From contig JBDSHN010000085.1 in the NCBI GenBank assembly GCA_039918435.1, forward strand, positions 12,666 to 76,665: 64,000 bases of DNA. Direction: 5' to 3'. The first letter of the stretch is position 1. Each line of letters opens with the position of its first letter. This stretch comes from Bacteroidia bacterium (GTDB lineage Bacteria; Bacteroidota; Bacteroidia; Palsa-965). Below the pieces are notes generated by a model. That model did no database searches, was not told the DNA's origin, and saw only the letters and a list, made by a program, of their open reading frames with translations. Below are positions 1 through 64,000 of the stretch, piece by piece. Made by a program: the position numbers and the translations under genes.

Positions 1-2
1 AT

Positions 3-971
3 GCAGGAGTTACAGGTACTGTTGATTTGGATGGAAGCATTGCTTTTGATCCTTACCAGCTTGCTCATGCTATTGAGTTAAACCCTGATTCAACGTACCG
101 GATTTATTCAAAGTACGGTTCTAAATTTACTGTAGTGAATAAAGACTTTAAAACGTTGGGCGATTGGATTACACAATCTCCGTTTAATTTATCCTTGTCA
201 GGCGTAAGAGTTTTAATGGACACAATTACAACGACTGAATATTTGCCGATTGATACAGCGACTTCAATTACTGATTCAGAAGGAAACGTTTATTCTGTTG
301 GTACAATTGCCAGCGGATCAAAAATAAACAGGATGCTTCTTGAAAAACGTAGCAGCAAAGGAGCATTGGTATGGTCACAAACCTACTCTGGTCCTGTAGA
401 TGGTCATGATACCGCAACTTGTATTACTATGGATTCCGATGGCTTTATATATATTGCCGGAAAGGTTTGGAATGGCAGAGGCTATGATATTCAGGCTTTG
501 AAATATGATGTTGATGGATATTTGCAATGGTCTTCACGACCTACTGATCCGAACAGTGCATACAACTATCCTTATGCGATTTTTGTTGACGAAAACGATA
601 TGACTGTTTCTGTTAACTCTGCTCGTCACGCTGGCACTACTACAAACTTCCGTTACGTGAATTGGGCGCAATGTTTGCCTTCTGGTGATAGAATTGGTCA
701 CATAGAAGAAGAGCAAGTACAACCGCAATTTAATGCGGTGAACTTCTACCCGAATCCTTCAACTGGAAAATTGACTGTGGTATTTAAAAATGGTATGGGT
801 GGTACTTTGGAACTGTTTAATACGGCAGGACAACTGGTATTCACTCAACAACTAACGCAGTCAGGAGAAGTCGAATTACCTCAAAATCAAGTGCCGGATG
901 GTCTTTATTTGATTAAATTTACAGGAGAAGGCCAACCGCAATATAATAAGTTGGTGATACAACGTAATTAA
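3..971 (+). CDS. 5'-truncated secreted beta-propeller (SBBP-like repeat) protein with T9SS C-terminal sorting domain
   Basis: The frame is open from the window edge, so the gene starts upstream. Repeated YxxDxxG(F/Y)xY propeller-like motifs. C-terminal FYPNPSTGKLTV...LYLIKF...NKLVIQRN is a Por_Secre_tail-like CTD. Confidence 0.6.
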   Translation, partial: AGVTGTVDLDGSIAFDPYQLAHAIELNPDSTYRIYSKYGSKFTVVNKDFKTLGDWITQSPFNLSLSGVRVLMDTITTTEYLPIDTATSITDSEGNVYSVGTIASGSKINRMLLEKRSSKGALVWSQTYSGPVDGHDTATCITMDSDGFIYIAGKVWNGRGYDIQALKYDVDGYLQWSSRPTDPNSAYNYPYAIFVDENDMTVSVNSARHAGTTTNFRYVNWAQCLPSGDRIGHIEEEQVQPQFNAVNFYPNPSTGKLTVVFKNGMGGTLELFNTAGQLVFTQQLTQSGEVELPQNQVPDGLYLIKFTGEGQPQYNKLVIQRN

Positions 972-1044
972 TCGCATAAATTCAATACATTATATAATAA
1001 CTCCGGCGGGCTTTTGTCCTGCCGGAGTTAATAAAAAAACGAAA

Positions 1045-2487
1045 ATGCGTTTATTGATCTATACTTTATTTTGTGCTTTGTTATCCTGCTCTGTTCATGG
1101 ACAGGCTCAGTCAATGTTGTTTGAAAAGTGGTGGGGAACTAATGACGGGTGTATTCTTTATTATGCTGATGAATTACCTAATGGTGATTATTTTTTAGTT
1201 GGTGGCAGAAAATCTACGCTTTATCCGCCGGGAGTTGGAGCATGGGATAATTACGTTTGCAGGATGGATTTCAGAGGGAATATAATATGGGAAAAGGAAA
1301 TCGGATTTCCGTATGCACAGGATTACGCTGGAGGTATCGTAAAAACAAGTTGGAACACTTACCTACTCGTAGGCACAACTGAGGGCGATACTTTGCCGGG
1401 ATATAGAAATATAGCAGTTAGAAATGTTGATGCAGATGGAAATGTTTTGTTTGAACGGTTTTTTACTTCTGGATTCTTCAATGACGGAGGTAATGTAATT
1501 GAAACTTCCGATTCCTGTTTTGTATTTCTATGTTTGATGGGCATTCCAAGTACATTTAATCAAGCTACAGGAATGATTAAAATAGATCGCAATGGAAATG
1601 AAGTATGGAGGCACAGGCATGACACGTTGCCCGGATTCTTTTACCAGATAAAACAAACTCCTGATAGCGGTTTTATTGCTTTAGGCCAAGGAACATCCAC
1701 AAGTTATGATTGTGTTTATGCAAAATTCAAGTCAGATGGAAACTTAGATTGGATAAAATACCCTTTTGGTTCATCAGATACAATCCCAAATTATCCAAGT
1801 TCAATTAGAAGTAATTTAAATGGAACCTTCGACATTTATTATGGAACAAATTATACGGCTCAGAACAATCAAATCATTCACGGTCTTTTAAAGCATTATG
1901 ATTTTCAAGGGAATTGTTTGAATACAAAAGAATATTTCAACCCGCTGTCATTGTTTACACTTGATAAAAGCGACTCTTCATTTTGCGCAATTACCAATAA
2001 TTACTCATTTTATAAAATGAATTCTGATAGTCTTTTTGAACAGAAGACAGAACTTGAGGGCAGTGATTCTTTGTACAAACGGGCGCACTATTATTATCCT
2101 ACGAGAGATGGAGGGTATTTGGGTGTGGGCGAGTATACTTACGATCCGGGCAATGTAGAGCCTCAATTCTTCATCATAAAATTTGGTGATGGAAGATATC
2201 GACCTGACTATTTTTCTGAAAGCGTAAACGTTTACCCTAACCCTTCCAATGATGGGAATATTACACTCACGTTTGATATAATGAAGGATGATGACGTGCG
2301 GGTAGATATTTTTACTACTGAGGGTAAATTGATTTATACGAATTCAATATTTTGTCCGGCAAGTTCACACACAGAACTACCCATTCGCTTGTTTGAAAAG
2401 TCGGTTAATGTGGGGATGTATATTATAGAGGCAAGAACTGCCGATGCAATTATTAGAAAAAAATTGATTGTTTCTCAAAAACCTTAG
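1045..2487 (+). CDS. secreted SBBP/beta-propeller repeat protein with T9SS C-terminal sorting domain
   Basis: N-terminal signal peptide MRLLIYTLFCALLSCSVHGQ. Repeated D(x)DGNxxWxxx motifs. C-terminal VNVYPNPSNDGNITLTFD...GMYIIEA...KKLIVSQKP is typical of a T9SS type-A CTD. Confidence 0.6.
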   Translation: MRLLIYTLFCALLSCSVHGQAQSMLFEKWWGTNDGCILYYADELPNGDYFLVGGRKSTLYPPGVGAWDNYVCRMDFRGNIIWEKEIGFPYAQDYAGGIVKTSWNTYLLVGTTEGDTLPGYRNIAVRNVDADGNVLFERFFTSGFFNDGGNVIETSDSCFVFLCLMGIPSTFNQATGMIKIDRNGNEVWRHRHDTLPGFFYQIKQTPDSGFIALGQGTSTSYDCVYAKFKSDGNLDWIKYPFGSSDTIPNYPSSIRSNLNGTFDIYYGTNYTAQNNQIIHGLLKHYDFQGNCLNTKEYFNPLSLFTLDKSDSSFCAITNNYSFYKMNSDSLFEQKTELEGSDSLYKRAHYYYPTRDGGYLGVGEYTYDPGNVEPQFFIIKFGDGRYRPDYFSESVNVYPNPSNDGNITLTFDIMKDDDVRVDIFTTEGKLIYTNSIFCPASSHTELPIRLFEKSVNVGMYIIEARTADAIIRKKLIVSQKP

Positions 2488-2554
2488 TGCCAAGCATAAT
2501 GGAAACCATGCTTTCAAAGGCACTATCCTAACTAATCACTTAAAATTTAACTAA

Positions 2555-3031
2555 ATGAAAAGGTATTCTTTTTTTACCCTGTTATTACTAACTATCAGTT
2601 TAACTATTAACGCCCAAAAACAAAAAGTAACCGTCGATAATGACACTATTAAAGTGGATGGTACGCCCTACGGAATCATTGAAAAAAAGAGTGCTTTGAA
2701 AAGTGACTATACGATTAAGTCGTTAGACGGTAAAGAACAAATTTTTCTTAGCGGTCAGGAATTCGACGACCCGACCAAAATCAATTCAGGTAATCCAAAG
2801 GGAACAGTAAGGTATTTTGAAGTTACTTTTTTGAATTCGGGCAGAAAGTGTGAAGTTGAAATTGCTTCAACAAAAAAAGGGGTTGCTAAAATTGTAGTAG
2901 AAAATCACCTCTTGAAAGGAAACGAGGTCGATTCGGATGCTGAAAAGAAATTTATTGTCGTCAATGGCACAAAGTTTACAGAGCGAAAAAATCAGCTTGC
3001 AGCCCCGAAGGTTATTATTATTGAAAAGTAA
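2555..3031 (+). CDS. hypothetical secreted protein
   Basis: 158-aa ORF with signal peptide MKRYSFFTLLLLTISLTINAQ. Followed by a perfect palindromic terminator. Confidence 0.5.
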   Translation: MKRYSFFTLLLLTISLTINAQKQKVTVDNDTIKVDGTPYGIIEKKSALKSDYTIKSLDGKEQIFLSGQEFDDPTKINSGNPKGTVRYFEVTFLNSGRKCEVEIASTKKGVAKIVVENHLLKGNEVDSDAEKKFIVVNGTKFTERKNQLAAPKVIIIEK

Positions 3032-3040
3032 ATTTGTTGA

Positions 3041-3076
3041 TTATTTATCCACGCAAAATTTTGCGTGGATAAATAA
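3041..3076. terminator. perfect 36-bp palindrome, probable bidirectional terminator
   Basis: TTATTTATCCACGCAAAATTTTGCGTGGATAAATAA lies immediately after the 2555..3031 CDS, and its last bases form a 3' T-run. Confidence 0.5.
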
Positions 3077-3546
3077 TTAGAGGGGAAAAATATGGTGGGT
3101 TGAAAATCTATTTTGGGATAAAAAAGAGGGCTTTATATCCCCGATTTTTAAGAAGCCCCTTTTTGCCTTTTCATAGGGGAAAAAGTCCGATTTTGGTATT
3201 CCAAAGGGATTTTGTATCTTTAATTCAGTTCTTTCAAATAATGAAGCGATTAACAGGTTTCGGAAATCATCTGAAACAATCAGATTACTATCTGCAAAAA
3301 CGCTTCTGCTTTCCTTCTACGGGTACTTGGTTCTATTTCGTTACTCCTTCCTCTTGCGTATCTTCGCAAACCTATGAACCATAGCCCTCCCACGGCTTTT
3401 AAAAATGTTTAATTATTAATCAACAGCCATTCTGTCTGTCGGCAGGATGGCTGTTTCCTGTTTATTCGTTTCTATCAATGAAAAATTAAATGCAATAGTT
3501 TGAATTACGGAATTGTGTTTAAGCACTAAAATTCCGGCGCAAACGT

Positions 3547-3554
3547 TATCTTTG
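3547..3554 (+). promoter_or_regulatory. candidate Bacteroidota -7 promoter element (TAnnTTTG)
   Basis: TATCTTTG lies about 29 nt upstream of the GTG start at 3584. The identical octamer sits at the same distance upstream of yidC. Confidence 0.3.
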
Positions 3555-3583
3555 TCCTACCTCTCATTTGCTATCATCTGAAC

Positions 3584-4633
3584 GTGACTAAATCTATTTT
3601 TCTTTTTATTACCGGACTGCTTTTTTCAGCTGCTGTATTTGCGCAATTGCAGGTGGACGCCGGAGCCAACAGCACCATTTGTTCAGGCACCAGTCATACG
3701 TTAGGCGGATCACCAACAGCAACCGGTGGCACAGCTCCTTACACGTACGCATGGACTCCTTCCTCCGGTTTAAGCAGCACAACCAGCGCTGCACCTACTG
3801 CAACTCCAAGTCAGCCAACCTGGTATTTCGTAACTGTAACTGATGCTGCCGGAAATACAGGAATGGACAGTATCGGTGTCGGATTTTATTCGATATGGGC
3901 CTACAATGGCGGAAAGGATACTTCAATCTGTATCGGAACTACGGCTCTGCTCGGTGGAGCGAATAACAGCACCGCAGGCGGTTGTACGTATTCGTGGACT
4001 CCTATCGCAACACTTGACAATCCGAATGCACCGCGACCGACAACTTCTACTACAGTTACCACCACTTTCTCGGTTACCATAAACAGCCCGAATTGCCCGA
4101 GTAAATCATATACTGTTACAGTTACGGTAAATCCGCTTCCTGTTGTTACAGCTTGTTGTGAAGCGACAATTAACGAAGGTGAATCAGTTAACATTGCAGG
4201 TACAGGCGCAGTGGAATATGTTTGGTCACCGGGCGCTTCATTATCTAATTCTTACACCGCTGTTACAACAGCCGAACCGTTAAACACCACACTGTATTAT
4301 GTTTATGGAAAAGATGCCAATGGCTGTATTGCAATTGATACGGTAAGAATAATTGTAATTCCGAGCTCAGAGTTGGTTTTCTATAATACGTTTTCACCAA
4401 ACGGTGATGGCATAAATGATTTTTTTTACATCGGTAACGCAGGTAAATATGCTACCAGCGTGCTTGAAGTTTATTCCCGCACCGGCCAGCTGGTTTATTC
4501 AAAAACAGACTATGACAATTCATGGGACGGAACAAACTACGGTGACAAGCTTCCTGAAGCAACGTATTATTATATTTTCAATCCCGGTGACGGAAGCTCA
4601 ACTGTATTTGGCAATGTCACTATCCTGAGATAA
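3584..4633 (+). CDS. secreted protein with T9SS type-B (gliding-motility-associated, CHU_C-like) C-terminal domain
   Basis: Signal peptide, then a Thr/Ser-rich body. C-terminal FSPNGDGINDFF...SWDGTNYGDKLPEATYYYIF...GNVTILR matches the type-B CTD consensus. Immediately followed by a PorP/SprF gene. Confidence 0.6.
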   Translation: MTKSIFLFITGLLFSAAVFAQLQVDAGANSTICSGTSHTLGGSPTATGGTAPYTYAWTPSSGLSSTTSAAPTATPSQPTWYFVTVTDAAGNTGMDSIGVGFYSIWAYNGGKDTSICIGTTALLGGANNSTAGGCTYSWTPIATLDNPNAPRPTTSTTVTTTFSVTINSPNCPSKSYTVTVTVNPLPVVTACCEATINEGESVNIAGTGAVEYVWSPGASLSNSYTAVTTAEPLNTTLYYVYGKDANGCIAIDTVRIIVIPSSELVFYNTFSPNGDGINDFFYIGNAGKYATSVLEVYSRTGQLVYSKTDYDNSWDGTNYGDKLPEATYYYIFNPGDGSSTVFGNVTILR

Positions 4634-4635
4634 AA

Positions 4636-5601
4636 ATGGAAAAAGCTGTGTTTCGATTTCTTTTGATTTTTGTCTTTGTCTTTGCGTGCAAAATGAATGC
4701 ACAGCAATTGCCTGATTTTTCTCAATACCCTGCTTACCTCTACCAGGTGAATCCTGCATATACCGGTACAAAAGGAAACATCGATGCCCGTCTGGGTTAC
4801 AGAAAACAATGGGTGGGTTACGATGGTGCGCCGGTGACACAGGTTGTGGGTCTGAACAGCCGTCTCTGGAAAGGAAGAATCGGTGCGGGAGCTACGTTGT
4901 ATAAAGATGTAACCGGCCCGACCCAACGTTTTAATTACGGTTTTACTGCTGCTTATCATCTGCGTTTTCCTGATGTTGAATTTTCCATCGGAATGGGTCT
5001 TAACTTTAACAAGTACACGCTCGACGGAACCAAATTGACAACGCATTGGGCCAATGATCCGACAGTAGATAATACCCGCATTGATTTTGATAAAACAAAA
5101 AATGCAATGGTGGGCATGCTGCTGTACAACGATCGTTTTCATTTTGGATTAGGCGTTGTGAATATCGTGAATAACAAAGCCTTGTTTTTTGCAGATGATA
5201 CAAACAAGGTCAGCCAGGTATCTTTTGTGCCACATTATTATTTTTCCTGTGGATATAATTTCAACGGCAACCCGGATTTCGTTTGGGAAAATAACCTCCT
5301 TGGATTATATGTGGTTGGATTACCGATGACACTGAATTATAACCTTCGTGTCCATTATGATGAAAAGATCATTGCGGGAGCTGGCTGGCGAATGAAGGAT
5401 GCGGTTTACCTGCAGGCCGGTTATGTCTTCTTCAAACAGATCCAGTTTATTTATTCTTATGACATTGGAATATCTCATTTGAGAAAAGGACATTCGGGTT
5501 CGCACGAGGTGATGATTGGTTACCGTACTGATTTTTACCACAGCAAGGGCGGCTATAAAAATCACGATCAGTTCCAGCGCCAGAAGTATCATATTTTCTA
5601 A
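4636..5601 (+). CDS. PorP/SprF-family type IX secretion system membrane protein
   Basis: N-terminus AQQLPDFSQYPAYLYQVNPAYTG matches the PorP/SprF signature QQxPQFSQY...NPAxAG. It starts 3 nt after the type-B CTD cargo gene. Confidence 0.65.
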   Translation: MEKAVFRFLLIFVFVFACKMNAQQLPDFSQYPAYLYQVNPAYTGTKGNIDARLGYRKQWVGYDGAPVTQVVGLNSRLWKGRIGAGATLYKDVTGPTQRFNYGFTAAYHLRFPDVEFSIGMGLNFNKYTLDGTKLTTHWANDPTVDNTRIDFDKTKNAMVGMLLYNDRFHFGLGVVNIVNNKALFFADDTNKVSQVSFVPHYYFSCGYNFNGNPDFVWENNLLGLYVVGLPMTLNYNLRVHYDEKIIAGAGWRMKDAVYLQAGYVFFKQIQFIYSYDIGISHLRKGHSGSHEVMIGYRTDFYHSKGGYKNHDQFQRQKYHIF

Positions 5602-5700
5602 GGAAGAAATCGCACAGGAAATCCACCATTTCCACGGCACGAACTACGGGTTATTCCGAAGAGTAATTTCCGATCTGACAAAATCGTAATTCTAAATCCT

Positions 5701-6474
5701 TCAAGGAATAATTTTATATTTCTCTGCAGCCTCCACGCGTGTGCAGGAATTAAAATGCCACCACTCCGTCTGTATTCCGAAAAATCCAGCCTGCCTCATT
5801 ACGCTGCGAAGGAGTTCGCGGTTGAATACTTCGCGTTGAGTCAGTATGCCGTTTTCAAGCAGCTCTTTTTCTTTTACCGGGTGCGCTTTTTCACCAAAAA
5901 AATCAAATGCCGTTCCCATATCAAGCGCAATTCCATTTTCATCAATGATCGAGAGATCTACTGCCGCGCCGTAATTATGCAGCGAACCTCTTTCCGGATT
6001 AGAAAGGTATTTTGTTTTTTCTCCACGCGGCATATCAAGCGTATCCCACATCAGCTGTTGAATATGCACAGGACGTGAAGCATCATATACAATAAGCGAA
6101 TAAAACGGGTAACGCTCTCTTAATTTTTTTTGCGCCATAACCAGTTTTTCCGCCACTTCGGGCTGCAAATAACACGCATTAAAATCACCATACATATCCA
6201 GCCCGATGAAATTATTGATTGATGAGTAGCGCAGTTCAACAACAATTTCAGAATCCAGGTCATGAATATTGACAAGCCCCATTTCAATCAGCTGTTTTTC
6301 AATTGTTGAAATTTCAGGAGTCGCTTTATCTTCCACGCTTGCATTAACGCTATCTGGCTTTTTTTCAACTATAATTTTTTCCTCCGGCACATATCGTTCA
6401 TCGCTGTTGTTCGTTTGCCCGAAACAGCCAATCAGCACCAACGGAAAAGCAAAAAGTAAAAATCTGATGTTCAC
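5701..6474 (-). CDS. M15-family metallopeptidase (D-Ala-D-Ala dipeptidase VanX/DdpX-like), lipoprotein
   Basis: Lipoprotein-type signal LVLIGCFGQ. SLHNYGAAVD matches the M15 SxHxxGxAxD motif. Confidence 0.55.
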   Translation of the reverse strand: MNIRFLLFAFPLVLIGCFGQTNNSDERYVPEEKIIVEKKPDSVNASVEDKATPEISTIEKQLIEMGLVNIHDLDSEIVVELRYSSINNFIGLDMYGDFNACYLQPEVAEKLVMAQKKLRERYPFYSLIVYDASRPVHIQQLMWDTLDMPRGEKTKYLSNPERGSLHNYGAAVDLSIIDENGIALDMGTAFDFFGEKAHPVKEKELLENGILTQREVFNRELLRSVMRQAGFFGIQTEWWHFNSCTRVEAAEKYKIIP

Positions 6475-6740
6475 GACATAAATGTACCTAAGGCAGCCTG
6501 ATAGCTGAAAATTTCGAACAAAAAAAACAAGAACTTTATACTCACCCCTACCCTCCCATCAATAATCCCCAATTACCATCACTAATCACCGATTACCAAT
6601 CACTACCCACCAATCACCTCCGCCGCGGCGGACACTTATTACCTTTTTCAGCCAATCACCCCGCATAACCACCGTTCAAAAAACAATGTATGCCAATAGC
6701 CTGAGAATGTTTATTTTCGGGCTTTCTAAACCACCTATAA

Positions 6741-8789
6741 ATGAAACGTCAACTCATACTTATCGGTCTTGTGGCCGGTGCCGGATTATTCACACTGGCA
6801 TTCAAAGAAAATTTAACAGGCGCAGGCACATATAAAGCTGTTGATCCTGCCAATTTTAATACCAGCGTTCGTCCGCAGGATGATTTTTATGAATATGTAA
6901 ACGGAAACTGGATCAAAAAAAATCCGATTCCTGCTACAGAAACCGGTTGGGGAAATTTTAATGTGCTCAATGAAAAAAGCCAGGCAGCGCTGCGCACCAT
7001 CTGCGAAGAATCAGCTGCTAATATGAAAGCTGTTGCAGGATCCAACGAACAAAAGATCGGCGACTTTTTTGCTTCCGGAATGGATTCTACTGCCATCGAA
7101 ACGGAAAAGCTGTATGCGATTCAGCCTATGCTGGACAGGATCAACCAGATGAAATTTCCTGCTGATATTACATTGACCATCGCGTCATTACATAAAGTGC
7201 AGGCGGGTGCCGGATTCGGATTTTTTGTAATGGCGGATATGAAAGACAGCAAGGTGAATATGCCTTACCTTTTTCAGAATGGCCTCGGTCTTCCTGAAAA
7301 AGAGTATTACACAAGCGATGATACCAAAGCATTTCGTGAAGGTTACAAAACCCATCTTGAAAACATGTTTGTGCTGATGGGCGATGATAATGCTACAGCC
7401 AAACAGAATGCAATTATGGTTTTTGATTTTGAAAAGAAACTTGCTGATTCAAGCATGTCGGCAGTTGAAATGCGCGATCAGGAAAAGCAATACAACAAAA
7501 TGACGATTGCAGAAGTGAAGCAGCTTGCTCCTGATTTTTCATGGCCGGTTTATTTCAAAACACTCCAGGCACCGGAAATGAAAGAGATCATTGTTGCACA
7601 GCCTTCTTTTATTCGTCAGTTCAATCACATGATCACATCAGAATCGATGGCTGCATGGAAAGCATATTTACGCTGGCACCTGGTTCACCTGTGTGCACCA
7701 AAATTGTACAAACCTATTGCGGATGAAAATTTTGCTTTTTACGGAACAGCATTAAGCGGTGCGCAAAAACAACAGCCACGCTGGAAAAGAGTGCTTGCTA
7801 CAACGGATGGCGCATTAGGCGAAGCGGTGGGACAGTTATATGTTGCAAAAAACTTCAGCGAAGAATCAAAAAAGCGCGTGAATGTAATGGTGGATAACCT
7901 CATGGCTTCTTATACAGAGCGTATCAACTCACGCGACTGGATGAGCGAACCGACAAAAAAGGCAGCACTTACCAAACTCGGAACAATTCTGCGCAAGCTT
8001 GGGTTTCCTGATAAATGGAGAGATTATTCAGGACTTAACATTAACCGCAAATCTTATGTGATGAACTTCCTTCATTCGAACAGCTTTGATGTTACTTACA
8101 ACCTGAATAAGCTGAACAAGCCTGTGGATCGTATGGAATGGGGAATGACACCGGCAACAATCAATGCCTATTACAATCCTTCCAACAACGAAATCGTATT
8201 TCCGGCAGCGATCATGCAGGCTCCATTCTTCGATGCGCGTGCTGATGATGCTGTAAATTACGGTGCAATGGGCGCAATTATCGGCCACGAGCTGACACAT
8301 GGTTTCGACGACCAGGGATCTATGTTTGACTCTGAAGGAAACATGAAAAACTGGTGGAGTGAAGATGACACAAAGCAATTCAATTCGAAAACAAAGCAGC
8401 TCGTAAACCAGTTCAATAATTTTGTGGCGATCGACAGCATTAACCTGCATGTGAATGGCGAACTCACTTTAGGTGAAAACATCGCTGACCTTGGCGGACT
8501 GACTATTGCTTATTACGCTTACAAACATTCTTTAATTGGTAAAGAAATACCTGCTAAAATTGACGGATTTACCGGCGAGCAGCGCTTCTTTATTTCATGG
8601 GCACAAGGCTGGAGAAACAGTCAGCGTCCGAATGCGTTGATCAATATGGTGAAAACCAACCCGCATTCGCCAGCTAAATTCCGCGTGCTGGGACCACTTT
8701 CAAACATGCAGGAATTTTACGATGCATTCGGTGTAATGCCAACCGACAAAATGTACCGCGCACCTGAGGATCGTGTTTTAATCTGGTAA
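6741..8789 (+). CDS. M13-family zinc metallopeptidase (neprilysin/PepO-like)
   Basis: HELTHGFDDQG (HExxH), GENIADLGG and NAYY motifs. 682 aa with a signal peptide. Confidence 0.8.
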   Translation: MKRQLILIGLVAGAGLFTLAFKENLTGAGTYKAVDPANFNTSVRPQDDFYEYVNGNWIKKNPIPATETGWGNFNVLNEKSQAALRTICEESAANMKAVAGSNEQKIGDFFASGMDSTAIETEKLYAIQPMLDRINQMKFPADITLTIASLHKVQAGAGFGFFVMADMKDSKVNMPYLFQNGLGLPEKEYYTSDDTKAFREGYKTHLENMFVLMGDDNATAKQNAIMVFDFEKKLADSSMSAVEMRDQEKQYNKMTIAEVKQLAPDFSWPVYFKTLQAPEMKEIIVAQPSFIRQFNHMITSESMAAWKAYLRWHLVHLCAPKLYKPIADENFAFYGTALSGAQKQQPRWKRVLATTDGALGEAVGQLYVAKNFSEESKKRVNVMVDNLMASYTERINSRDWMSEPTKKAALTKLGTILRKLGFPDKWRDYSGLNINRKSYVMNFLHSNSFDVTYNLNKLNKPVDRMEWGMTPATINAYYNPSNNEIVFPAAIMQAPFFDARADDAVNYGAMGAIIGHELTHGFDDQGSMFDSEGNMKNWWSEDDTKQFNSKTKQLVNQFNNFVAIDSINLHVNGELTLGENIADLGGLTIAYYAYKHSLIGKEIPAKIDGFTGEQRFFISWAQGWRNSQRPNALINMVKTNPHSPAKFRVLGPLSNMQEFYDAFGVMPTDKMYRAPEDRVLIW

Positions 8790-9040
8790 AAAACGAAAAT
8801 CTTAAAAGAAAGCCTGTTCTGCAAAGAGCGGGCTTTTTTTTGGAGCGAAAGGAGCAGGCAATCCACCGCGGCGGAGGAGACAGGATCCTGTATAATTGAA
8901 AGATATCAGGGGAAAAGAGAATAAGGCACAACATTATTATTCCCGTTATCTAAAATAATACAGCAATTCATACGACCTTATTATAAATGATACAGCCATT
9001 AACCTTTCCCTGCCGTCTTTCTTGCTGCCCCTCTTTTTTC

Positions 9041-9095
9041 CTCCGCCGCGGCGGATTTCCTGCCCCTCTTTTCCTGCCCTTCCGCCGCGGCGGAT
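9041..9095. repeat. two tandem copies of the dispersed intergenic element (TCCGCCGCGGCGGATTTCCTGCCCC)
   Basis: CTCCGCCGCGGCGGATTTCCTGCCCCTCTTTTCCTGCCCTTCCGCCGCGGCGGATTTCCTGCCCC lies about 80 nt upstream of yidC. Confidence 0.7.
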
Positions 9096-9137
9096 TTCCT
9101 GCCCCTTACTTTCATGCAAATTTCTCCTGTTAATAAG

Positions 9138-9145
9138 TATCTTTG
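9138..9145 (+). promoter_or_regulatory. candidate -7 promoter element TATCTTTG upstream of yidC
   Basis: The TAnnTTTG consensus lies about 27 nt upstream of the ATG at 9172. Confidence 0.3.
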
Positions 9146-9171
9146 CGCCCTCTAAGTAACCAATACATTAA

Positions 9172-11091
9172 ATGGACAAAAAATCGATCCTTGGCTTTGT
9201 TCTCATTGCAGTAATTCTTGTGGTGTGGATGACGATCAATTCCAGCAACACGGCAAAAGATGCTGCATTAAAAAAGCGCTATGATGACTCCATTGCATTA
9301 ACAACTGCAAATCAGAAAGCGATGGCAGACGCAATGGCAAAACACAAATCTGACAGCATTGCCTTGCTTCCAAAAGATACAGCACGAATTGCAGGAGCAG
9401 ATTCTACAGCAGTTGCGCCGAAGCCAAAAGTATACAGCGTATTCAGCACTGTTTCTACCGACAATACGCCGGTAGTAATTGAAAATGAAAAAATAAAAGC
9501 AACTATTTTTCCTTTAGGCGGGCGCATTGGCCAGGTAGAGCTGAAAGGTTTGAAAACCTCTTCGGGAAAACCACTTATTCTTTTCTATCCTGATTCAACT
9601 CATTTTGGTGTTTCGTTTTTTGATAAGGATCGCAGGCGTTTAAATACAGATTCGCTTTATTTCAAAATAGAAGGGAAAGGATTTGCTGTAGGCGGAAATG
9701 ACTCGAATGCAATCAGCGTTCGTTTGTATGCAGATACAACACAGGCCAAATACATTGAATACCGCTATACGCTTCGTGGAAATTCGTATTTGCTTGGCTG
9801 CACCATTTCTTTTATAGGCCTGAATGAAGTATTTCCATCAGACCAGAGTTATGTAGATCTGAATTGGTCGATGAATGCACCATCGCAGGAAAAGAGTGTT
9901 GTAAACGAACGCGCAGTTGCATCTGTATTTTACAATTTTGTGGGTGAAGAAGGAATTGAAAATCTCTCGCACACGGAAGATGAAAAGAAAGACCTTACCG
10001 GTGAGATCAAATGGATTTCCTTTAAGCAACAATATTTTTCTTCAGTGCTTATTGCGGGAACAAAATTCAATAACGGCGTAAGTGTTGCCGTGACCAAGCC
10101 TTCTGATCCGTTTACAGTAAAAGGTATGAGCACGATTGTTCCTATTGCAATCGGAAGATCAGCGCAGGAAAGTTTCCCTATGAGTTTTTATTTCGGACCA
10201 AATAAGTTTTCAGAATTAAAAGCACAAGGCATTCACCTTGAACGTCAAATTGATTTAGGCTGGGGAATTTTCGGATGGCTGAACCGTTTTCTTTTTATTC
10301 CGTTATTCTCCTTCCTAGGAAATAATATTGTGAGCTATGGACTTGTAATCCTTTTGCTCACGATCATTGTAAAAATTATAATGTTTCCGATTGCTTATAA
10401 ATCGTTCCTTTCTTCTGCAAAAATGCGTGTGCTGAAACCGGAGATAGAAGAGATAAACGAAAAATTCGGAAAAGACGATCCGATGAAAAAGCAACAGGCT
10501 ACAATGGCACTTTACAAAAAGGCCGGTGTCAATCCTGCAGCAGGATGTATTCCTTTGCTTTTGCAAATTCCAATTCTCTTCTCGCTTATCCGCCTTTTTC
10601 CTGCTGCATTTGAATTACGACAGCAATCTTTCCTCTGGGCAACCGATCTTTCTACGTATGATTCCATTTGGGATTTCGGATTCAAAATTCCATTCTACGG
10701 CGATCACATGAGCTTGTTCGCATTGTTGATGACGGTTTCCACATTGCTGTACACGTGGATGAATCAGCAAATGTTATCACCAGGAAGCAACCAATTGCCG
10801 GGAATGAAATGGCTGATCTATTTAATGCCCGTTATGTTCCTTGGTTTCCTTAATTCTTACTCTGCCGCGCTGAGCTATTATTATTTCTTAAGCAACATCA
10901 TCAGCTTTGGCCAGATGTTTTTCATGCAGCGTTTCGTAGATCACGATGCCATCCGCGCCAAGATTGATATGAACAAGCTCAAGCCGGTGAAACAATCCGG
11001 ATTCATGCAGCGTCTCGAACAGGCACAAAAGAAACGTGTAGAGCAAATGAAACAGCAGCAGGGAACGTCCAATAAAGGGAAGAAAAAATAA
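9172..11091 (+). CDS. yidC: membrane protein insertase YidC (long Bacteroidota form)
   Basis: 639 aa with N-terminal TM, a large periplasmic domain and a C-terminal 5-TM core carrying the conserved PLLLQIPILFSLI segment. Confidence 0.85.
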   Translation: MDKKSILGFVLIAVILVVWMTINSSNTAKDAALKKRYDDSIALTTANQKAMADAMAKHKSDSIALLPKDTARIAGADSTAVAPKPKVYSVFSTVSTDNTPVVIENEKIKATIFPLGGRIGQVELKGLKTSSGKPLILFYPDSTHFGVSFFDKDRRRLNTDSLYFKIEGKGFAVGGNDSNAISVRLYADTTQAKYIEYRYTLRGNSYLLGCTISFIGLNEVFPSDQSYVDLNWSMNAPSQEKSVVNERAVASVFYNFVGEEGIENLSHTEDEKKDLTGEIKWISFKQQYFSSVLIAGTKFNNGVSVAVTKPSDPFTVKGMSTIVPIAIGRSAQESFPMSFYFGPNKFSELKAQGIHLERQIDLGWGIFGWLNRFLFIPLFSFLGNNIVSYGLVILLLTIIVKIIMFPIAYKSFLSSAKMRVLKPEIEEINEKFGKDDPMKKQQATMALYKKAGVNPAAGCIPLLLQIPILFSLIRLFPAAFELRQQSFLWATDLSTYDSIWDFGFKIPFYGDHMSLFALLMTVSTLLYTWMNQQMLSPGSNQLPGMKWLIYLMPVMFLGFLNSYSAALSYYYFLSNIISFGQMFFMQRFVDHDAIRAKIDMNKLKPVKQSGFMQRLEQAQKKRVEQMKQQQGTSNKGKKK

Positions 11092-11100
11092 AAGGGGTAC

Positions 11101-11118
11101 GTTCCGCCGCGGCGGAAC
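11101..11118. repeat. perfect 18-bp palindrome GTTCCGCCGCGGCGGAAC (left border of the low-GC islet, 10 nt after the yidC stop)
   Basis: Seen directly. The flank AAAAGGGGTACG-[palindrome]-GAATTAAAA matches, as a reverse complement, the copy at 13020-13058. Confidence 0.7.
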
Positions 11119-11140
11119 GAATTAAAACGAATTTACGAAT

Positions 11141-11193
11141 ACAAAAGTTGAAAGGGCGGCCACATAATGTGAACCGCCCTTTTCAACTTTTGT
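11141..11193 (+). terminator. hairpin with 18-bp stem (ACAAAAGTTGAAAGGGCGG / CCGCCCTTTTCAACTTTTGT)
   Basis: Inverted repeat seen directly. It lies downstream of yidC within the AT-rich islet border. Confidence 0.5.
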
Positions 11194-11499
11194 ATATTCG
11201 TTGAATTTACCCCCTAAAGTGCTGATGGCTTATAAAGTCCCCTGTTGGTAACTACCCCCGCCTAACGGTCTGCTAACGAATGGGAGCGGGTCAACTAAAC
11301 TTTTATTGCCTATGTCTGATACAAGTAAAATTTTTAATCTAGGAACGTTATTATTCCTAATATTAAAATTGAAGAAATTATAAGAGTTAAAAGGCCAACT
11401 ATTTTTATTTAATAATGTGCAGGTAATATTTCCAAATATGTAGCAAATTGAAACTATTGTAATAAAAATACCACGTCTACTCATAATTTACTTTTTTAA

Positions 11500-12630
11500 T
11501 TAAACAGCAAAGCCGCATTCCATTTGAGTTAGCTGAACATTTTTACCAGCTACTAATTCACAAGTTACTCCTTGGGCAATTGTAAGCATAGGATGCGTAT
11601 GCCCACAATCAAAATTCAAAATAATTGGGAACTTAGTTGTTGTGGGGATAATTTCAGTTATTAAGTCTTCATAACTTAAATCAGAATCACCTGAAAAATT
11701 TTCCGGCTTCGAAATTATTAACGCCTTTATTCCATCAAAAATCCCCATCTGCTTGAGTTGGGTAAGTTGTTTTTCTTCGTTTGCCATACTGGTATTCATC
11801 TGTTCTAAGCAAAGAATTGCACCATCAAGTGAGGGGAAATAAGCAGTACCAACAAGTGAAAGAAGCGCGTTCAAGTTGTAACTAAATATTTTTCCTTTTG
11901 CATTCCCTGCTCTTAAAACCTGCCATCCCTTATTCTTTTTGAAATTCCTTTTAACCGATGTCCACAATGGTTTTGTGGCATCAATAAACTGATCAGTATA
12001 TTTCTCAGGAGTTGGAAATGAATATGATTTAAATGCACCTTTAAAACCGGTTTGTATAAGGAAATTTTCAAAAGTAAATTTATCCGGACGGGGATATGTA
12101 CCAAAGGATGGAATAATCGCCGGCCCATAAAATGTACACAAACCACACTTTGTATTTAATGCTGCATGAATACTTGTAATATCACTGTAGCCGGAAATAA
12201 TTTTAGGATATTTTCGGATATAATCGTAATCAATGGATGGTAAAATGCTAGCAGAGTTTGATCCTCCTATAGAAAAAATGATTGCAGAAACTTTAGTATC
12301 CTTATAGAGATCATTAAACTCTTTTGCCCGATCCGAGATTGAGCCACTTCTATATCCTTGAGATAAAAAGGATGCAGTCAAATCACCAAGCTTAATTTTG
12401 AAACCTTGTTTTTCAAGGAAACTTATACCCTTCAAAAACTTACTTTTTAAAATAACATTACCGGGCATGCTAGGTGTCGCAATACCTATACAAGCTCCTT
12501 GTTTAAGAGAGTTTGGCTTAAGTAAATTAACTTTTCTTTTTGAAGAGAGCGACATGATATCTAAGGTGTTTTCTATTTTTGATGAATGTGGACTCATAGT
12601 AATTAAATTTTCTAAAAACAATTTCCGCAC
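11500..12630 (-). CDS. S66-family serine peptidase (LD-carboxypeptidase LdcA / microcin-C immunity MccF-like)
   Basis: CIGIATPS near the N-terminus and a GYSDITS nucleophile motif; FDCGHTHP near the C-terminus. The true start may be an internal Met (MSLSS...). Lies in a low-GC islet. Confidence 0.6.
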   Translation of the reverse strand: MRKLFLENLITMSPHSSKIENTLDIMSLSSKRKVNLLKPNSLKQGACIGIATPSMPGNVILKSKFLKGISFLEKQGFKIKLGDLTASFLSQGYRSGSISDRAKEFNDLYKDTKVSAIIFSIGGSNSASILPSIDYDYIRKYPKIISGYSDITSIHAALNTKCGLCTFYGPAIIPSFGTYPRPDKFTFENFLIQTGFKGAFKSYSFPTPEKYTDQFIDATKPLWTSVKRNFKKNKGWQVLRAGNAKGKIFSYNLNALLSLVGTAYFPSLDGAILCLEQMNTSMANEEKQLTQLKQMGIFDGIKALIISKPENFSGDSDLSYEDLITEIIPTTTKFPIILNFDCGHTHPMLTIAQGVTCELVAGKNVQLTQMECGFAV

Positions 12631-12771
12631 ATTCTTTGATCAACAGCTTATCGCTATTTTTATATCTAGCACCAAGAAAAATATCGAGCTGTACCAATGT
12701 AGGCATTTTCGCATTGTTCATTGGATAGTCATTCCAATAATGCAAATCAAAATCAAGTTCTTTATGAAGAT

Positions 12772-13008
12772 TTATCCAATCCTCTTTAAAATATGGTCTG
12801 CAATCTTTTTTAATTCCTTTCGTCTTCCTGCAATTACTACATCAAAATGCGCGTTGCCACTAAGCAACCCGTCTGAATCATTATAAATCCAAACAACAGA
12901 TTTTATTTTTACTGCTGCTTTTTGTTCTTTGAATTCTTTATAGATTCTTTTTTCAACAACCAAAGCAACTCTTTCCTTTTCACTTTCTATGATATTGATA
13001 ATATCCAA
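12772..13008 (-). CDS. hypothetical small protein (78 aa) in low-GC islet
   Basis: Intact ORF co-oriented with hldD and the S66 peptidase. No recognisable motif. Confidence 0.3.
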   Translation of the reverse strand: MDIINIIESEKERVALVVEKRIYKEFKEQKAAVKIKSVVWIYNDSDGLLSGNAHFDVVIAGRRKELKKIADHILKRIG

Positions 13009-13029
13009 ATTCGTATATTCTTTTTGATT

Positions 13030-13048
13030 CGTTCCGCCGCGGCGGATC
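13030..13048. repeat. palindrome copy CGTTCCGCCGCGGCGGATCG (right border of the low-GC islet, abutting the hldD stop)
   Basis: Reverse complement of 13017-13060 is TTAAAAGGGTACGATCCGCCGCGGCGGAACGAATCAAAAAG, about 90% identical to 11089-11128. Confidence 0.7.
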
Positions 13049-13056
13049 GTACCCTT

Positions 13057-14022
13057 TTAATAATACCTGCCATCCCGCAAATAATTCTGCACATAATCCA
13101 GAATACCGTCTTCGAGCGAATAAAATTCTTTTTCGTAACCCGCATTTTTCAGCTTCGTCATATTCGCTTCGGTGAAATACTGGTACTTGTCTCGGATATC
13201 AAGCGGCGTATCGATGAAAGAAATATTTTCCTCTTTTCCCATGGCAGCGAATGTTCCTTTTGCGAGATCAAGAAAGCTGCGCGATTTTCCGGTGCCGAGA
13301 TTGTAAATTCCGGATGCAGGATAATTTTTGAAAAGGAACACACATACTTCAATCACATCTTTCACATAAATAAAATCGCGCAATTGTTCGCCGTCTTTAT
13401 AATCGGGATTATGCGAACGGAAAAGTTTCATGGCGCCGGAAGAAGAAATCTGCCCGAACGCATGAAAAATAACGGACGCCATTCTTGATTTATGATATTC
13501 ATTGGGTCCGTACACATTGAAAAACTTCAACCCGTACCAATGTGGTGGCGCTGTTTTCTGCTGCAGCACCCATTTATCAAATTCATTCTTCGAATCGCCA
13601 TAAGGATTCAGCGGTGTTAGTTTTGAAACGAGAGAAGGATCATCATCATAACCATATTCGCCTAAACCATACGTTGCGGCAGAAGAAGCGTAGATAAGCG
13701 GAACCTGGTTTGCTGTGCAGATTTTCCAAATGTCTTTTGAATAATTGACATTGAGCCGGTCGAAAATTTCTTTGTCAAATTCTGTTGTATCTGTTCTTGC
13801 GCCGATATGGAAAACTACTTTTACTTTCTGCGCATTCGCCTCAAACCACTGCATAAATTCATCGCGATGAATGCGTTGCTTGTACCTTTTTCCTTCGAGG
13901 TTCAGATTTTTTGTATCGTCAGAAAAATCATCGACGAGAATAATATCTTCTAATCCGTCCGCATTAAGACGGCTTACGAGACATGAACCAATAAATCCAG
14001 CAGCACCAGTAACAATGATCAT
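13057..14022 (-). CDS. hldD: ADP-L-glycero-D-manno-heptose 6-epimerase
   Basis: N-terminus MIIVTGAAGFIGS...ILVDD Rossmann motif and overall SDR-extended pattern closely resemble HldD/RfaD. Confidence 0.7.
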   Translation of the reverse strand: MIIVTGAAGFIGSCLVSRLNADGLEDIILVDDFSDDTKNLNLEGKRYKQRIHRDEFMQWFEANAQKVKVVFHIGARTDTTEFDKEIFDRLNVNYSKDIWKICTANQVPLIYASSAATYGLGEYGYDDDPSLVSKLTPLNPYGDSKNEFDKWVLQQKTAPPHWYGLKFFNVYGPNEYHKSRMASVIFHAFGQISSSGAMKLFRSHNPDYKDGEQLRDFIYVKDVIEVCVFLFKNYPASGIYNLGTGKSRSFLDLAKGTFAAMGKEENISFIDTPLDIRDKYQYFTEANMTKLKNAGYEKEFYSLEDGILDYVQNYLRDGRYY

Positions 14023-14058
14023 TGCATTTTAATTTAAAGGTAAAACGACTATTGAAAA

Positions 14059-14835
14059 TTATATTTCATTCTTCTTCGGCCAGTTAAACAATTGTGATGT
14101 GATAACAGGCAGAATAAATATGCAGACAGTTAAAATCGAAATACCTGTATCAGCTGCATGTGAATCAAGAAAAACTGTTACAGCAGAATACGGATAGAAA
14201 TGTGTGAAGAGCGAACTTGTTAGTTTTAAGCCAAGAATAAGAATGACAATAAAAGCGCCGCTCGTGAGGAAAGAATACTTTTCCATCAGCTTAACAAATC
14301 CCTGTGCCACAAAACGCATTGCTAAAATTCCGATAAATACACCCGTGCAGATCAGCCAGATATTATCGGTGAATGCAACCGCTGCAAAAACATTATCGAT
14401 AGAAAAAGCAAGATCCATAATTTCCACCAGCACGATGGTCGCCCAAAGCGGACCTAAAAGTCCGAATGTTTTTTTGTAAAGCCAGTTGTCTTTTTTATTC
14501 AGCGTATCATCTTCCAGCTGCGGAGTAGATTTTGTGCGAAAATAATTTAAGCCGAGGTACAAAAGATAAATTCCGCCTGCACCTTTGAGCCACCAGACCT
14601 TCACCAGGTAGCTGGCAAGCAACAATGAAAATCCCCTGAAAATATAGGCACCAATGATTCCGTATTTCAGCGCTTTCCTGCGTTGATCTTTCGGAAGATC
14701 CATTACCATTGTTGCAAGCACCGCAGCATTATCAATGGAAAGAAGACTTTCAATCATGATAAGGTTCAGGATAATCAGCAACGCTTTTCCCGGATGATCG
14801 CCGATTATCTTGTGTAGTATTTCCATGCAGGCCAC
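14059..14835 (-). CDS. TerC-family integral membrane protein
   Basis: Multi-TM protein with repeated SIDN(A/V) motifs typical of TerC/YkoY-like proteins. Confidence 0.5.
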   Translation of the reverse strand: MACMEILHKIIGDHPGKALLIILNLIMIESLLSIDNAAVLATMVMDLPKDQRRKALKYGIIGAYIFRGFSLLLASYLVKVWWLKGAGGIYLLYLGLNYFRTKSTPQLEDDTLNKKDNWLYKKTFGLLGPLWATIVLVEIMDLAFSIDNVFAAVAFTDNIWLICTGVFIGILAMRFVAQGFVKLMEKYSFLTSGAFIVILILGLKLTSSLFTHFYPYSAVTVFLDSHAADTGISILTVCIFILPVITSQLFNWPKKNEI

Positions 14836-15007
14836 AAAGGTACGGAATTGGCGGGCTATGAAGGAAAGGAGTAAATTGTTGACTTAATTTAAGAGCATGA
14901 AAAATACGGCTTTACTGATTGACGAAAACGGCAGCCGGATTTCTCTTGAACCAGGAGATTATCATATTATTTGTTTTATAAAGAAGAGGAATTGATTAAT
15001 TAAACTG

Positions 15008-15844
15008 TTAATCCAGGAACAGCTTTATATCATTCGGAGGGATCACTCCTTTTTCTTTTGCCTTCTTAAATAAAGTGAGCACCGCTTTCCTTCCTTCTTT
15101 TCCAAGATCAATTGAAAACTCATTCACATAAAGATCGATGTGTTTGTACATTACTTCTTCGCTCATTTCCTGCGCATGTTCCCGCACATAAGGCAAACTC
15201 GCTTTACGATCAGCAAATGCAAATTCAACACTCTTTCGCAAGACACGGTTTACTTTTGCTTTTACTTCTTCCGGCAAAGAACGTTTAATTACGATGCCGC
15301 CAAGAGGAATTGGAGATTTTGTAGTGGTCTCCCAATATTCGCCGAGATCAATTATTTTCTTTAGTCCTTTTGCTTCGTAGGTAAAACGGTTTTCATGAAT
15401 GATCAATCCTGCATCGAACTCGTCATTCAAAACTGCATTTTCAATTTCAGAAAAAACAACTTCTGTTTTATCCGTGATCTCCGGGTAAGCAAGTCCAAGT
15501 AAAAAATTTGCCGTTGTAAACTTTCCGGGAATGGCGACAGAAATTTCCCCTTCCTCCAGTTCCTTCTTTTTGATTTCGGTTTTTGAGATCAGCAACGGAC
15601 CGCAATTTCTTCCCAATGCGCTACCTGCATCGAGCAAAACATACTTTTCGACGCAAAATGCAAAAGCATGATAACTCAGTTTTGTAATATCGATTTCACC
15701 TGCAAATGCACCTTTGTTCAGGCTTTCGACATCACCAAGATGAACATCGAATTCCAATCCTTCAAGATCGATTCGTTTATTCACAATTGCATCGAAAATG
15801 AAACAATCATTCGGACAAGGAGAAAAACCCAGTGTTAATCGCAC
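15008..15844 (-). CDS. mqnD: 1,4-dihydroxy-6-naphthoate synthase (futalosine pathway) MqnD-like
   Basis: N-terminus MRLTLGFSPCPNDCFIFDAIV matches the MqnA/MqnD family. 278 aa. Adjacent to an MqnB-like gene. Confidence 0.55.
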   Translation of the reverse strand: MRLTLGFSPCPNDCFIFDAIVNKRIDLEGLEFDVHLGDVESLNKGAFAGEIDITKLSYHAFAFCVEKYVLLDAGSALGRNCGPLLISKTEIKKKELEEGEISVAIPGKFTTANFLLGLAYPEITDKTEVVFSEIENAVLNDEFDAGLIIHENRFTYEAKGLKKIIDLGEYWETTTKSPIPLGGIVIKRSLPEEVKAKVNRVLRKSVEFAFADRKASLPYVREHAQEMSEEVMYKHIDLYVNEFSIDLGKEGRKAVLTLFKKAKEKGVIPPNDIKLFLD

Positions 15845-15845
15845 G

Positions 15846-16526
15846 TTACAGATTATTAATTATTTCAACCGCTTTTTCGTTCAGATTTTTTATTGCCAAT
15901 GCCATGTTCCAGTTTTCACGGTTCCGTTTTTCAATAACATTTGAAACCGAGCGGATCTGCGCACAGGGAATTTTGTCAATCATACATGCATAAAAAAATG
16001 CCGCGCCTTCCATACTTTCCACGTGCGGGTTCCAGCGCTTCACCACTTTTGCAATATTCGCTTCATTACCATGAGCTGTATTTACTGAAATTCCATTGAC
16101 ACCCGCCAGGTTCATGATCCGTTCGTAGTTTGGAAATGTCTGGTTCACGAGTTGTCCCCACATAAATGGAAATTCATTTTCTCCCAACAGGTTCAGTTCA
16201 TTCACGGACAGAAATTTCTCATCATCCTCCGCCCCGAGATCCGCAAAACGATCTGTCAATACATGAACGACTTTTCCAATCTCGATCGATTTGCTAAAGC
16301 TTCCGCAAACGCCTAAATTCAAAGCCGCATCATACTTTTTCGCCGATAAAGCCTTCGCAGTCCATGCAGCTGTTGCCACCATTCCCACTCCCGTGATCAA
16401 CACATCAAGGAAGTGCGGCCCATGACTATAAAATTTCATCCGCTGATCATTCTCCGAAATAAATTTCAACCGCGCCACCAGCGGAGCAATTTCCATGTAA
16501 GTAGCGGAGACGATGAGTAAGTTCAT
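15846..16526 (-). CDS. mqnB: futalosine hydrolase MqnB-like (PNP/MTA nucleosidase family)
   Basis: MNLLIVSATYMEIAP N-terminus is typical of the nucleosidase fold. Overlaps the mqnD stop by 1-2 nt. Confidence 0.55.
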   Translation of the reverse strand: MNLLIVSATYMEIAPLVARLKFISENDQRMKFYSHGPHFLDVLITGVGMVATAAWTAKALSAKKYDAALNLGVCGSFSKSIEIGKVVHVLTDRFADLGAEDDEKFLSVNELNLLGENEFPFMWGQLVNQTFPNYERIMNLAGVNGISVNTAHGNEANIAKVVKRWNPHVESMEGAAFFYACMIDKIPCAQIRSVSNVIEKRNRENWNMALAIKNLNEKAVEIINNL

Positions 16527-16687
16527 GGGTGGAGAAATTTAGGTGCAAAGGTAATCTTATTCGTAATCGAGGAAGCAGGAAAAAAGGTGGCAGGTGGCAG
16601 GAAAAAAAATGGGAAATATTCCCTAAAAAGCCTGCCTCCTGCCGCCTAATTTTCCTGCCCCTTTTTTCCTTTATCTTTGTACCCATT

Positions 16688-17101
16688 ATGATACACATCA
16701 CCAGAAGGGAAAGATTTACAGCTGCTCACAGGCTTTTTAAACCGGGATTAACTGATGCGCAGAACAGTGAAATGTTCGGCGGCTGCGCAAACCCGAATTG
16801 GCACGGACACAATTACGAACTTTTTATTACCATAAAAGGAAAAGTAAATCCGGAGCTCGGTTACGTGATTAACCTGAAAGACCTCAGCGCACTTCTGAAA
16901 GTAAAAGTCATTGATAAATTAGATCACCGCAACCTGAATATGGATGTGGATTTTCTTAAAAATATTATGACTTCAACAGAAAATGTTGCGATTGCGATCT
17001 GGAAAGAAATTGAACAACCGATAAAAGAAGTGGGTGCTACTTTGCATTGCGTGAAGCTGGTGGAAACTGAAAATAATTCAGTGGAATATTTTGGAGAATA
17101 A
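16688..17101 (+). CDS. queD: 6-carboxy-5,6,7,8-tetrahydropterin synthase / 6-pyruvoyl-tetrahydropterin synthase
   Basis: FTAAHRL...CANPNWHGHNYEL motif. Start placed at the internal Met because the upstream part of the tracked ORF is repeat-rich non-coding sequence. Confidence 0.75.
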   Translation: MIHITRRERFTAAHRLFKPGLTDAQNSEMFGGCANPNWHGHNYELFITIKGKVNPELGYVINLKDLSALLKVKVIDKLDHRNLNMDVDFLKNIMTSTENVAIAIWKEIEQPIKEVGATLHCVKLVETENNSVEYFGE

Positions 17102-17104
17102 TTA

Positions 17105-17734
17105 ATGTCCAAAAAACAAACTATGTCAGAAGAAGAATTCGGTTATAGAAAAATTGATAAATACAACGAGGCAACCATTGACAGCATCGCCGATAAATAC
17201 AGGAAAATTCTTGAAGAGATCGGCGAAGATCCTGTTCGTGAAGGTTTAGTGAAAACACCGGAGCGTGTTGCAAAAGCATTGCAATACCTCACGCATGGCT
17301 ATGATCTTGATCCGGGTGAAATTCTGCGGTCGGCGATGTTCACAGAAAAATATTCGCAGATGGTGATTGTAAAAGACATTGAAGTGTATTCTCTTTGCGA
17401 ACACCACATGCTTCCGTTTTTTGGCAAAGCGCATATTGCCTATATTCCGAATGGAAGCGTTGTTGGACTGAGCAAAATTCCGCGTGTTGTAGATGCATTC
17501 GCACGACGCTTACAAGTGCAGGAGCGTCTTACGGATCAGATCCGCGATTGCATACAGGAAACATTAAATCCGCTTGGTGTTGGCGTAGTTATTGAAGCTT
17601 CTCATTTGTGCATGCAGATGCGTGGAATTCAAAAGCAGAATTCAGTTACGACTACATCTGCTTTCACCGGTGAATTTCTGAAAGAAACAACCCGCTCCGA
17701 ATTCATTAAACTCATCGGTTCGAGATTGCATTAA
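17105..17734 (+). CDS. folE: GTP cyclohydrolase I
   Basis: [12 protein letters not shown] and [18 protein letters not shown] motifs. Confidence 0.85.
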
Positions 17735-17782
17735 CCGGAAATTCGTTTTAATTTTATTTTATCAAACCACAAAAAATAAAAC

Positions 17783-18529
17783 ATGAGCTACTACTCTCCA
17801 CAACAACAGCCCGGTCAGAATAATATGTACGGGCAAAATAACTTTATCGATAAAGAAGCTGTCTCAGCCGAAGCTGCAAAAGCATTTGTAACGCAAGTGT
17901 TCGGATGGATGTTTTTAGCGATGGTTCTTTCTGCAGGAATCGCTTACGCATTCGCTACTTCCGACTTGATTTATATGCTTTTCGACCATGTTACAGGTAA
18001 ACCAAGTGCATTTTTTTGGGTTGCATTGCTTAGCCCAATAGGTATTGTTTTACTGATGAACTTCGGTCTTGAGAAATTATCCTTTGGCGTAATCCTTCTG
18101 CTTTTCATTTCCTACGCTTCATTGATGGGAATAAGTCTCAGCACAATTTTCCTGGCATACGAACCATTGGCAATTGCTAAAGCTTTTGGAATAACTGCTG
18201 GTGCTTTTGGCGTAATGGCAGTGACTGGATACACGACAAAAACTGATCTTTCCAAATTTGGAATGATTATGATATTTGGTCTTGTTGGAATTGTTATCGC
18301 TTCTCTTTTTAACATGTTCGGATCGGCCAATTCGCAATTTTCGTTATTAATTGATATCGCCTGCATTATTGTTTTCACTGGTCTTATTGCATGGAAAATG
18401 CAAATGGTTCGTCAAATGGGAGAGCAAGTCGGAACTACTCAGCCAAAGCTTGCCGTTTTTATGGCGCTCAGCCTTTACATTACATTCATCAATCTTTTCC
18501 TTACCATTCTTCGCTTCATGCGCAGATAA
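17783..18529 (+). CDS. Bax inhibitor-1/YccA-family membrane protein
   Basis: Q/N-rich N-terminus followed by 7 predicted TM segments. Length and pattern fit the BI-1 family. Confidence 0.65.
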   Translation: MSYYSPQQQPGQNNMYGQNNFIDKEAVSAEAAKAFVTQVFGWMFLAMVLSAGIAYAFATSDLIYMLFDHVTGKPSAFFWVALLSPIGIVLLMNFGLEKLSFGVILLLFISYASLMGISLSTIFLAYEPLAIAKAFGITAGAFGVMAVTGYTTKTDLSKFGMIMIFGLVGIVIASLFNMFGSANSQFSLLIDIACIIVFTGLIAWKMQMVRQMGEQVGTTQPKLAVFMALSLYITFINLFLTILRFMRR

Positions 18530-18550
18530 ATTTGCAGAATAAAAAATACA

Positions 18551-18590
18551 AACAGCCATTCTCTTAAGTGAAATGGCTGTTTTTTTATTT
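18551..18590 (+). terminator. rho-independent terminator (AACAGCCATT ... AATGGCTGTT + T7)
   Basis: Perfect 10-bp stem followed by TTTTTTT, directly after the BI-1 gene. Confidence 0.65.
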
Positions 18591-18701
18591 ATTAAACTAT
18601 GTCTTATATGTCGCCTTTTGAAAGGGAAAACGTTTTCCGGGTTTTTAAATAATACGAATTGCAGTTCGTATATTCGTAAAAATCCGTAATTCGTACTTCC
18701 T

Positions 18702-19586
18702 ATGAAAAAAGCATACATCTTCCCCGGGCAAGGATCTCAGTTTCCGGGCATGGCAAAAGATCTTTATGAATCCAATCCGCTTGCAAAAGAAATGCTTGAA
18801 AAAGCAAATACAATTCTCGGCTTCCGTATTACTGATATCATGTTCAACGGAACAGAAGAAGAATTGAAGCAGACAAAAGTCACACAGCCTGCAATCTTTT
18901 TACATTCCGTTGTGCTCGCAGCGACATTGGGAGAATCGTTCAAACCGGATATGGTGGCAGGACATTCACTCGGAGAATTTTCCGCACTCGTTGCCAATCA
19001 GACACTGAGCTTTGAAGATGCGCTTGTGCTGGTTTCAAAACGTGCCCTTGCGATGCAAAAAGCGTGTGAAGCAAATCCTTCCACCATGGCAGCCGTACTT
19101 GGTATGGAGGATGCAAAAGTGGAAGAAATATGTGCAACCATTTCAGATGATATTGTTGTTGCCGCAAATTATAATTGTCCCGGTCAACTCGTTATTTCCG
19201 GATCTGTTTCCGGTGTTACAAAAGCATGTGAATTGTTGAAAGCTGCCGGGGCAAAACGTGCCTTATTGCTTCCTGTTGGCGGCGGATTTCATTCGCCCTG
19301 CATGGAACCCGCACGTGTGGAATTAGAAGCAGCGATCAAAGCAACAAATTTCAAAACTCCGATCTGCCCGGTTTATCAGAACGTAAATGCAAAACCGACA
19401 ATTGATCCGTCTGAAATTCAAATTAACCTCAGTGCTCAATTGACAGCCCCGGTGCGCTGGACACAAACCGTGCAAAACATGGTCACTGACGGCGCAACAA
19501 ACTTTGTGGAAATTGGTCCCGGAAAAGTGCTGCAGGGATTGGTGAAAAAAATTGATCCGGGCGTGGAAGCTTCAAGCGGGCAGTAG
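18702..19586 (+). CDS. fabD: malonyl CoA-ACP transacylase
   Basis: AYIFPGQGSQ and GHSLGE active-site motifs. Confidence 0.85.
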   Translation: MKKAYIFPGQGSQFPGMAKDLYESNPLAKEMLEKANTILGFRITDIMFNGTEEELKQTKVTQPAIFLHSVVLAATLGESFKPDMVAGHSLGEFSALVANQTLSFEDALVLVSKRALAMQKACEANPSTMAAVLGMEDAKVEEICATISDDIVVAANYNCPGQLVISGSVSGVTKACELLKAAGAKRALLLPVGGGFHSPCMEPARVELEAAIKATNFKTPICPVYQNVNAKPTIDPSEIQINLSAQLTAPVRWTQTVQNMVTDGATNFVEIGPGKVLQGLVKKIDPGVEASSGQ

Positions 19587-19681
19587 GCCGTTTTAAGTTT
19601 TCGGTTGTCTTTACGCTTAACAGGTTTTCAATCACTCTCAAATTCACAATTTTTTTCCTGAAATAGAGTTATATTTATACT

Positions 19682-20290
19682 ATGAAAAGGCTGTTAACTT
19701 GTTTAGGATTTTTATTGCTGTTGTCGACTGCGAATGCCCAGTTTTTCCAGGGTTTCGGAATAATGGCAGGCGGCACTTTAGGTCGTCAGAAATGGCAAAC
19801 GCAGCTAAATGAAGATTTTAAACATAAATATTTGTTGCGCTACAATGCAGAGATCTTTGCTGAGTTGGGTTCTCATCCGACTTTTCGTTGGGTAACGGAA
19901 TTACAATACAACGTAAAAGGTTCTAAGTTCGTAACCAGCGATCAGACAACAAAATTTGTAAATCAATATGCAGCGTGGAATAATTACCTGATGATCCGAA
20001 AAGAACTTTTTGCAATTATTCCGTATGTCAAAGTCGGGCCGCGTGCAGAATATGTTTTTAAAACTGACCAGGATTTTAAAAAATTGCATTTTACCGGAGC
20101 GCTCGGTGCAGGAATTGAATTTGTTGCTTACGGACCGGTAAAATTCATCACCGAAGCGTGGTGGGTTCCTGATCTTTCAAAATCATATAACACAGCAGGT
20201 TTTGAAATCAAACAACACGCATGGGAATTACGCGTCGGCATAAAATTCACAGGAAGAACCGGCGAAGCTTGTCCAAAAGTTTACAAATAA
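19682..20290 (+). CDS. hypothetical secreted/outer-membrane protein
   Basis: Signal peptide LLLLSTANAQ and alternating amphipathic beta-strand pattern. Confidence 0.4.
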   Translation: MKRLLTCLGFLLLLSTANAQFFQGFGIMAGGTLGRQKWQTQLNEDFKHKYLLRYNAEIFAELGSHPTFRWVTELQYNVKGSKFVTSDQTTKFVNQYAAWNNYLMIRKELFAIIPYVKVGPRAEYVFKTDQDFKKLHFTGALGAGIEFVAYGPVKFITEAWWVPDLSKSYNTAGFEIKQHAWELRVGIKFTGRTGEACPKVYK

Positions 20291-20393
20291 GATTTATATA
20301 ATTCTCTTTTCTGCAAACTTTTCTGTGACAGCAATTCGCGCCAGAATTTTCAATCTTGAATTTTGTCCATTGGATCCATACGGGGAATATTGA

Positions 20394-22130
20394 ATGTTGC
20401 AGCTACGGATCTTCATTTTAGCATTACTCTTCCCTGCACTTCTCTGCGGACAAAAATCTTATTCCCTTAAAATCATTGAAACAGGAAATGAGAACGCGAT
20501 AAAACACATCAGCTATAAGGAAAATTTTTCTTCCGTTCAGTCAAGAGAAAAAGAAATGCAAAGTGTGCTGAAGGTGCTTTGGAACAGCGCTTACCTTGCA
20601 GCACGTTACGACAGCATTCGCATGGATTCTCTTTCTGTGACTGCCTTCCTTAATCCCGGCTTAAAACACAAATGGGCGAAGGTGAAAAAAGGAAACGTGG
20701 ATGAAAACATTCTTGGAGAAATCGGTTTTCGCGAAAAGCATTGGAGAGACCGTCCGCTGAAATTTAATGAAGCCGGAAAACTACAGGAAGATATTCTCAA
20801 CTGGTGCGAAAACAATGGTTACCCGTTTGCTGCTGTTCGTCTTGATAGTGTTGATTTTATAAATGACCAGACGATCAGTGCGCAATTGCACCTGGATAAA
20901 AACCGTTACACGAGGATTGACAGCATTGATGTAAAAGGGAATCTTAGCCTTTCAAAACAATTTCTTTACAATTATATCGGCATTGCTCCCGGCGATGCGT
21001 ATGATGAAAGTAAATTGCAGGCCACAAGCAAACGATTGAAAGAACTTTCGTTTGCAAGAGAAACAAAATCGTACACAATCCTCTTTACAGAAAAATATAC
21101 CAAGCTTACGTTGTTCCTCGACAAAAAACGCTCCGGACAGTTTGATGGTATTCTCGGATTTTTACCGGACAGCAGGACAGGAAAAATTCTTTTCACGGGT
21201 GATGCACGGCTTCGGTTGCAAAACAGTTTTGCTCACGGAGAGATCATCGAGTTGAACTGGCGAAAATTGCAGGAACAGACGCAGGATCTCAAAGCGCATT
21301 TTAATTACCCGTATTTATTCCGCACACCGGTTGGAATTGATTACGCCATAAAATTGTATCGCCGCGATACGACTTTCCTGGATGTAAATCAGACCTTAGG
21401 ATTGCAATATTTATTTTCTGCGAATACCAGCATCAACACTTTTGTAAAACGCAGGAGCTCCAACCTGCTTTCCACGTATGGCCTGGAAAATCTGACGGTG
21501 CTTCCTGCGTATGCGGATATCAGCACAACCTCTTACGGAATTGGTTTTCATCATGAGCAGTTGGATTATCGTTTCAATCCTAGAAAAGGTTTTTCATTTA
21601 CCATCATCAATGATATCGGAAACCGGAATATCAGGAGAAATGCAAAGCTGAACCCGGTGATCTATGAAAACCTGACACTTAAGTCAACACAATACAGCGG
21701 AGAATTACTTCTCGATAAATTCTGGCCGATCGGAAAACGGAGCACAATAAAAACCGGTGTGCAGTCTGCATGGCTTTACAACAGCGCGGCTATTTTCAGG
21801 AATGAATTATTTCGAATCGGCGGATTAAAAACATTGCGGGGATTTGATGAAGAATCAATTTATGCATCAAGCTTTGCAATCGGAACAGTAGAATACCGTT
21901 ACCAGCTCGAACAGAATTCCTGGTTCTTTGTTTTTGCCGACGGATGCTGGTATGAAAATATTTCGCAGGGACATTACAATACCGATAAGCCTTTCGGATT
22001 CGGAACCGGTGTAACATTTGAAACCAAAGCCGGAATTTTTGCCATGACGTATGCCCTGGGAAGTCAGCAGGGAAATCCGATACAGTTTAAGGATGGAAAA
22101 ATACATGTAGGATTTGTGGGATTGTTTTAA
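20394..22130 (+). CDS. outer-membrane beta-barrel protein, Omp85/BamA-TamA-like (tentative)
   Basis: Signal peptide, 578 aa, C-terminal ...HVGFVGLF ending in Phe, which is the outer-membrane barrel signature. Confidence 0.35.
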   Translation: MLQLRIFILALLFPALLCGQKSYSLKIIETGNENAIKHISYKENFSSVQSREKEMQSVLKVLWNSAYLAARYDSIRMDSLSVTAFLNPGLKHKWAKVKKGNVDENILGEIGFREKHWRDRPLKFNEAGKLQEDILNWCENNGYPFAAVRLDSVDFINDQTISAQLHLDKNRYTRIDSIDVKGNLSLSKQFLYNYIGIAPGDAYDESKLQATSKRLKELSFARETKSYTILFTEKYTKLTLFLDKKRSGQFDGILGFLPDSRTGKILFTGDARLRLQNSFAHGEIIELNWRKLQEQTQDLKAHFNYPYLFRTPVGIDYAIKLYRRDTTFLDVNQTLGLQYLFSANTSINTFVKRRSSNLLSTYGLENLTVLPAYADISTTSYGIGFHHEQLDYRFNPRKGFSFTIINDIGNRNIRRNAKLNPVIYENLTLKSTQYSGELLLDKFWPIGKRSTIKTGVQSAWLYNSAAIFRNELFRIGGLKTLRGFDEESIYASSFAIGTVEYRYQLEQNSWFFVFADGCWYENISQGHYNTDKPFGFGTGVTFETKAGIFAMTYALGSQQGNPIQFKDGKIHVGFVGLF

Positions 22131-22165
22131 AGCTGTTTCTGATTATTGATAGTACCTTTGCAATC

Positions 22166-23533
22166 ATGCTGAATTTCCTATATCTCATTGCCGGAATTTG
22201 TATCGGCGGAATTATTTCCTGGCTTTTTCTCAGGGGGAAAAATACCGTTACGCAGATTGATCCGCGCACTGCTGAGCTTGACCGCCAGAATGCTGGGTTG
22301 ACAGCTCAATTAAATGCATTGACTGATGAAAGAAAACGTGCGGAAGAAAATCAAAAGGTCAGCGTTGTTAAATTGGAAGCAGACCTTGAATCAGAACGTA
22401 ACAAAGTAAGTGTGCTTACCGATCATCTTGCAAGAAAAGAAGCAGAGCTGGATGCAATTGAAAAACGTTTACACGAACAAAAAGCGGAGCTGGAAAATCT
22501 GCAAAAACAATTCACGGAAAAATTCGAAAATTTAGCGAACCGCATCTTCGAAGAGAAATCGAAAAAATTCACCGAGCAGAACAAAACGCAGCTGGATGAT
22601 CTGCTGAAGCCTCTTGGTGAAAAAATAAAAGATTTTGAAAAGAAGGTGACGGATGTGTATACGGATGAAACCAAAGAGCGTGCAACCTTAAAAGGAGAGA
22701 TCACAAAGCTATTCGAGCTTAACCAGCAAATGGCGAAAGAAGCGAATAACCTTACACGTGCGCTTAAAGGTGAAACAAAAACGCAGGGCAATTGGGGCGA
22801 GCTTATCCTCGAAACCATCCTTGAAAAATCAGGTTTAAAAAGAGGGTACGAATACCTTGCACAAGGAGCTTATACAACAGCGGAAGGAAAACGTGTGCTT
22901 CCCGATATTGTTATTAATCTTCCGGATGGAAAACATATCGTTCTCGATTCTAAAGTTTCACTGGTTGCTTATGAACGTTATTTTTCTGCAACAGAATCCG
23001 ATGATGAAAAAGCTGTTGCATTAAAAGAACATATTGTTTCGGTGAGAAAGCACATGAAAGATCTTTCAGAGAAGAATTACCAATCGCTTTACAGCCTGAA
23101 TTCGATCGATTTTGTTTTGCTGTTTATGCCGGTGGAAACTGCATTCAGCCTCGCACTTCATTCCGACCAGGATTTATTTCATGATGCGATTGGAAGAAAC
23201 GTTGTTATTGTTTCACCTTCAACACTGCTTGCAACATTAAAAACCATTTCTTATTTGTGGACGCAGGAAAAGCAGAACAGGAATGTGATTCAAATTGCAG
23301 ATGAAGCGGCAAGCATGTATGAAAAATTTGTCGGATTTACAGAAGCACTGATAGACATCGGCAAAAAAATGGATGACAGCAAAAAATCGTATGAAGCAGC
23401 AATGGGGCGTTTGAGCACCGGCCCCGGCAATGTGGTAAAGCGTATTGAAAATCTGAAAAAACTGGGTTTAAAAGTTACAAAATCCCTGGATCAGAAACTG
23501 ATTGATCGTTCCGAAGAAACCACGCAGGATTAA
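22166..23533 (+). CDS. rmuC: DNA recombination protein RmuC
   Basis: N-terminal TM, a long coiled-coil, then the conserved GNWGELILETILE RmuC core. Confidence 0.75.
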   Translation: MLNFLYLIAGICIGGIISWLFLRGKNTVTQIDPRTAELDRQNAGLTAQLNALTDERKRAEENQKVSVVKLEADLESERNKVSVLTDHLARKEAELDAIEKRLHEQKAELENLQKQFTEKFENLANRIFEEKSKKFTEQNKTQLDDLLKPLGEKIKDFEKKVTDVYTDETKERATLKGEITKLFELNQQMAKEANNLTRALKGETKTQGNWGELILETILEKSGLKRGYEYLAQGAYTTAEGKRVLPDIVINLPDGKHIVLDSKVSLVAYERYFSATESDDEKAVALKEHIVSVRKHMKDLSEKNYQSLYSLNSIDFVLLFMPVETAFSLALHSDQDLFHDAIGRNVVIVSPSTLLATLKTISYLWTQEKQNRNVIQIADEAASMYEKFVGFTEALIDIGKKMDDSKKSYEAAMGRLSTGPGNVVKRIENLKKLGLKVTKSLDQKLIDRSEETTQD

Positions 23534-24817
23534 ATGCTGAAAAATAAAAATATAATTGTCCTTCTTATTTTATCTTCTGCAGTTTTTATTGCGTGGAGCT
23601 GCAGAACGAATTCCGGCACTTCTGTAACAAGGCAGAATTTCGCTTCCCAATATTACAGCGATCAAAAAGTAATGCGCCCGGAGTATGTGCTGCATAATGT
23701 TACTGATAGCATGTCGCGGATGTATTTTTCTGTTAACTCTTCAGAATTGCTTTACCAGAAAAATAATTACGATGAGGGCTACACCGCAAGAATTATCCTG
23801 ACCTATATTGTTCACCCGGTTGCGTTTCCGAAAATACTTACCGATAGTGGCCGCGTTGTGCTTTCCGATGTTGGTCAGCCCGGCGTTTCAAAGTTGCTTG
23901 CTTCTCACGTCGACATGGATATTTATGACACCGACGAATATTATATTGAAGTTATTTTCCGTGATCTGAATAAAATGACGTCGAGTTTCGAGCTTCTTTA
24001 CCTTGATCACAGTGGAAAAAATGCAAGAAATAATTTTCTGTTGACATCCGAAAACTCAGACACACCGCTTTATAAAACGCATATTGCAAAAGAGGAAAAA
24101 TTCAGCATCCGTTATTACAGTGAAAACTTTTCGGTGCTGTACGTTTCCTGGTATAAGAATAAAACCGGCCCTGCTCCTCCGCCCTACTCCACGAATGAAA
24201 GACACAACTCTGCTAAACCCGACAGCACGTGGAAAATAAATGTAACGCTTCACGATGCGATAGAATTACCGAACGAAGGTTTTTACACGTTCAGCATTGA
24301 TTCCACATCTAAAACCGGCATAACACTCACACGCTTTCACGAAGAATATCCGAAAATTCTCATTGCGCGGCAATTGGTTTACCCGTTACGTTACCTCACC
24401 ATGCGCGATGAATATATTGCGATGGATACGGCACGGAATGTAAAAAAAGCCGTTGACGATTTCTGGCTCAACAGTACAGGAAGCCAGGAACGCGCACGTG
24501 AAGTGATCAGGAATTTTTATAACCGTGTAGAGGCAACAAACACACTTTTCGGGACAGAGATCGAAGGCTGGAAAACTGACCGTGGAATGATTTATCTTAT
24601 TTTTGGTCCGCCCGAAAATGTTTATCGCAGCATCAATTCAGAAACATGGATTTATGGTAATGGCGGAAATACCAATGGACTTTCATTTGTGTTTGATCAC
24701 AAAAAAGATGCATTTACTGACGAGGAATTTATTCTTGTGCGAAATGTAGATTACAGAATTAACTGGATCACTGCCGTCGATTCCTGGCGGCAGGGACATG
24801 TTTATACACTACGATAA
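23534..24817 (+). CDS. GWxTD domain-containing protein
   Basis: GWKTDRGMIYLIFGPP motif near the C-terminus. N-terminal signal peptide. Confidence 0.6.
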   Translation: MLKNKNIIVLLILSSAVFIAWSCRTNSGTSVTRQNFASQYYSDQKVMRPEYVLHNVTDSMSRMYFSVNSSELLYQKNNYDEGYTARIILTYIVHPVAFPKILTDSGRVVLSDVGQPGVSKLLASHVDMDIYDTDEYYIEVIFRDLNKMTSSFELLYLDHSGKNARNNFLLTSENSDTPLYKTHIAKEEKFSIRYYSENFSVLYVSWYKNKTGPAPPPYSTNERHNSAKPDSTWKINVTLHDAIELPNEGFYTFSIDSTSKTGITLTRFHEEYPKILIARQLVYPLRYLTMRDEYIAMDTARNVKKAVDDFWLNSTGSQERAREVIRNFYNRVEATNTLFGTEIEGWKTDRGMIYLIFGPPENVYRSINSETWIYGNGGNTNGLSFVFDHKKDAFTDEEFILVRNVDYRINWITAVDSWRQGHVYTLR

Positions 24818-24857
24818 ATTGAGAAACGACAATTTTCACAAGGGAGAAACTTCTTCC

Positions 24858-25592
24858 ATGATCTACGGAATTCATGCAGTTACGGAAGCGATCCGTGCAG
24901 GCAAAGAGATTGATAAGCTTTTTCTGCAGGAAGGATTGAAAAGCGATCTTTCAGCTGAGCTGCGCAGGCTGACAAAGGAAAATAATATCATCTATGTGAT
25001 GGTTCCCGGTGCAAAGCTTGAACGCATTGCCGCCGGAAAAAATCACCAGGGCTGTGTGGCATTCCTCAGCTCGGTTTCCTACAGCAAGATCGAAAACATT
25101 CTTCCCGCTGTTTTTGAAGCAGGAAGAACACCATTGCTTTTAATTCTCGATCGCATCACCGATGTTCGGAATTTCGGAGCCATTGCACGCAGTGCAGAAT
25201 GTGCGGGAGTCGATGCAATCATCATTCCCACTCGCGGCTCGGCGCAGATCAATGCTGACGCAGTAAAAACTTCGGCAGGCGCATTGCATTCTATTCCTGT
25301 TTGCCGCGAAGACAATATCAAAGCGACACTGGAATATTTAAAAGAATCCGGTTTGCGGATTGCTTCTTGCACAGAAAAAGGAAGCACGCCGCATGCAAGC
25401 ACCGATCTTTCGGGTCCGCTTGCAATTATTATGGGTTCGGAAGAAGATGGCATTTCACCGGAATACCTGAAACGTTCTGATGTACGAATTTTAATTCCAA
25501 TGCGCGGAAAAATTTCTTCGCTGAATGTTTCTGTTGCGACAGGAATTGTTTTGTTTGAAGTTTTGCGGCAGAGGGAGATTGCTAATGATTAG
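24858..25592 (+). CDS. rlmB: 23S rRNA (guanosine-2'-O-)-methyltransferase, SpoU/RlmB family
   Basis: MIYGIHAV...GKEIDKLF N-terminus and a SpoU methylase C-terminus. The start was moved to the internal Met to avoid overlap. Confidence 0.7.
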   Translation: MIYGIHAVTEAIRAGKEIDKLFLQEGLKSDLSAELRRLTKENNIIYVMVPGAKLERIAAGKNHQGCVAFLSSVSYSKIENILPAVFEAGRTPLLLILDRITDVRNFGAIARSAECAGVDAIIIPTRGSAQINADAVKTSAGALHSIPVCREDNIKATLEYLKESGLRIASCTEKGSTPHASTDLSGPLAIIMGSEEDGISPEYLKRSDVRILIPMRGKISSLNVSVATGIVLFEVLRQREIAND

Positions 25593-25678
25593 GGCGTATT
25601 GGGTATTCAGACAGCACTCAGGAATATTTTAAATACTTTTTACTCAACATTTACTACTGAATACTCACTGCCAGCGCT

Positions 25679-27091
25679 ATGCTGAAATCATTAACCGAAA
25701 GGCAACAGCTTCTTATTCTATTATTGCTCACTGCAATAACAAGAATCCCATTCATCTTCGACGGATACGGTGTTGAAGAAGATTCATGGGGTTTAGTGGT
25801 GAATGCTTTTGAGATGAAAAATTCCGGGCATTACGTTGCTTCGCGTTTTCCCGGACATCCGTTGCAGGAATATGTTTACCGTTTTATTTATGATCAGCCT
25901 GCCCCGGTTTATAATTTATTCAGCGTGCTTGCCAGTCTTATTGCAGTTGCATTTTTCTTTAAGGCTTTAAAAAAAATTCAATTCAAAGGCGCTTTTGCAG
26001 CTGCAGTAATGTTTTGTTTTACACCGGTATTTTATATTGCCGGGACGTACACAATTGATTTTGCATGGACGGTTGCATTTGTAATGGTTTCACTTTATTA
26101 TTTGCTTGACCGTAAATTTATCATGAGTGGAATTATGTTAGGAATGGCAACCGGCTGCCGGCTGACGAGTGAAATTTTTCTCCTGCCCTGGCTCATCATT
26201 GCCTGGAATACGTTCAACTGGAAAACATCCGTGAAAGACTTTATGAAAATTGCTATTCCTGCAGTTATCATTGGCATTTTATGGTTCATTCCTGCCTACA
26301 TGAATTATGGAAAGGCATTCTTCGATTACAGCGATCAGTTTCCATATCCGTCGATTGCGAAAGTAATTTACAAAGCAAGCATAGGTGTTTTCGGATTAAC
26401 CGGAATAATCGCGTTAGTTGTATTTGGAATTATCTCGTTGAATACCTGGAGAAAAAAAGAGCTGAATCCGGTTACGCTTTTTTCTTCAGAGCGTTTATTG
26501 CTGGTTTGCGCAGTGGTAATTGGTATGCACATTGTTTCTTATTTACGCCTGCCACAGAAATCAGGCTATATGGTTCCGGCGATTCCATTCTTTATTATTT
26601 TTATTGTTTCGGGATTAAAAGAAAAGCAAATACGGATGGCTGCTTTACTTTTTATCATTGCACCATTTTTATTCAGCATCAACCTGACGGATAATTTACG
26701 CGGCGCAGCAGCTACTCCATTCGCTATGACATTTAAAGTTTCAGGCCAGGAAATTTTTCTTGACCCTTTAAGCGGTTCCGTATTTTCTGAGCGGTCAAAG
26801 CGCATCAATAAAATGAAGTATTGCGATAGTGTTATTTCTACTTTGGAAAAAATGGATACGCACTATGTTATTATTTCAGGTTGGTGGTTCAATGAAATAC
26901 AAACCTATTATTACCAGGCAGGAAATCAACCGAATCACTATTTGCGCTTCTATGAAGCGTGTGATTTTCTTTATTCATTGAAAAAAGCGAACATGGAAGT
27001 TTATTATCTTCCGGAACAGAACCTATACAATGACCAGATGTTTAACCAGCATTGTACCGACAGCCTCGCAAAACCATTCCCAACAAAATGA
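25679..27091 (+). CDS. polytopic membrane protein, GT39/PMT/ArnT-like glycosyltransferase (tentative)
   Basis: About 11 TM segments. N-terminal DGYGVEEDSWG loop resembles the PMT-family DE motif. Confidence 0.35.
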   Translation: MLKSLTERQQLLILLLLTAITRIPFIFDGYGVEEDSWGLVVNAFEMKNSGHYVASRFPGHPLQEYVYRFIYDQPAPVYNLFSVLASLIAVAFFFKALKKIQFKGAFAAAVMFCFTPVFYIAGTYTIDFAWTVAFVMVSLYYLLDRKFIMSGIMLGMATGCRLTSEIFLLPWLIIAWNTFNWKTSVKDFMKIAIPAVIIGILWFIPAYMNYGKAFFDYSDQFPYPSIAKVIYKASIGVFGLTGIIALVVFGIISLNTWRKKELNPVTLFSSERLLLVCAVVIGMHIVSYLRLPQKSGYMVPAIPFFIIFIVSGLKEKQIRMAALLFIIAPFLFSINLTDNLRGAAATPFAMTFKVSGQEIFLDPLSGSVFSERSKRINKMKYCDSVISTLEKMDTHYVIISGWWFNEIQTYYYQAGNQPNHYLRFYEACDFLYSLKKANMEVYYLPEQNLYNDQMFNQHCTDSLAKPFPTK

Positions 27092-27837
27092 ACGACAATC
27101 CGAGTTATAATAATCCGCAGCAGAACTGGAATCAGCCGCCAATACGTAAACCACAGCCTCGTAAACGTTCACCGTGGGTGCTAATCATCATTTTAATTTC
27201 CGCTATTGCAGTTGGTGGCTTATTTTATTTCGTTGCCAGTCTTGGAAAAAACGTAAGCGAAACGATCGGAAAATTTTCACATACCAGTATCGAGCGGATG
27301 AATGCTGTGGATGAAAATTCCGTGGCAAAAGCTTACACCGATCTTGCTGATATCATCAACGCAAATAGCAAGTTGCCGGATTCATTAAAATCTTCATTCA
27401 CAAAGAAGCTCAGCAATATGAAAACGCTTGCTGATGAAGCACAGCAGCTCATAAAAAAATACGATAGCGGTTTAGATGATTCGATAAATAGCCAGGGTAG
27501 CTTTTCTCCCCGCGATAAAACGATGGCCCATTGCTACCTGATTAAAACCGGTCGTGCTACAAACCTGAAAAATGCATTGACGAAATTAAAAACGAAAGCA
27601 TTCGCCGATCTGCCGCAAGAAGTTCAAGACAGCAGCATACTCGATAATTTACATGTATACGCCAATGAATCGGGTGATGATTACAAGGATAATCAGTTCA
27701 GCAATTGGGAAACTCTTCACTTTAATCAGACCTCCTCAATTGTCAGAATGAACTTCACTAAATTCGAAAAAGAGATACAAAGTTTTGAAAAAGCGATTAT
27801 CAGGAAATACCGGGATTATATTCTGGAGATGTATTAG
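27088..27837 (+). CDS. hypothetical single-pass membrane protein (Pro/Gln-rich N-terminus)
   Basis: MNDNPSYNNPQQ...PQPRKRSPWVLIIILISAIAVGG. The ATG overlaps the upstream stop (ATGA). Confidence 0.4.
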   Translation: MNDNPSYNNPQQNWNQPPIRKPQPRKRSPWVLIIILISAIAVGGLFYFVASLGKNVSETIGKFSHTSIERMNAVDENSVAKAYTDLADIINANSKLPDSLKSSFTKKLSNMKTLADEAQQLIKKYDSGLDDSINSQGSFSPRDKTMAHCYLIKTGRATNLKNALTKLKTKAFADLPQEVQDSSILDNLHVYANESGDDYKDNQFSNWETLHFNQTSSIVRMNFTKFEKEIQSFEKAIIRKYRDYILEMY

Positions 27838-28091
27838 GATGTGATTGGTTAAAGGGTGAATAGTGTCCGTCGTGGCGGAGGTGATTTTGACTGGACTTCA
27901 GGCTTATTGTTAAAAAGCTTACAATTCATACATCTCATTTCGTAATTCGTACATTTTTTATTTCTTTCGTCTTAGAAAATAACGTGGCCATGGTTGCTAT
28001 TTTTCCGTTCATCTAAATTCTATAGCGTTGAAGGGTCAATACACTTACTTTCGCACCGCAATTGTGTATACGGGTGCTTAAAACACAGAAC

Positions 28092-29318
28092 ATGAAACGT
28101 CTTATTGTATTTGCATTTACATTTTCAGTGGCAGGATTTTTATCCGCACAAAATGACAAAGGCGGTTTAAAACCCTATTCGAATCCTTTCCTCACACGCA
28201 TCCACGAAAACCTGGATAAGTACAACTCTTCTGAGAAAAAACAGGAAAAAAGATTCATGATGGATTATACGAACGTAGTGGTTCCGAAATCCATGGATGA
28301 ATTTAAAACTGTTTATACTTCGCCGGCAGTTTCACAGGGTGCAACAAATACATGCTGGTGCTTTTCAACGCTCTCTTATTATGAAACCGAAATCAACCGC
28401 ATCTCCAAACAAGACCTCCATCTTTCCCAATCGTATATTGTTTATTGGGAGTATGTGGAAAAAACGAAAGAGTTTGTTCGTACACGCGGCAACTCGGCTT
28501 TCGGTGAGGGATCAGAATCCAACGCAGTAACACGCATGATGAAGCAATATGGAATTGTTCCGTATGATTCGTACACAGGATTAAAACCCAACCAGCCTTT
28601 TTATGATCACGCAAGCTTATTCGATGAGCTGAATAAATACCTGCAGAATGTAAAAGCAAGCGGCGCATGGAATGAAGACGAAGTTGTTGCAACAGTAAAA
28701 TCAATGATGAAATCGCAGATGGGCGAACCACCGGTTGATGTAACAATTGCAGGAAAAAAAATGACTCCACAGGCTTACCTGAAAGATGTTTGCAAATTGA
28801 ATCCCGACGATTATATTGAATTCATGTCGCTGATGCAATCTCCTTATTGGACAAAAGCAGAATACGATGTGCCTGACAACTGGTGGAATTCTTCTGATTA
28901 TTATAATGTACCGCTTGATACATGGATGGATATTATAAAAAAAGGAATTAAAGCCGGCTACAGTGTTGCGATCGGCGGAGATGTTTCTGAAGGAGGAATT
29001 AATCCTGAGCTTGGTGTTGCAATGATTCCGTCGTATGATATTCCGCATGCAAACATTGATGAGAATGCACGCCAGCTTCGTTTTAGTAATGGGACAACAA
29101 CAGACGATCACGGCATTCACCTTATTGGCTGGTGTGAAAAATCAAATGGCATGTGGTTCCTTATCAAAGATTCAGGAAGCAGCAGCCGCAACAATCCACA
29201 AAACCCCGGCTATTTTTATTACCATGAAGATTTTGTGAAACTGAAGATGATGACGTTCACCATTCATAAAGATGCAGTGAAAGATGTGCTCGCAAAATTC
29301 CCTGCGACATCGAAATAA
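28092..29318 (+). CDS. C1-family (papain-like, aminopeptidase C/bleomycin-hydrolase-type) cysteine peptidase
   Basis: Signal peptide and QGATNTCWCF active-site Cys context. About 400 aa. Confidence 0.55.
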   Translation: MKRLIVFAFTFSVAGFLSAQNDKGGLKPYSNPFLTRIHENLDKYNSSEKKQEKRFMMDYTNVVVPKSMDEFKTVYTSPAVSQGATNTCWCFSTLSYYETEINRISKQDLHLSQSYIVYWEYVEKTKEFVRTRGNSAFGEGSESNAVTRMMKQYGIVPYDSYTGLKPNQPFYDHASLFDELNKYLQNVKASGAWNEDEVVATVKSMMKSQMGEPPVDVTIAGKKMTPQAYLKDVCKLNPDDYIEFMSLMQSPYWTKAEYDVPDNWWNSSDYYNVPLDTWMDIIKKGIKAGYSVAIGGDVSEGGINPELGVAMIPSYDIPHANIDENARQLRFSNGTTTDDHGIHLIGWCEKSNGMWFLIKDSGSSSRNNPQNPGYFYYHEDFVKLKMMTFTIHKDAVKDVLAKFPATSK

Positions 29319-29363
29319 TTACCAACAACAAACCCCAACCTGAACCCCTGTTGTTTTCCCCGG

Positions 29364-29394
29364 GTCCCGCTCTGTTCAGAGCGGGACTTTTTTA
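29364..29394 (+). terminator. rho-independent terminator (GTCCCGCTCTG/CAGAGCGGGAC + T6)
   Basis: Perfect 11-bp stem followed by a T-run, after the C1 peptidase gene. Confidence 0.7.
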
Positions 29395-29565
29395 TTGCGG
29401 GTGATTAAACCAACGCAGGTTCATGGCATCTATAAAGCAGGTCATGCAGTGAAGGGAGTTTGTCCGCAGATTTTCGCGCATTCCGCAAAGATTACGCAGA
29501 ATCTTTCAGTGCTGCATTGTAAAACGTTATTTCGACATTCATTCAAATGAGGTAATTTCGCTGTT

Positions 29566-47405: not shown

Positions 47406-48665
47406 ATGAAAAAACTTTTATTACCTGCGATCGCTTTTTTCTCACTATGCGTTACCACCGGCTTTGCTCAACAGCCTGTTCATTGTGCCAGCGAAAATTA
47501 CAAACAACAAAAACTTGCACAAGACCCTTCACTTCAAACTGCGATTGATGCTGAAGAACAAGCTGCAACACAATTTGCCACCGATCATCCGAATGGCTAT
47601 CAGAACCGTTCAGTGATCACTATTCCGGTGGTGTTTCACATTGTATATTCAAATGCAACAGAAAATATTCCGACATCCCGCATTACCGCACAGATGGATG
47701 TGCTTAATAAAGATTACAGGAGAGCAAATACTGATACGAATCTCATTCCAGGTATTTGGAAATCGATTGCTGTAGATTGCGAAATTAATTTTTGTCTTGC
47801 ACAACGCACTCCACTGGGAACCTGGTCGGATGGAATAGAACGCAGACAATCTTCTACTACTTCATGGAGCATGAATGATGACATGAAATACGCTTCAACA
47901 GGCGGATTAAATATCTGGGATAAGACAAAATACCTTAATATCTGGATCTGTAAACTATCCAGTAACATCCTCGGCTATTCCACTTTCCCCCCAGGTAATG
48001 CATCAGAGGACGGGGTAGTTTTAGATTATAGGTATGTTGGAACAACGGGAGCCACAGCGCCTTATAATAAAGGCCGCACTGCAACGCATGAAATCGGACA
48101 TTGGCTCAACATGCGTCACATCTGGGGCGATGATGGCGCTTCGTGTTCGGGAAGTGATAACGTTTCGGATACACCAAATCAGGCGGATGAAAATTACGGA
48201 GCACCATCATTTCCGCATACAGACGGATGTTCTTCTTCTGCACCCGGAGTAATGTTTATGAATTATATGGATTATACCGATGATGCTTCTATGTACATGT
48301 TTACTGCTGGCCAAAAAACACGCATGTGGGCAACACTGAACGGAAGCCGTGCTTCACTTCAGACTTCGAATGGATGCCAGGCTCCGCTTGGCATCGCACA
48401 AAGTATGATGCAAGGCACATTCAGTATTTCACCATCACCAACAACAGGCGCATTCATAATAAATTTTGGAAATGCATCTCCGGAGAATTTTGATCTAAGC
48501 ATCTATAATATTCTCGGAGAAAAAATTTATTTCCAGCATTATGATGCTTTGAATGAAGCCGAACTCCATCTCGATCTGCAGGGAAATCCTTCCGGCATTT
48601 ATCTTGTGGAAGTAATTTCAGCAAACGGCCGCACGACAAAAAGAATTGTGCTCGACAAGCCATAA
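47406..48665 (+). CDS. M43-family zinc metalloprotease paralog with T9SS C-terminal domain
   Basis: HEIGHWLNMRHIWGDD zinc motif. C-terminal FSISPSPTTGAFIINF...GIYLVEV...RIVLDKP CTD. Start at MKKLLLP. Confidence 0.6.
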   Translation: MKKLLLPAIAFFSLCVTTGFAQQPVHCASENYKQQKLAQDPSLQTAIDAEEQAATQFATDHPNGYQNRSVITIPVVFHIVYSNATENIPTSRITAQMDVLNKDYRRANTDTNLIPGIWKSIAVDCEINFCLAQRTPLGTWSDGIERRQSSTTSWSMNDDMKYASTGGLNIWDKTKYLNIWICKLSSNILGYSTFPPGNASEDGVVLDYRYVGTTGATAPYNKGRTATHEIGHWLNMRHIWGDDGASCSGSDNVSDTPNQADENYGAPSFPHTDGCSSSAPGVMFMNYMDYTDDASMYMFTAGQKTRMWATLNGSRASLQTSNGCQAPLGIAQSMMQGTFSISPSPTTGAFIINFGNASPENFDLSIYNILGEKIYFQHYDALNEAELHLDLQGNPSGIYLVEVISANGRTTKRIVLDKP

Positions 48666-48688
48666 TCTGAAAAAGCCAGGTATTTAAG

Positions 48689-48718
48689 AAGCGGGGGCTG
48701 CATTGCTCCCGCTTTTTT
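48689..48718 (+). terminator. rho-independent terminator (AGCGGGGG...CTCCCGCT + T6)
   Basis: GC-rich stem followed by a T-run, after the second M43 gene. Confidence 0.55.
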
Positions 48719-48771
48719 ATGCAAATAAATGAAGGCTTAACATTCACGCAACAGCCATAACAATAGTACCT

Positions 48772-49983
48772 TTGTACCGAAATAATTCTGCTGGTAAAAT
48801 GAATACTTCCATCCGCCCTTCCTCTATACAATCCATTTTAAATCCAGCTGAAAACCCTGCGCACCTGGTCAAAATCGCGGAGAAGGCGATGAAGGGCGAA
48901 CGGATTTCTGTGGAAGAGGGAATTATGCTTTATCGTGAAGGCGAAATCGGATTTTTAGGAAGTGTTGCAAATTATATCCGTCAGCAGAAGCATGGCGATT
49001 ATACTTATTTCAACCGCAATTTTCATGTCGAGCCAACTAACATCTGCGTTTTCGATTGTAAGTTCTGCTCTTATTCAAGACTTCTGAAACAAAAAGATGG
49101 ATCATGGGAAATGAGCGCGGAACAAATGTTGACTATTGTTCGCAGTTATAAAGACAAACCAGTTACAGAAGTACATATCGTTGGTGGCGTTCACCCTAAG
49201 CTTGGTCTGGAATTTTTTGGCGACCTGCTTTCTAAAGTGAAAGAGATTATGCCGGAAATTCATATAAAGGCATTTACAGCTGTAGAATTGGAATACATGT
49301 TCCGCAAAGGAAAAGTGAGCATAGCAGAAGGATTGCAGTTTTTTAAAGACCACGGATTAAATTCACTTCCCGGTGGCGGCGCAGAAATTTTCAATGCAGA
49401 AATCCGCAAGCAGATATGTGAAGATAAATGCACTTCGGAAGAATGGCTTGAAATTCATGAGACCGCTCACAAACTTGGAATTCCTTCAAATGCCACAATG
49501 CTTTACGGCCATATTGAAACATTCGAACACCGCGTAGACCACATGGATCGGTTGCGACAACTGCAGGATCGTACCAAAGGTTTCAATACATTCATTCCGC
49601 TGAAATTCCGCAATGGCGATAACCAGATGTCAGACATTCCTGAAGTTTCTGTGATAGAGGATATGCGCAATTATGCAGTAGCACGGATTTTCCTTGATAA
49701 TATTCCGCATTTGAAAGCGTACTGGCCAATGTTAGGTCGTACTAACGCACAACTTTCGATGAGCTTTGGTGTAAATGATATTGATGGAACGATTGATGAT
49801 TCCACTAAGATCTATTCCATGGCCGGAAGTGAAGAACAAACACCGGTAATGACCACAAAACAGTTGGTGGAACTCATTAATGCAGTCGGAAGGCACCCGA
49901 TTGAGCGCGATACACTCTACAATATCCGCACGGATTATAAGAATTATGACTTTGAAGCAGAAAAAGAGGCTCAAAACGCATAA
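48772..49983 (+). CDS. radical-SAM menaquinone (futalosine pathway) enzyme, MqnC/MqnE family
   Basis: CVFDCKFCSY is a CxxxCxxC cluster motif. CofH/MqnC-like overall pattern. The start may be an internal Met. Confidence 0.5.
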   Translation: MYRNNSAGKMNTSIRPSSIQSILNPAENPAHLVKIAEKAMKGERISVEEGIMLYREGEIGFLGSVANYIRQQKHGDYTYFNRNFHVEPTNICVFDCKFCSYSRLLKQKDGSWEMSAEQMLTIVRSYKDKPVTEVHIVGGVHPKLGLEFFGDLLSKVKEIMPEIHIKAFTAVELEYMFRKGKVSIAEGLQFFKDHGLNSLPGGGAEIFNAEIRKQICEDKCTSEEWLEIHETAHKLGIPSNATMLYGHIETFEHRVDHMDRLRQLQDRTKGFNTFIPLKFRNGDNQMSDIPEVSVIEDMRNYAVARIFLDNIPHLKAYWPMLGRTNAQLSMSFGVNDIDGTIDDSTKIYSMAGSEEQTPVMTTKQLVELINAVGRHPIERDTLYNIRTDYKNYDFEAEKEAQNA

Positions 49984-50315
49984 TCACGAATGTCCTGACT
50001 TTTGATTTTATACAATTCAAAATCAATCTGTTACAAAAAATTTGTTCAAAAACGAATGTCTCGCCTATATAGGCTCTTATACTGTCCCCGGAGAATCAAA
50101 ATTACATTTGATACGTGGAAGGGGTTACGGAATTTCTTTGCAATGATAATATCTGATGCTGCACAGTTGGGTCCTGTAGCACATCATTCCGGAACTTAGG
50201 GACTATAGTCCCCTTAACACATCACCTGGTCGGGCATGGGGGAAAACTTCCCGGCCAGGTTTTTTTAAGAAATAACTTCCTGAAAAGGAAAAAACATAAA
50301 GAGGGGAAAAGAATA

Positions 50316-50597
50316 ATGGGGTCGATAAGTTTTGTAAGCAAAATTGCAATCAACACTGATAGTCAACAAGGAAACAACCGTTCATTGAATATAGAGCTGG
50401 ATTCAAAAGCTGCACGGACGCTTACATTAAGAATCTGCGATGTAAGAGGAAGAGTTTTATTTGAAAAGCATACCGGCTTTCTTACTGAAAATAATACAGC
50501 ATTGGATATTTCAGATTATTCGCTGGGAATGTACACACTTCACCTCGAAAATATCCAGGGAAAAATTCAGACAAAACGTTTTGTGATCAACAATTAA
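50316..50597 (+). pseudogene. orphan T9SS C-terminal-domain-only ORF (probable remnant of a cargo gene)
   Basis: 93 aa, consisting almost only of a Por_Secre_tail-like module LTLRICDVRGRVLFEKH...GMYTLHLE...KRFVINN, with no signal peptide or body. Confidence 0.35.
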
Positions 50598-50636
50598 ACA
50601 AGAATTTGTAATCAGGTAATATCGATTGGGAAAAGT

Positions 50637-50667
50637 AGGCGGACCAGGGGTGGTCCGCTTTTTTTGT
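50637..50667 (+). terminator. rho-independent terminator (GCGGACCA/TGGTCCGC + T7)
   Basis: Perfect 8-bp stem followed by a T-run, after the CTD remnant. Confidence 0.65.
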
Positions 50668-50875
50668 GTTTAATTTTTTCCTTCGCCTATTATCCTTGTC
50701 ATTTAGGAAAGCAGGCAGGCAATCCGCCGCGACGGAGGAGGCAGGAGGCAGGTTTTTAAAAAGCAGGCAGGAAAAAGGCGGGCGGCAGGTTTTTTAAAAG
50801 AGGCTGGCTGCAGAAAATAAGGATCTTTGAACTAAGCACTCCGTACTCAAAACCTAATTTTCCTATTTTGCACCC

Positions 50876-51535
50876 ATGATCGCAGCAGTTATTTACGATA
50901 TGGATGGTTTGATTGTCGACTCTGAGCCGTGGTGGCGGGTGGCAGAATCAAATGTATTTGGGCGATTGAGCAAAGCACCTTCTGAAGCTGATTTTGAAAT
51001 GATGATGGGCCGGCAGATCAAAGAAGTAATTCTGCATTGGCATTCCGTTGCGCCATGGGAGAATTTCTCTGTGGAAGAAACACAAAAGGAAATTCTTACC
51101 GAAGTAGCACGTCTTGTAAAAAAAAATGCATCGTTACTCCCCGGTGTAATGGAGTCGCTGGAATTTTTTAAAAAGAAAAATCTTGCCATCGGACTTGCGT
51201 CTTCTTCCCCACTCCATCTTATCCGCGATCTAATGCAGCATTTCAGCCTTTTAAAACAGTTCAGCGTCATTTGCTCTGCCGAATCCGAATCGCACGGCAA
51301 ACCGCATCCGGCAGTGTTTATCAAAGCCGCAAAAGAACTTGGTGTTGATGCGCAGAATTGTCTCGTGCTCGAAGATTCTTTCAACGGATTAATTTCCGCC
51401 AAAGCCGCACAAATGAAATGTATCGTTGTTCCAGAAAAAGGTTCATTCCATCAAACAAGATTTGATATTGCTGATTTGAAGTTATCCTCTTTGAAGGAAT
51501 TTTCTGAGGAAATGTGGCATTCCATAAATCGTTAG
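50876..51535 (+). CDS. HAD-IA family hydrolase (beta-phosphoglucomutase/sugar-phosphatase-like)
   Basis: N-terminal IYDMDGLIVDSEP is the DxDG motif I. 219 aa. Confidence 0.7.
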   Translation: MIAAVIYDMDGLIVDSEPWWRVAESNVFGRLSKAPSEADFEMMMGRQIKEVILHWHSVAPWENFSVEETQKEILTEVARLVKKNASLLPGVMESLEFFKKKNLAIGLASSSPLHLIRDLMQHFSLLKQFSVICSAESESHGKPHPAVFIKAAKELGVDAQNCLVLEDSFNGLISAKAAQMKCIVVPEKGSFHQTRFDIADLKLSSLKEFSEEMWHSINR

Positions 51536-51600
51536 GGAAGAAGGGACGAATTTTATTTTTTGCCTGCCGCCTGCCGCTTTTTTTCCTGCTGCCTTCTCCT

Positions 51601-52656
51601 TTATTCTATCTCAAGCGGCTTATTATTCACATACGCACGCCACTTTTCAATCAGTGCTTTCATATCGTCAGGAAGATCGGATTCAAACTCTACCCACTTT
51701 TTTGTTTTCGGATGAACGAAGCTTAATTTTTTTGCATGAAGCGCCTGACGCGGACAAAGCGCAAAACAATTATCCACGAATTGCTTGTAACGCGTGAATG
51801 AAGTGCCTTTTAAAATTCTGTCGCCGCCATAAGTTGCGTCATTAAACAACGGATGACCGATCCATCGCATGTGCGCGCGGATCTGGTGCGTGCGGCCGGT
51901 TTCCAGTTTACACTCCACAAGCGTCACATAACCGAAACGCTCAAGCACTTTCCAATGTGTCACCGCATGCCGACCGAAATCTCCGTCAGGAAAAACTTCC
52001 TGCACACGACGATCCTTTAAGCTGCGGCCTATATTACCTGTAACCGTTCCTTCATCTTCGGTAAAATCGCCCCACACCAGCGCAACATAACGGCGATCAT
52101 TTGTGCGCTCAAAAAATTGTTTGGCAAGAAACGCAATCGAAAATTCTGTCTTCGCCACCACCATAATTCCGGAAGTGTCTTTATCCAGACGGTGCACTAA
52201 ACCCGGACGCGTTTCTTCTCCTGTATTCGGAAGATTTTTGAAATGCCAGAGCAATCCGTTGACAAGTGTTCCGGTAAAATTTCCAAATCCGGGATGCACG
52301 ACTAATCCAGGTTGTTTGTTGATAATGACAAACTCTTTATCCTCGTAAAATATATTCAGCGGAATATCTTCTGCGATCAATTCAAATTTTACCGGAGGAT
52401 GCGGAAGTAAAATCTGGATAACATCTCTTGGTTTTACTTTATAGCTTGGCTTAACCGGTTTATCATTGACAAGAATATTTCCCGCATCAGCAGCTGCAGC
52501 CACTTTTGTACGCGAAACACCTGCTAATTTATAAAGCAGCCATTTATCGATCCGCAGCATTTCCTGGCCGGGATCAACAACAAAACGATGATGCTCAAAA
52601 AGTTCCTGGTCGCTATCCGCCAGTGTTGGGTCAATAATTTCTTCTTCCGTCGACAT
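51601..52656 (-). CDS. rluD: RluA/RluD-family 23S rRNA pseudouridine synthase
   Basis: S4-like N-terminus (RIDKWL...VNDKPVKPSYKV) and catalytic HRLDKDTSG. Confidence 0.8.
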   Translation of the reverse strand: MSTEEEIIDPTLADSDQELFEHHRFVVDPGQEMLRIDKWLLYKLAGVSRTKVAAAADAGNILVNDKPVKPSYKVKPRDVIQILLPHPPVKFELIAEDIPLNIFYEDKEFVIINKQPGLVVHPGFGNFTGTLVNGLLWHFKNLPNTGEETRPGLVHRLDKDTSGIMVVAKTEFSIAFLAKQFFERTNDRRYVALVWGDFTEDEGTVTGNIGRSLKDRRVQEVFPDGDFGRHAVTHWKVLERFGYVTLVECKLETGRTHQIRAHMRWIGHPLFNDATYGGDRILKGTSFTRYKQFVDNCFALCPRQALHAKKLSFVHPKTKKWVEFESDLPDDMKALIEKWRAYVNNKPLEIE

Positions 52657-52721
52657 TGCTGCGAAGGTAGGGGTAATTTTTTGTGGAAGGGGAAATTACA
52701 TTGCGTAGAAGCTGCTTGCTT

Positions 52722-53600
52722 CTAAAACAAAATTCTGCAGGAAGGCAAAAGCGCCTGCGCAACTTTTACCTCGTAAGGATCGATCGGATTGCCGCGCAGA
52801 TCAAGTACTGCAAGATTCGTAAGAAAACAAATCGTACCCGGAATATGCGTGATGCGGTTTCCTCTCAATGAAAGATAAGTGAGTGATGTCATGGAAGTAA
52901 TCGAACGCGGAAGAACGGAAATAGAATTACTGTCGAGCCACATTTCTTTCAGTTGACTCATTTGCAAAAGTGGTGCTGGAATTTCTGCAAGACCACATTT
53001 ATAAAAAACTACTTTTTTCAACTTTGTCAATTGAAAAAATTCAGCAGGAAGCGTATCCAGCTTAGTGGAATAAATTTTAATCTCGCTAAGTGTTTTGCTT
53101 ATTGAAGAAATTCCTTTTGTGATTTTGAGTGTGTCTTTATTTGAAGCAATTGAAACAGATTGTAATTTTCCGCAGCCATAAAGTCCCTCCGGCAACGTAT
53201 CGAAATTTGTTCCCGAAAGCTCAATAAACCTTAGCTCGCTCCACATTCCCATGGAGTCCGAAAAAGTGGTGAATGCATTTCCTGACGAATAAAAGTATTG
53301 GAGCGCGGGGAAATTCAGAAATGAAGATGGTATTCTGTCAAGATTATTATTTACCAATCGCAATGCCATCAATCCGTTCAGTGCTGTGGCTTTGGGAAGT
53401 ACTTTTTTATCTTTGAAAGACTCAACACCTGTAAGTTCCAGCCTGTAACAATGAGAAGCGTCCCTTATTGCAGTTTTCAAATCAATATAAACGAACGATT
53501 CTGCAGGCGCAACAGTTTCCCATGGAGAAGCAACCTGTGCTTCAAGACAACGAAAAATGAAAACGAAAATGAAAAGAAGGCAAATTTGTTTTCCTTGCAT
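52722..53600 (-). CDS. leucine-rich repeat protein, secreted
   Basis: Signal peptide. About 9 LxxLxLxxNxLxxLP repeats, for example LTYLSLRGNRITHIPGTICFLTNLAVLDLRGNPI. Confidence 0.55.
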   Translation of the reverse strand: MQGKQICLLFIFVFIFRCLEAQVASPWETVAPAESFVYIDLKTAIRDASHCYRLELTGVESFKDKKVLPKATALNGLMALRLVNNNLDRIPSSFLNFPALQYFYSSGNAFTTFSDSMGMWSELRFIELSGTNFDTLPEGLYGCGKLQSVSIASNKDTLKITKGISSISKTLSEIKIYSTKLDTLPAEFFQLTKLKKVVFYKCGLAEIPAPLLQMSQLKEMWLDSNSISVLPRSITSMTSLTYLSLRGNRITHIPGTICFLTNLAVLDLRGNPIDPYEVKVAQALLPSCRILF

Positions 53601-53658
53601 GCTAATCGCGGATTATCCGGCAGAAAGAAAACGAAAGATAAGAGAATAAAGGTTCATC

Positions 53659-54993
53659 TTACTGCAAGGATTTACTCCAGAGTAAAATTGCTTTATGATA
53701 CGCTTGTGCAACTTCGTCAAGGCGTTCAATGCCACTGATCGATTGCGCTCCTTCTGCTTTGAGCGGCGCTTTTTTTGTAAGCAAAAGACACTCGTTTACA
53801 TTATCCTGGTAAAGTGATTCGCCATACACAAGCGTACCTTGTATCAATCGGGTAAGCGATAAATTCCGACAGAATACGCCGGGCAAACCAGCATCAATAC
53901 AATTCGCAGCAAGGTAAGTTGCATCGGCTGTTTTTGCCAGTGGAGCTTCCAGTTCACTTTTAAATTCAAGCGCAGTAAGTCCGGCAATTTCCAGGCTGTT
54001 TTCAATATCATCTGTCAAGAGCAATCGCAAAAAATCAAAACGTCTTTCGGCATCACCAAGTTCTTTACATTGAAAGCTGCCACCGATAAATGTCATGCAA
54101 TAATTTTTCGGTGAAGGATGATTCCATGGCTTATTTTTTTCATCCACATTAAAATGAATGATCACTGTCAGATCCGGATGAAAAGTGTTAATGAGCTCAG
54201 CACGTTTTCGCAATTCCGCATCACGGAAAACATTTCTAAAGATTGCATTATCGTTGCTGATCCTTCCACTCTTGATCTTACGAAGCGTTTGATCCGCCGG
54301 ATCTTCTCTTATCAATGAATCAAGTGTTCGGCCGAAATCTTCTTTTCTCCATTGGGTATATGTTTTTCCGAATGCGGTCAGGTCAGGTTTGCTTCTTGTC
54401 AGCATAACCTCCGCACCGTCAGCGCGCAACAATACAGCGAGCGCATTGGCAGTTTTCCAAGTCAGTATTCCTTCCGCAATCGAAATTACATTGCTGTCTT
54501 TTCCTGTTTTGAAGAGAAGATACTTATCCTCTATTCTTCCCAGTGTAGTATCAGCAGCAATATGACCGGGATCAAGCGCAATTTTCAAACCTTTCAATGG
54601 CAATTGTGCAGTTGGCCGGGGCTTTAAATATTCCGGTGGAAGCGCATACGTTTTTACGAATTCAGGAAGAAATGGGCGCGTACCTTTTTCAAGCAGCATT
54701 ACTTTTGCTTCTTCGCGTGGTGCAAAAGCGAGCATGTTTTTATAGAGTGAAAGTTCGCTCCAGTTCACGCGGTATTCAGCCTGCTTATTCTTTTTTTCCG
54801 CTGGACCGGCAAAGATGGAAACACCGTAAAGGTCGATGGAGTAAAAACTACCGAGGCACGAATCCCTGTCGATATAGTGACTCATTTTTGCGGTATAATG
54901 TTTCACCAGGCTATCGGCGCCAATAACAGGAAGCTGCGCAGATAAATTCAAGCTGAAGAAAAAAATCAAAATAAGGTACAGGAAACGCTTCAT
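53659..54993 (-). CDS. secreted Amidase_3-like (N-acetylmuramoyl-L-alanine amidase-like) protein, divergent
   Basis: KIALDPGHIA...AEVMLTR resembles the amidase (I/V)DPGHGG...V(M/L)TR layout but lacks the GG. Start placed at MKRFLYLILIFF. Confidence 0.4.
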   Translation of the reverse strand: MKRFLYLILIFFFSLNLSAQLPVIGADSLVKHYTAKMSHYIDRDSCLGSFYSIDLYGVSIFAGPAEKKNKQAEYRVNWSELSLYKNMLAFAPREEAKVMLLEKGTRPFLPEFVKTYALPPEYLKPRPTAQLPLKGLKIALDPGHIAADTTLGRIEDKYLLFKTGKDSNVISIAEGILTWKTANALAVLLRADGAEVMLTRSKPDLTAFGKTYTQWRKEDFGRTLDSLIREDPADQTLRKIKSGRISNDNAIFRNVFRDAELRKRAELINTFHPDLTVIIHFNVDEKNKPWNHPSPKNYCMTFIGGSFQCKELGDAERRFDFLRLLLTDDIENSLEIAGLTALEFKSELEAPLAKTADATYLAANCIDAGLPGVFCRNLSLTRLIQGTLVYGESLYQDNVNECLLLTKKAPLKAEGAQSISGIERLDEVAQAYHKAILLWSKSLQ

Positions 54994-55448
54994 TACTTTT
55001 TCCGGCGTTTTTTCTCTATATGAACGAACGTAACTTTTCCGTTCACGTAATCTTTGGAAATAAAATAGTGCTTGTCGCATTTTGATTTTTCGTATCGCTT
55101 CCGTTTTCCGTTTTCATCATAATCAATCCGTAACGAAGAATATTCATAACAATGCTTCCCTCCCATCCCGATTTTCGTGGTGCGTTCAGTATGCATAATT
55201 ATTCTTCCGCTCAACGAATCAAATTCTGTCCGGATTACTTTTGTTTCCTTATACAGATTAAAAAGATCAATATTCCGTGGTGTTTTGACCTTTGTAACTG
55301 TAACGCTTTTTACATTTCCATTCGCGAAATACTCCTTCCGCTCCATCGGACTTTTGGAAGGCGCTCTTCGCGTTTGCGCATTTATTTCATGCAAAGGAAA
55401 TGCCAGTGTCAGAAAAAGCAGGAAGTTAAATTTGCCTGGAGACAACAT
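54993..55448 (-). CDS. hypothetical secreted protein (151 aa, Lys-rich C-terminus)
   Basis: Signal peptide FLLFLTLAFPLHEINAQ. No recognisable domain. Confidence 0.4.
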   Translation of the reverse strand: MLSPGKFNFLLFLTLAFPLHEINAQTRRAPSKSPMERKEYFANGNVKSVTVTKVKTPRNIDLFNLYKETKVIRTEFDSLSGRIIMHTERTTKIGMGGKHCYEYSSLRIDYDENGKRKRYEKSKCDKHYFISKDYVNGKVTFVHIEKKRRKK

Positions 55449-55539
55449 TACATTAAAAATACGAAAAAGGAGGCAGGAAAATCAGGAGGCAGTAGGCAGG
55501 AAAAACTATTTTCACAATCTTTTTCTCCCATCAGTATAA

Positions 55540-55575
55540 ATTGCCTGCCGTCTCCGCCGCCGCGGATTGCATGCC
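55540..55575. repeat. dispersed element copy TTGCCTGCCGTCTCCGCCGCCGCGGATTGCATGCCCC upstream of arfB
   Basis: Variant palindrome CCGCCGCCGCGG with CCTGCC-type flanks. Confidence 0.6.
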
Positions 55576-55610
55576 CCTTTCCCTTAGCATACCTTTACTA
55601 TCTTTGTCCA

Positions 55611-56021
55611 ATGTCATTGCAAGAACAAAATCTTCACAAAGAATCTTCCATCAAAGCCGTGCGTTCCGGCGGTGCGGGCGGACAACACGTGAACAAAGTT
55701 TCCTCGAAAATCGAAATGACTTTTGATATTCCCAACTCAAAAATCCTGAGCGACGAGCAGAAAAATAGCTTGCTGGCAAAGCTTGATTCAAAATTATCTA
55801 CAGAAGGAATTTTGCGCATCACCGAAGACAGCGATCGCTCCCAGCACGAAAACAAAGAAAAAGCAATTGCGAAATTTTATTTGTTGCTCGAAAAAGCATT
55901 GAAGCCTGTCAAAAAACGAAAGAAGACAAGAGTTTCAAAAGCTGCGAAAGAAAAAAGATTGCAGGGAAAGAAAAAAGAATCGGATAAGAAAAAGATCCGG
56001 AGAGATAAAAACTTCGACTGA
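55611..56021 (+). CDS. arfB: alternative ribosome-rescue factor / peptidyl-tRNA hydrolase ArfB (YaeJ)
   Basis: GGQ motif in RSGGAGGQHVNKVSSKIE and a Lys/Arg-rich C-terminal tail. Start placed at the internal Met, since the upstream part of the tracked ORF is repeat DNA. Confidence 0.75.
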   Translation: MSLQEQNLHKESSIKAVRSGGAGGQHVNKVSSKIEMTFDIPNSKILSDEQKNSLLAKLDSKLSTEGILRITEDSDRSQHENKEKAIAKFYLLLEKALKPVKKRKKTRVSKAAKEKRLQGKKKESDKKKIRRDKNFD

Positions 56022-56029
56022 ACAATGTG

Positions 56030-56165
56030 CAAATTTCAAATTTGTAAATTTCAAATTATAAAGCTTCCAATAAACATTTTCGCCATTTGAACATTTGCAC
56101 ATTGCACATTTAAAATTTACACATTTGAAATTTGAACATTTAAAATTTGAACATTTGAAATTTAC
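56030..56165. repeat. inverted arrays of degenerate AAATTT(C/G)AA(A/C)ATTT tandem repeats
   Basis: The left arm GTGCAAATTTCAAATTTGTAAATTTCAAATT faces a right arm ...CACATTTGAAATTTGAACATTTAAAATTTGAACATTTGAAATTT, between convergent arfB and miaA. Confidence 0.55.
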
Positions 56166-57064
56166 TCCTGTGCCAGGATCAATTTCTCAATCGGAGAAAT
56201 CTCAGAAGGCTTAAACCAGGTTATTTCAACATCCCTTCTCCACCACGTCAATTGTCGTTTCGCATAATTTCTCGAATGCTGCTTAATCAGCTCAACTGCT
56301 TTTTCTTTTGTAATTATTCCATCAAAAAAGTCGAAGAGTTCTTTGTAACCAACAGTCTGCAAAGCGTTTAATTTTCTATTCGGAAAAACAGTTTTTGCTT
56401 CTTCTTCCAAACCTCTTTCCATCATATCATCCACCCGCAAATTGATCCGCGCATATAATTCTTCCCGCTGCAAATCCAATCCAATCTTCAGCACATCAAA
56501 AGGCAATTCTTCCTGCTTTCCCGCTCTCAATTCCGAATATTTTTTTCCCGACAACCGGCAAACTTCAATCGCGCGTATCAATCGTGAAGGATTATTTTTA
56601 TCGATCTCCGCATAAAATTCCGGGTCAATTTTTTCCAATTCCTGCTGCAACGTTTCAATGCCGTTTAATTCAAAGCTGGTTTGCAGCTCTTCACGAATTG
56701 CAAGATCCGCATCCGGCAAAGCATCAAAACCATTCACAGCCGCATCAATATATAACCCGCTTCCACCTGCCATGATCACGATAGAATGCATTTTGAATTC
56801 CGTTTCAAGAATTTTTCTTGCTTCACGTCCGTAAGCGCCCGCATCAATCGGGTTGGCAATGGAATTTTCAGCAATGAAATAATGCTTCACTTCCATTAAT
56901 TCCTGCGCCGCAGGTTGTGCGGTTCCAATCGGAATTTCTTTATAAAATTGTCTTGAATCAGCAGAAAGAATACACGTTTCGAATTTTTTCGCCAGCGCAA
57001 TTGCAATTGCAGTTTTACCAACTCCTGTCGGCCCGAGCACAATGACAAGAAGAGGTTTTTTCAT
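56162..57064 (-). CDS. miaA: tRNA dimethylallyltransferase
   Basis: P-loop VLGPTGVGKT and the ...ADSRQFYKEIPIGTAQP MiaA signature. Confidence 0.85.
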   Translation of the reverse strand: MKKPLLVIVLGPTGVGKTAIAIALAKKFETCILSADSRQFYKEIPIGTAQPAAQELMEVKHYFIAENSIANPIDAGAYGREARKILETEFKMHSIVIMAGGSGLYIDAAVNGFDALPDADLAIREELQTSFELNGIETLQQELEKIDPEFYAEIDKNNPSRLIRAIEVCRLSGKKYSELRAGKQEELPFDVLKIGLDLQREELYARINLRVDDMMERGLEEEAKTVFPNRKLNALQTVGYKELFDFFDGIITKEKAVELIKQHSRNYAKRQLTWWRRDVEITWFKPSEISPIEKLILAQE

Positions 57065-57126
57065 AGTAACTATTCAAAGATTCAATACCCAAAACATTGA
57101 ACCCGGAACCCCGAACTCAGAACTTT

Positions 57127-64000: not shown

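What the first reader, a model, noticed from the sequence alone, without database searches (positions are those of the whole stretch)
8861..9100. Dispersed intergenic repeat family built around the palindrome CCGCCGCGGCGG with (A)TTTCCTGCCCC flanks
I found at least 12 copies in 64 kb, all intergenic. The start coordinates, with forms in parentheses, are: 6618 (CTCCGCCGCGGCGGAC), 8861 (variant CCACCGCGGCGG), 9041 and 9081 (tandem, identical TCCGCCGCGGCGGATTTCCTGCCCC), 11101, 13030, 27865 (degenerate GTCCGTCGTGGCGGAGG), 43003, 50722 (CCGCCGCGACGGAGG followed by a GCAGGAGGCAGG array), 55551 (CCGCCGCCGCGG), 58007 (CCGCCGCGACGG) and 61148 (TTCGCCGCGGCGGATAA). CCTGCC/GGCAGG-rich stretches without the palindrome occur at 16590-16680, 42690-42780 and 51550-51600. 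Copies sit both 5' of genes (yidC, M13 peptidase, ECF sigma, arfB, HAD) and directly 3' of stops (yidC, hldD, M13 peptidase). That distribution is typical of REP/BIME-like or MITE-like elements, possibly acting as attenuators, RNA-stability determinants or binding sites. I do not recognise this consensus from described Bacteroidota repeat families.
Basis: seen in the sequence. Interest (0 to 1): 0.5.

Follow-up and report, generated by a model that had tools for sequence, protein, structure and literature searches.

The report
Lineage-specific short palindromic intergenic repeat
An uncultured soil Bacteroidota genome carries a young family of a 14-base perfect palindrome (TCCGCCGCGGCGGA), found only between genes, inside older 7-base-periodic tracts, and absent from the same spacers in its closest relatives; it behaves like REP-type selfish DNA but lacks the REP hallmarks.

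Summary
The real core is the 14-bp perfect palindrome TCCGCCGCGGCGGA. There are 6 perfect copies, 12 with at most 1 mismatch and 14 with at most 2. For the 12-mer, 0.02 matches are expected by chance. Every copy lies in the about 10% of the window that is non-coding.

The CCTGCC flanks are not part of the repeat. They belong to one of at least four kinds of 7-nt-periodic tract (CCTGCC, AATCACC, ACGAAT, ACATTGA). These tracts fill the spacers here and in related genomes. Six copies sit in CCTGCC tracts and the others in the other tract types.

About 100 kb of syntenic DNA from five relatives (77-90% protein identity) has no intergenic copy. The same spacers there carry tracts without the palindrome, and alignments show clean 12-22 nt indels. 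No Bacteroidota-like context turned up in 185,579 species genomes, JGI metagenomes or IMG/VR.

Copies occur singly, once in tandem and three times as inverted doublets that fold into long hairpins. The lone hairpin is weak (about -8 kcal/mol, no U tract). Positions relative to promoters vary and the neighbouring genes are unrelated in function.

Best reading: a recently amplified, REP/REPIN-like selfish palindrome. REP tags and length are not met, and no RAYT could be searched for genome-wide. How it is copied is unknown.

The parts
6619..6632 (+). Perfect 14-mer TCCGCCGCGGCGGA inside an AATCACC-type tract (6556-6660), upstream of the M13 peptidase gene. Subfamily ii, with the tail ACAC.
8862..8875 (-). 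Variant TCCACCGCGGCGGA in the GGCAGG arm, downstream of the M13 peptidase terminator. Subfamily i. Left member of an inverted doublet with 9042.
   Evidence: (I8)
9042..9055 (+). Perfect copy in the CCTGCC arm upstream of the yidC promoter. Subfamily i. Distal unit of the 39-nt tandem duplication at 9025-9106.
9081..9094 (+). Perfect copy, the proximal unit of the tandem pair. The TAtcTTTG -7 box lies about 45 nt downstream.
11103..11116 (+). Perfect copy, extended to the 20-bp palindrome at 11100-11119. It lies 12 nt after the yidC stop codon, at the outer end of the ACGAAT arm. Subfamily iii.
   Evidence: (I1)
13033..13046 (-). Perfect copy 11 nt after the hldD stop codon. It is the inverted partner of 11103 (53-nt arms, 89% complementary).
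   Evidence: (I1)
27866..27879 (-). Degenerate copy TCCGTCGTGGCGGA in a GGTGATT (reverse complement of AATCACC) tract. Subfamily ii.
   Evidence: (I7)
43006..43019 (+). Perfect copy in the CCTGCC tract upstream of the ECF sigma factor gene. It follows a 63-nt tandem repeat at 42887-43006.
   Evidence: (gene)
50723..50736 (-). Variant TCCGCCGCGACGGA in a GGCAGG tract between a terminator and the promoter of the HAD hydrolase gene.
55553..55566 (+). Variant TCCGCCGCCGCGGA in the CCTGCC arm upstream of arfB. The opposite GGCAGG arm (55463-55505) has no copy.
58008..58021 (.). Variant TCCGCCGCGACGGA in the divergent spacer upstream of ribD, with an ACATTGAAC-type flank.
59531..59544 (.). Two-mismatch copy TCCGCCCCAGCGGA, 15 nt upstream of the EamA gene start. 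The stem is kept and the loop has changed.
61148..61160 (-). Copy lacking one C (TCGCCGCGGCGGA), 13 nt after the stop codon of the UPF0029 gene. Left member of an inverted doublet.
61255..61268 (+). Variant TCCGCAGCGGCGGA, 20 nt after the stop codon of the thioesterase gene (minus strand). Right member of the doublet.
16570..16670 (.). Context, not a member of the family: a GGCAGG arm and a CCTGCC arm of a divergent promoter spacer, without the palindrome. The same architecture is present in relative L016 at 16741-16890.
11192..11215 (.). Context: an ACGAAT-type arm without the palindrome. It serves as the 'empty' counterpart of the arms at 11088-11140 and 13009-13061.

Best explanation
This is a young family of very short palindromic extragenic repeats, restricted to one lineage. 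The core is TCCGCCGCGGCGGA, and about 12-22 nt are gained per site. The repeats were inserted into pre-existing heptamer-periodic tracts in non-coding spacers.

The family behaves like REP/REPIN-type selfish DNA. It multiplies as DNA and persists only where insertions are tolerated. Where a spacer already had inverted arms, the repeat is now present in both arms, so the two copies pair and clamp the spacer into a long hairpin.

Shown here:
- over-representation of the palindrome;
- strictly extragenic location;
- absence from orthologous spacers of relatives, with clean indels;
- subfamilies that differ in their flanks;
- tandem and inverted doublets.

Inferred, not shown:
- copying is done in trans, by an enzyme that recognises the small GC hairpin in single-stranded DNA (RAYT-like or other);
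- copying from one arm of a spacer to the other occurs by template switching, that is, quasi-palindrome correction;
- the element has no dedicated regulatory role.
For: The 12-mer gives 12 hits against 0.02 expected. All 14 copies lie in the 10% of the window that is non-coding.

There is no intergenic copy in about 100 kb of syntenic DNA from five relatives: L016 at 90% YidC identity, L022 at 87% RluD identity, and L018, L023 and L020 at 77-80%. Alignments of orthologous spacers show that the tract is present in the relatives and that the palindrome is a 12-22 nt gain in the window. An 'empty' arm also exists in the same genome (11192-11215).

The pattern with the CCTGCC flank was not found in any Bacteroidota-like context in 185,579 species genomes, in JGI metagenomes or in IMG/VR.

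At least four flank subfamilies each have two or more members. There is one tandem pair. There are three inverted doublets (I1 and I8). Two of the doublets were folded and form long closing stems, with z-scores of -5.0 and -5.5.

The closest relative, L016, carries a different repeated perfect palindrome, TCCCGATAGCTATCGGGA. One copy lies in the same AATCA-type tract upstream of the M13 peptidase gene. This is the pattern expected of species-specific repeat families.

An independent Logan contig ends 5 nt after copy 13033, as happens at repeats.
Against: No transposase, RAYT or integrase is encoded in the 64 kb window among the ORFs scanned against Pfam, or in the further 7 kb of the same genome beyond dnaA as annotated with the retrieved contig.

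The genome-wide copy number is unknown, and the 7 kb beyond dnaA has no copies.

The defining REP features are missing: there is no GTAG/CGTC tag, and the stem is only 5 bp. No mechanism is known that moves a 14-nt unit.

All copies sit in repetitive tracts, so target-site duplications cannot be read, and gene conversion between similar tracts could mimic transposition.

The core diverges less from its consensus (about 4-5%) than the flanks do (8-20%). That is also what selection on a binding site would give.
Confidence: 0.55

Rival explanations
1. No dedicated mobility enzyme is involved. The palindrome arose once by a fold-back (template-switch) event inside a CCTGCC(G) tract. It then spread and was homogenised only by short-patch gene conversion between similar tracts and between the arms of a spacer.
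For: The left half, TCCGCCG, is ordinary tract sequence. L016 has CCTGCCGCCTCC at the orthologous site upstream of yidC, and there the window's proximal copy aligns with almost no change in length. The right half, GGCGG, pairs with the tract sequence CTGCC. All 14 copies lie in tracts. The palindrome is gained symmetrically in both arms of three spacers.
Against: The same 14-mer also lies in AATCACC, ACGAAT and ACATTGA tracts, which share no homology with CCTGCC tracts. At least three transfers between tract types must therefore have happened without flanking homology. In the ACGAAT arms it is a clean 12-22 nt insertion.
Confidence: 0.2
2. The 14-bp dyad is the binding site of a lineage-specific dimeric DNA-binding protein, such as a nucleoid-associated or ParB/Noc-like chromosome organiser, or a global regulator. 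The sites are kept by selection.
For: The 14-bp symmetry is perfect, and the core is more conserved than its flanks. The window lies next to dnaA and to the GC-skew minimum. Half of the 10 variant positions fall in the central 4 nt. Relative L016 has a different palindrome at one corresponding site, which co-evolution of a site and its protein could produce.
Against: The sites are absent from the orthologous spacers of five relatives. The distance to the TAnnTTTG -7 box varies from about 35 to about 180 nt, and some sites lie 3' of stop codons. The flanking genes have no common function. The tandem and inverted doublets sit at irregular spacing. Nothing in the window matches the canonical parS site. 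The 7 kb on the other side of dnaA has no copies.
Confidence: 0.15
3. The palindrome acts in RNA, as a small hairpin that attenuates or terminates transcription or stabilises transcript 3' ends.
For: Four copies lie 11-20 nt after stop codons (yidC, hldD, UPF0029 gene, thioesterase gene). Some variants keep the stem through G-U pairs or change only the loop.
Against: The hairpin has a 5-bp stem and a 4-nt loop, folds at about -8 kcal/mol, has z-scores between -0.1 and -2, and is not followed by a U tract. Separate canonical terminators are present next to the copies. Eight or more copies lie between a terminator and the next promoter, or in divergent promoter spacers, where little transcription is expected. 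No Rfam family matches.
Confidence: 0.08

Closest known systems
REP / REPIN / BIME elements of Proteobacteria (mobilised by RAYT, also called TnpA-REP)
   Same: Short GC-rich palindrome. Strictly extragenic and strongly over-represented. Occurs as singletons, tandem pairs and inverted dimers, and the doublets fold into long hairpins. The sequence is species-specific and a close relative has a different palindrome. Some REP groups also have perfect palindromes (PMC8266576).
   Different: Only 14 nt (5-bp stem), against 20-40 nt with 6-9 bp stems. There is no GTAG or CGTC tag (PMC3733652). No RAYT was found in the DNA available. Every copy is embedded in a heptamer-periodic tract. The host is an uncultured soil Bacteroidota, whereas RAYT groups 2 and 3, the only groups clearly linked to REPINs, are illustrated there with Escherichia and Pseudomonas (PMC5581495).
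HIP1, the highly iterated palindrome of cyanobacteria (GCGATCGC)
   Same: A very short, perfect, GC-rich palindrome amplified in particular lineages by an unknown mechanism. It occurs in genomes that also carry heptamer tandem repeats (STRR). This comparison rests on my own knowledge.
   Different: HIP1 is an 8-mer that is abundant inside genes as well. Here 0 of 14 copies are in coding DNA.
Heptanucleotide tandem repeats (LSSR, STRR, TAACTGA repeats). This comparison concerns the flanks only.
   Same: Period-7 direct repeats in intergenic DNA, often just upstream of start codons or downstream of stop codons. They have been reported in Beggiatoaceae, cyanobacteria and a few Bacteroidetes (PMC4679880). 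The window shows intergenic autocorrelation peaks at lags 7, 14 and 21, and so do relatives L016, L022 and L023.
   Different: Here many different heptamers occur in one genome. They are arranged as inverted arms around spacers, and orthologous spacers in relatives carry different heptamers.
MITEs and Correia-type elements
   Same: Intergenic position, arms made of inverted repeats, and potential to form long hairpins.
   Different: No unit longer than about 40 nt recurs. The central regions of the doublets are unique. No target-site duplication can be read.

Membership tests
REP/REPIN (RAYT-associated) | Short palindrome that is strongly over-represented and extragenic | tested here: met
   12 hits against 0.02 expected. 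All 14 copies are non-coding.
REP/REPIN (RAYT-associated) | Palindrome of 20-40 nt, with stems mostly 6-9 bp | tested here: not met
   14-nt core with a 5-bp stem and a 4-nt loop. Only copy 11100-11119 reaches 20 nt. The criterion comes from PMC3733652.
REP/REPIN (RAYT-associated) | Conserved GTAG or CGTC tag at one end | tested here: not met
   The flanks of all 14 copies share no such tetranucleotide.
REP/REPIN (RAYT-associated) | Occurs as head-to-head, tail-to-tail or head-to-tail dimers, and the doublets fold into hairpins | tested here: met
   Inverted doublets at 8850-8885/9032-9067, 11088-11140/13009-13061 and 61138-61166/61249-61277. Tandem pair with a 39-nt period. The first and third doublets were folded as single-stranded DNA and gave z-scores of -5.0 and -5.5.
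REP/REPIN (RAYT-associated) | Cognate single-copy RAYT gene flanked by the repeat | not testable with these tools
   The whole genome is not available. No transposase-like ORF is present among the ORFs scanned in the 64 kb window or annotated in the 7 kb extension.
REP/REPIN (RAYT-associated) | Tens to hundreds of copies genome-wide | not testable with these tools
   Only about 71 kb of this genome could be read. The density is 14 copies per 64 kb, then 0 in the next 7 kb.
MITE | A recurring unit of 50-500 bp with terminal inverted repeats and target-site duplications | tested here: not met
   Similarity between copies ends 10-20 nt from the core. The central regions of the doublets are unique.
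Intrinsic terminator | Stable GC-rich hairpin followed by a U tract at the 3' end of a gene | tested here: not met
   About -8 kcal/mol and no T run. Separate canonical terminators lie nearby. Many copies are upstream of genes.
parS / ParB-type centromere site | Match to the TGTTNCACGTGAAACA consensus, conserved across relatives near the replication origin | tested here: not met
   The sequence is unrelated. The only parS-like hit has 3 mismatches, which is chance level. Syntenic relatives lack the palindrome.
Transcription-factor operator (regulon) | Fixed position relative to the promoter, conserved at orthologous promoters, and functionally related target genes | tested here: not met
   The distance to the -7 box varies from about 35 to about 180 nt, and some sites are 3' of genes. 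Orthologous spacers lack the site. The adjacent genes are unrelated in function.
Heptamer tandem-repeat tracts (LSSR/STRR-like), flanks only | Period-7 direct repeats concentrated in intergenic DNA | tested here: met
   TRF finds period-7 and period-14 arrays. Intergenic match fractions at lags 7, 14 and 21 are 0.314, 0.305 and 0.295, against about 0.27 at other lags, and there is no such peak in coding DNA. Relatives show the same signal.
DNA uptake sequences (DUS/USS) | Non-palindromic 9-12-mer that is frequent inside genes as well | tested here: not met
   The sequence is a perfect palindrome, and no copy is in coding DNA.

The most novel reading that the evidence does not exclude
The 14-16 nt palindrome is a new kind of ultra-short mobile DNA. 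It is inserted specifically into heptamer-repeat tracts by an enzyme that is not a RAYT. It occurs in a clade of soil Bacteroidota whose intergenic spacers are built from fast-evolving inverted heptamer arms. Each lineage carries its own palindrome 'dialect': TCCGCCGCGGCGGA here and TCCCGATAGCTATCGGGA in L016.
Probability: 0.15. Interest if true: 0.7.

Novelty: new variant of a known kind. Interest (0 to 1): 0.4.

Why it matters
If it is mobile, this would be among the shortest amplified palindromes known, and an example from Bacteroidota, where REP-like families are hardly described. Because it is absent from congeneric genomes, it can serve as a marker of recent genome dynamics and as a strain marker. 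It also explains contig breaks in metagenome assemblies of this organism. The wider context may matter more: spacers built of inverted, heptamer-periodic arms whose sequence differs between orthologous spacers of related species. This points to an unexplained and active process that shapes non-coding DNA in this clade. With a complete genome, both questions become directly testable.

Tried and rejected
1. A scan of 185,579 species genomes for CCGCCGCGGCGGATTNCCTGCC gave 14 hits, all in high-GC non-Bacteroidota genomes.
2. The same pattern in JGI metagenomes gave 17 hits, all in coding or unrelated contexts.
3. Three IMG/VR scans, one per flank subfamily, gave 0, 3 and 0 hits. The 3 hits are one homologous gene in high-GC phages.
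4. Rfam found nothing relevant, at gathering thresholds or at E<0.5.
5. Two exact-protein look-ups were tried to extend the genome. They added 7 kb beyond dnaA, with no copies, and 2 kb of coding DNA upstream. The look-up of the ECF sigma factor with the ATG at 43136 as start failed.
6. No closer relative than 90% protein identity was found, so no strain-level presence/absence test was possible.
7. I tested whether CCGCGG is avoided outside the family, as a hint of a SacII-like restriction-modification system. There are 2 sites outside the family against about 4-5 expected, which is inconclusive. Three of the variant copies carry the same change (C4 to T, or its equivalent G9 to A on the other strand), at the outer C of CCGCGG. 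I note this but do not interpret it.
8. I tried to read target-site duplications. This fails because the flanks are themselves repeats.
9. Covariation of the stem cannot be assessed: there are too few variant copies, and 5 of 10 changes fall in the loop, which is not significant.
10. A full-text literature search for the 12-mer found only PCR primers.
11. Rejected explanations: assembly or adapter artefact (there are degenerate copies and subfamilies, all intergenic, and an independent Logan contig is identical), MITE, parS, operator, DNA uptake sequence and intrinsic terminator.

Full report
**Observation.** CCGCCGCGGCGG with at most one mismatch occurs 12 times in 64 kb, against 0.02 expected from dinucleotide-preserving shuffles.

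The conserved unit is the 14-bp perfect palindrome TCCGCCGCGGCGGA:
- six perfect copies, at 6619, 9042, 9081, 11103, 13033 and 43006;
- twelve copies with at most one mismatch;
- fourteen copies with at most two mismatches.

All copies lie in the 10.1% of the window that I scored as non-coding. If placement were random, the probability is about 1e-13. It is the only repeated GC-rich palindrome in the window.

**Source organism.** The neighbouring genes are ordinary housekeeping genes: M15, M13, S66 and C1 peptidases, yidC, hldD, an ECF sigma factor, a HAD hydrolase, arfB, ribD and others. The best matches are uncultured soil 'Bacteroidota/Bacteroidia bacterium' MAGs. The nearest YidC is 90% identical. 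dnaA begins at about 63770 and the cumulative GC skew turns at 61-62 kb, so the window lies next to the replication origin.

**The flanks are not part of the repeat.** Only six copies have CCTGCC flanks. Four sit in AATCACC-type sequence and share the tail ACAC (6619, 27866, 61148, 61255). Two sit in ACGAAT-type arms (11103, 13033). One has an ACATTGA-type flank (58008), and 59531 has yet another.

These flanks are examples of a general feature. Intergenic DNA in this genome is periodic with period 7. TRF finds many period-7 and period-14 arrays. The intergenic match fraction peaks at lags 7, 14 and 21 (0.314, 0.305, 0.295, against about 0.27 at other lags), and there is no such peak in coding DNA. 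Heptamer tandem repeats near gene ends are known from Beggiatoaceae, cyanobacteria and a few Bacteroidetes (PMC4679880).

**Comparison with relatives.** I fetched syntenic loci from five relatives:
- L016: 90% YidC identity;
- L018: 79% YidC identity;
- L020: 77% YidC identity;
- L022: 87% RluD identity;
- L023: 80% RluD identity.

Together they cover about 100 kb and the orthologues of most palindrome-bearing spacers. None has an intergenic copy of the 14-mer at two mismatches or fewer. The single hit lies at position 20645 of the 55%-GC locus L023, inside an annotated gene.

The tracts, however, are there. The spacer between the M13 peptidase gene and yidC in L016 and L018 has the same layout as in the window: terminator, GGCAGG-type arm, unique centre, CCTGCC-type arm, then the TAtcTTTG promoter. 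The yidC-hldD spacer in L016 and L018 has ACGAAT arms around a terminator hairpin.

Alignments show the palindrome as a clean gain of 12-22 nt inside these arms. At the proximal site upstream of yidC, the gain looks like a nearly length-neutral replacement of the tract sequence CCTGCCGCCTCC. The arm at 11192-11215 is an 'empty' version within the same genome. The tracts are therefore older, and the palindrome is a recent addition specific to this lineage.

The tracts themselves turn over. The spacer upstream of arfB has GGCAGG/CCTGCC arms in the window, GGGATTA/TAATCCC arms in L023, and is only about 35 nt long in L022.

**Distribution elsewhere.** The subfamily-i pattern CCGCCGCGGCGGATTNCCTGCC was absent from all Bacteroidota among 185,579 species genomes. 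It was also absent from related contexts in JGI metagenomes. It and the subfamily-ii pattern gave no IMG/VR hits, and the three hits to the subfamily-iii pattern lie in one coding gene of high-GC phages. Rfam has nothing relevant, and the literature search for the 12-mer found only primers.

The closest relative, L016, has two intergenic copies of a different perfect palindrome, TCCCGATAGCTATCGGGA. One lies in the same AATCA-type tract upstream of the M13 peptidase gene where the window has copy 6619.

**Arrangement of the copies.** Copies occur as singletons. One tandem pair comes from a 39-nt duplication at 9025-9106. There are three inverted doublets:
- 8850-8885 with 9032-9067;
- 11088-11140 with 13009-13061 (53 nt, 89% complementary);
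- 61138-61166 with 61249-61277.

Folded as single-stranded DNA, the first and third doublets pair with each other and close the whole spacer into a long hairpin, with z-scores of -5.0 and -5.5. The 11103/13033 pair now flanks a 1.9-kb low-GC segment. That segment carries an S66 LD-carboxypeptidase gene and small ORFs, and it is missing from all three relatives.

**Tests of function.** On its own, the palindrome gives only a 5-bp stem with a 4-nt loop. It folds at about -8 kcal/mol, with z-scores between -0.1 and -2, and has no U tract. Canonical terminators lie beside several copies. The distance to the Bacteroidetes-type -7 box (TAnnTTTG) ranges from about 35 to about 180 nt. Other copies are 11-20 nt after stop codons. 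The adjacent genes have nothing in common. There is no parS-like site. These results argue against a terminator, an operator or a centromere role.

**Interpretation.** The evidence fits a recently amplified, selfish, REP/REPIN-like palindromic repeat that has colonised heptamer tracts. The pieces of evidence are its strictly extragenic location, restriction to one lineage, clean indels, subfamilies, dimers that form hairpins, and a different palindrome in the sister lineage.

It is not a canonical REP. It is too short, it lacks the GTAG/CGTC tag (PMC3733652), and no RAYT could be looked for outside the 71 kb available. None is encoded in the ORFs examined there.

How a 14-nt unit is copied remains inference. 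One possibility is an enzyme that acts on the single-stranded hairpin. Another is an origin by fold-back within a CCTGCC(G) tract, whose sequence already contains TCCGCCG, followed by gene conversion. The presence of the same core in three tract types with no shared homology speaks against conversion alone.

The symmetric gain in both arms of pre-existing inverted repeats is what template-switch 'quasi-palindrome correction' would produce. That mechanism is established knowledge but was not tested here.

A binding-site role cannot be excluded. The core is better conserved than its flanks, and the window is close to the replication origin.

**Verdict.** This is a real and statistically solid feature. 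I class it as a new variant of a known kind of element. Interest is moderate. The decisive data are a complete genome and a comparison between strains.

Noticed in passing
window intergenic spacers generally (for example 6556-6618, 16570-16670, 18650-18701, 56024-56165, 57087-57126, 58149-58202, 59432-59464, 60452-60473); also L016, L022 and L023: Most spacers contain degenerate period-7 tracts of many different sequences (GGCAGGN, AATCACC, ACGAATT, GAACCCG, ACATTTG, GTTATCA, CTACTGA). They are often arranged as inverted arms, with the pyrimidine-rich version on the sense strand just upstream of the TAnnTTTG -7 box. Orthologous spacers in relatives carry different heptamers: L023 has TAATCCC repeats, six or more consecutive TCAAGTC units and five consecutive AGGTATT units.
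   Followed up: partly
L016:7378-7395 and L016:20575-20592: The closest relative has its own repeated 18-bp perfect palindrome, TCCCGATAGCTATCGGGA, in two spacers. One copy is in the same tract upstream of the M13 peptidase gene where the window has its palindrome. At the other site, the window's orthologous spacer has an imperfect ATTGGATCCAT palindrome (about 20365-20380).
   Followed up: partly
window 11216-13008: A 1.9-kb low-GC (37-38%) segment lies between yidC and hldD and is absent from L016, L018 and L020. It carries an S66 LD-carboxypeptidase gene and three small ORFs with no recognisable function. It is bounded by direct copies of the ACGAAT-type arm, one with the palindrome and one without.
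   Followed up: partly
window 50154-50266: An intergenic stretch of about 115 nt is conserved downstream of the CofH/MqnC-like radical SAM gene in the window, L022 and L023. The alignment fold predicts three hairpins, including a terminator. Four base pairs show compensatory changes. There is no Rfam match. It is a candidate small RNA or leader.
   Followed up: partly
window 32170-40093: The window encodes a 2015-aa SpvB/TcdB/FG-GAP/RHS protein with a C-terminal GH-E HNH nuclease domain (a polymorphic toxin). It is preceded by four ORFs of 144-154 aa with no Pfam match.
   Followed up: no
window 63770-64000 and L042: dnaA starts at about 63770 and the cumulative GC skew reaches its minimum at 61-62 kb, so the replication origin is at or near the right end of the window. 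The 7 kb beyond dnaA has heptamer tracts but no palindrome copies.
   Followed up: partly
window 3032-3080: A 40-nt hairpin follows the gene at 2555-3031. Its arms contain TTATCCACG / CGTGGATAA, which resembles a DnaA box. Two Logan contigs (L043 and L001) break and overlap exactly here.
   Followed up: no
variant copies at window 27866, 50723 and 58008: Three of the variant copies carry the same change: C to T at the outer C of the central CCGCGG, or the equivalent G to A on the other strand. This could be a hotspot for deamination of methylated cytosine. Only 2 CCGCGG sites exist outside the family.
   Followed up: partly
L028 and L037 (JGI metagenome contigs): Two unrelated metagenome contigs share a different repeat-like sequence around GGCAGTCCGCCGCGGCGGATTTCCTGCCGGAAATT. 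It has no connection to the window's organism.
   Followed up: no

What the first reader, a model, noticed from the sequence alone, without database searches (positions are those of the whole stretch)
11092..13060. 1.9-kb low-GC islet carrying an S66 (LdcA/MccF-like) peptidase, bounded by inverted copies of a ~40-bp palindrome-containing module at the ends of yidC and hldD
The yidC stop is followed by AAAAGGGGTACGTTCCGCCGCGGCGGAACGAATTAAAACG (11089-11128). The reverse complement of 13017-13060 is TTAAAAGGGTACGATCCGCCGCGGCGGAACGAATCAAAAAG, and it starts at the hldD stop codon. So both flanking genes end with the same module in the same gene-relative orientation. Without the intervening DNA they would be convergent neighbours. 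The interior (11130-13016) is visibly more AT-rich than its surroundings, with A/T-ending codons and a 270-bp AT-rich non-coding stretch at 11200-11500. It encodes on the minus strand a 78-aa ORF, a possible 72-aa ORF, and a 376-aa S66 serine peptidase (GYSDITS nucleophile motif). S66 proteins are either murein LD-carboxypeptidases or MccF-type immunity enzymes that hydrolyse aminoacyl-nucleotide antibiotics. A compositionally foreign copy between duplicated border modules suggests a horizontally acquired resistance or immunity cassette, inserted into or alongside a pre-existing intergenic element and probably read through from hldD.
Basis: partly seen in the sequence, partly recalled or inferred. 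Interest (0 to 1): 0.5.

Follow-up and report, generated by a model that had tools for sequence, protein, structure and literature searches.

The report
Orphan MccF-like immunity gene islet
A 1.8-kb low-GC insertion between two convergent housekeeping genes of an uncultured Bacteroidia bacterium holds one intact gene, a MccF-type peptidase that probably detoxifies microcin-C-like antibiotics; the matching "border modules" are the arms of an older palindromic terminator spacer, so this is an ordinary small genomic islet.

Summary
A 53-nt inverted repeat (89% match) abuts the yidC and hldD stop codons, and the DNA between has the lowest GC in the window.

Five relatives (hldD 83-92% identical) have yidC and hldD as convergent neighbours 123-131 nt apart. 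In the two closest, that spacer is one long hairpin: arm, terminator hairpin, arm. So the "modules" pre-date the insertion and are not ends of a mobile element. Only the 16-20-nt CCGCCGCGGCGG palindrome inside them is specific to this lineage. A sixth relative has a different gene inserted in the same spacer.

The S66 protein belongs to the MccF clade, not LdcA:
- E. coli MccF scores 222 bits, LdcA 72 bits.
- The NCBIfam LdcA model is far below its cut-off.
- The Ser/Glu/His triad is conserved, and dN/dS is about 0.1.

A 74%-identical homolog sits in a MccB-like / MccD-like methyltransferase / S66 cluster. The window keeps only the last ~89 codons of that methyltransferase. The other small ORFs are also gene fragments.

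Best reading: an orphan immunity gene left from a microcin-C-like cluster, inserted at a palindromic hot spot. It is a new member of a known kind and of modest interest. Activity and the insertion mechanism are untested.

The parts
9172..11091 (+). yidC (membrane protein insertase), flanking core gene
   Evidence: Pfam 60KD_IMP and YidC_periplas match. The gene is syntenic in relatives at about 82% nucleotide identity.
11090..11140 (.). Arm A1, the yidC-side arm of the ancestral spacer palindrome. It contains the lineage-specific palindrome CGTTCCGCCGCGGCGGAACG at 11100-11119.
   Evidence: This is one arm of the inverted repeat found. It aligns to the yidC-side arms of L165 and L173, which lack the 16-20-nt GC palindrome.
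11139..11195 (.). Ancestral bidirectional terminator-like hairpin (AAAAGTTGAAAGGGCGG...CCGCCCTTTTCAACTTTT)
   Evidence: The arms are 18 nt and 94% complementary. The hairpin is conserved in the empty spacers of L165, L173 and L167. The region 11085-11215 folds at -60.7 kcal/mol, z -9.3.
11196..11215 (.). Arm A2, a degenerate third arm copy without the GC palindrome. It completes a long hairpin with A1 and is in direct orientation relative to A3.
   Evidence: It pairs with A1 in the minimum-free-energy fold. It aligns to the other arms. It shares 12 of 14 nt (TTyGTATATTCkTT) with A3. The evidence is weak because the match is short.
11216..11286 (.). GC-richer segment of about 70 nt, origin unknown. 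It lies between A2 and the point where the protein match of ORF84 to P0244 ends.
   Evidence: GC is 0.505 over 11196-11290. Nothing similar was found in any fetched locus, and there is no significant similarity to the spacers of relatives.
11230..11484 (-). ORF84, the 5' fragment of a hypothetical gene. Codons 1-66 (11287-11484) match the first 66 residues of the 160-aa protein P0244; the remainder is out-of-context read-on.
   Evidence: P0244 matches residues 1-66 of both proteins at 95% identity, E 8e-34; P0245 (135 aa) matches at 44%. No Pfam family was found.
11500..12555 (-). Intact S66 serine peptidase of the MccF clade (351 aa; nucleophile in GYSDITS, Glu in LEQ, His in GHTHP)
   Evidence: Both Pfam S66 domains match. 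E. coli MccF scores 222 bits and B. anthracis MccF 200 bits, against LdcA at 72 bits. The LdcA equivalog scores 104 bits against a cut-off of 378. The triad residues S124, E251 and H319 are invariant. dN/dS is 0.12 and 0.086. GC and GC3 are the lowest in the window.
12527..12799 (-). 3' remnant (about 89 codons) of a MccD-like class I SAM methyltransferase. It overlaps the S66 start, as the intact gene does in L171.
   Evidence: tblastn with P0241 aligns its residues 170-258 to window 12799-12533 at 61% identity, E 4e-34. P0241 carries Methyltransf Pfam families. P0241 matches E. coli MccD at 25% identity over 174 aa, E 4e-19.
12796..13008 (-). Fragment of an unrelated hypothetical gene (the '78-aa ORF'), truncated at the junction with arm A3
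   Evidence: tblastn with P0242 aligns its residues 49-119 to window 13008-12796 at 79% identity, E 2e-31. P0242 lies in a different context.
13009..13059 (.). Arm A3, the hldD-side arm of the spacer palindrome. It contains the GC palindrome CGTTCCGCCGCGGCGGATCG at 13030-13049 and abuts the hldD stop.
   Evidence: This is the other arm of the inverted repeat found. It aligns to the hldD-side arms of L165 and L173.
13057..14022 (-). hldD-like ADP-glyceromanno-heptose 6-epimerase, flanking core gene
   Evidence: Pfam Epimerase matches. Sources name the homologs ADP-L-glycero-D-manno-heptose 6-epimerase. The gene is syntenic in relatives.

Best explanation
The region is a small, decayed horizontally acquired islet of about 1.8 kb, roughly 11205-13008.

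**Where it sits.** It lies inside an old, long palindromic terminator spacer between the convergent core genes yidC and hldD of an uncultured Bacteroidia bacterium. In the two closest relatives that spacer is arm, terminator hairpin, inverted arm, with each arm abutting a stop codon. The insertion separated the hldD-side arm from the hairpin. That is why both genes now 'end with the same module'. The 16-20-nt CCGCCGCGGCGG palindrome inside both arms is a separate addition specific to this lineage. It belongs to a motif found 12 times in the window's intergenic DNA.

**What it carries.** The only intact gene is a MccF-clade S66 serine peptidase under purifying selection. Immediately upstream is the 3' stump of a MccD-like methyltransferase. 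In a homologous locus that methyltransferase is intact and preceded by a MccB-like adenylyltransferase. The islet is therefore best read as the remnant of a microcin-C-like (peptidyl-nucleotide antibiotic) gene cluster from which only the immunity gene has been kept.

**Inferred function.** By analogy with E. coli and B. anthracis MccF, the enzyme would hydrolyse the carboxamide bond between the aminoacyl or peptidyl part and the nucleotide part of McC-like toxins taken up from neighbours. This would be 'cheater' or orphan immunity. Expression is probably by read-through from hldD.

**Shown:** the insertion, the pre-existing arms, MccF-clade membership, the gene fragments, and purifying selection.
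**Inferred:** the substrate, the immunity role, the read-through, and the way the DNA got in. The entry route was probably illegitimate or short-homology recombination at the arm repeats, or erosion of a larger element.
For: **Empty sites with full flanking synteny.** They occur in L165 (hldD 92% identical, 129-nt gap), L173 (91%), L174-L177 (88%), JGI contig p7fZJB69 (88%) and L169 (83%). The flanks are colinear at about 82% nucleotide identity up to 11101/11195 and again from 13058.

**Pre-existing arms.** The empty spacers of L165 and L173 contain both arms and the hairpin. Each folds as one hairpin of about 120 nt, at -63 and -61 kcal/mol, z about -9.

**Hot spot.** L167 has a different insertion, a 1019-aa SprB/CHU_C gene, in the same spacer.

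**Composition.** S66 is the GC and GC3 outlier, and the islet is the GC minimum of the window.

**MccF clade.** The MccF versus LdcA scores are, and the triad is invariant.

**mcc-like cluster in L171.**
- The best PDB hit of the ThiF protein is MccB, at 127 bits against 72 for ThiF.
- It is 33% identical to E. coli MccB.
- The methyltransferase matches MccD at E 4e-19.
- The order ThiF, methyltransferase, S66 can be compared with the E. coli mcc operon annotation.

**Fragments in the window.**

**Selection.** dN/dS is 0.12 and 0.086.

**Mobility.** The closest S66 genes (96% and 84% amino-acid identity) lie in other contexts, and DNA homology to L001 is limited to 11470-12651.

**Literature.**
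- MccF cleaves the carboxamide bond of intact and processed McC (PMC9239234).
- Stand-alone MccF homologs are common, and the B. anthracis one confers McC resistance while LdcA does not (PMC8323819, PMC4010828).
Against: - No biochemical or expression data exist.
- Two substrate-contact residues of E. coli MccF are not conserved at the aligned positions. W186 aligns to Ala, although a nearly invariant Trp lies 5 residues downstream. K247 aligns to Thr. The substrate may therefore differ.
- Linkage to MccB is seen for only one homolog (L171/L172, 74% identity). The two closest homologs (L001, L002) are also orphans.
- There is no MccB/ThiF within the 64-kb window, so self-immunity for a cluster elsewhere in the genome cannot be excluded.
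- No Bacteroidetes-type -7 motif was found upstream, so expression is assumed.
- The left boundary and the role of arm A2 rest on short, degenerate matches.
- The donor and the recombination mechanism are unknown.
Confidence: 0.7

Rival explanations
1. The inverted modules are the ends of a discrete mobile cassette. Candidates are terminal inverted repeats of a non-autonomous transposon, or recombination sites like the pdif sites that bound Acinetobacter dif modules. In this reading the cassette moved the S66 gene as a unit.
For: A 53-nt, 89% inverted repeat brackets the segment. The segment is foreign in composition. The S66 gene is found in several contexts.
Against: - Both arms are present, already inverted, in the empty spacers of L165 and L173.
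- The other S66 loci (L001, L002, L171) have no such repeat and no CCGCCGCGGCGG motif.
- Homology to L001 ends well inside the islet.
- The interior ends cut through genes.
- No transposase or recombinase is present.
Confidence: 0.04
2. The present islet is the eroded stump of a much larger element, an integrative island or mcc-carrying element with its own integrase. That element integrated site-specifically into the palindromic spacer. Arms A2 and A3 would be attL/attR-like direct repeats, and later deletions removed everything except S66.
For: - A2 and A3 are short direct repeats flanking the insert.
- Three truncated genes surround one intact gene.
- A second, independent insertion uses the same spacer in L167, with extra spacer copies.
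- mcc operons often ride on mobile elements (PMC9239234).
Against: - No integrase remnant was found.
- The A2/A3 match is only about 14 nt (12 of 14) and lies within a hexamer-repeat family that also occurs elsewhere.
- No larger version of the island was found in any relative.
Confidence: 0.25
3. The S66 enzyme is not an antibiotic-immunity protein. It would be a housekeeping or metabolic peptidase, for example an LD-carboxypeptidase for murein recycling or a hydrolase for another small peptide conjugate, that happens to be accessory.
For: - Source annotations call the homologs 'muramoyltetrapeptide carboxypeptidase LdcA'.
- The W186 and K247 equivalents differ.
- There is no mcc cluster nearby.
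- Many stand-alone MccF homologs have no tested function (PMC4010828).
Against: - The protein scores 222 bits to MccF against 72 to LdcA.
- It scores 104 bits against a cut-off of 378 for the LdcA equivalog.
- It is physically linked to MccD-like and MccB-like genes in L171 and to a MccD-like stump here.
- It is absent from five relatives, so it is not housekeeping.
- LdcA does not protect against McC, whereas the stand-alone B. anthracis MccF does (PMC8323819).
Confidence: 0.25
4. The junction is an assembly artefact, with a chimeric join at the palindrome.
For: Independent Logan contigs from SRR26386594 break inside the right-hand repeat. L004 ends at 13051 and L003 starts at 13029.
Against: - L004 is 100% identical to the window across yidC, the left arm, the whole islet and 43 nt of the right arm, including the variants specific to that arm.
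- L003 is identical from 13029 onwards.
- The two overlap by 23 nt.
- A break at an inverted repeat or palindrome is expected for a de Bruijn assembler.
Confidence: 0.03

Closest known systems
E. coli MccF (S66 peptidase of the plasmid mcc operon; PDB 3TLA/3TLB/3TLC)
   Same: - It has the same fold family and is the best solved-structure match, at 222 bits and about 37-38% identity.
- The Ser-Glu-His triad and the N220 equivalent are conserved.
- A homolog is linked to MccB-like and MccD-like genes, as in the E. coli operon.
   Different: - The window gene is chromosomal and orphan, with no mccABCDE nearby.
- W186 aligns to Ala and K247 to Thr.
- The cognate antibiotic is unknown.
- The host is a member of the Bacteroidia.
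Stand-alone MccF of Bacillus anthracis (PDB 3GJZ) and other stand-alone MccF homologs
   Same: It is a chromosomal S66 gene outside any mcc cluster and scores 200 bits. Such genes are known to confer McC resistance when expressed (PMC8323819).
   Different: The window gene is clearly a recent insertion that carries a stump of a biosynthetic gene. This documents descent from a cluster rather than a long-resident core gene.
LdcA, murein tetrapeptide LD-carboxypeptidase (E. coli, PDB 5Z01; NCBIfam NF008424)
   Same: It belongs to the S66 family and has the same two Pfam domains.
   Different: It scores only 72 bits, and the window protein reaches 104 bits against a 378-bit cut-off on the LdcA equivalog. 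LdcA does not protect against McC (PMC8323819).
Genes bounded by inverted recombination sites (pdif modules of Acinetobacter plasmids; own knowledge) and TIR-bounded non-autonomous transposons
   Same: An accessory or resistance-type gene is bracketed by inverted copies of a palindrome-containing sequence.
   Different: Here the inverted copies pre-exist at the empty site as the two halves of one terminator palindrome. They are not found around the gene elsewhere.
Chromosomal integration hot spots between conserved core genes (own knowledge of the genomic-island literature)
   Same: The same core-gene junction holds nothing, S66, or a SprB-like gene in different relatives.
   Different: The hot spot is a roughly 125-nt perfect-ish palindrome spanning stop codon to stop codon, not a tRNA gene or a known att site.

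Membership tests
Peptidase S66 (MEROPS S66 / Pfam PF02016 + PF17676) | Both the N- and C-terminal S66 domains score above the gathering threshold | tested here: met
   PF02016 scores 110.6 bits (cut-off 25) and PF17676 scores 84.4 bits (cut-off 23.7).
Peptidase S66 | Ser-His-Glu catalytic triad | tested here: met
   S124 (GYSD), E251 and H319 (GHTHP) are invariant in the alignment with E. coli MccF and 10 homologs. They align to MccF S118, E243 and H311 (residue roles from PMC8323819 and own knowledge).
MccF clade (microcin C immunity peptidases) | Closer in sequence to experimentally validated MccF proteins than to LdcA | tested here: met
   E. coli MccF scores 222 bits and B. anthracis MccF 200 bits, against 126 for the MccF-like BA_5613 and 72 for LdcA.
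MccF clade | Nucleobase-stacking Trp (W186 in E. coli MccF) and the acidic-side-chain contacts N220 and K247 | tested here: inconclusive
   N220 is conserved. W186 aligns to a nearly invariant Ala, with a nearly invariant Trp 5 residues later in the same loop. K247 aligns to Thr.
MccF clade | Genetic linkage to an mcc-type biosynthetic cluster (MccB adenylyltransferase) | tested here: inconclusive
   The window has no ThiF/MccB in 64 kb, only a MccD-like stump. The 74% homolog in L171/L172 lies directly after MccB-like and MccD-like genes.
MccF clade | Hydrolysis of the aminoacyl- or peptidyl-nucleotide carboxamide bond, and protection against McC | not testable with these tools
   This needs enzyme assays or an MIC test.
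LdcA (murein tetrapeptide LD-carboxypeptidase equivalog NF008424) | Score above the NCBIfam equivalog cut-off | tested here: not met
   The score is 104 bits against a cut-off of 378.
TIR-bounded transposable element / recombination-site-bounded module | The terminal repeats belong to the element, so they are absent from the empty site and travel with the cargo | tested here: not met
   Both arms are present in the empty spacers of L165 and L173. They are absent from the other S66 loci.
TIR-bounded transposable element / integrative element | An encoded transposase or integrase, or a recognisable remnant of one | tested here: not met
   No such family was found in any islet ORF or frame.
Horizontally acquired genomic islet | Absent from the orthologous site in relatives, atypical composition, and closest homologs in unrelated contexts | tested here: met
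   Searches show the empty sites. One search shows the composition. Searches show the other contexts.

The most novel reading that the evidence does not exclude
The yidC-hldD spacer may be an unrecognised kind of recurrent insertion site: a stop-to-stop palindrome of about 125 nt, built from (T/A)ACGAA hexamer-repeat arms around a terminator. Hairpin or cruciform fragility there would repeatedly capture foreign DNA. Two independent insertions are seen (S66 here, a SprB-like gene in L167), each with extra arm copies.

Separately, the 14-16-nt palindrome (T)TCCGCCGCGGCGGA(A) may be a tiny self-spreading insertion. It entered both arms at the same position, possibly with a CG/ACG duplication. It has colonised about 12 intergenic sites per 64 kb since this lineage split from relatives at 82% nucleotide identity. 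Sister lineages carry a different palindrome (TCCCGATAGCTATCGGGA) in the same places.
Probability: 0.15. Interest if true: 0.6.

Novelty: new member of a known kind. Interest (0 to 1): 0.3.

Why it matters
Stand-alone MccF homologs are known, but how they arise is usually only assumed. Here an intact MccF-type gene still carries the stump of its MccD-like neighbour, and the empty site is visible in five relatives. Together these give a clean natural example of an immunity gene outliving its antibiotic cluster, that is, orphan or 'cheater' immunity. They also hint that microcin-C-like peptidyl-nucleotide antibiotics circulate among environmental Bacteroidia, a group not discussed in the McC literature I could search. 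For annotation, proteins of this kind are labelled 'LdcA, peptidoglycan recycling' by sources, and that label is probably wrong. The palindromic spacer and the lineage-specific GC palindromes are a side lead on how intergenic repeats shape insertion sites.

Tried and rejected
**Searches that gave nothing useful**
- **hldD scans.** Scans of genome contigs and metagenome contigs found relatives only up to 74% and 70% identity, with no yidC-hldD synteny. They did not help locate an empty site. The protein-database search plus contig look-ups did.
- **Module in other collections.** The 18-mer module is absent from viral contigs. Islet DNA has no match in phage records. The only plasmid matches are distant ones, below 40% identity, and include E. 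coli mcc plasmids.
- **RNA families.** Rfam gave no credible RNA family, only one chance-level hit at E 0.42.
- **Promoters and terminators.**
  - The sigma-70 promoter and terminator scan found nothing above the shuffled background.
  - No Bacteroidetes TAnnTTTG motif lies within 600 nt upstream of S66.
- **Small ORFs.** Pfam and NCBIfam searches of ORF78, ORF72, their frameshift fusion and ORF84 found no family.
- **Paralogs.** There is no second S66 paralog in the window.

**Ideas considered and dropped**
- **attB x attP model.** I first thought the two modules were attL/attR hybrids from recombination between two palindromes at the CCGCCGCGGCGG core. I dropped this when the empty sites showed both arms pre-existing and lacking that core.
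- **Target-site duplication.** The 8-bp GAATATAC direct repeat at the junctions could be a target-site duplication, but it lies inside a repeat-rich arm and cannot be told apart from arm homology.
- **Segment 11216-11290.** Its resemblance to the GCTAAT-type arms of L174 and L169 is not above the shuffled background.
- **Deletion in relatives.** Loss in relatives rather than insertion here is rejected on parsimony, because five lineages at different depths are empty, and on composition.

**Not obtained**
- The papers of Nocek 2012 and Tikhonov 2010 are not held in the library.

Full report

Yes.
- **Repeat.** The repeat finder reports inverted arms at 11088-11140 and 13009-13061. They are 53 nt long, 89% complementary and 1868 nt apart. 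The core CGTTCCGCCGCGGCGGAACG lies at 11100-11119, and a one-mismatch copy lies at 13030-13049. The 18-mer is expected 0.01 times by chance in the window.
- **Stop codons.** The yidC ORF ends at 11091 and the hldD ORF (minus strand) ends at 13057-13059. Both stop codons touch the repeat in the same gene-relative orientation.
- **Flanking genes.** Pfam confirms YidC (60KD_IMP and YidC_periplas) and an NAD-dependent epimerase. Sources name homologs of the epimerase ADP-L-glycero-D-manno-heptose 6-epimerase.
- **Composition.** The interior has GC 0.335 against 0.414 for the window, and it contains the GC minimum of all 1813-nt sliding windows. The S66 ORF has the lowest GC (z -3.2) and GC3 (z -3.1) of 49 ORFs.
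- **S66.** The ORF has both Pfam S66 domains. Homologs and an independent gene call put its start at the ATG at 12555, giving 351 aa.

**2. What is the host?**

The window is identical to two Logan contigs from run SRR26386594. L004 covers 3048-13051 and L003 covers 13029-22022. Both stop inside the right-hand repeat, as expected for a short-read assembler at an inverted repeat. The best species-representative genome has only 74% hldD identity and is a Bacteroidia MAG. The protein database holds closer relatives at 83-92%.

**3. The empty site**

Contig look-ups for the closer hldD proteins show the whole neighbourhood conserved: CHU_C, PorP, M15, M13, yidC, hldD, terC, VitK2 and onward. Nucleotide identity is about 82%.

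yidC and hldD are convergent neighbours, separated by only 123-131 nt, in:
- L165 (92%)
- L173 (91%)
- L174-L177 and one JGI contig (88%)
- L169 (83%)

Alignment with the window stops at 11101/11195 and resumes at 13058. The segment is therefore an insertion in the window's lineage.

L167 (86%) has a different insertion in the same spacer, a 1019-aa SprB/CHU_C gene, again with extra partial copies of spacer sequence. The junction is a hot spot.

**4. What the 'modules' are**

- **Empty spacers.** In L165 and L173 the spacer reads: hldD stop, GGGGAAC(G/T)AATTACGAAT...CGAATA(TACGAAT), terminator hairpin (GAAAGGGCGAC...GTCGCCCTTT), inverted arm, yidC stop. Each folds as a single hairpin of about 120 nt, at -63 and -61 kcal/mol, z about -9.
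- **Match to the window.** The window's hairpin at 11139-11195 is that terminator. Arm A1 (11090-11140) and arm A3 (13009-13059) are the two ancestral arms. The inverted repeat therefore pre-dates the insertion and is not the border of a cassette.
- **What is new.** The new element is a GC palindrome of 16-20 nt, (CG)TTCCGCCGCGGCGGAA(CG), sitting at the same position in both arms. It is absent from every relative.
- **The GC palindrome family.** Its 12-nt core occurs 12 times in the window with at most one mismatch, against 0.02 expected. From their positions relative to the ORFs of at least 100 aa, these copies lie between genes, mostly upstream of them. L165 and L167 carry another palindrome, TCCCGATAGCTATCGGGA, in equivalent places.
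- **Third arm copy.** A degenerate third arm copy without the palindrome, A2, lies at 11196-11215. Because of it, 11092-11215 alone still folds into a complete long hairpin (-60.7 kcal/mol, z -9.3).
- **Direct repeat.** A2 and A3 are in direct orientation around the insert, but they share only about 14 nt (12 of 14). This could be an att-like or target duplication. It could equally be homology within the hexamer-repeat family, which also occurs at 18653-18690 and in other intergenic regions of relatives.

**5. What is inside**

Reading the minus strand from hldD, the islet contains:
- **(i) 13008-12796:** residues 49-119 of a hypothetical protein (P0242, 79% identity), cut at the arm.
- **(ii) 12799-12533:** residues 170-258 of a 260-aa class I SAM methyltransferase (P0241, 61% identity).
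- **(iii) 12555-11500:** the intact S66 gene.
- **(iv) 11484-11287:** the first 66 codons (95% identity) of a 160-aa hypothetical protein (P0244).
- **(v) 11286-11216:** about 70 nt of unknown, GC-richer DNA.

S66 is thus the only intact gene among three fragments.

It is under purifying selection, with dN/dS 0.12 against L001 and 0.086 against L002.

Its closest relatives lie in unrelated contexts, next to OMP-like, Por-secretion or HTH genes. These are P0001 (96% amino-acid and 95% nucleotide identity) and P0002 (84%). DNA homology to L001 covers only 11470-12651. In L001 the gene is also GC-poor relative to its contig, and it carries an even shorter methyltransferase stump.

**6. LdcA or MccF?**

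Against solved structures the protein scores as follows:

| Target | Bits |
|---|---|
| E. coli MccF | 222 (E 1.6e-64) |
| B. anthracis MccF | 200 |
| 'MccF-like' BA_5613 | 126 |
| E. coli LdcA | 72 |

- The NCBIfam LdcA equivalog gives 104 bits against a cut-off of 378.
- The Ser/Glu/His triad and the N220 equivalent are invariant.
- MccF W186, which stacks on adenine (PMC8323819), aligns to Ala, with a nearly invariant Trp five residues on. K247 aligns to Thr. The protein is in the MccF clade, but its substrate may differ.

The decisive context comes from L171/L172, where the S66 homolog is 74% identical. There the gene order is ThiF-family protein, intact 260-aa methyltransferase, S66, DUF1761.
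- The best structural relative of the ThiF protein is MccB, at 127 bits against 89 for PaaA and 72 for ThiF. It is 33% identical to E. coli MccB.
- The methyltransferase matches E. coli MccD at E 4e-19.
- The annotated E. coli mcc plasmid has ThiF, MFS, SAM-methyltransferase, GNAT and S66.

The window's islet is therefore the remnant of an mcc-like cluster that has kept only the immunity gene. No ThiF/MccB and no second S66 gene occur in the 64 kb.

**7. Mechanism**

From the literature:
- Stand-alone homologs are numerous, and the B. anthracis one confers resistance, whereas LdcA does not (PMC8323819, PMC4010828).

I infer the same chemistry here, giving protection against peptidyl-nucleotide antibiotics made by neighbours.

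I found no own promoter motif and no terminator between hldD and S66. The A3 hairpin is weak (-12 kcal/mol, z -1) and lacks a U-tract. Read-through from hldD is therefore plausible but untested.

How the DNA entered is unresolved. Either short-homology or illegitimate recombination at the arm repeats of a fragile long palindrome, or erosion of a larger integrated element, would fit.

**8. Comparison and novelty**

This is a new member of a known kind: a stand-alone MccF homolog on a small genomic islet. Interest is modest.

Two points are worth noting:
- The trace of cluster decay is unusually clear.
- The side observation that a stop-to-stop palindromic spacer is used twice independently as an insertion site and is colonised by lineage-specific GC palindromes.

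**9. What led nowhere**

- The two collection scans found only distant relatives.
- There were no viral or phage matches and no Rfam family.
- The small ORFs match no Pfam or NCBIfam family.
- The 11216-11290 segment has no significant similarity to the spacers of relatives.
- My initial attB x attP hybrid model was dropped once the empty sites were seen.

Noticed in passing
window 6620, 8863, 9043, 9082, 11104, 13034, 43007, 50724, 55554, 58009, 61148, 61256: The GC palindrome (T)CCGCCGCGGCGG(A) occurs 12 times with at most 1 mismatch, against 0.02 expected. By position relative to the ORF list the copies lie between genes, mostly upstream of them, and often have the flank GGCAGGnAAT-core-AGG. 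It is absent from the syntenic loci of relatives at 82% nucleotide identity. Several copies have short direct repeats on both sides (TTTCC, CACCA, ACG), which hints at insertion. What spreads it is unknown.
   Followed up: partly
L165 about 12560-12580 (M15-M13 intergenic) and L167 7999-8020: Sister lineages carry a different perfect palindrome, TCCCGATAGCTATCGGGA. It occupies the same intergenic regions, and in L167 the same position in the spacer arm, where the window has CCGCCGCGGCGG.
   Followed up: partly
L167 7967-11404 (GCA_031412295.1, JANOCU010000010): An independent insertion of a 1019-aa SprB/CHU_C/DUF7948 gene lies in the same yidC-hldD spacer. It is accompanied by extra partial copies of the hairpin and arms, and by a run of TTTCGTA-type repeats next to yidC.
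   Followed up: partly
window 18650-18700; L167 1113-1138; L169 3413-3456: Clusters of the (T/A)ACGAA / TTCGT(A/T) hexamer repeats that build the spacer arms also occur in other intergenic regions. One lies directly upstream of the fabD-like gene at 18702. The arms therefore belong to a dispersed repeat family in this clade. L174 and L169 use a GCTAAT-type hexamer instead.
   Followed up: partly
window 8840-9140 (M13 peptidase to yidC intergenic): This is a repeat-rich upstream region of yidC, with CCTGCC/GGCAGG units and two tandem copies of CCGCCGCGGCGGATTTCCTGCCCCT. The orthologous region of L174 is filled with CCGCCGCTGCCGCTTCTTTCCTGCC tandem repeats. The last roughly 60 nt before the yidC start are conserved.
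   Followed up: no
L171 1-4136 (ENA ERZ27336865 NODE_11594) and L172: A candidate microcin-C-like cluster in an uncultured bacterium: a MccB-like ThiF protein (5' end cut by the contig end), a MccD-like methyltransferase, a MccF-like S66, DUF1761 and a 214-aa unknown. The precursor peptide and exporter were not seen because the contig is short.
   Followed up: partly
L001 2285-3729: About 1.4 kb downstream of the 96%-identical S66 gene has no ORF longer than 80 aa. It may be decayed or non-coding DNA.
   Followed up: no
window 11216-11286: A segment of about 70 nt (GC 0.505 over 11196-11290) lies between arm A2 and the point where ORF84's match to P0244 ends. It has no detectable relative in any fetched locus.
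   Followed up: partly
window 13029-13051 (ends of L003 and L004): The public short-read (Logan) assembly of the same organism breaks exactly in the right-hand palindrome. In short-read MAGs this islet would sit at a contig end and its linkage to hldD would be lost.
   Followed up: yes
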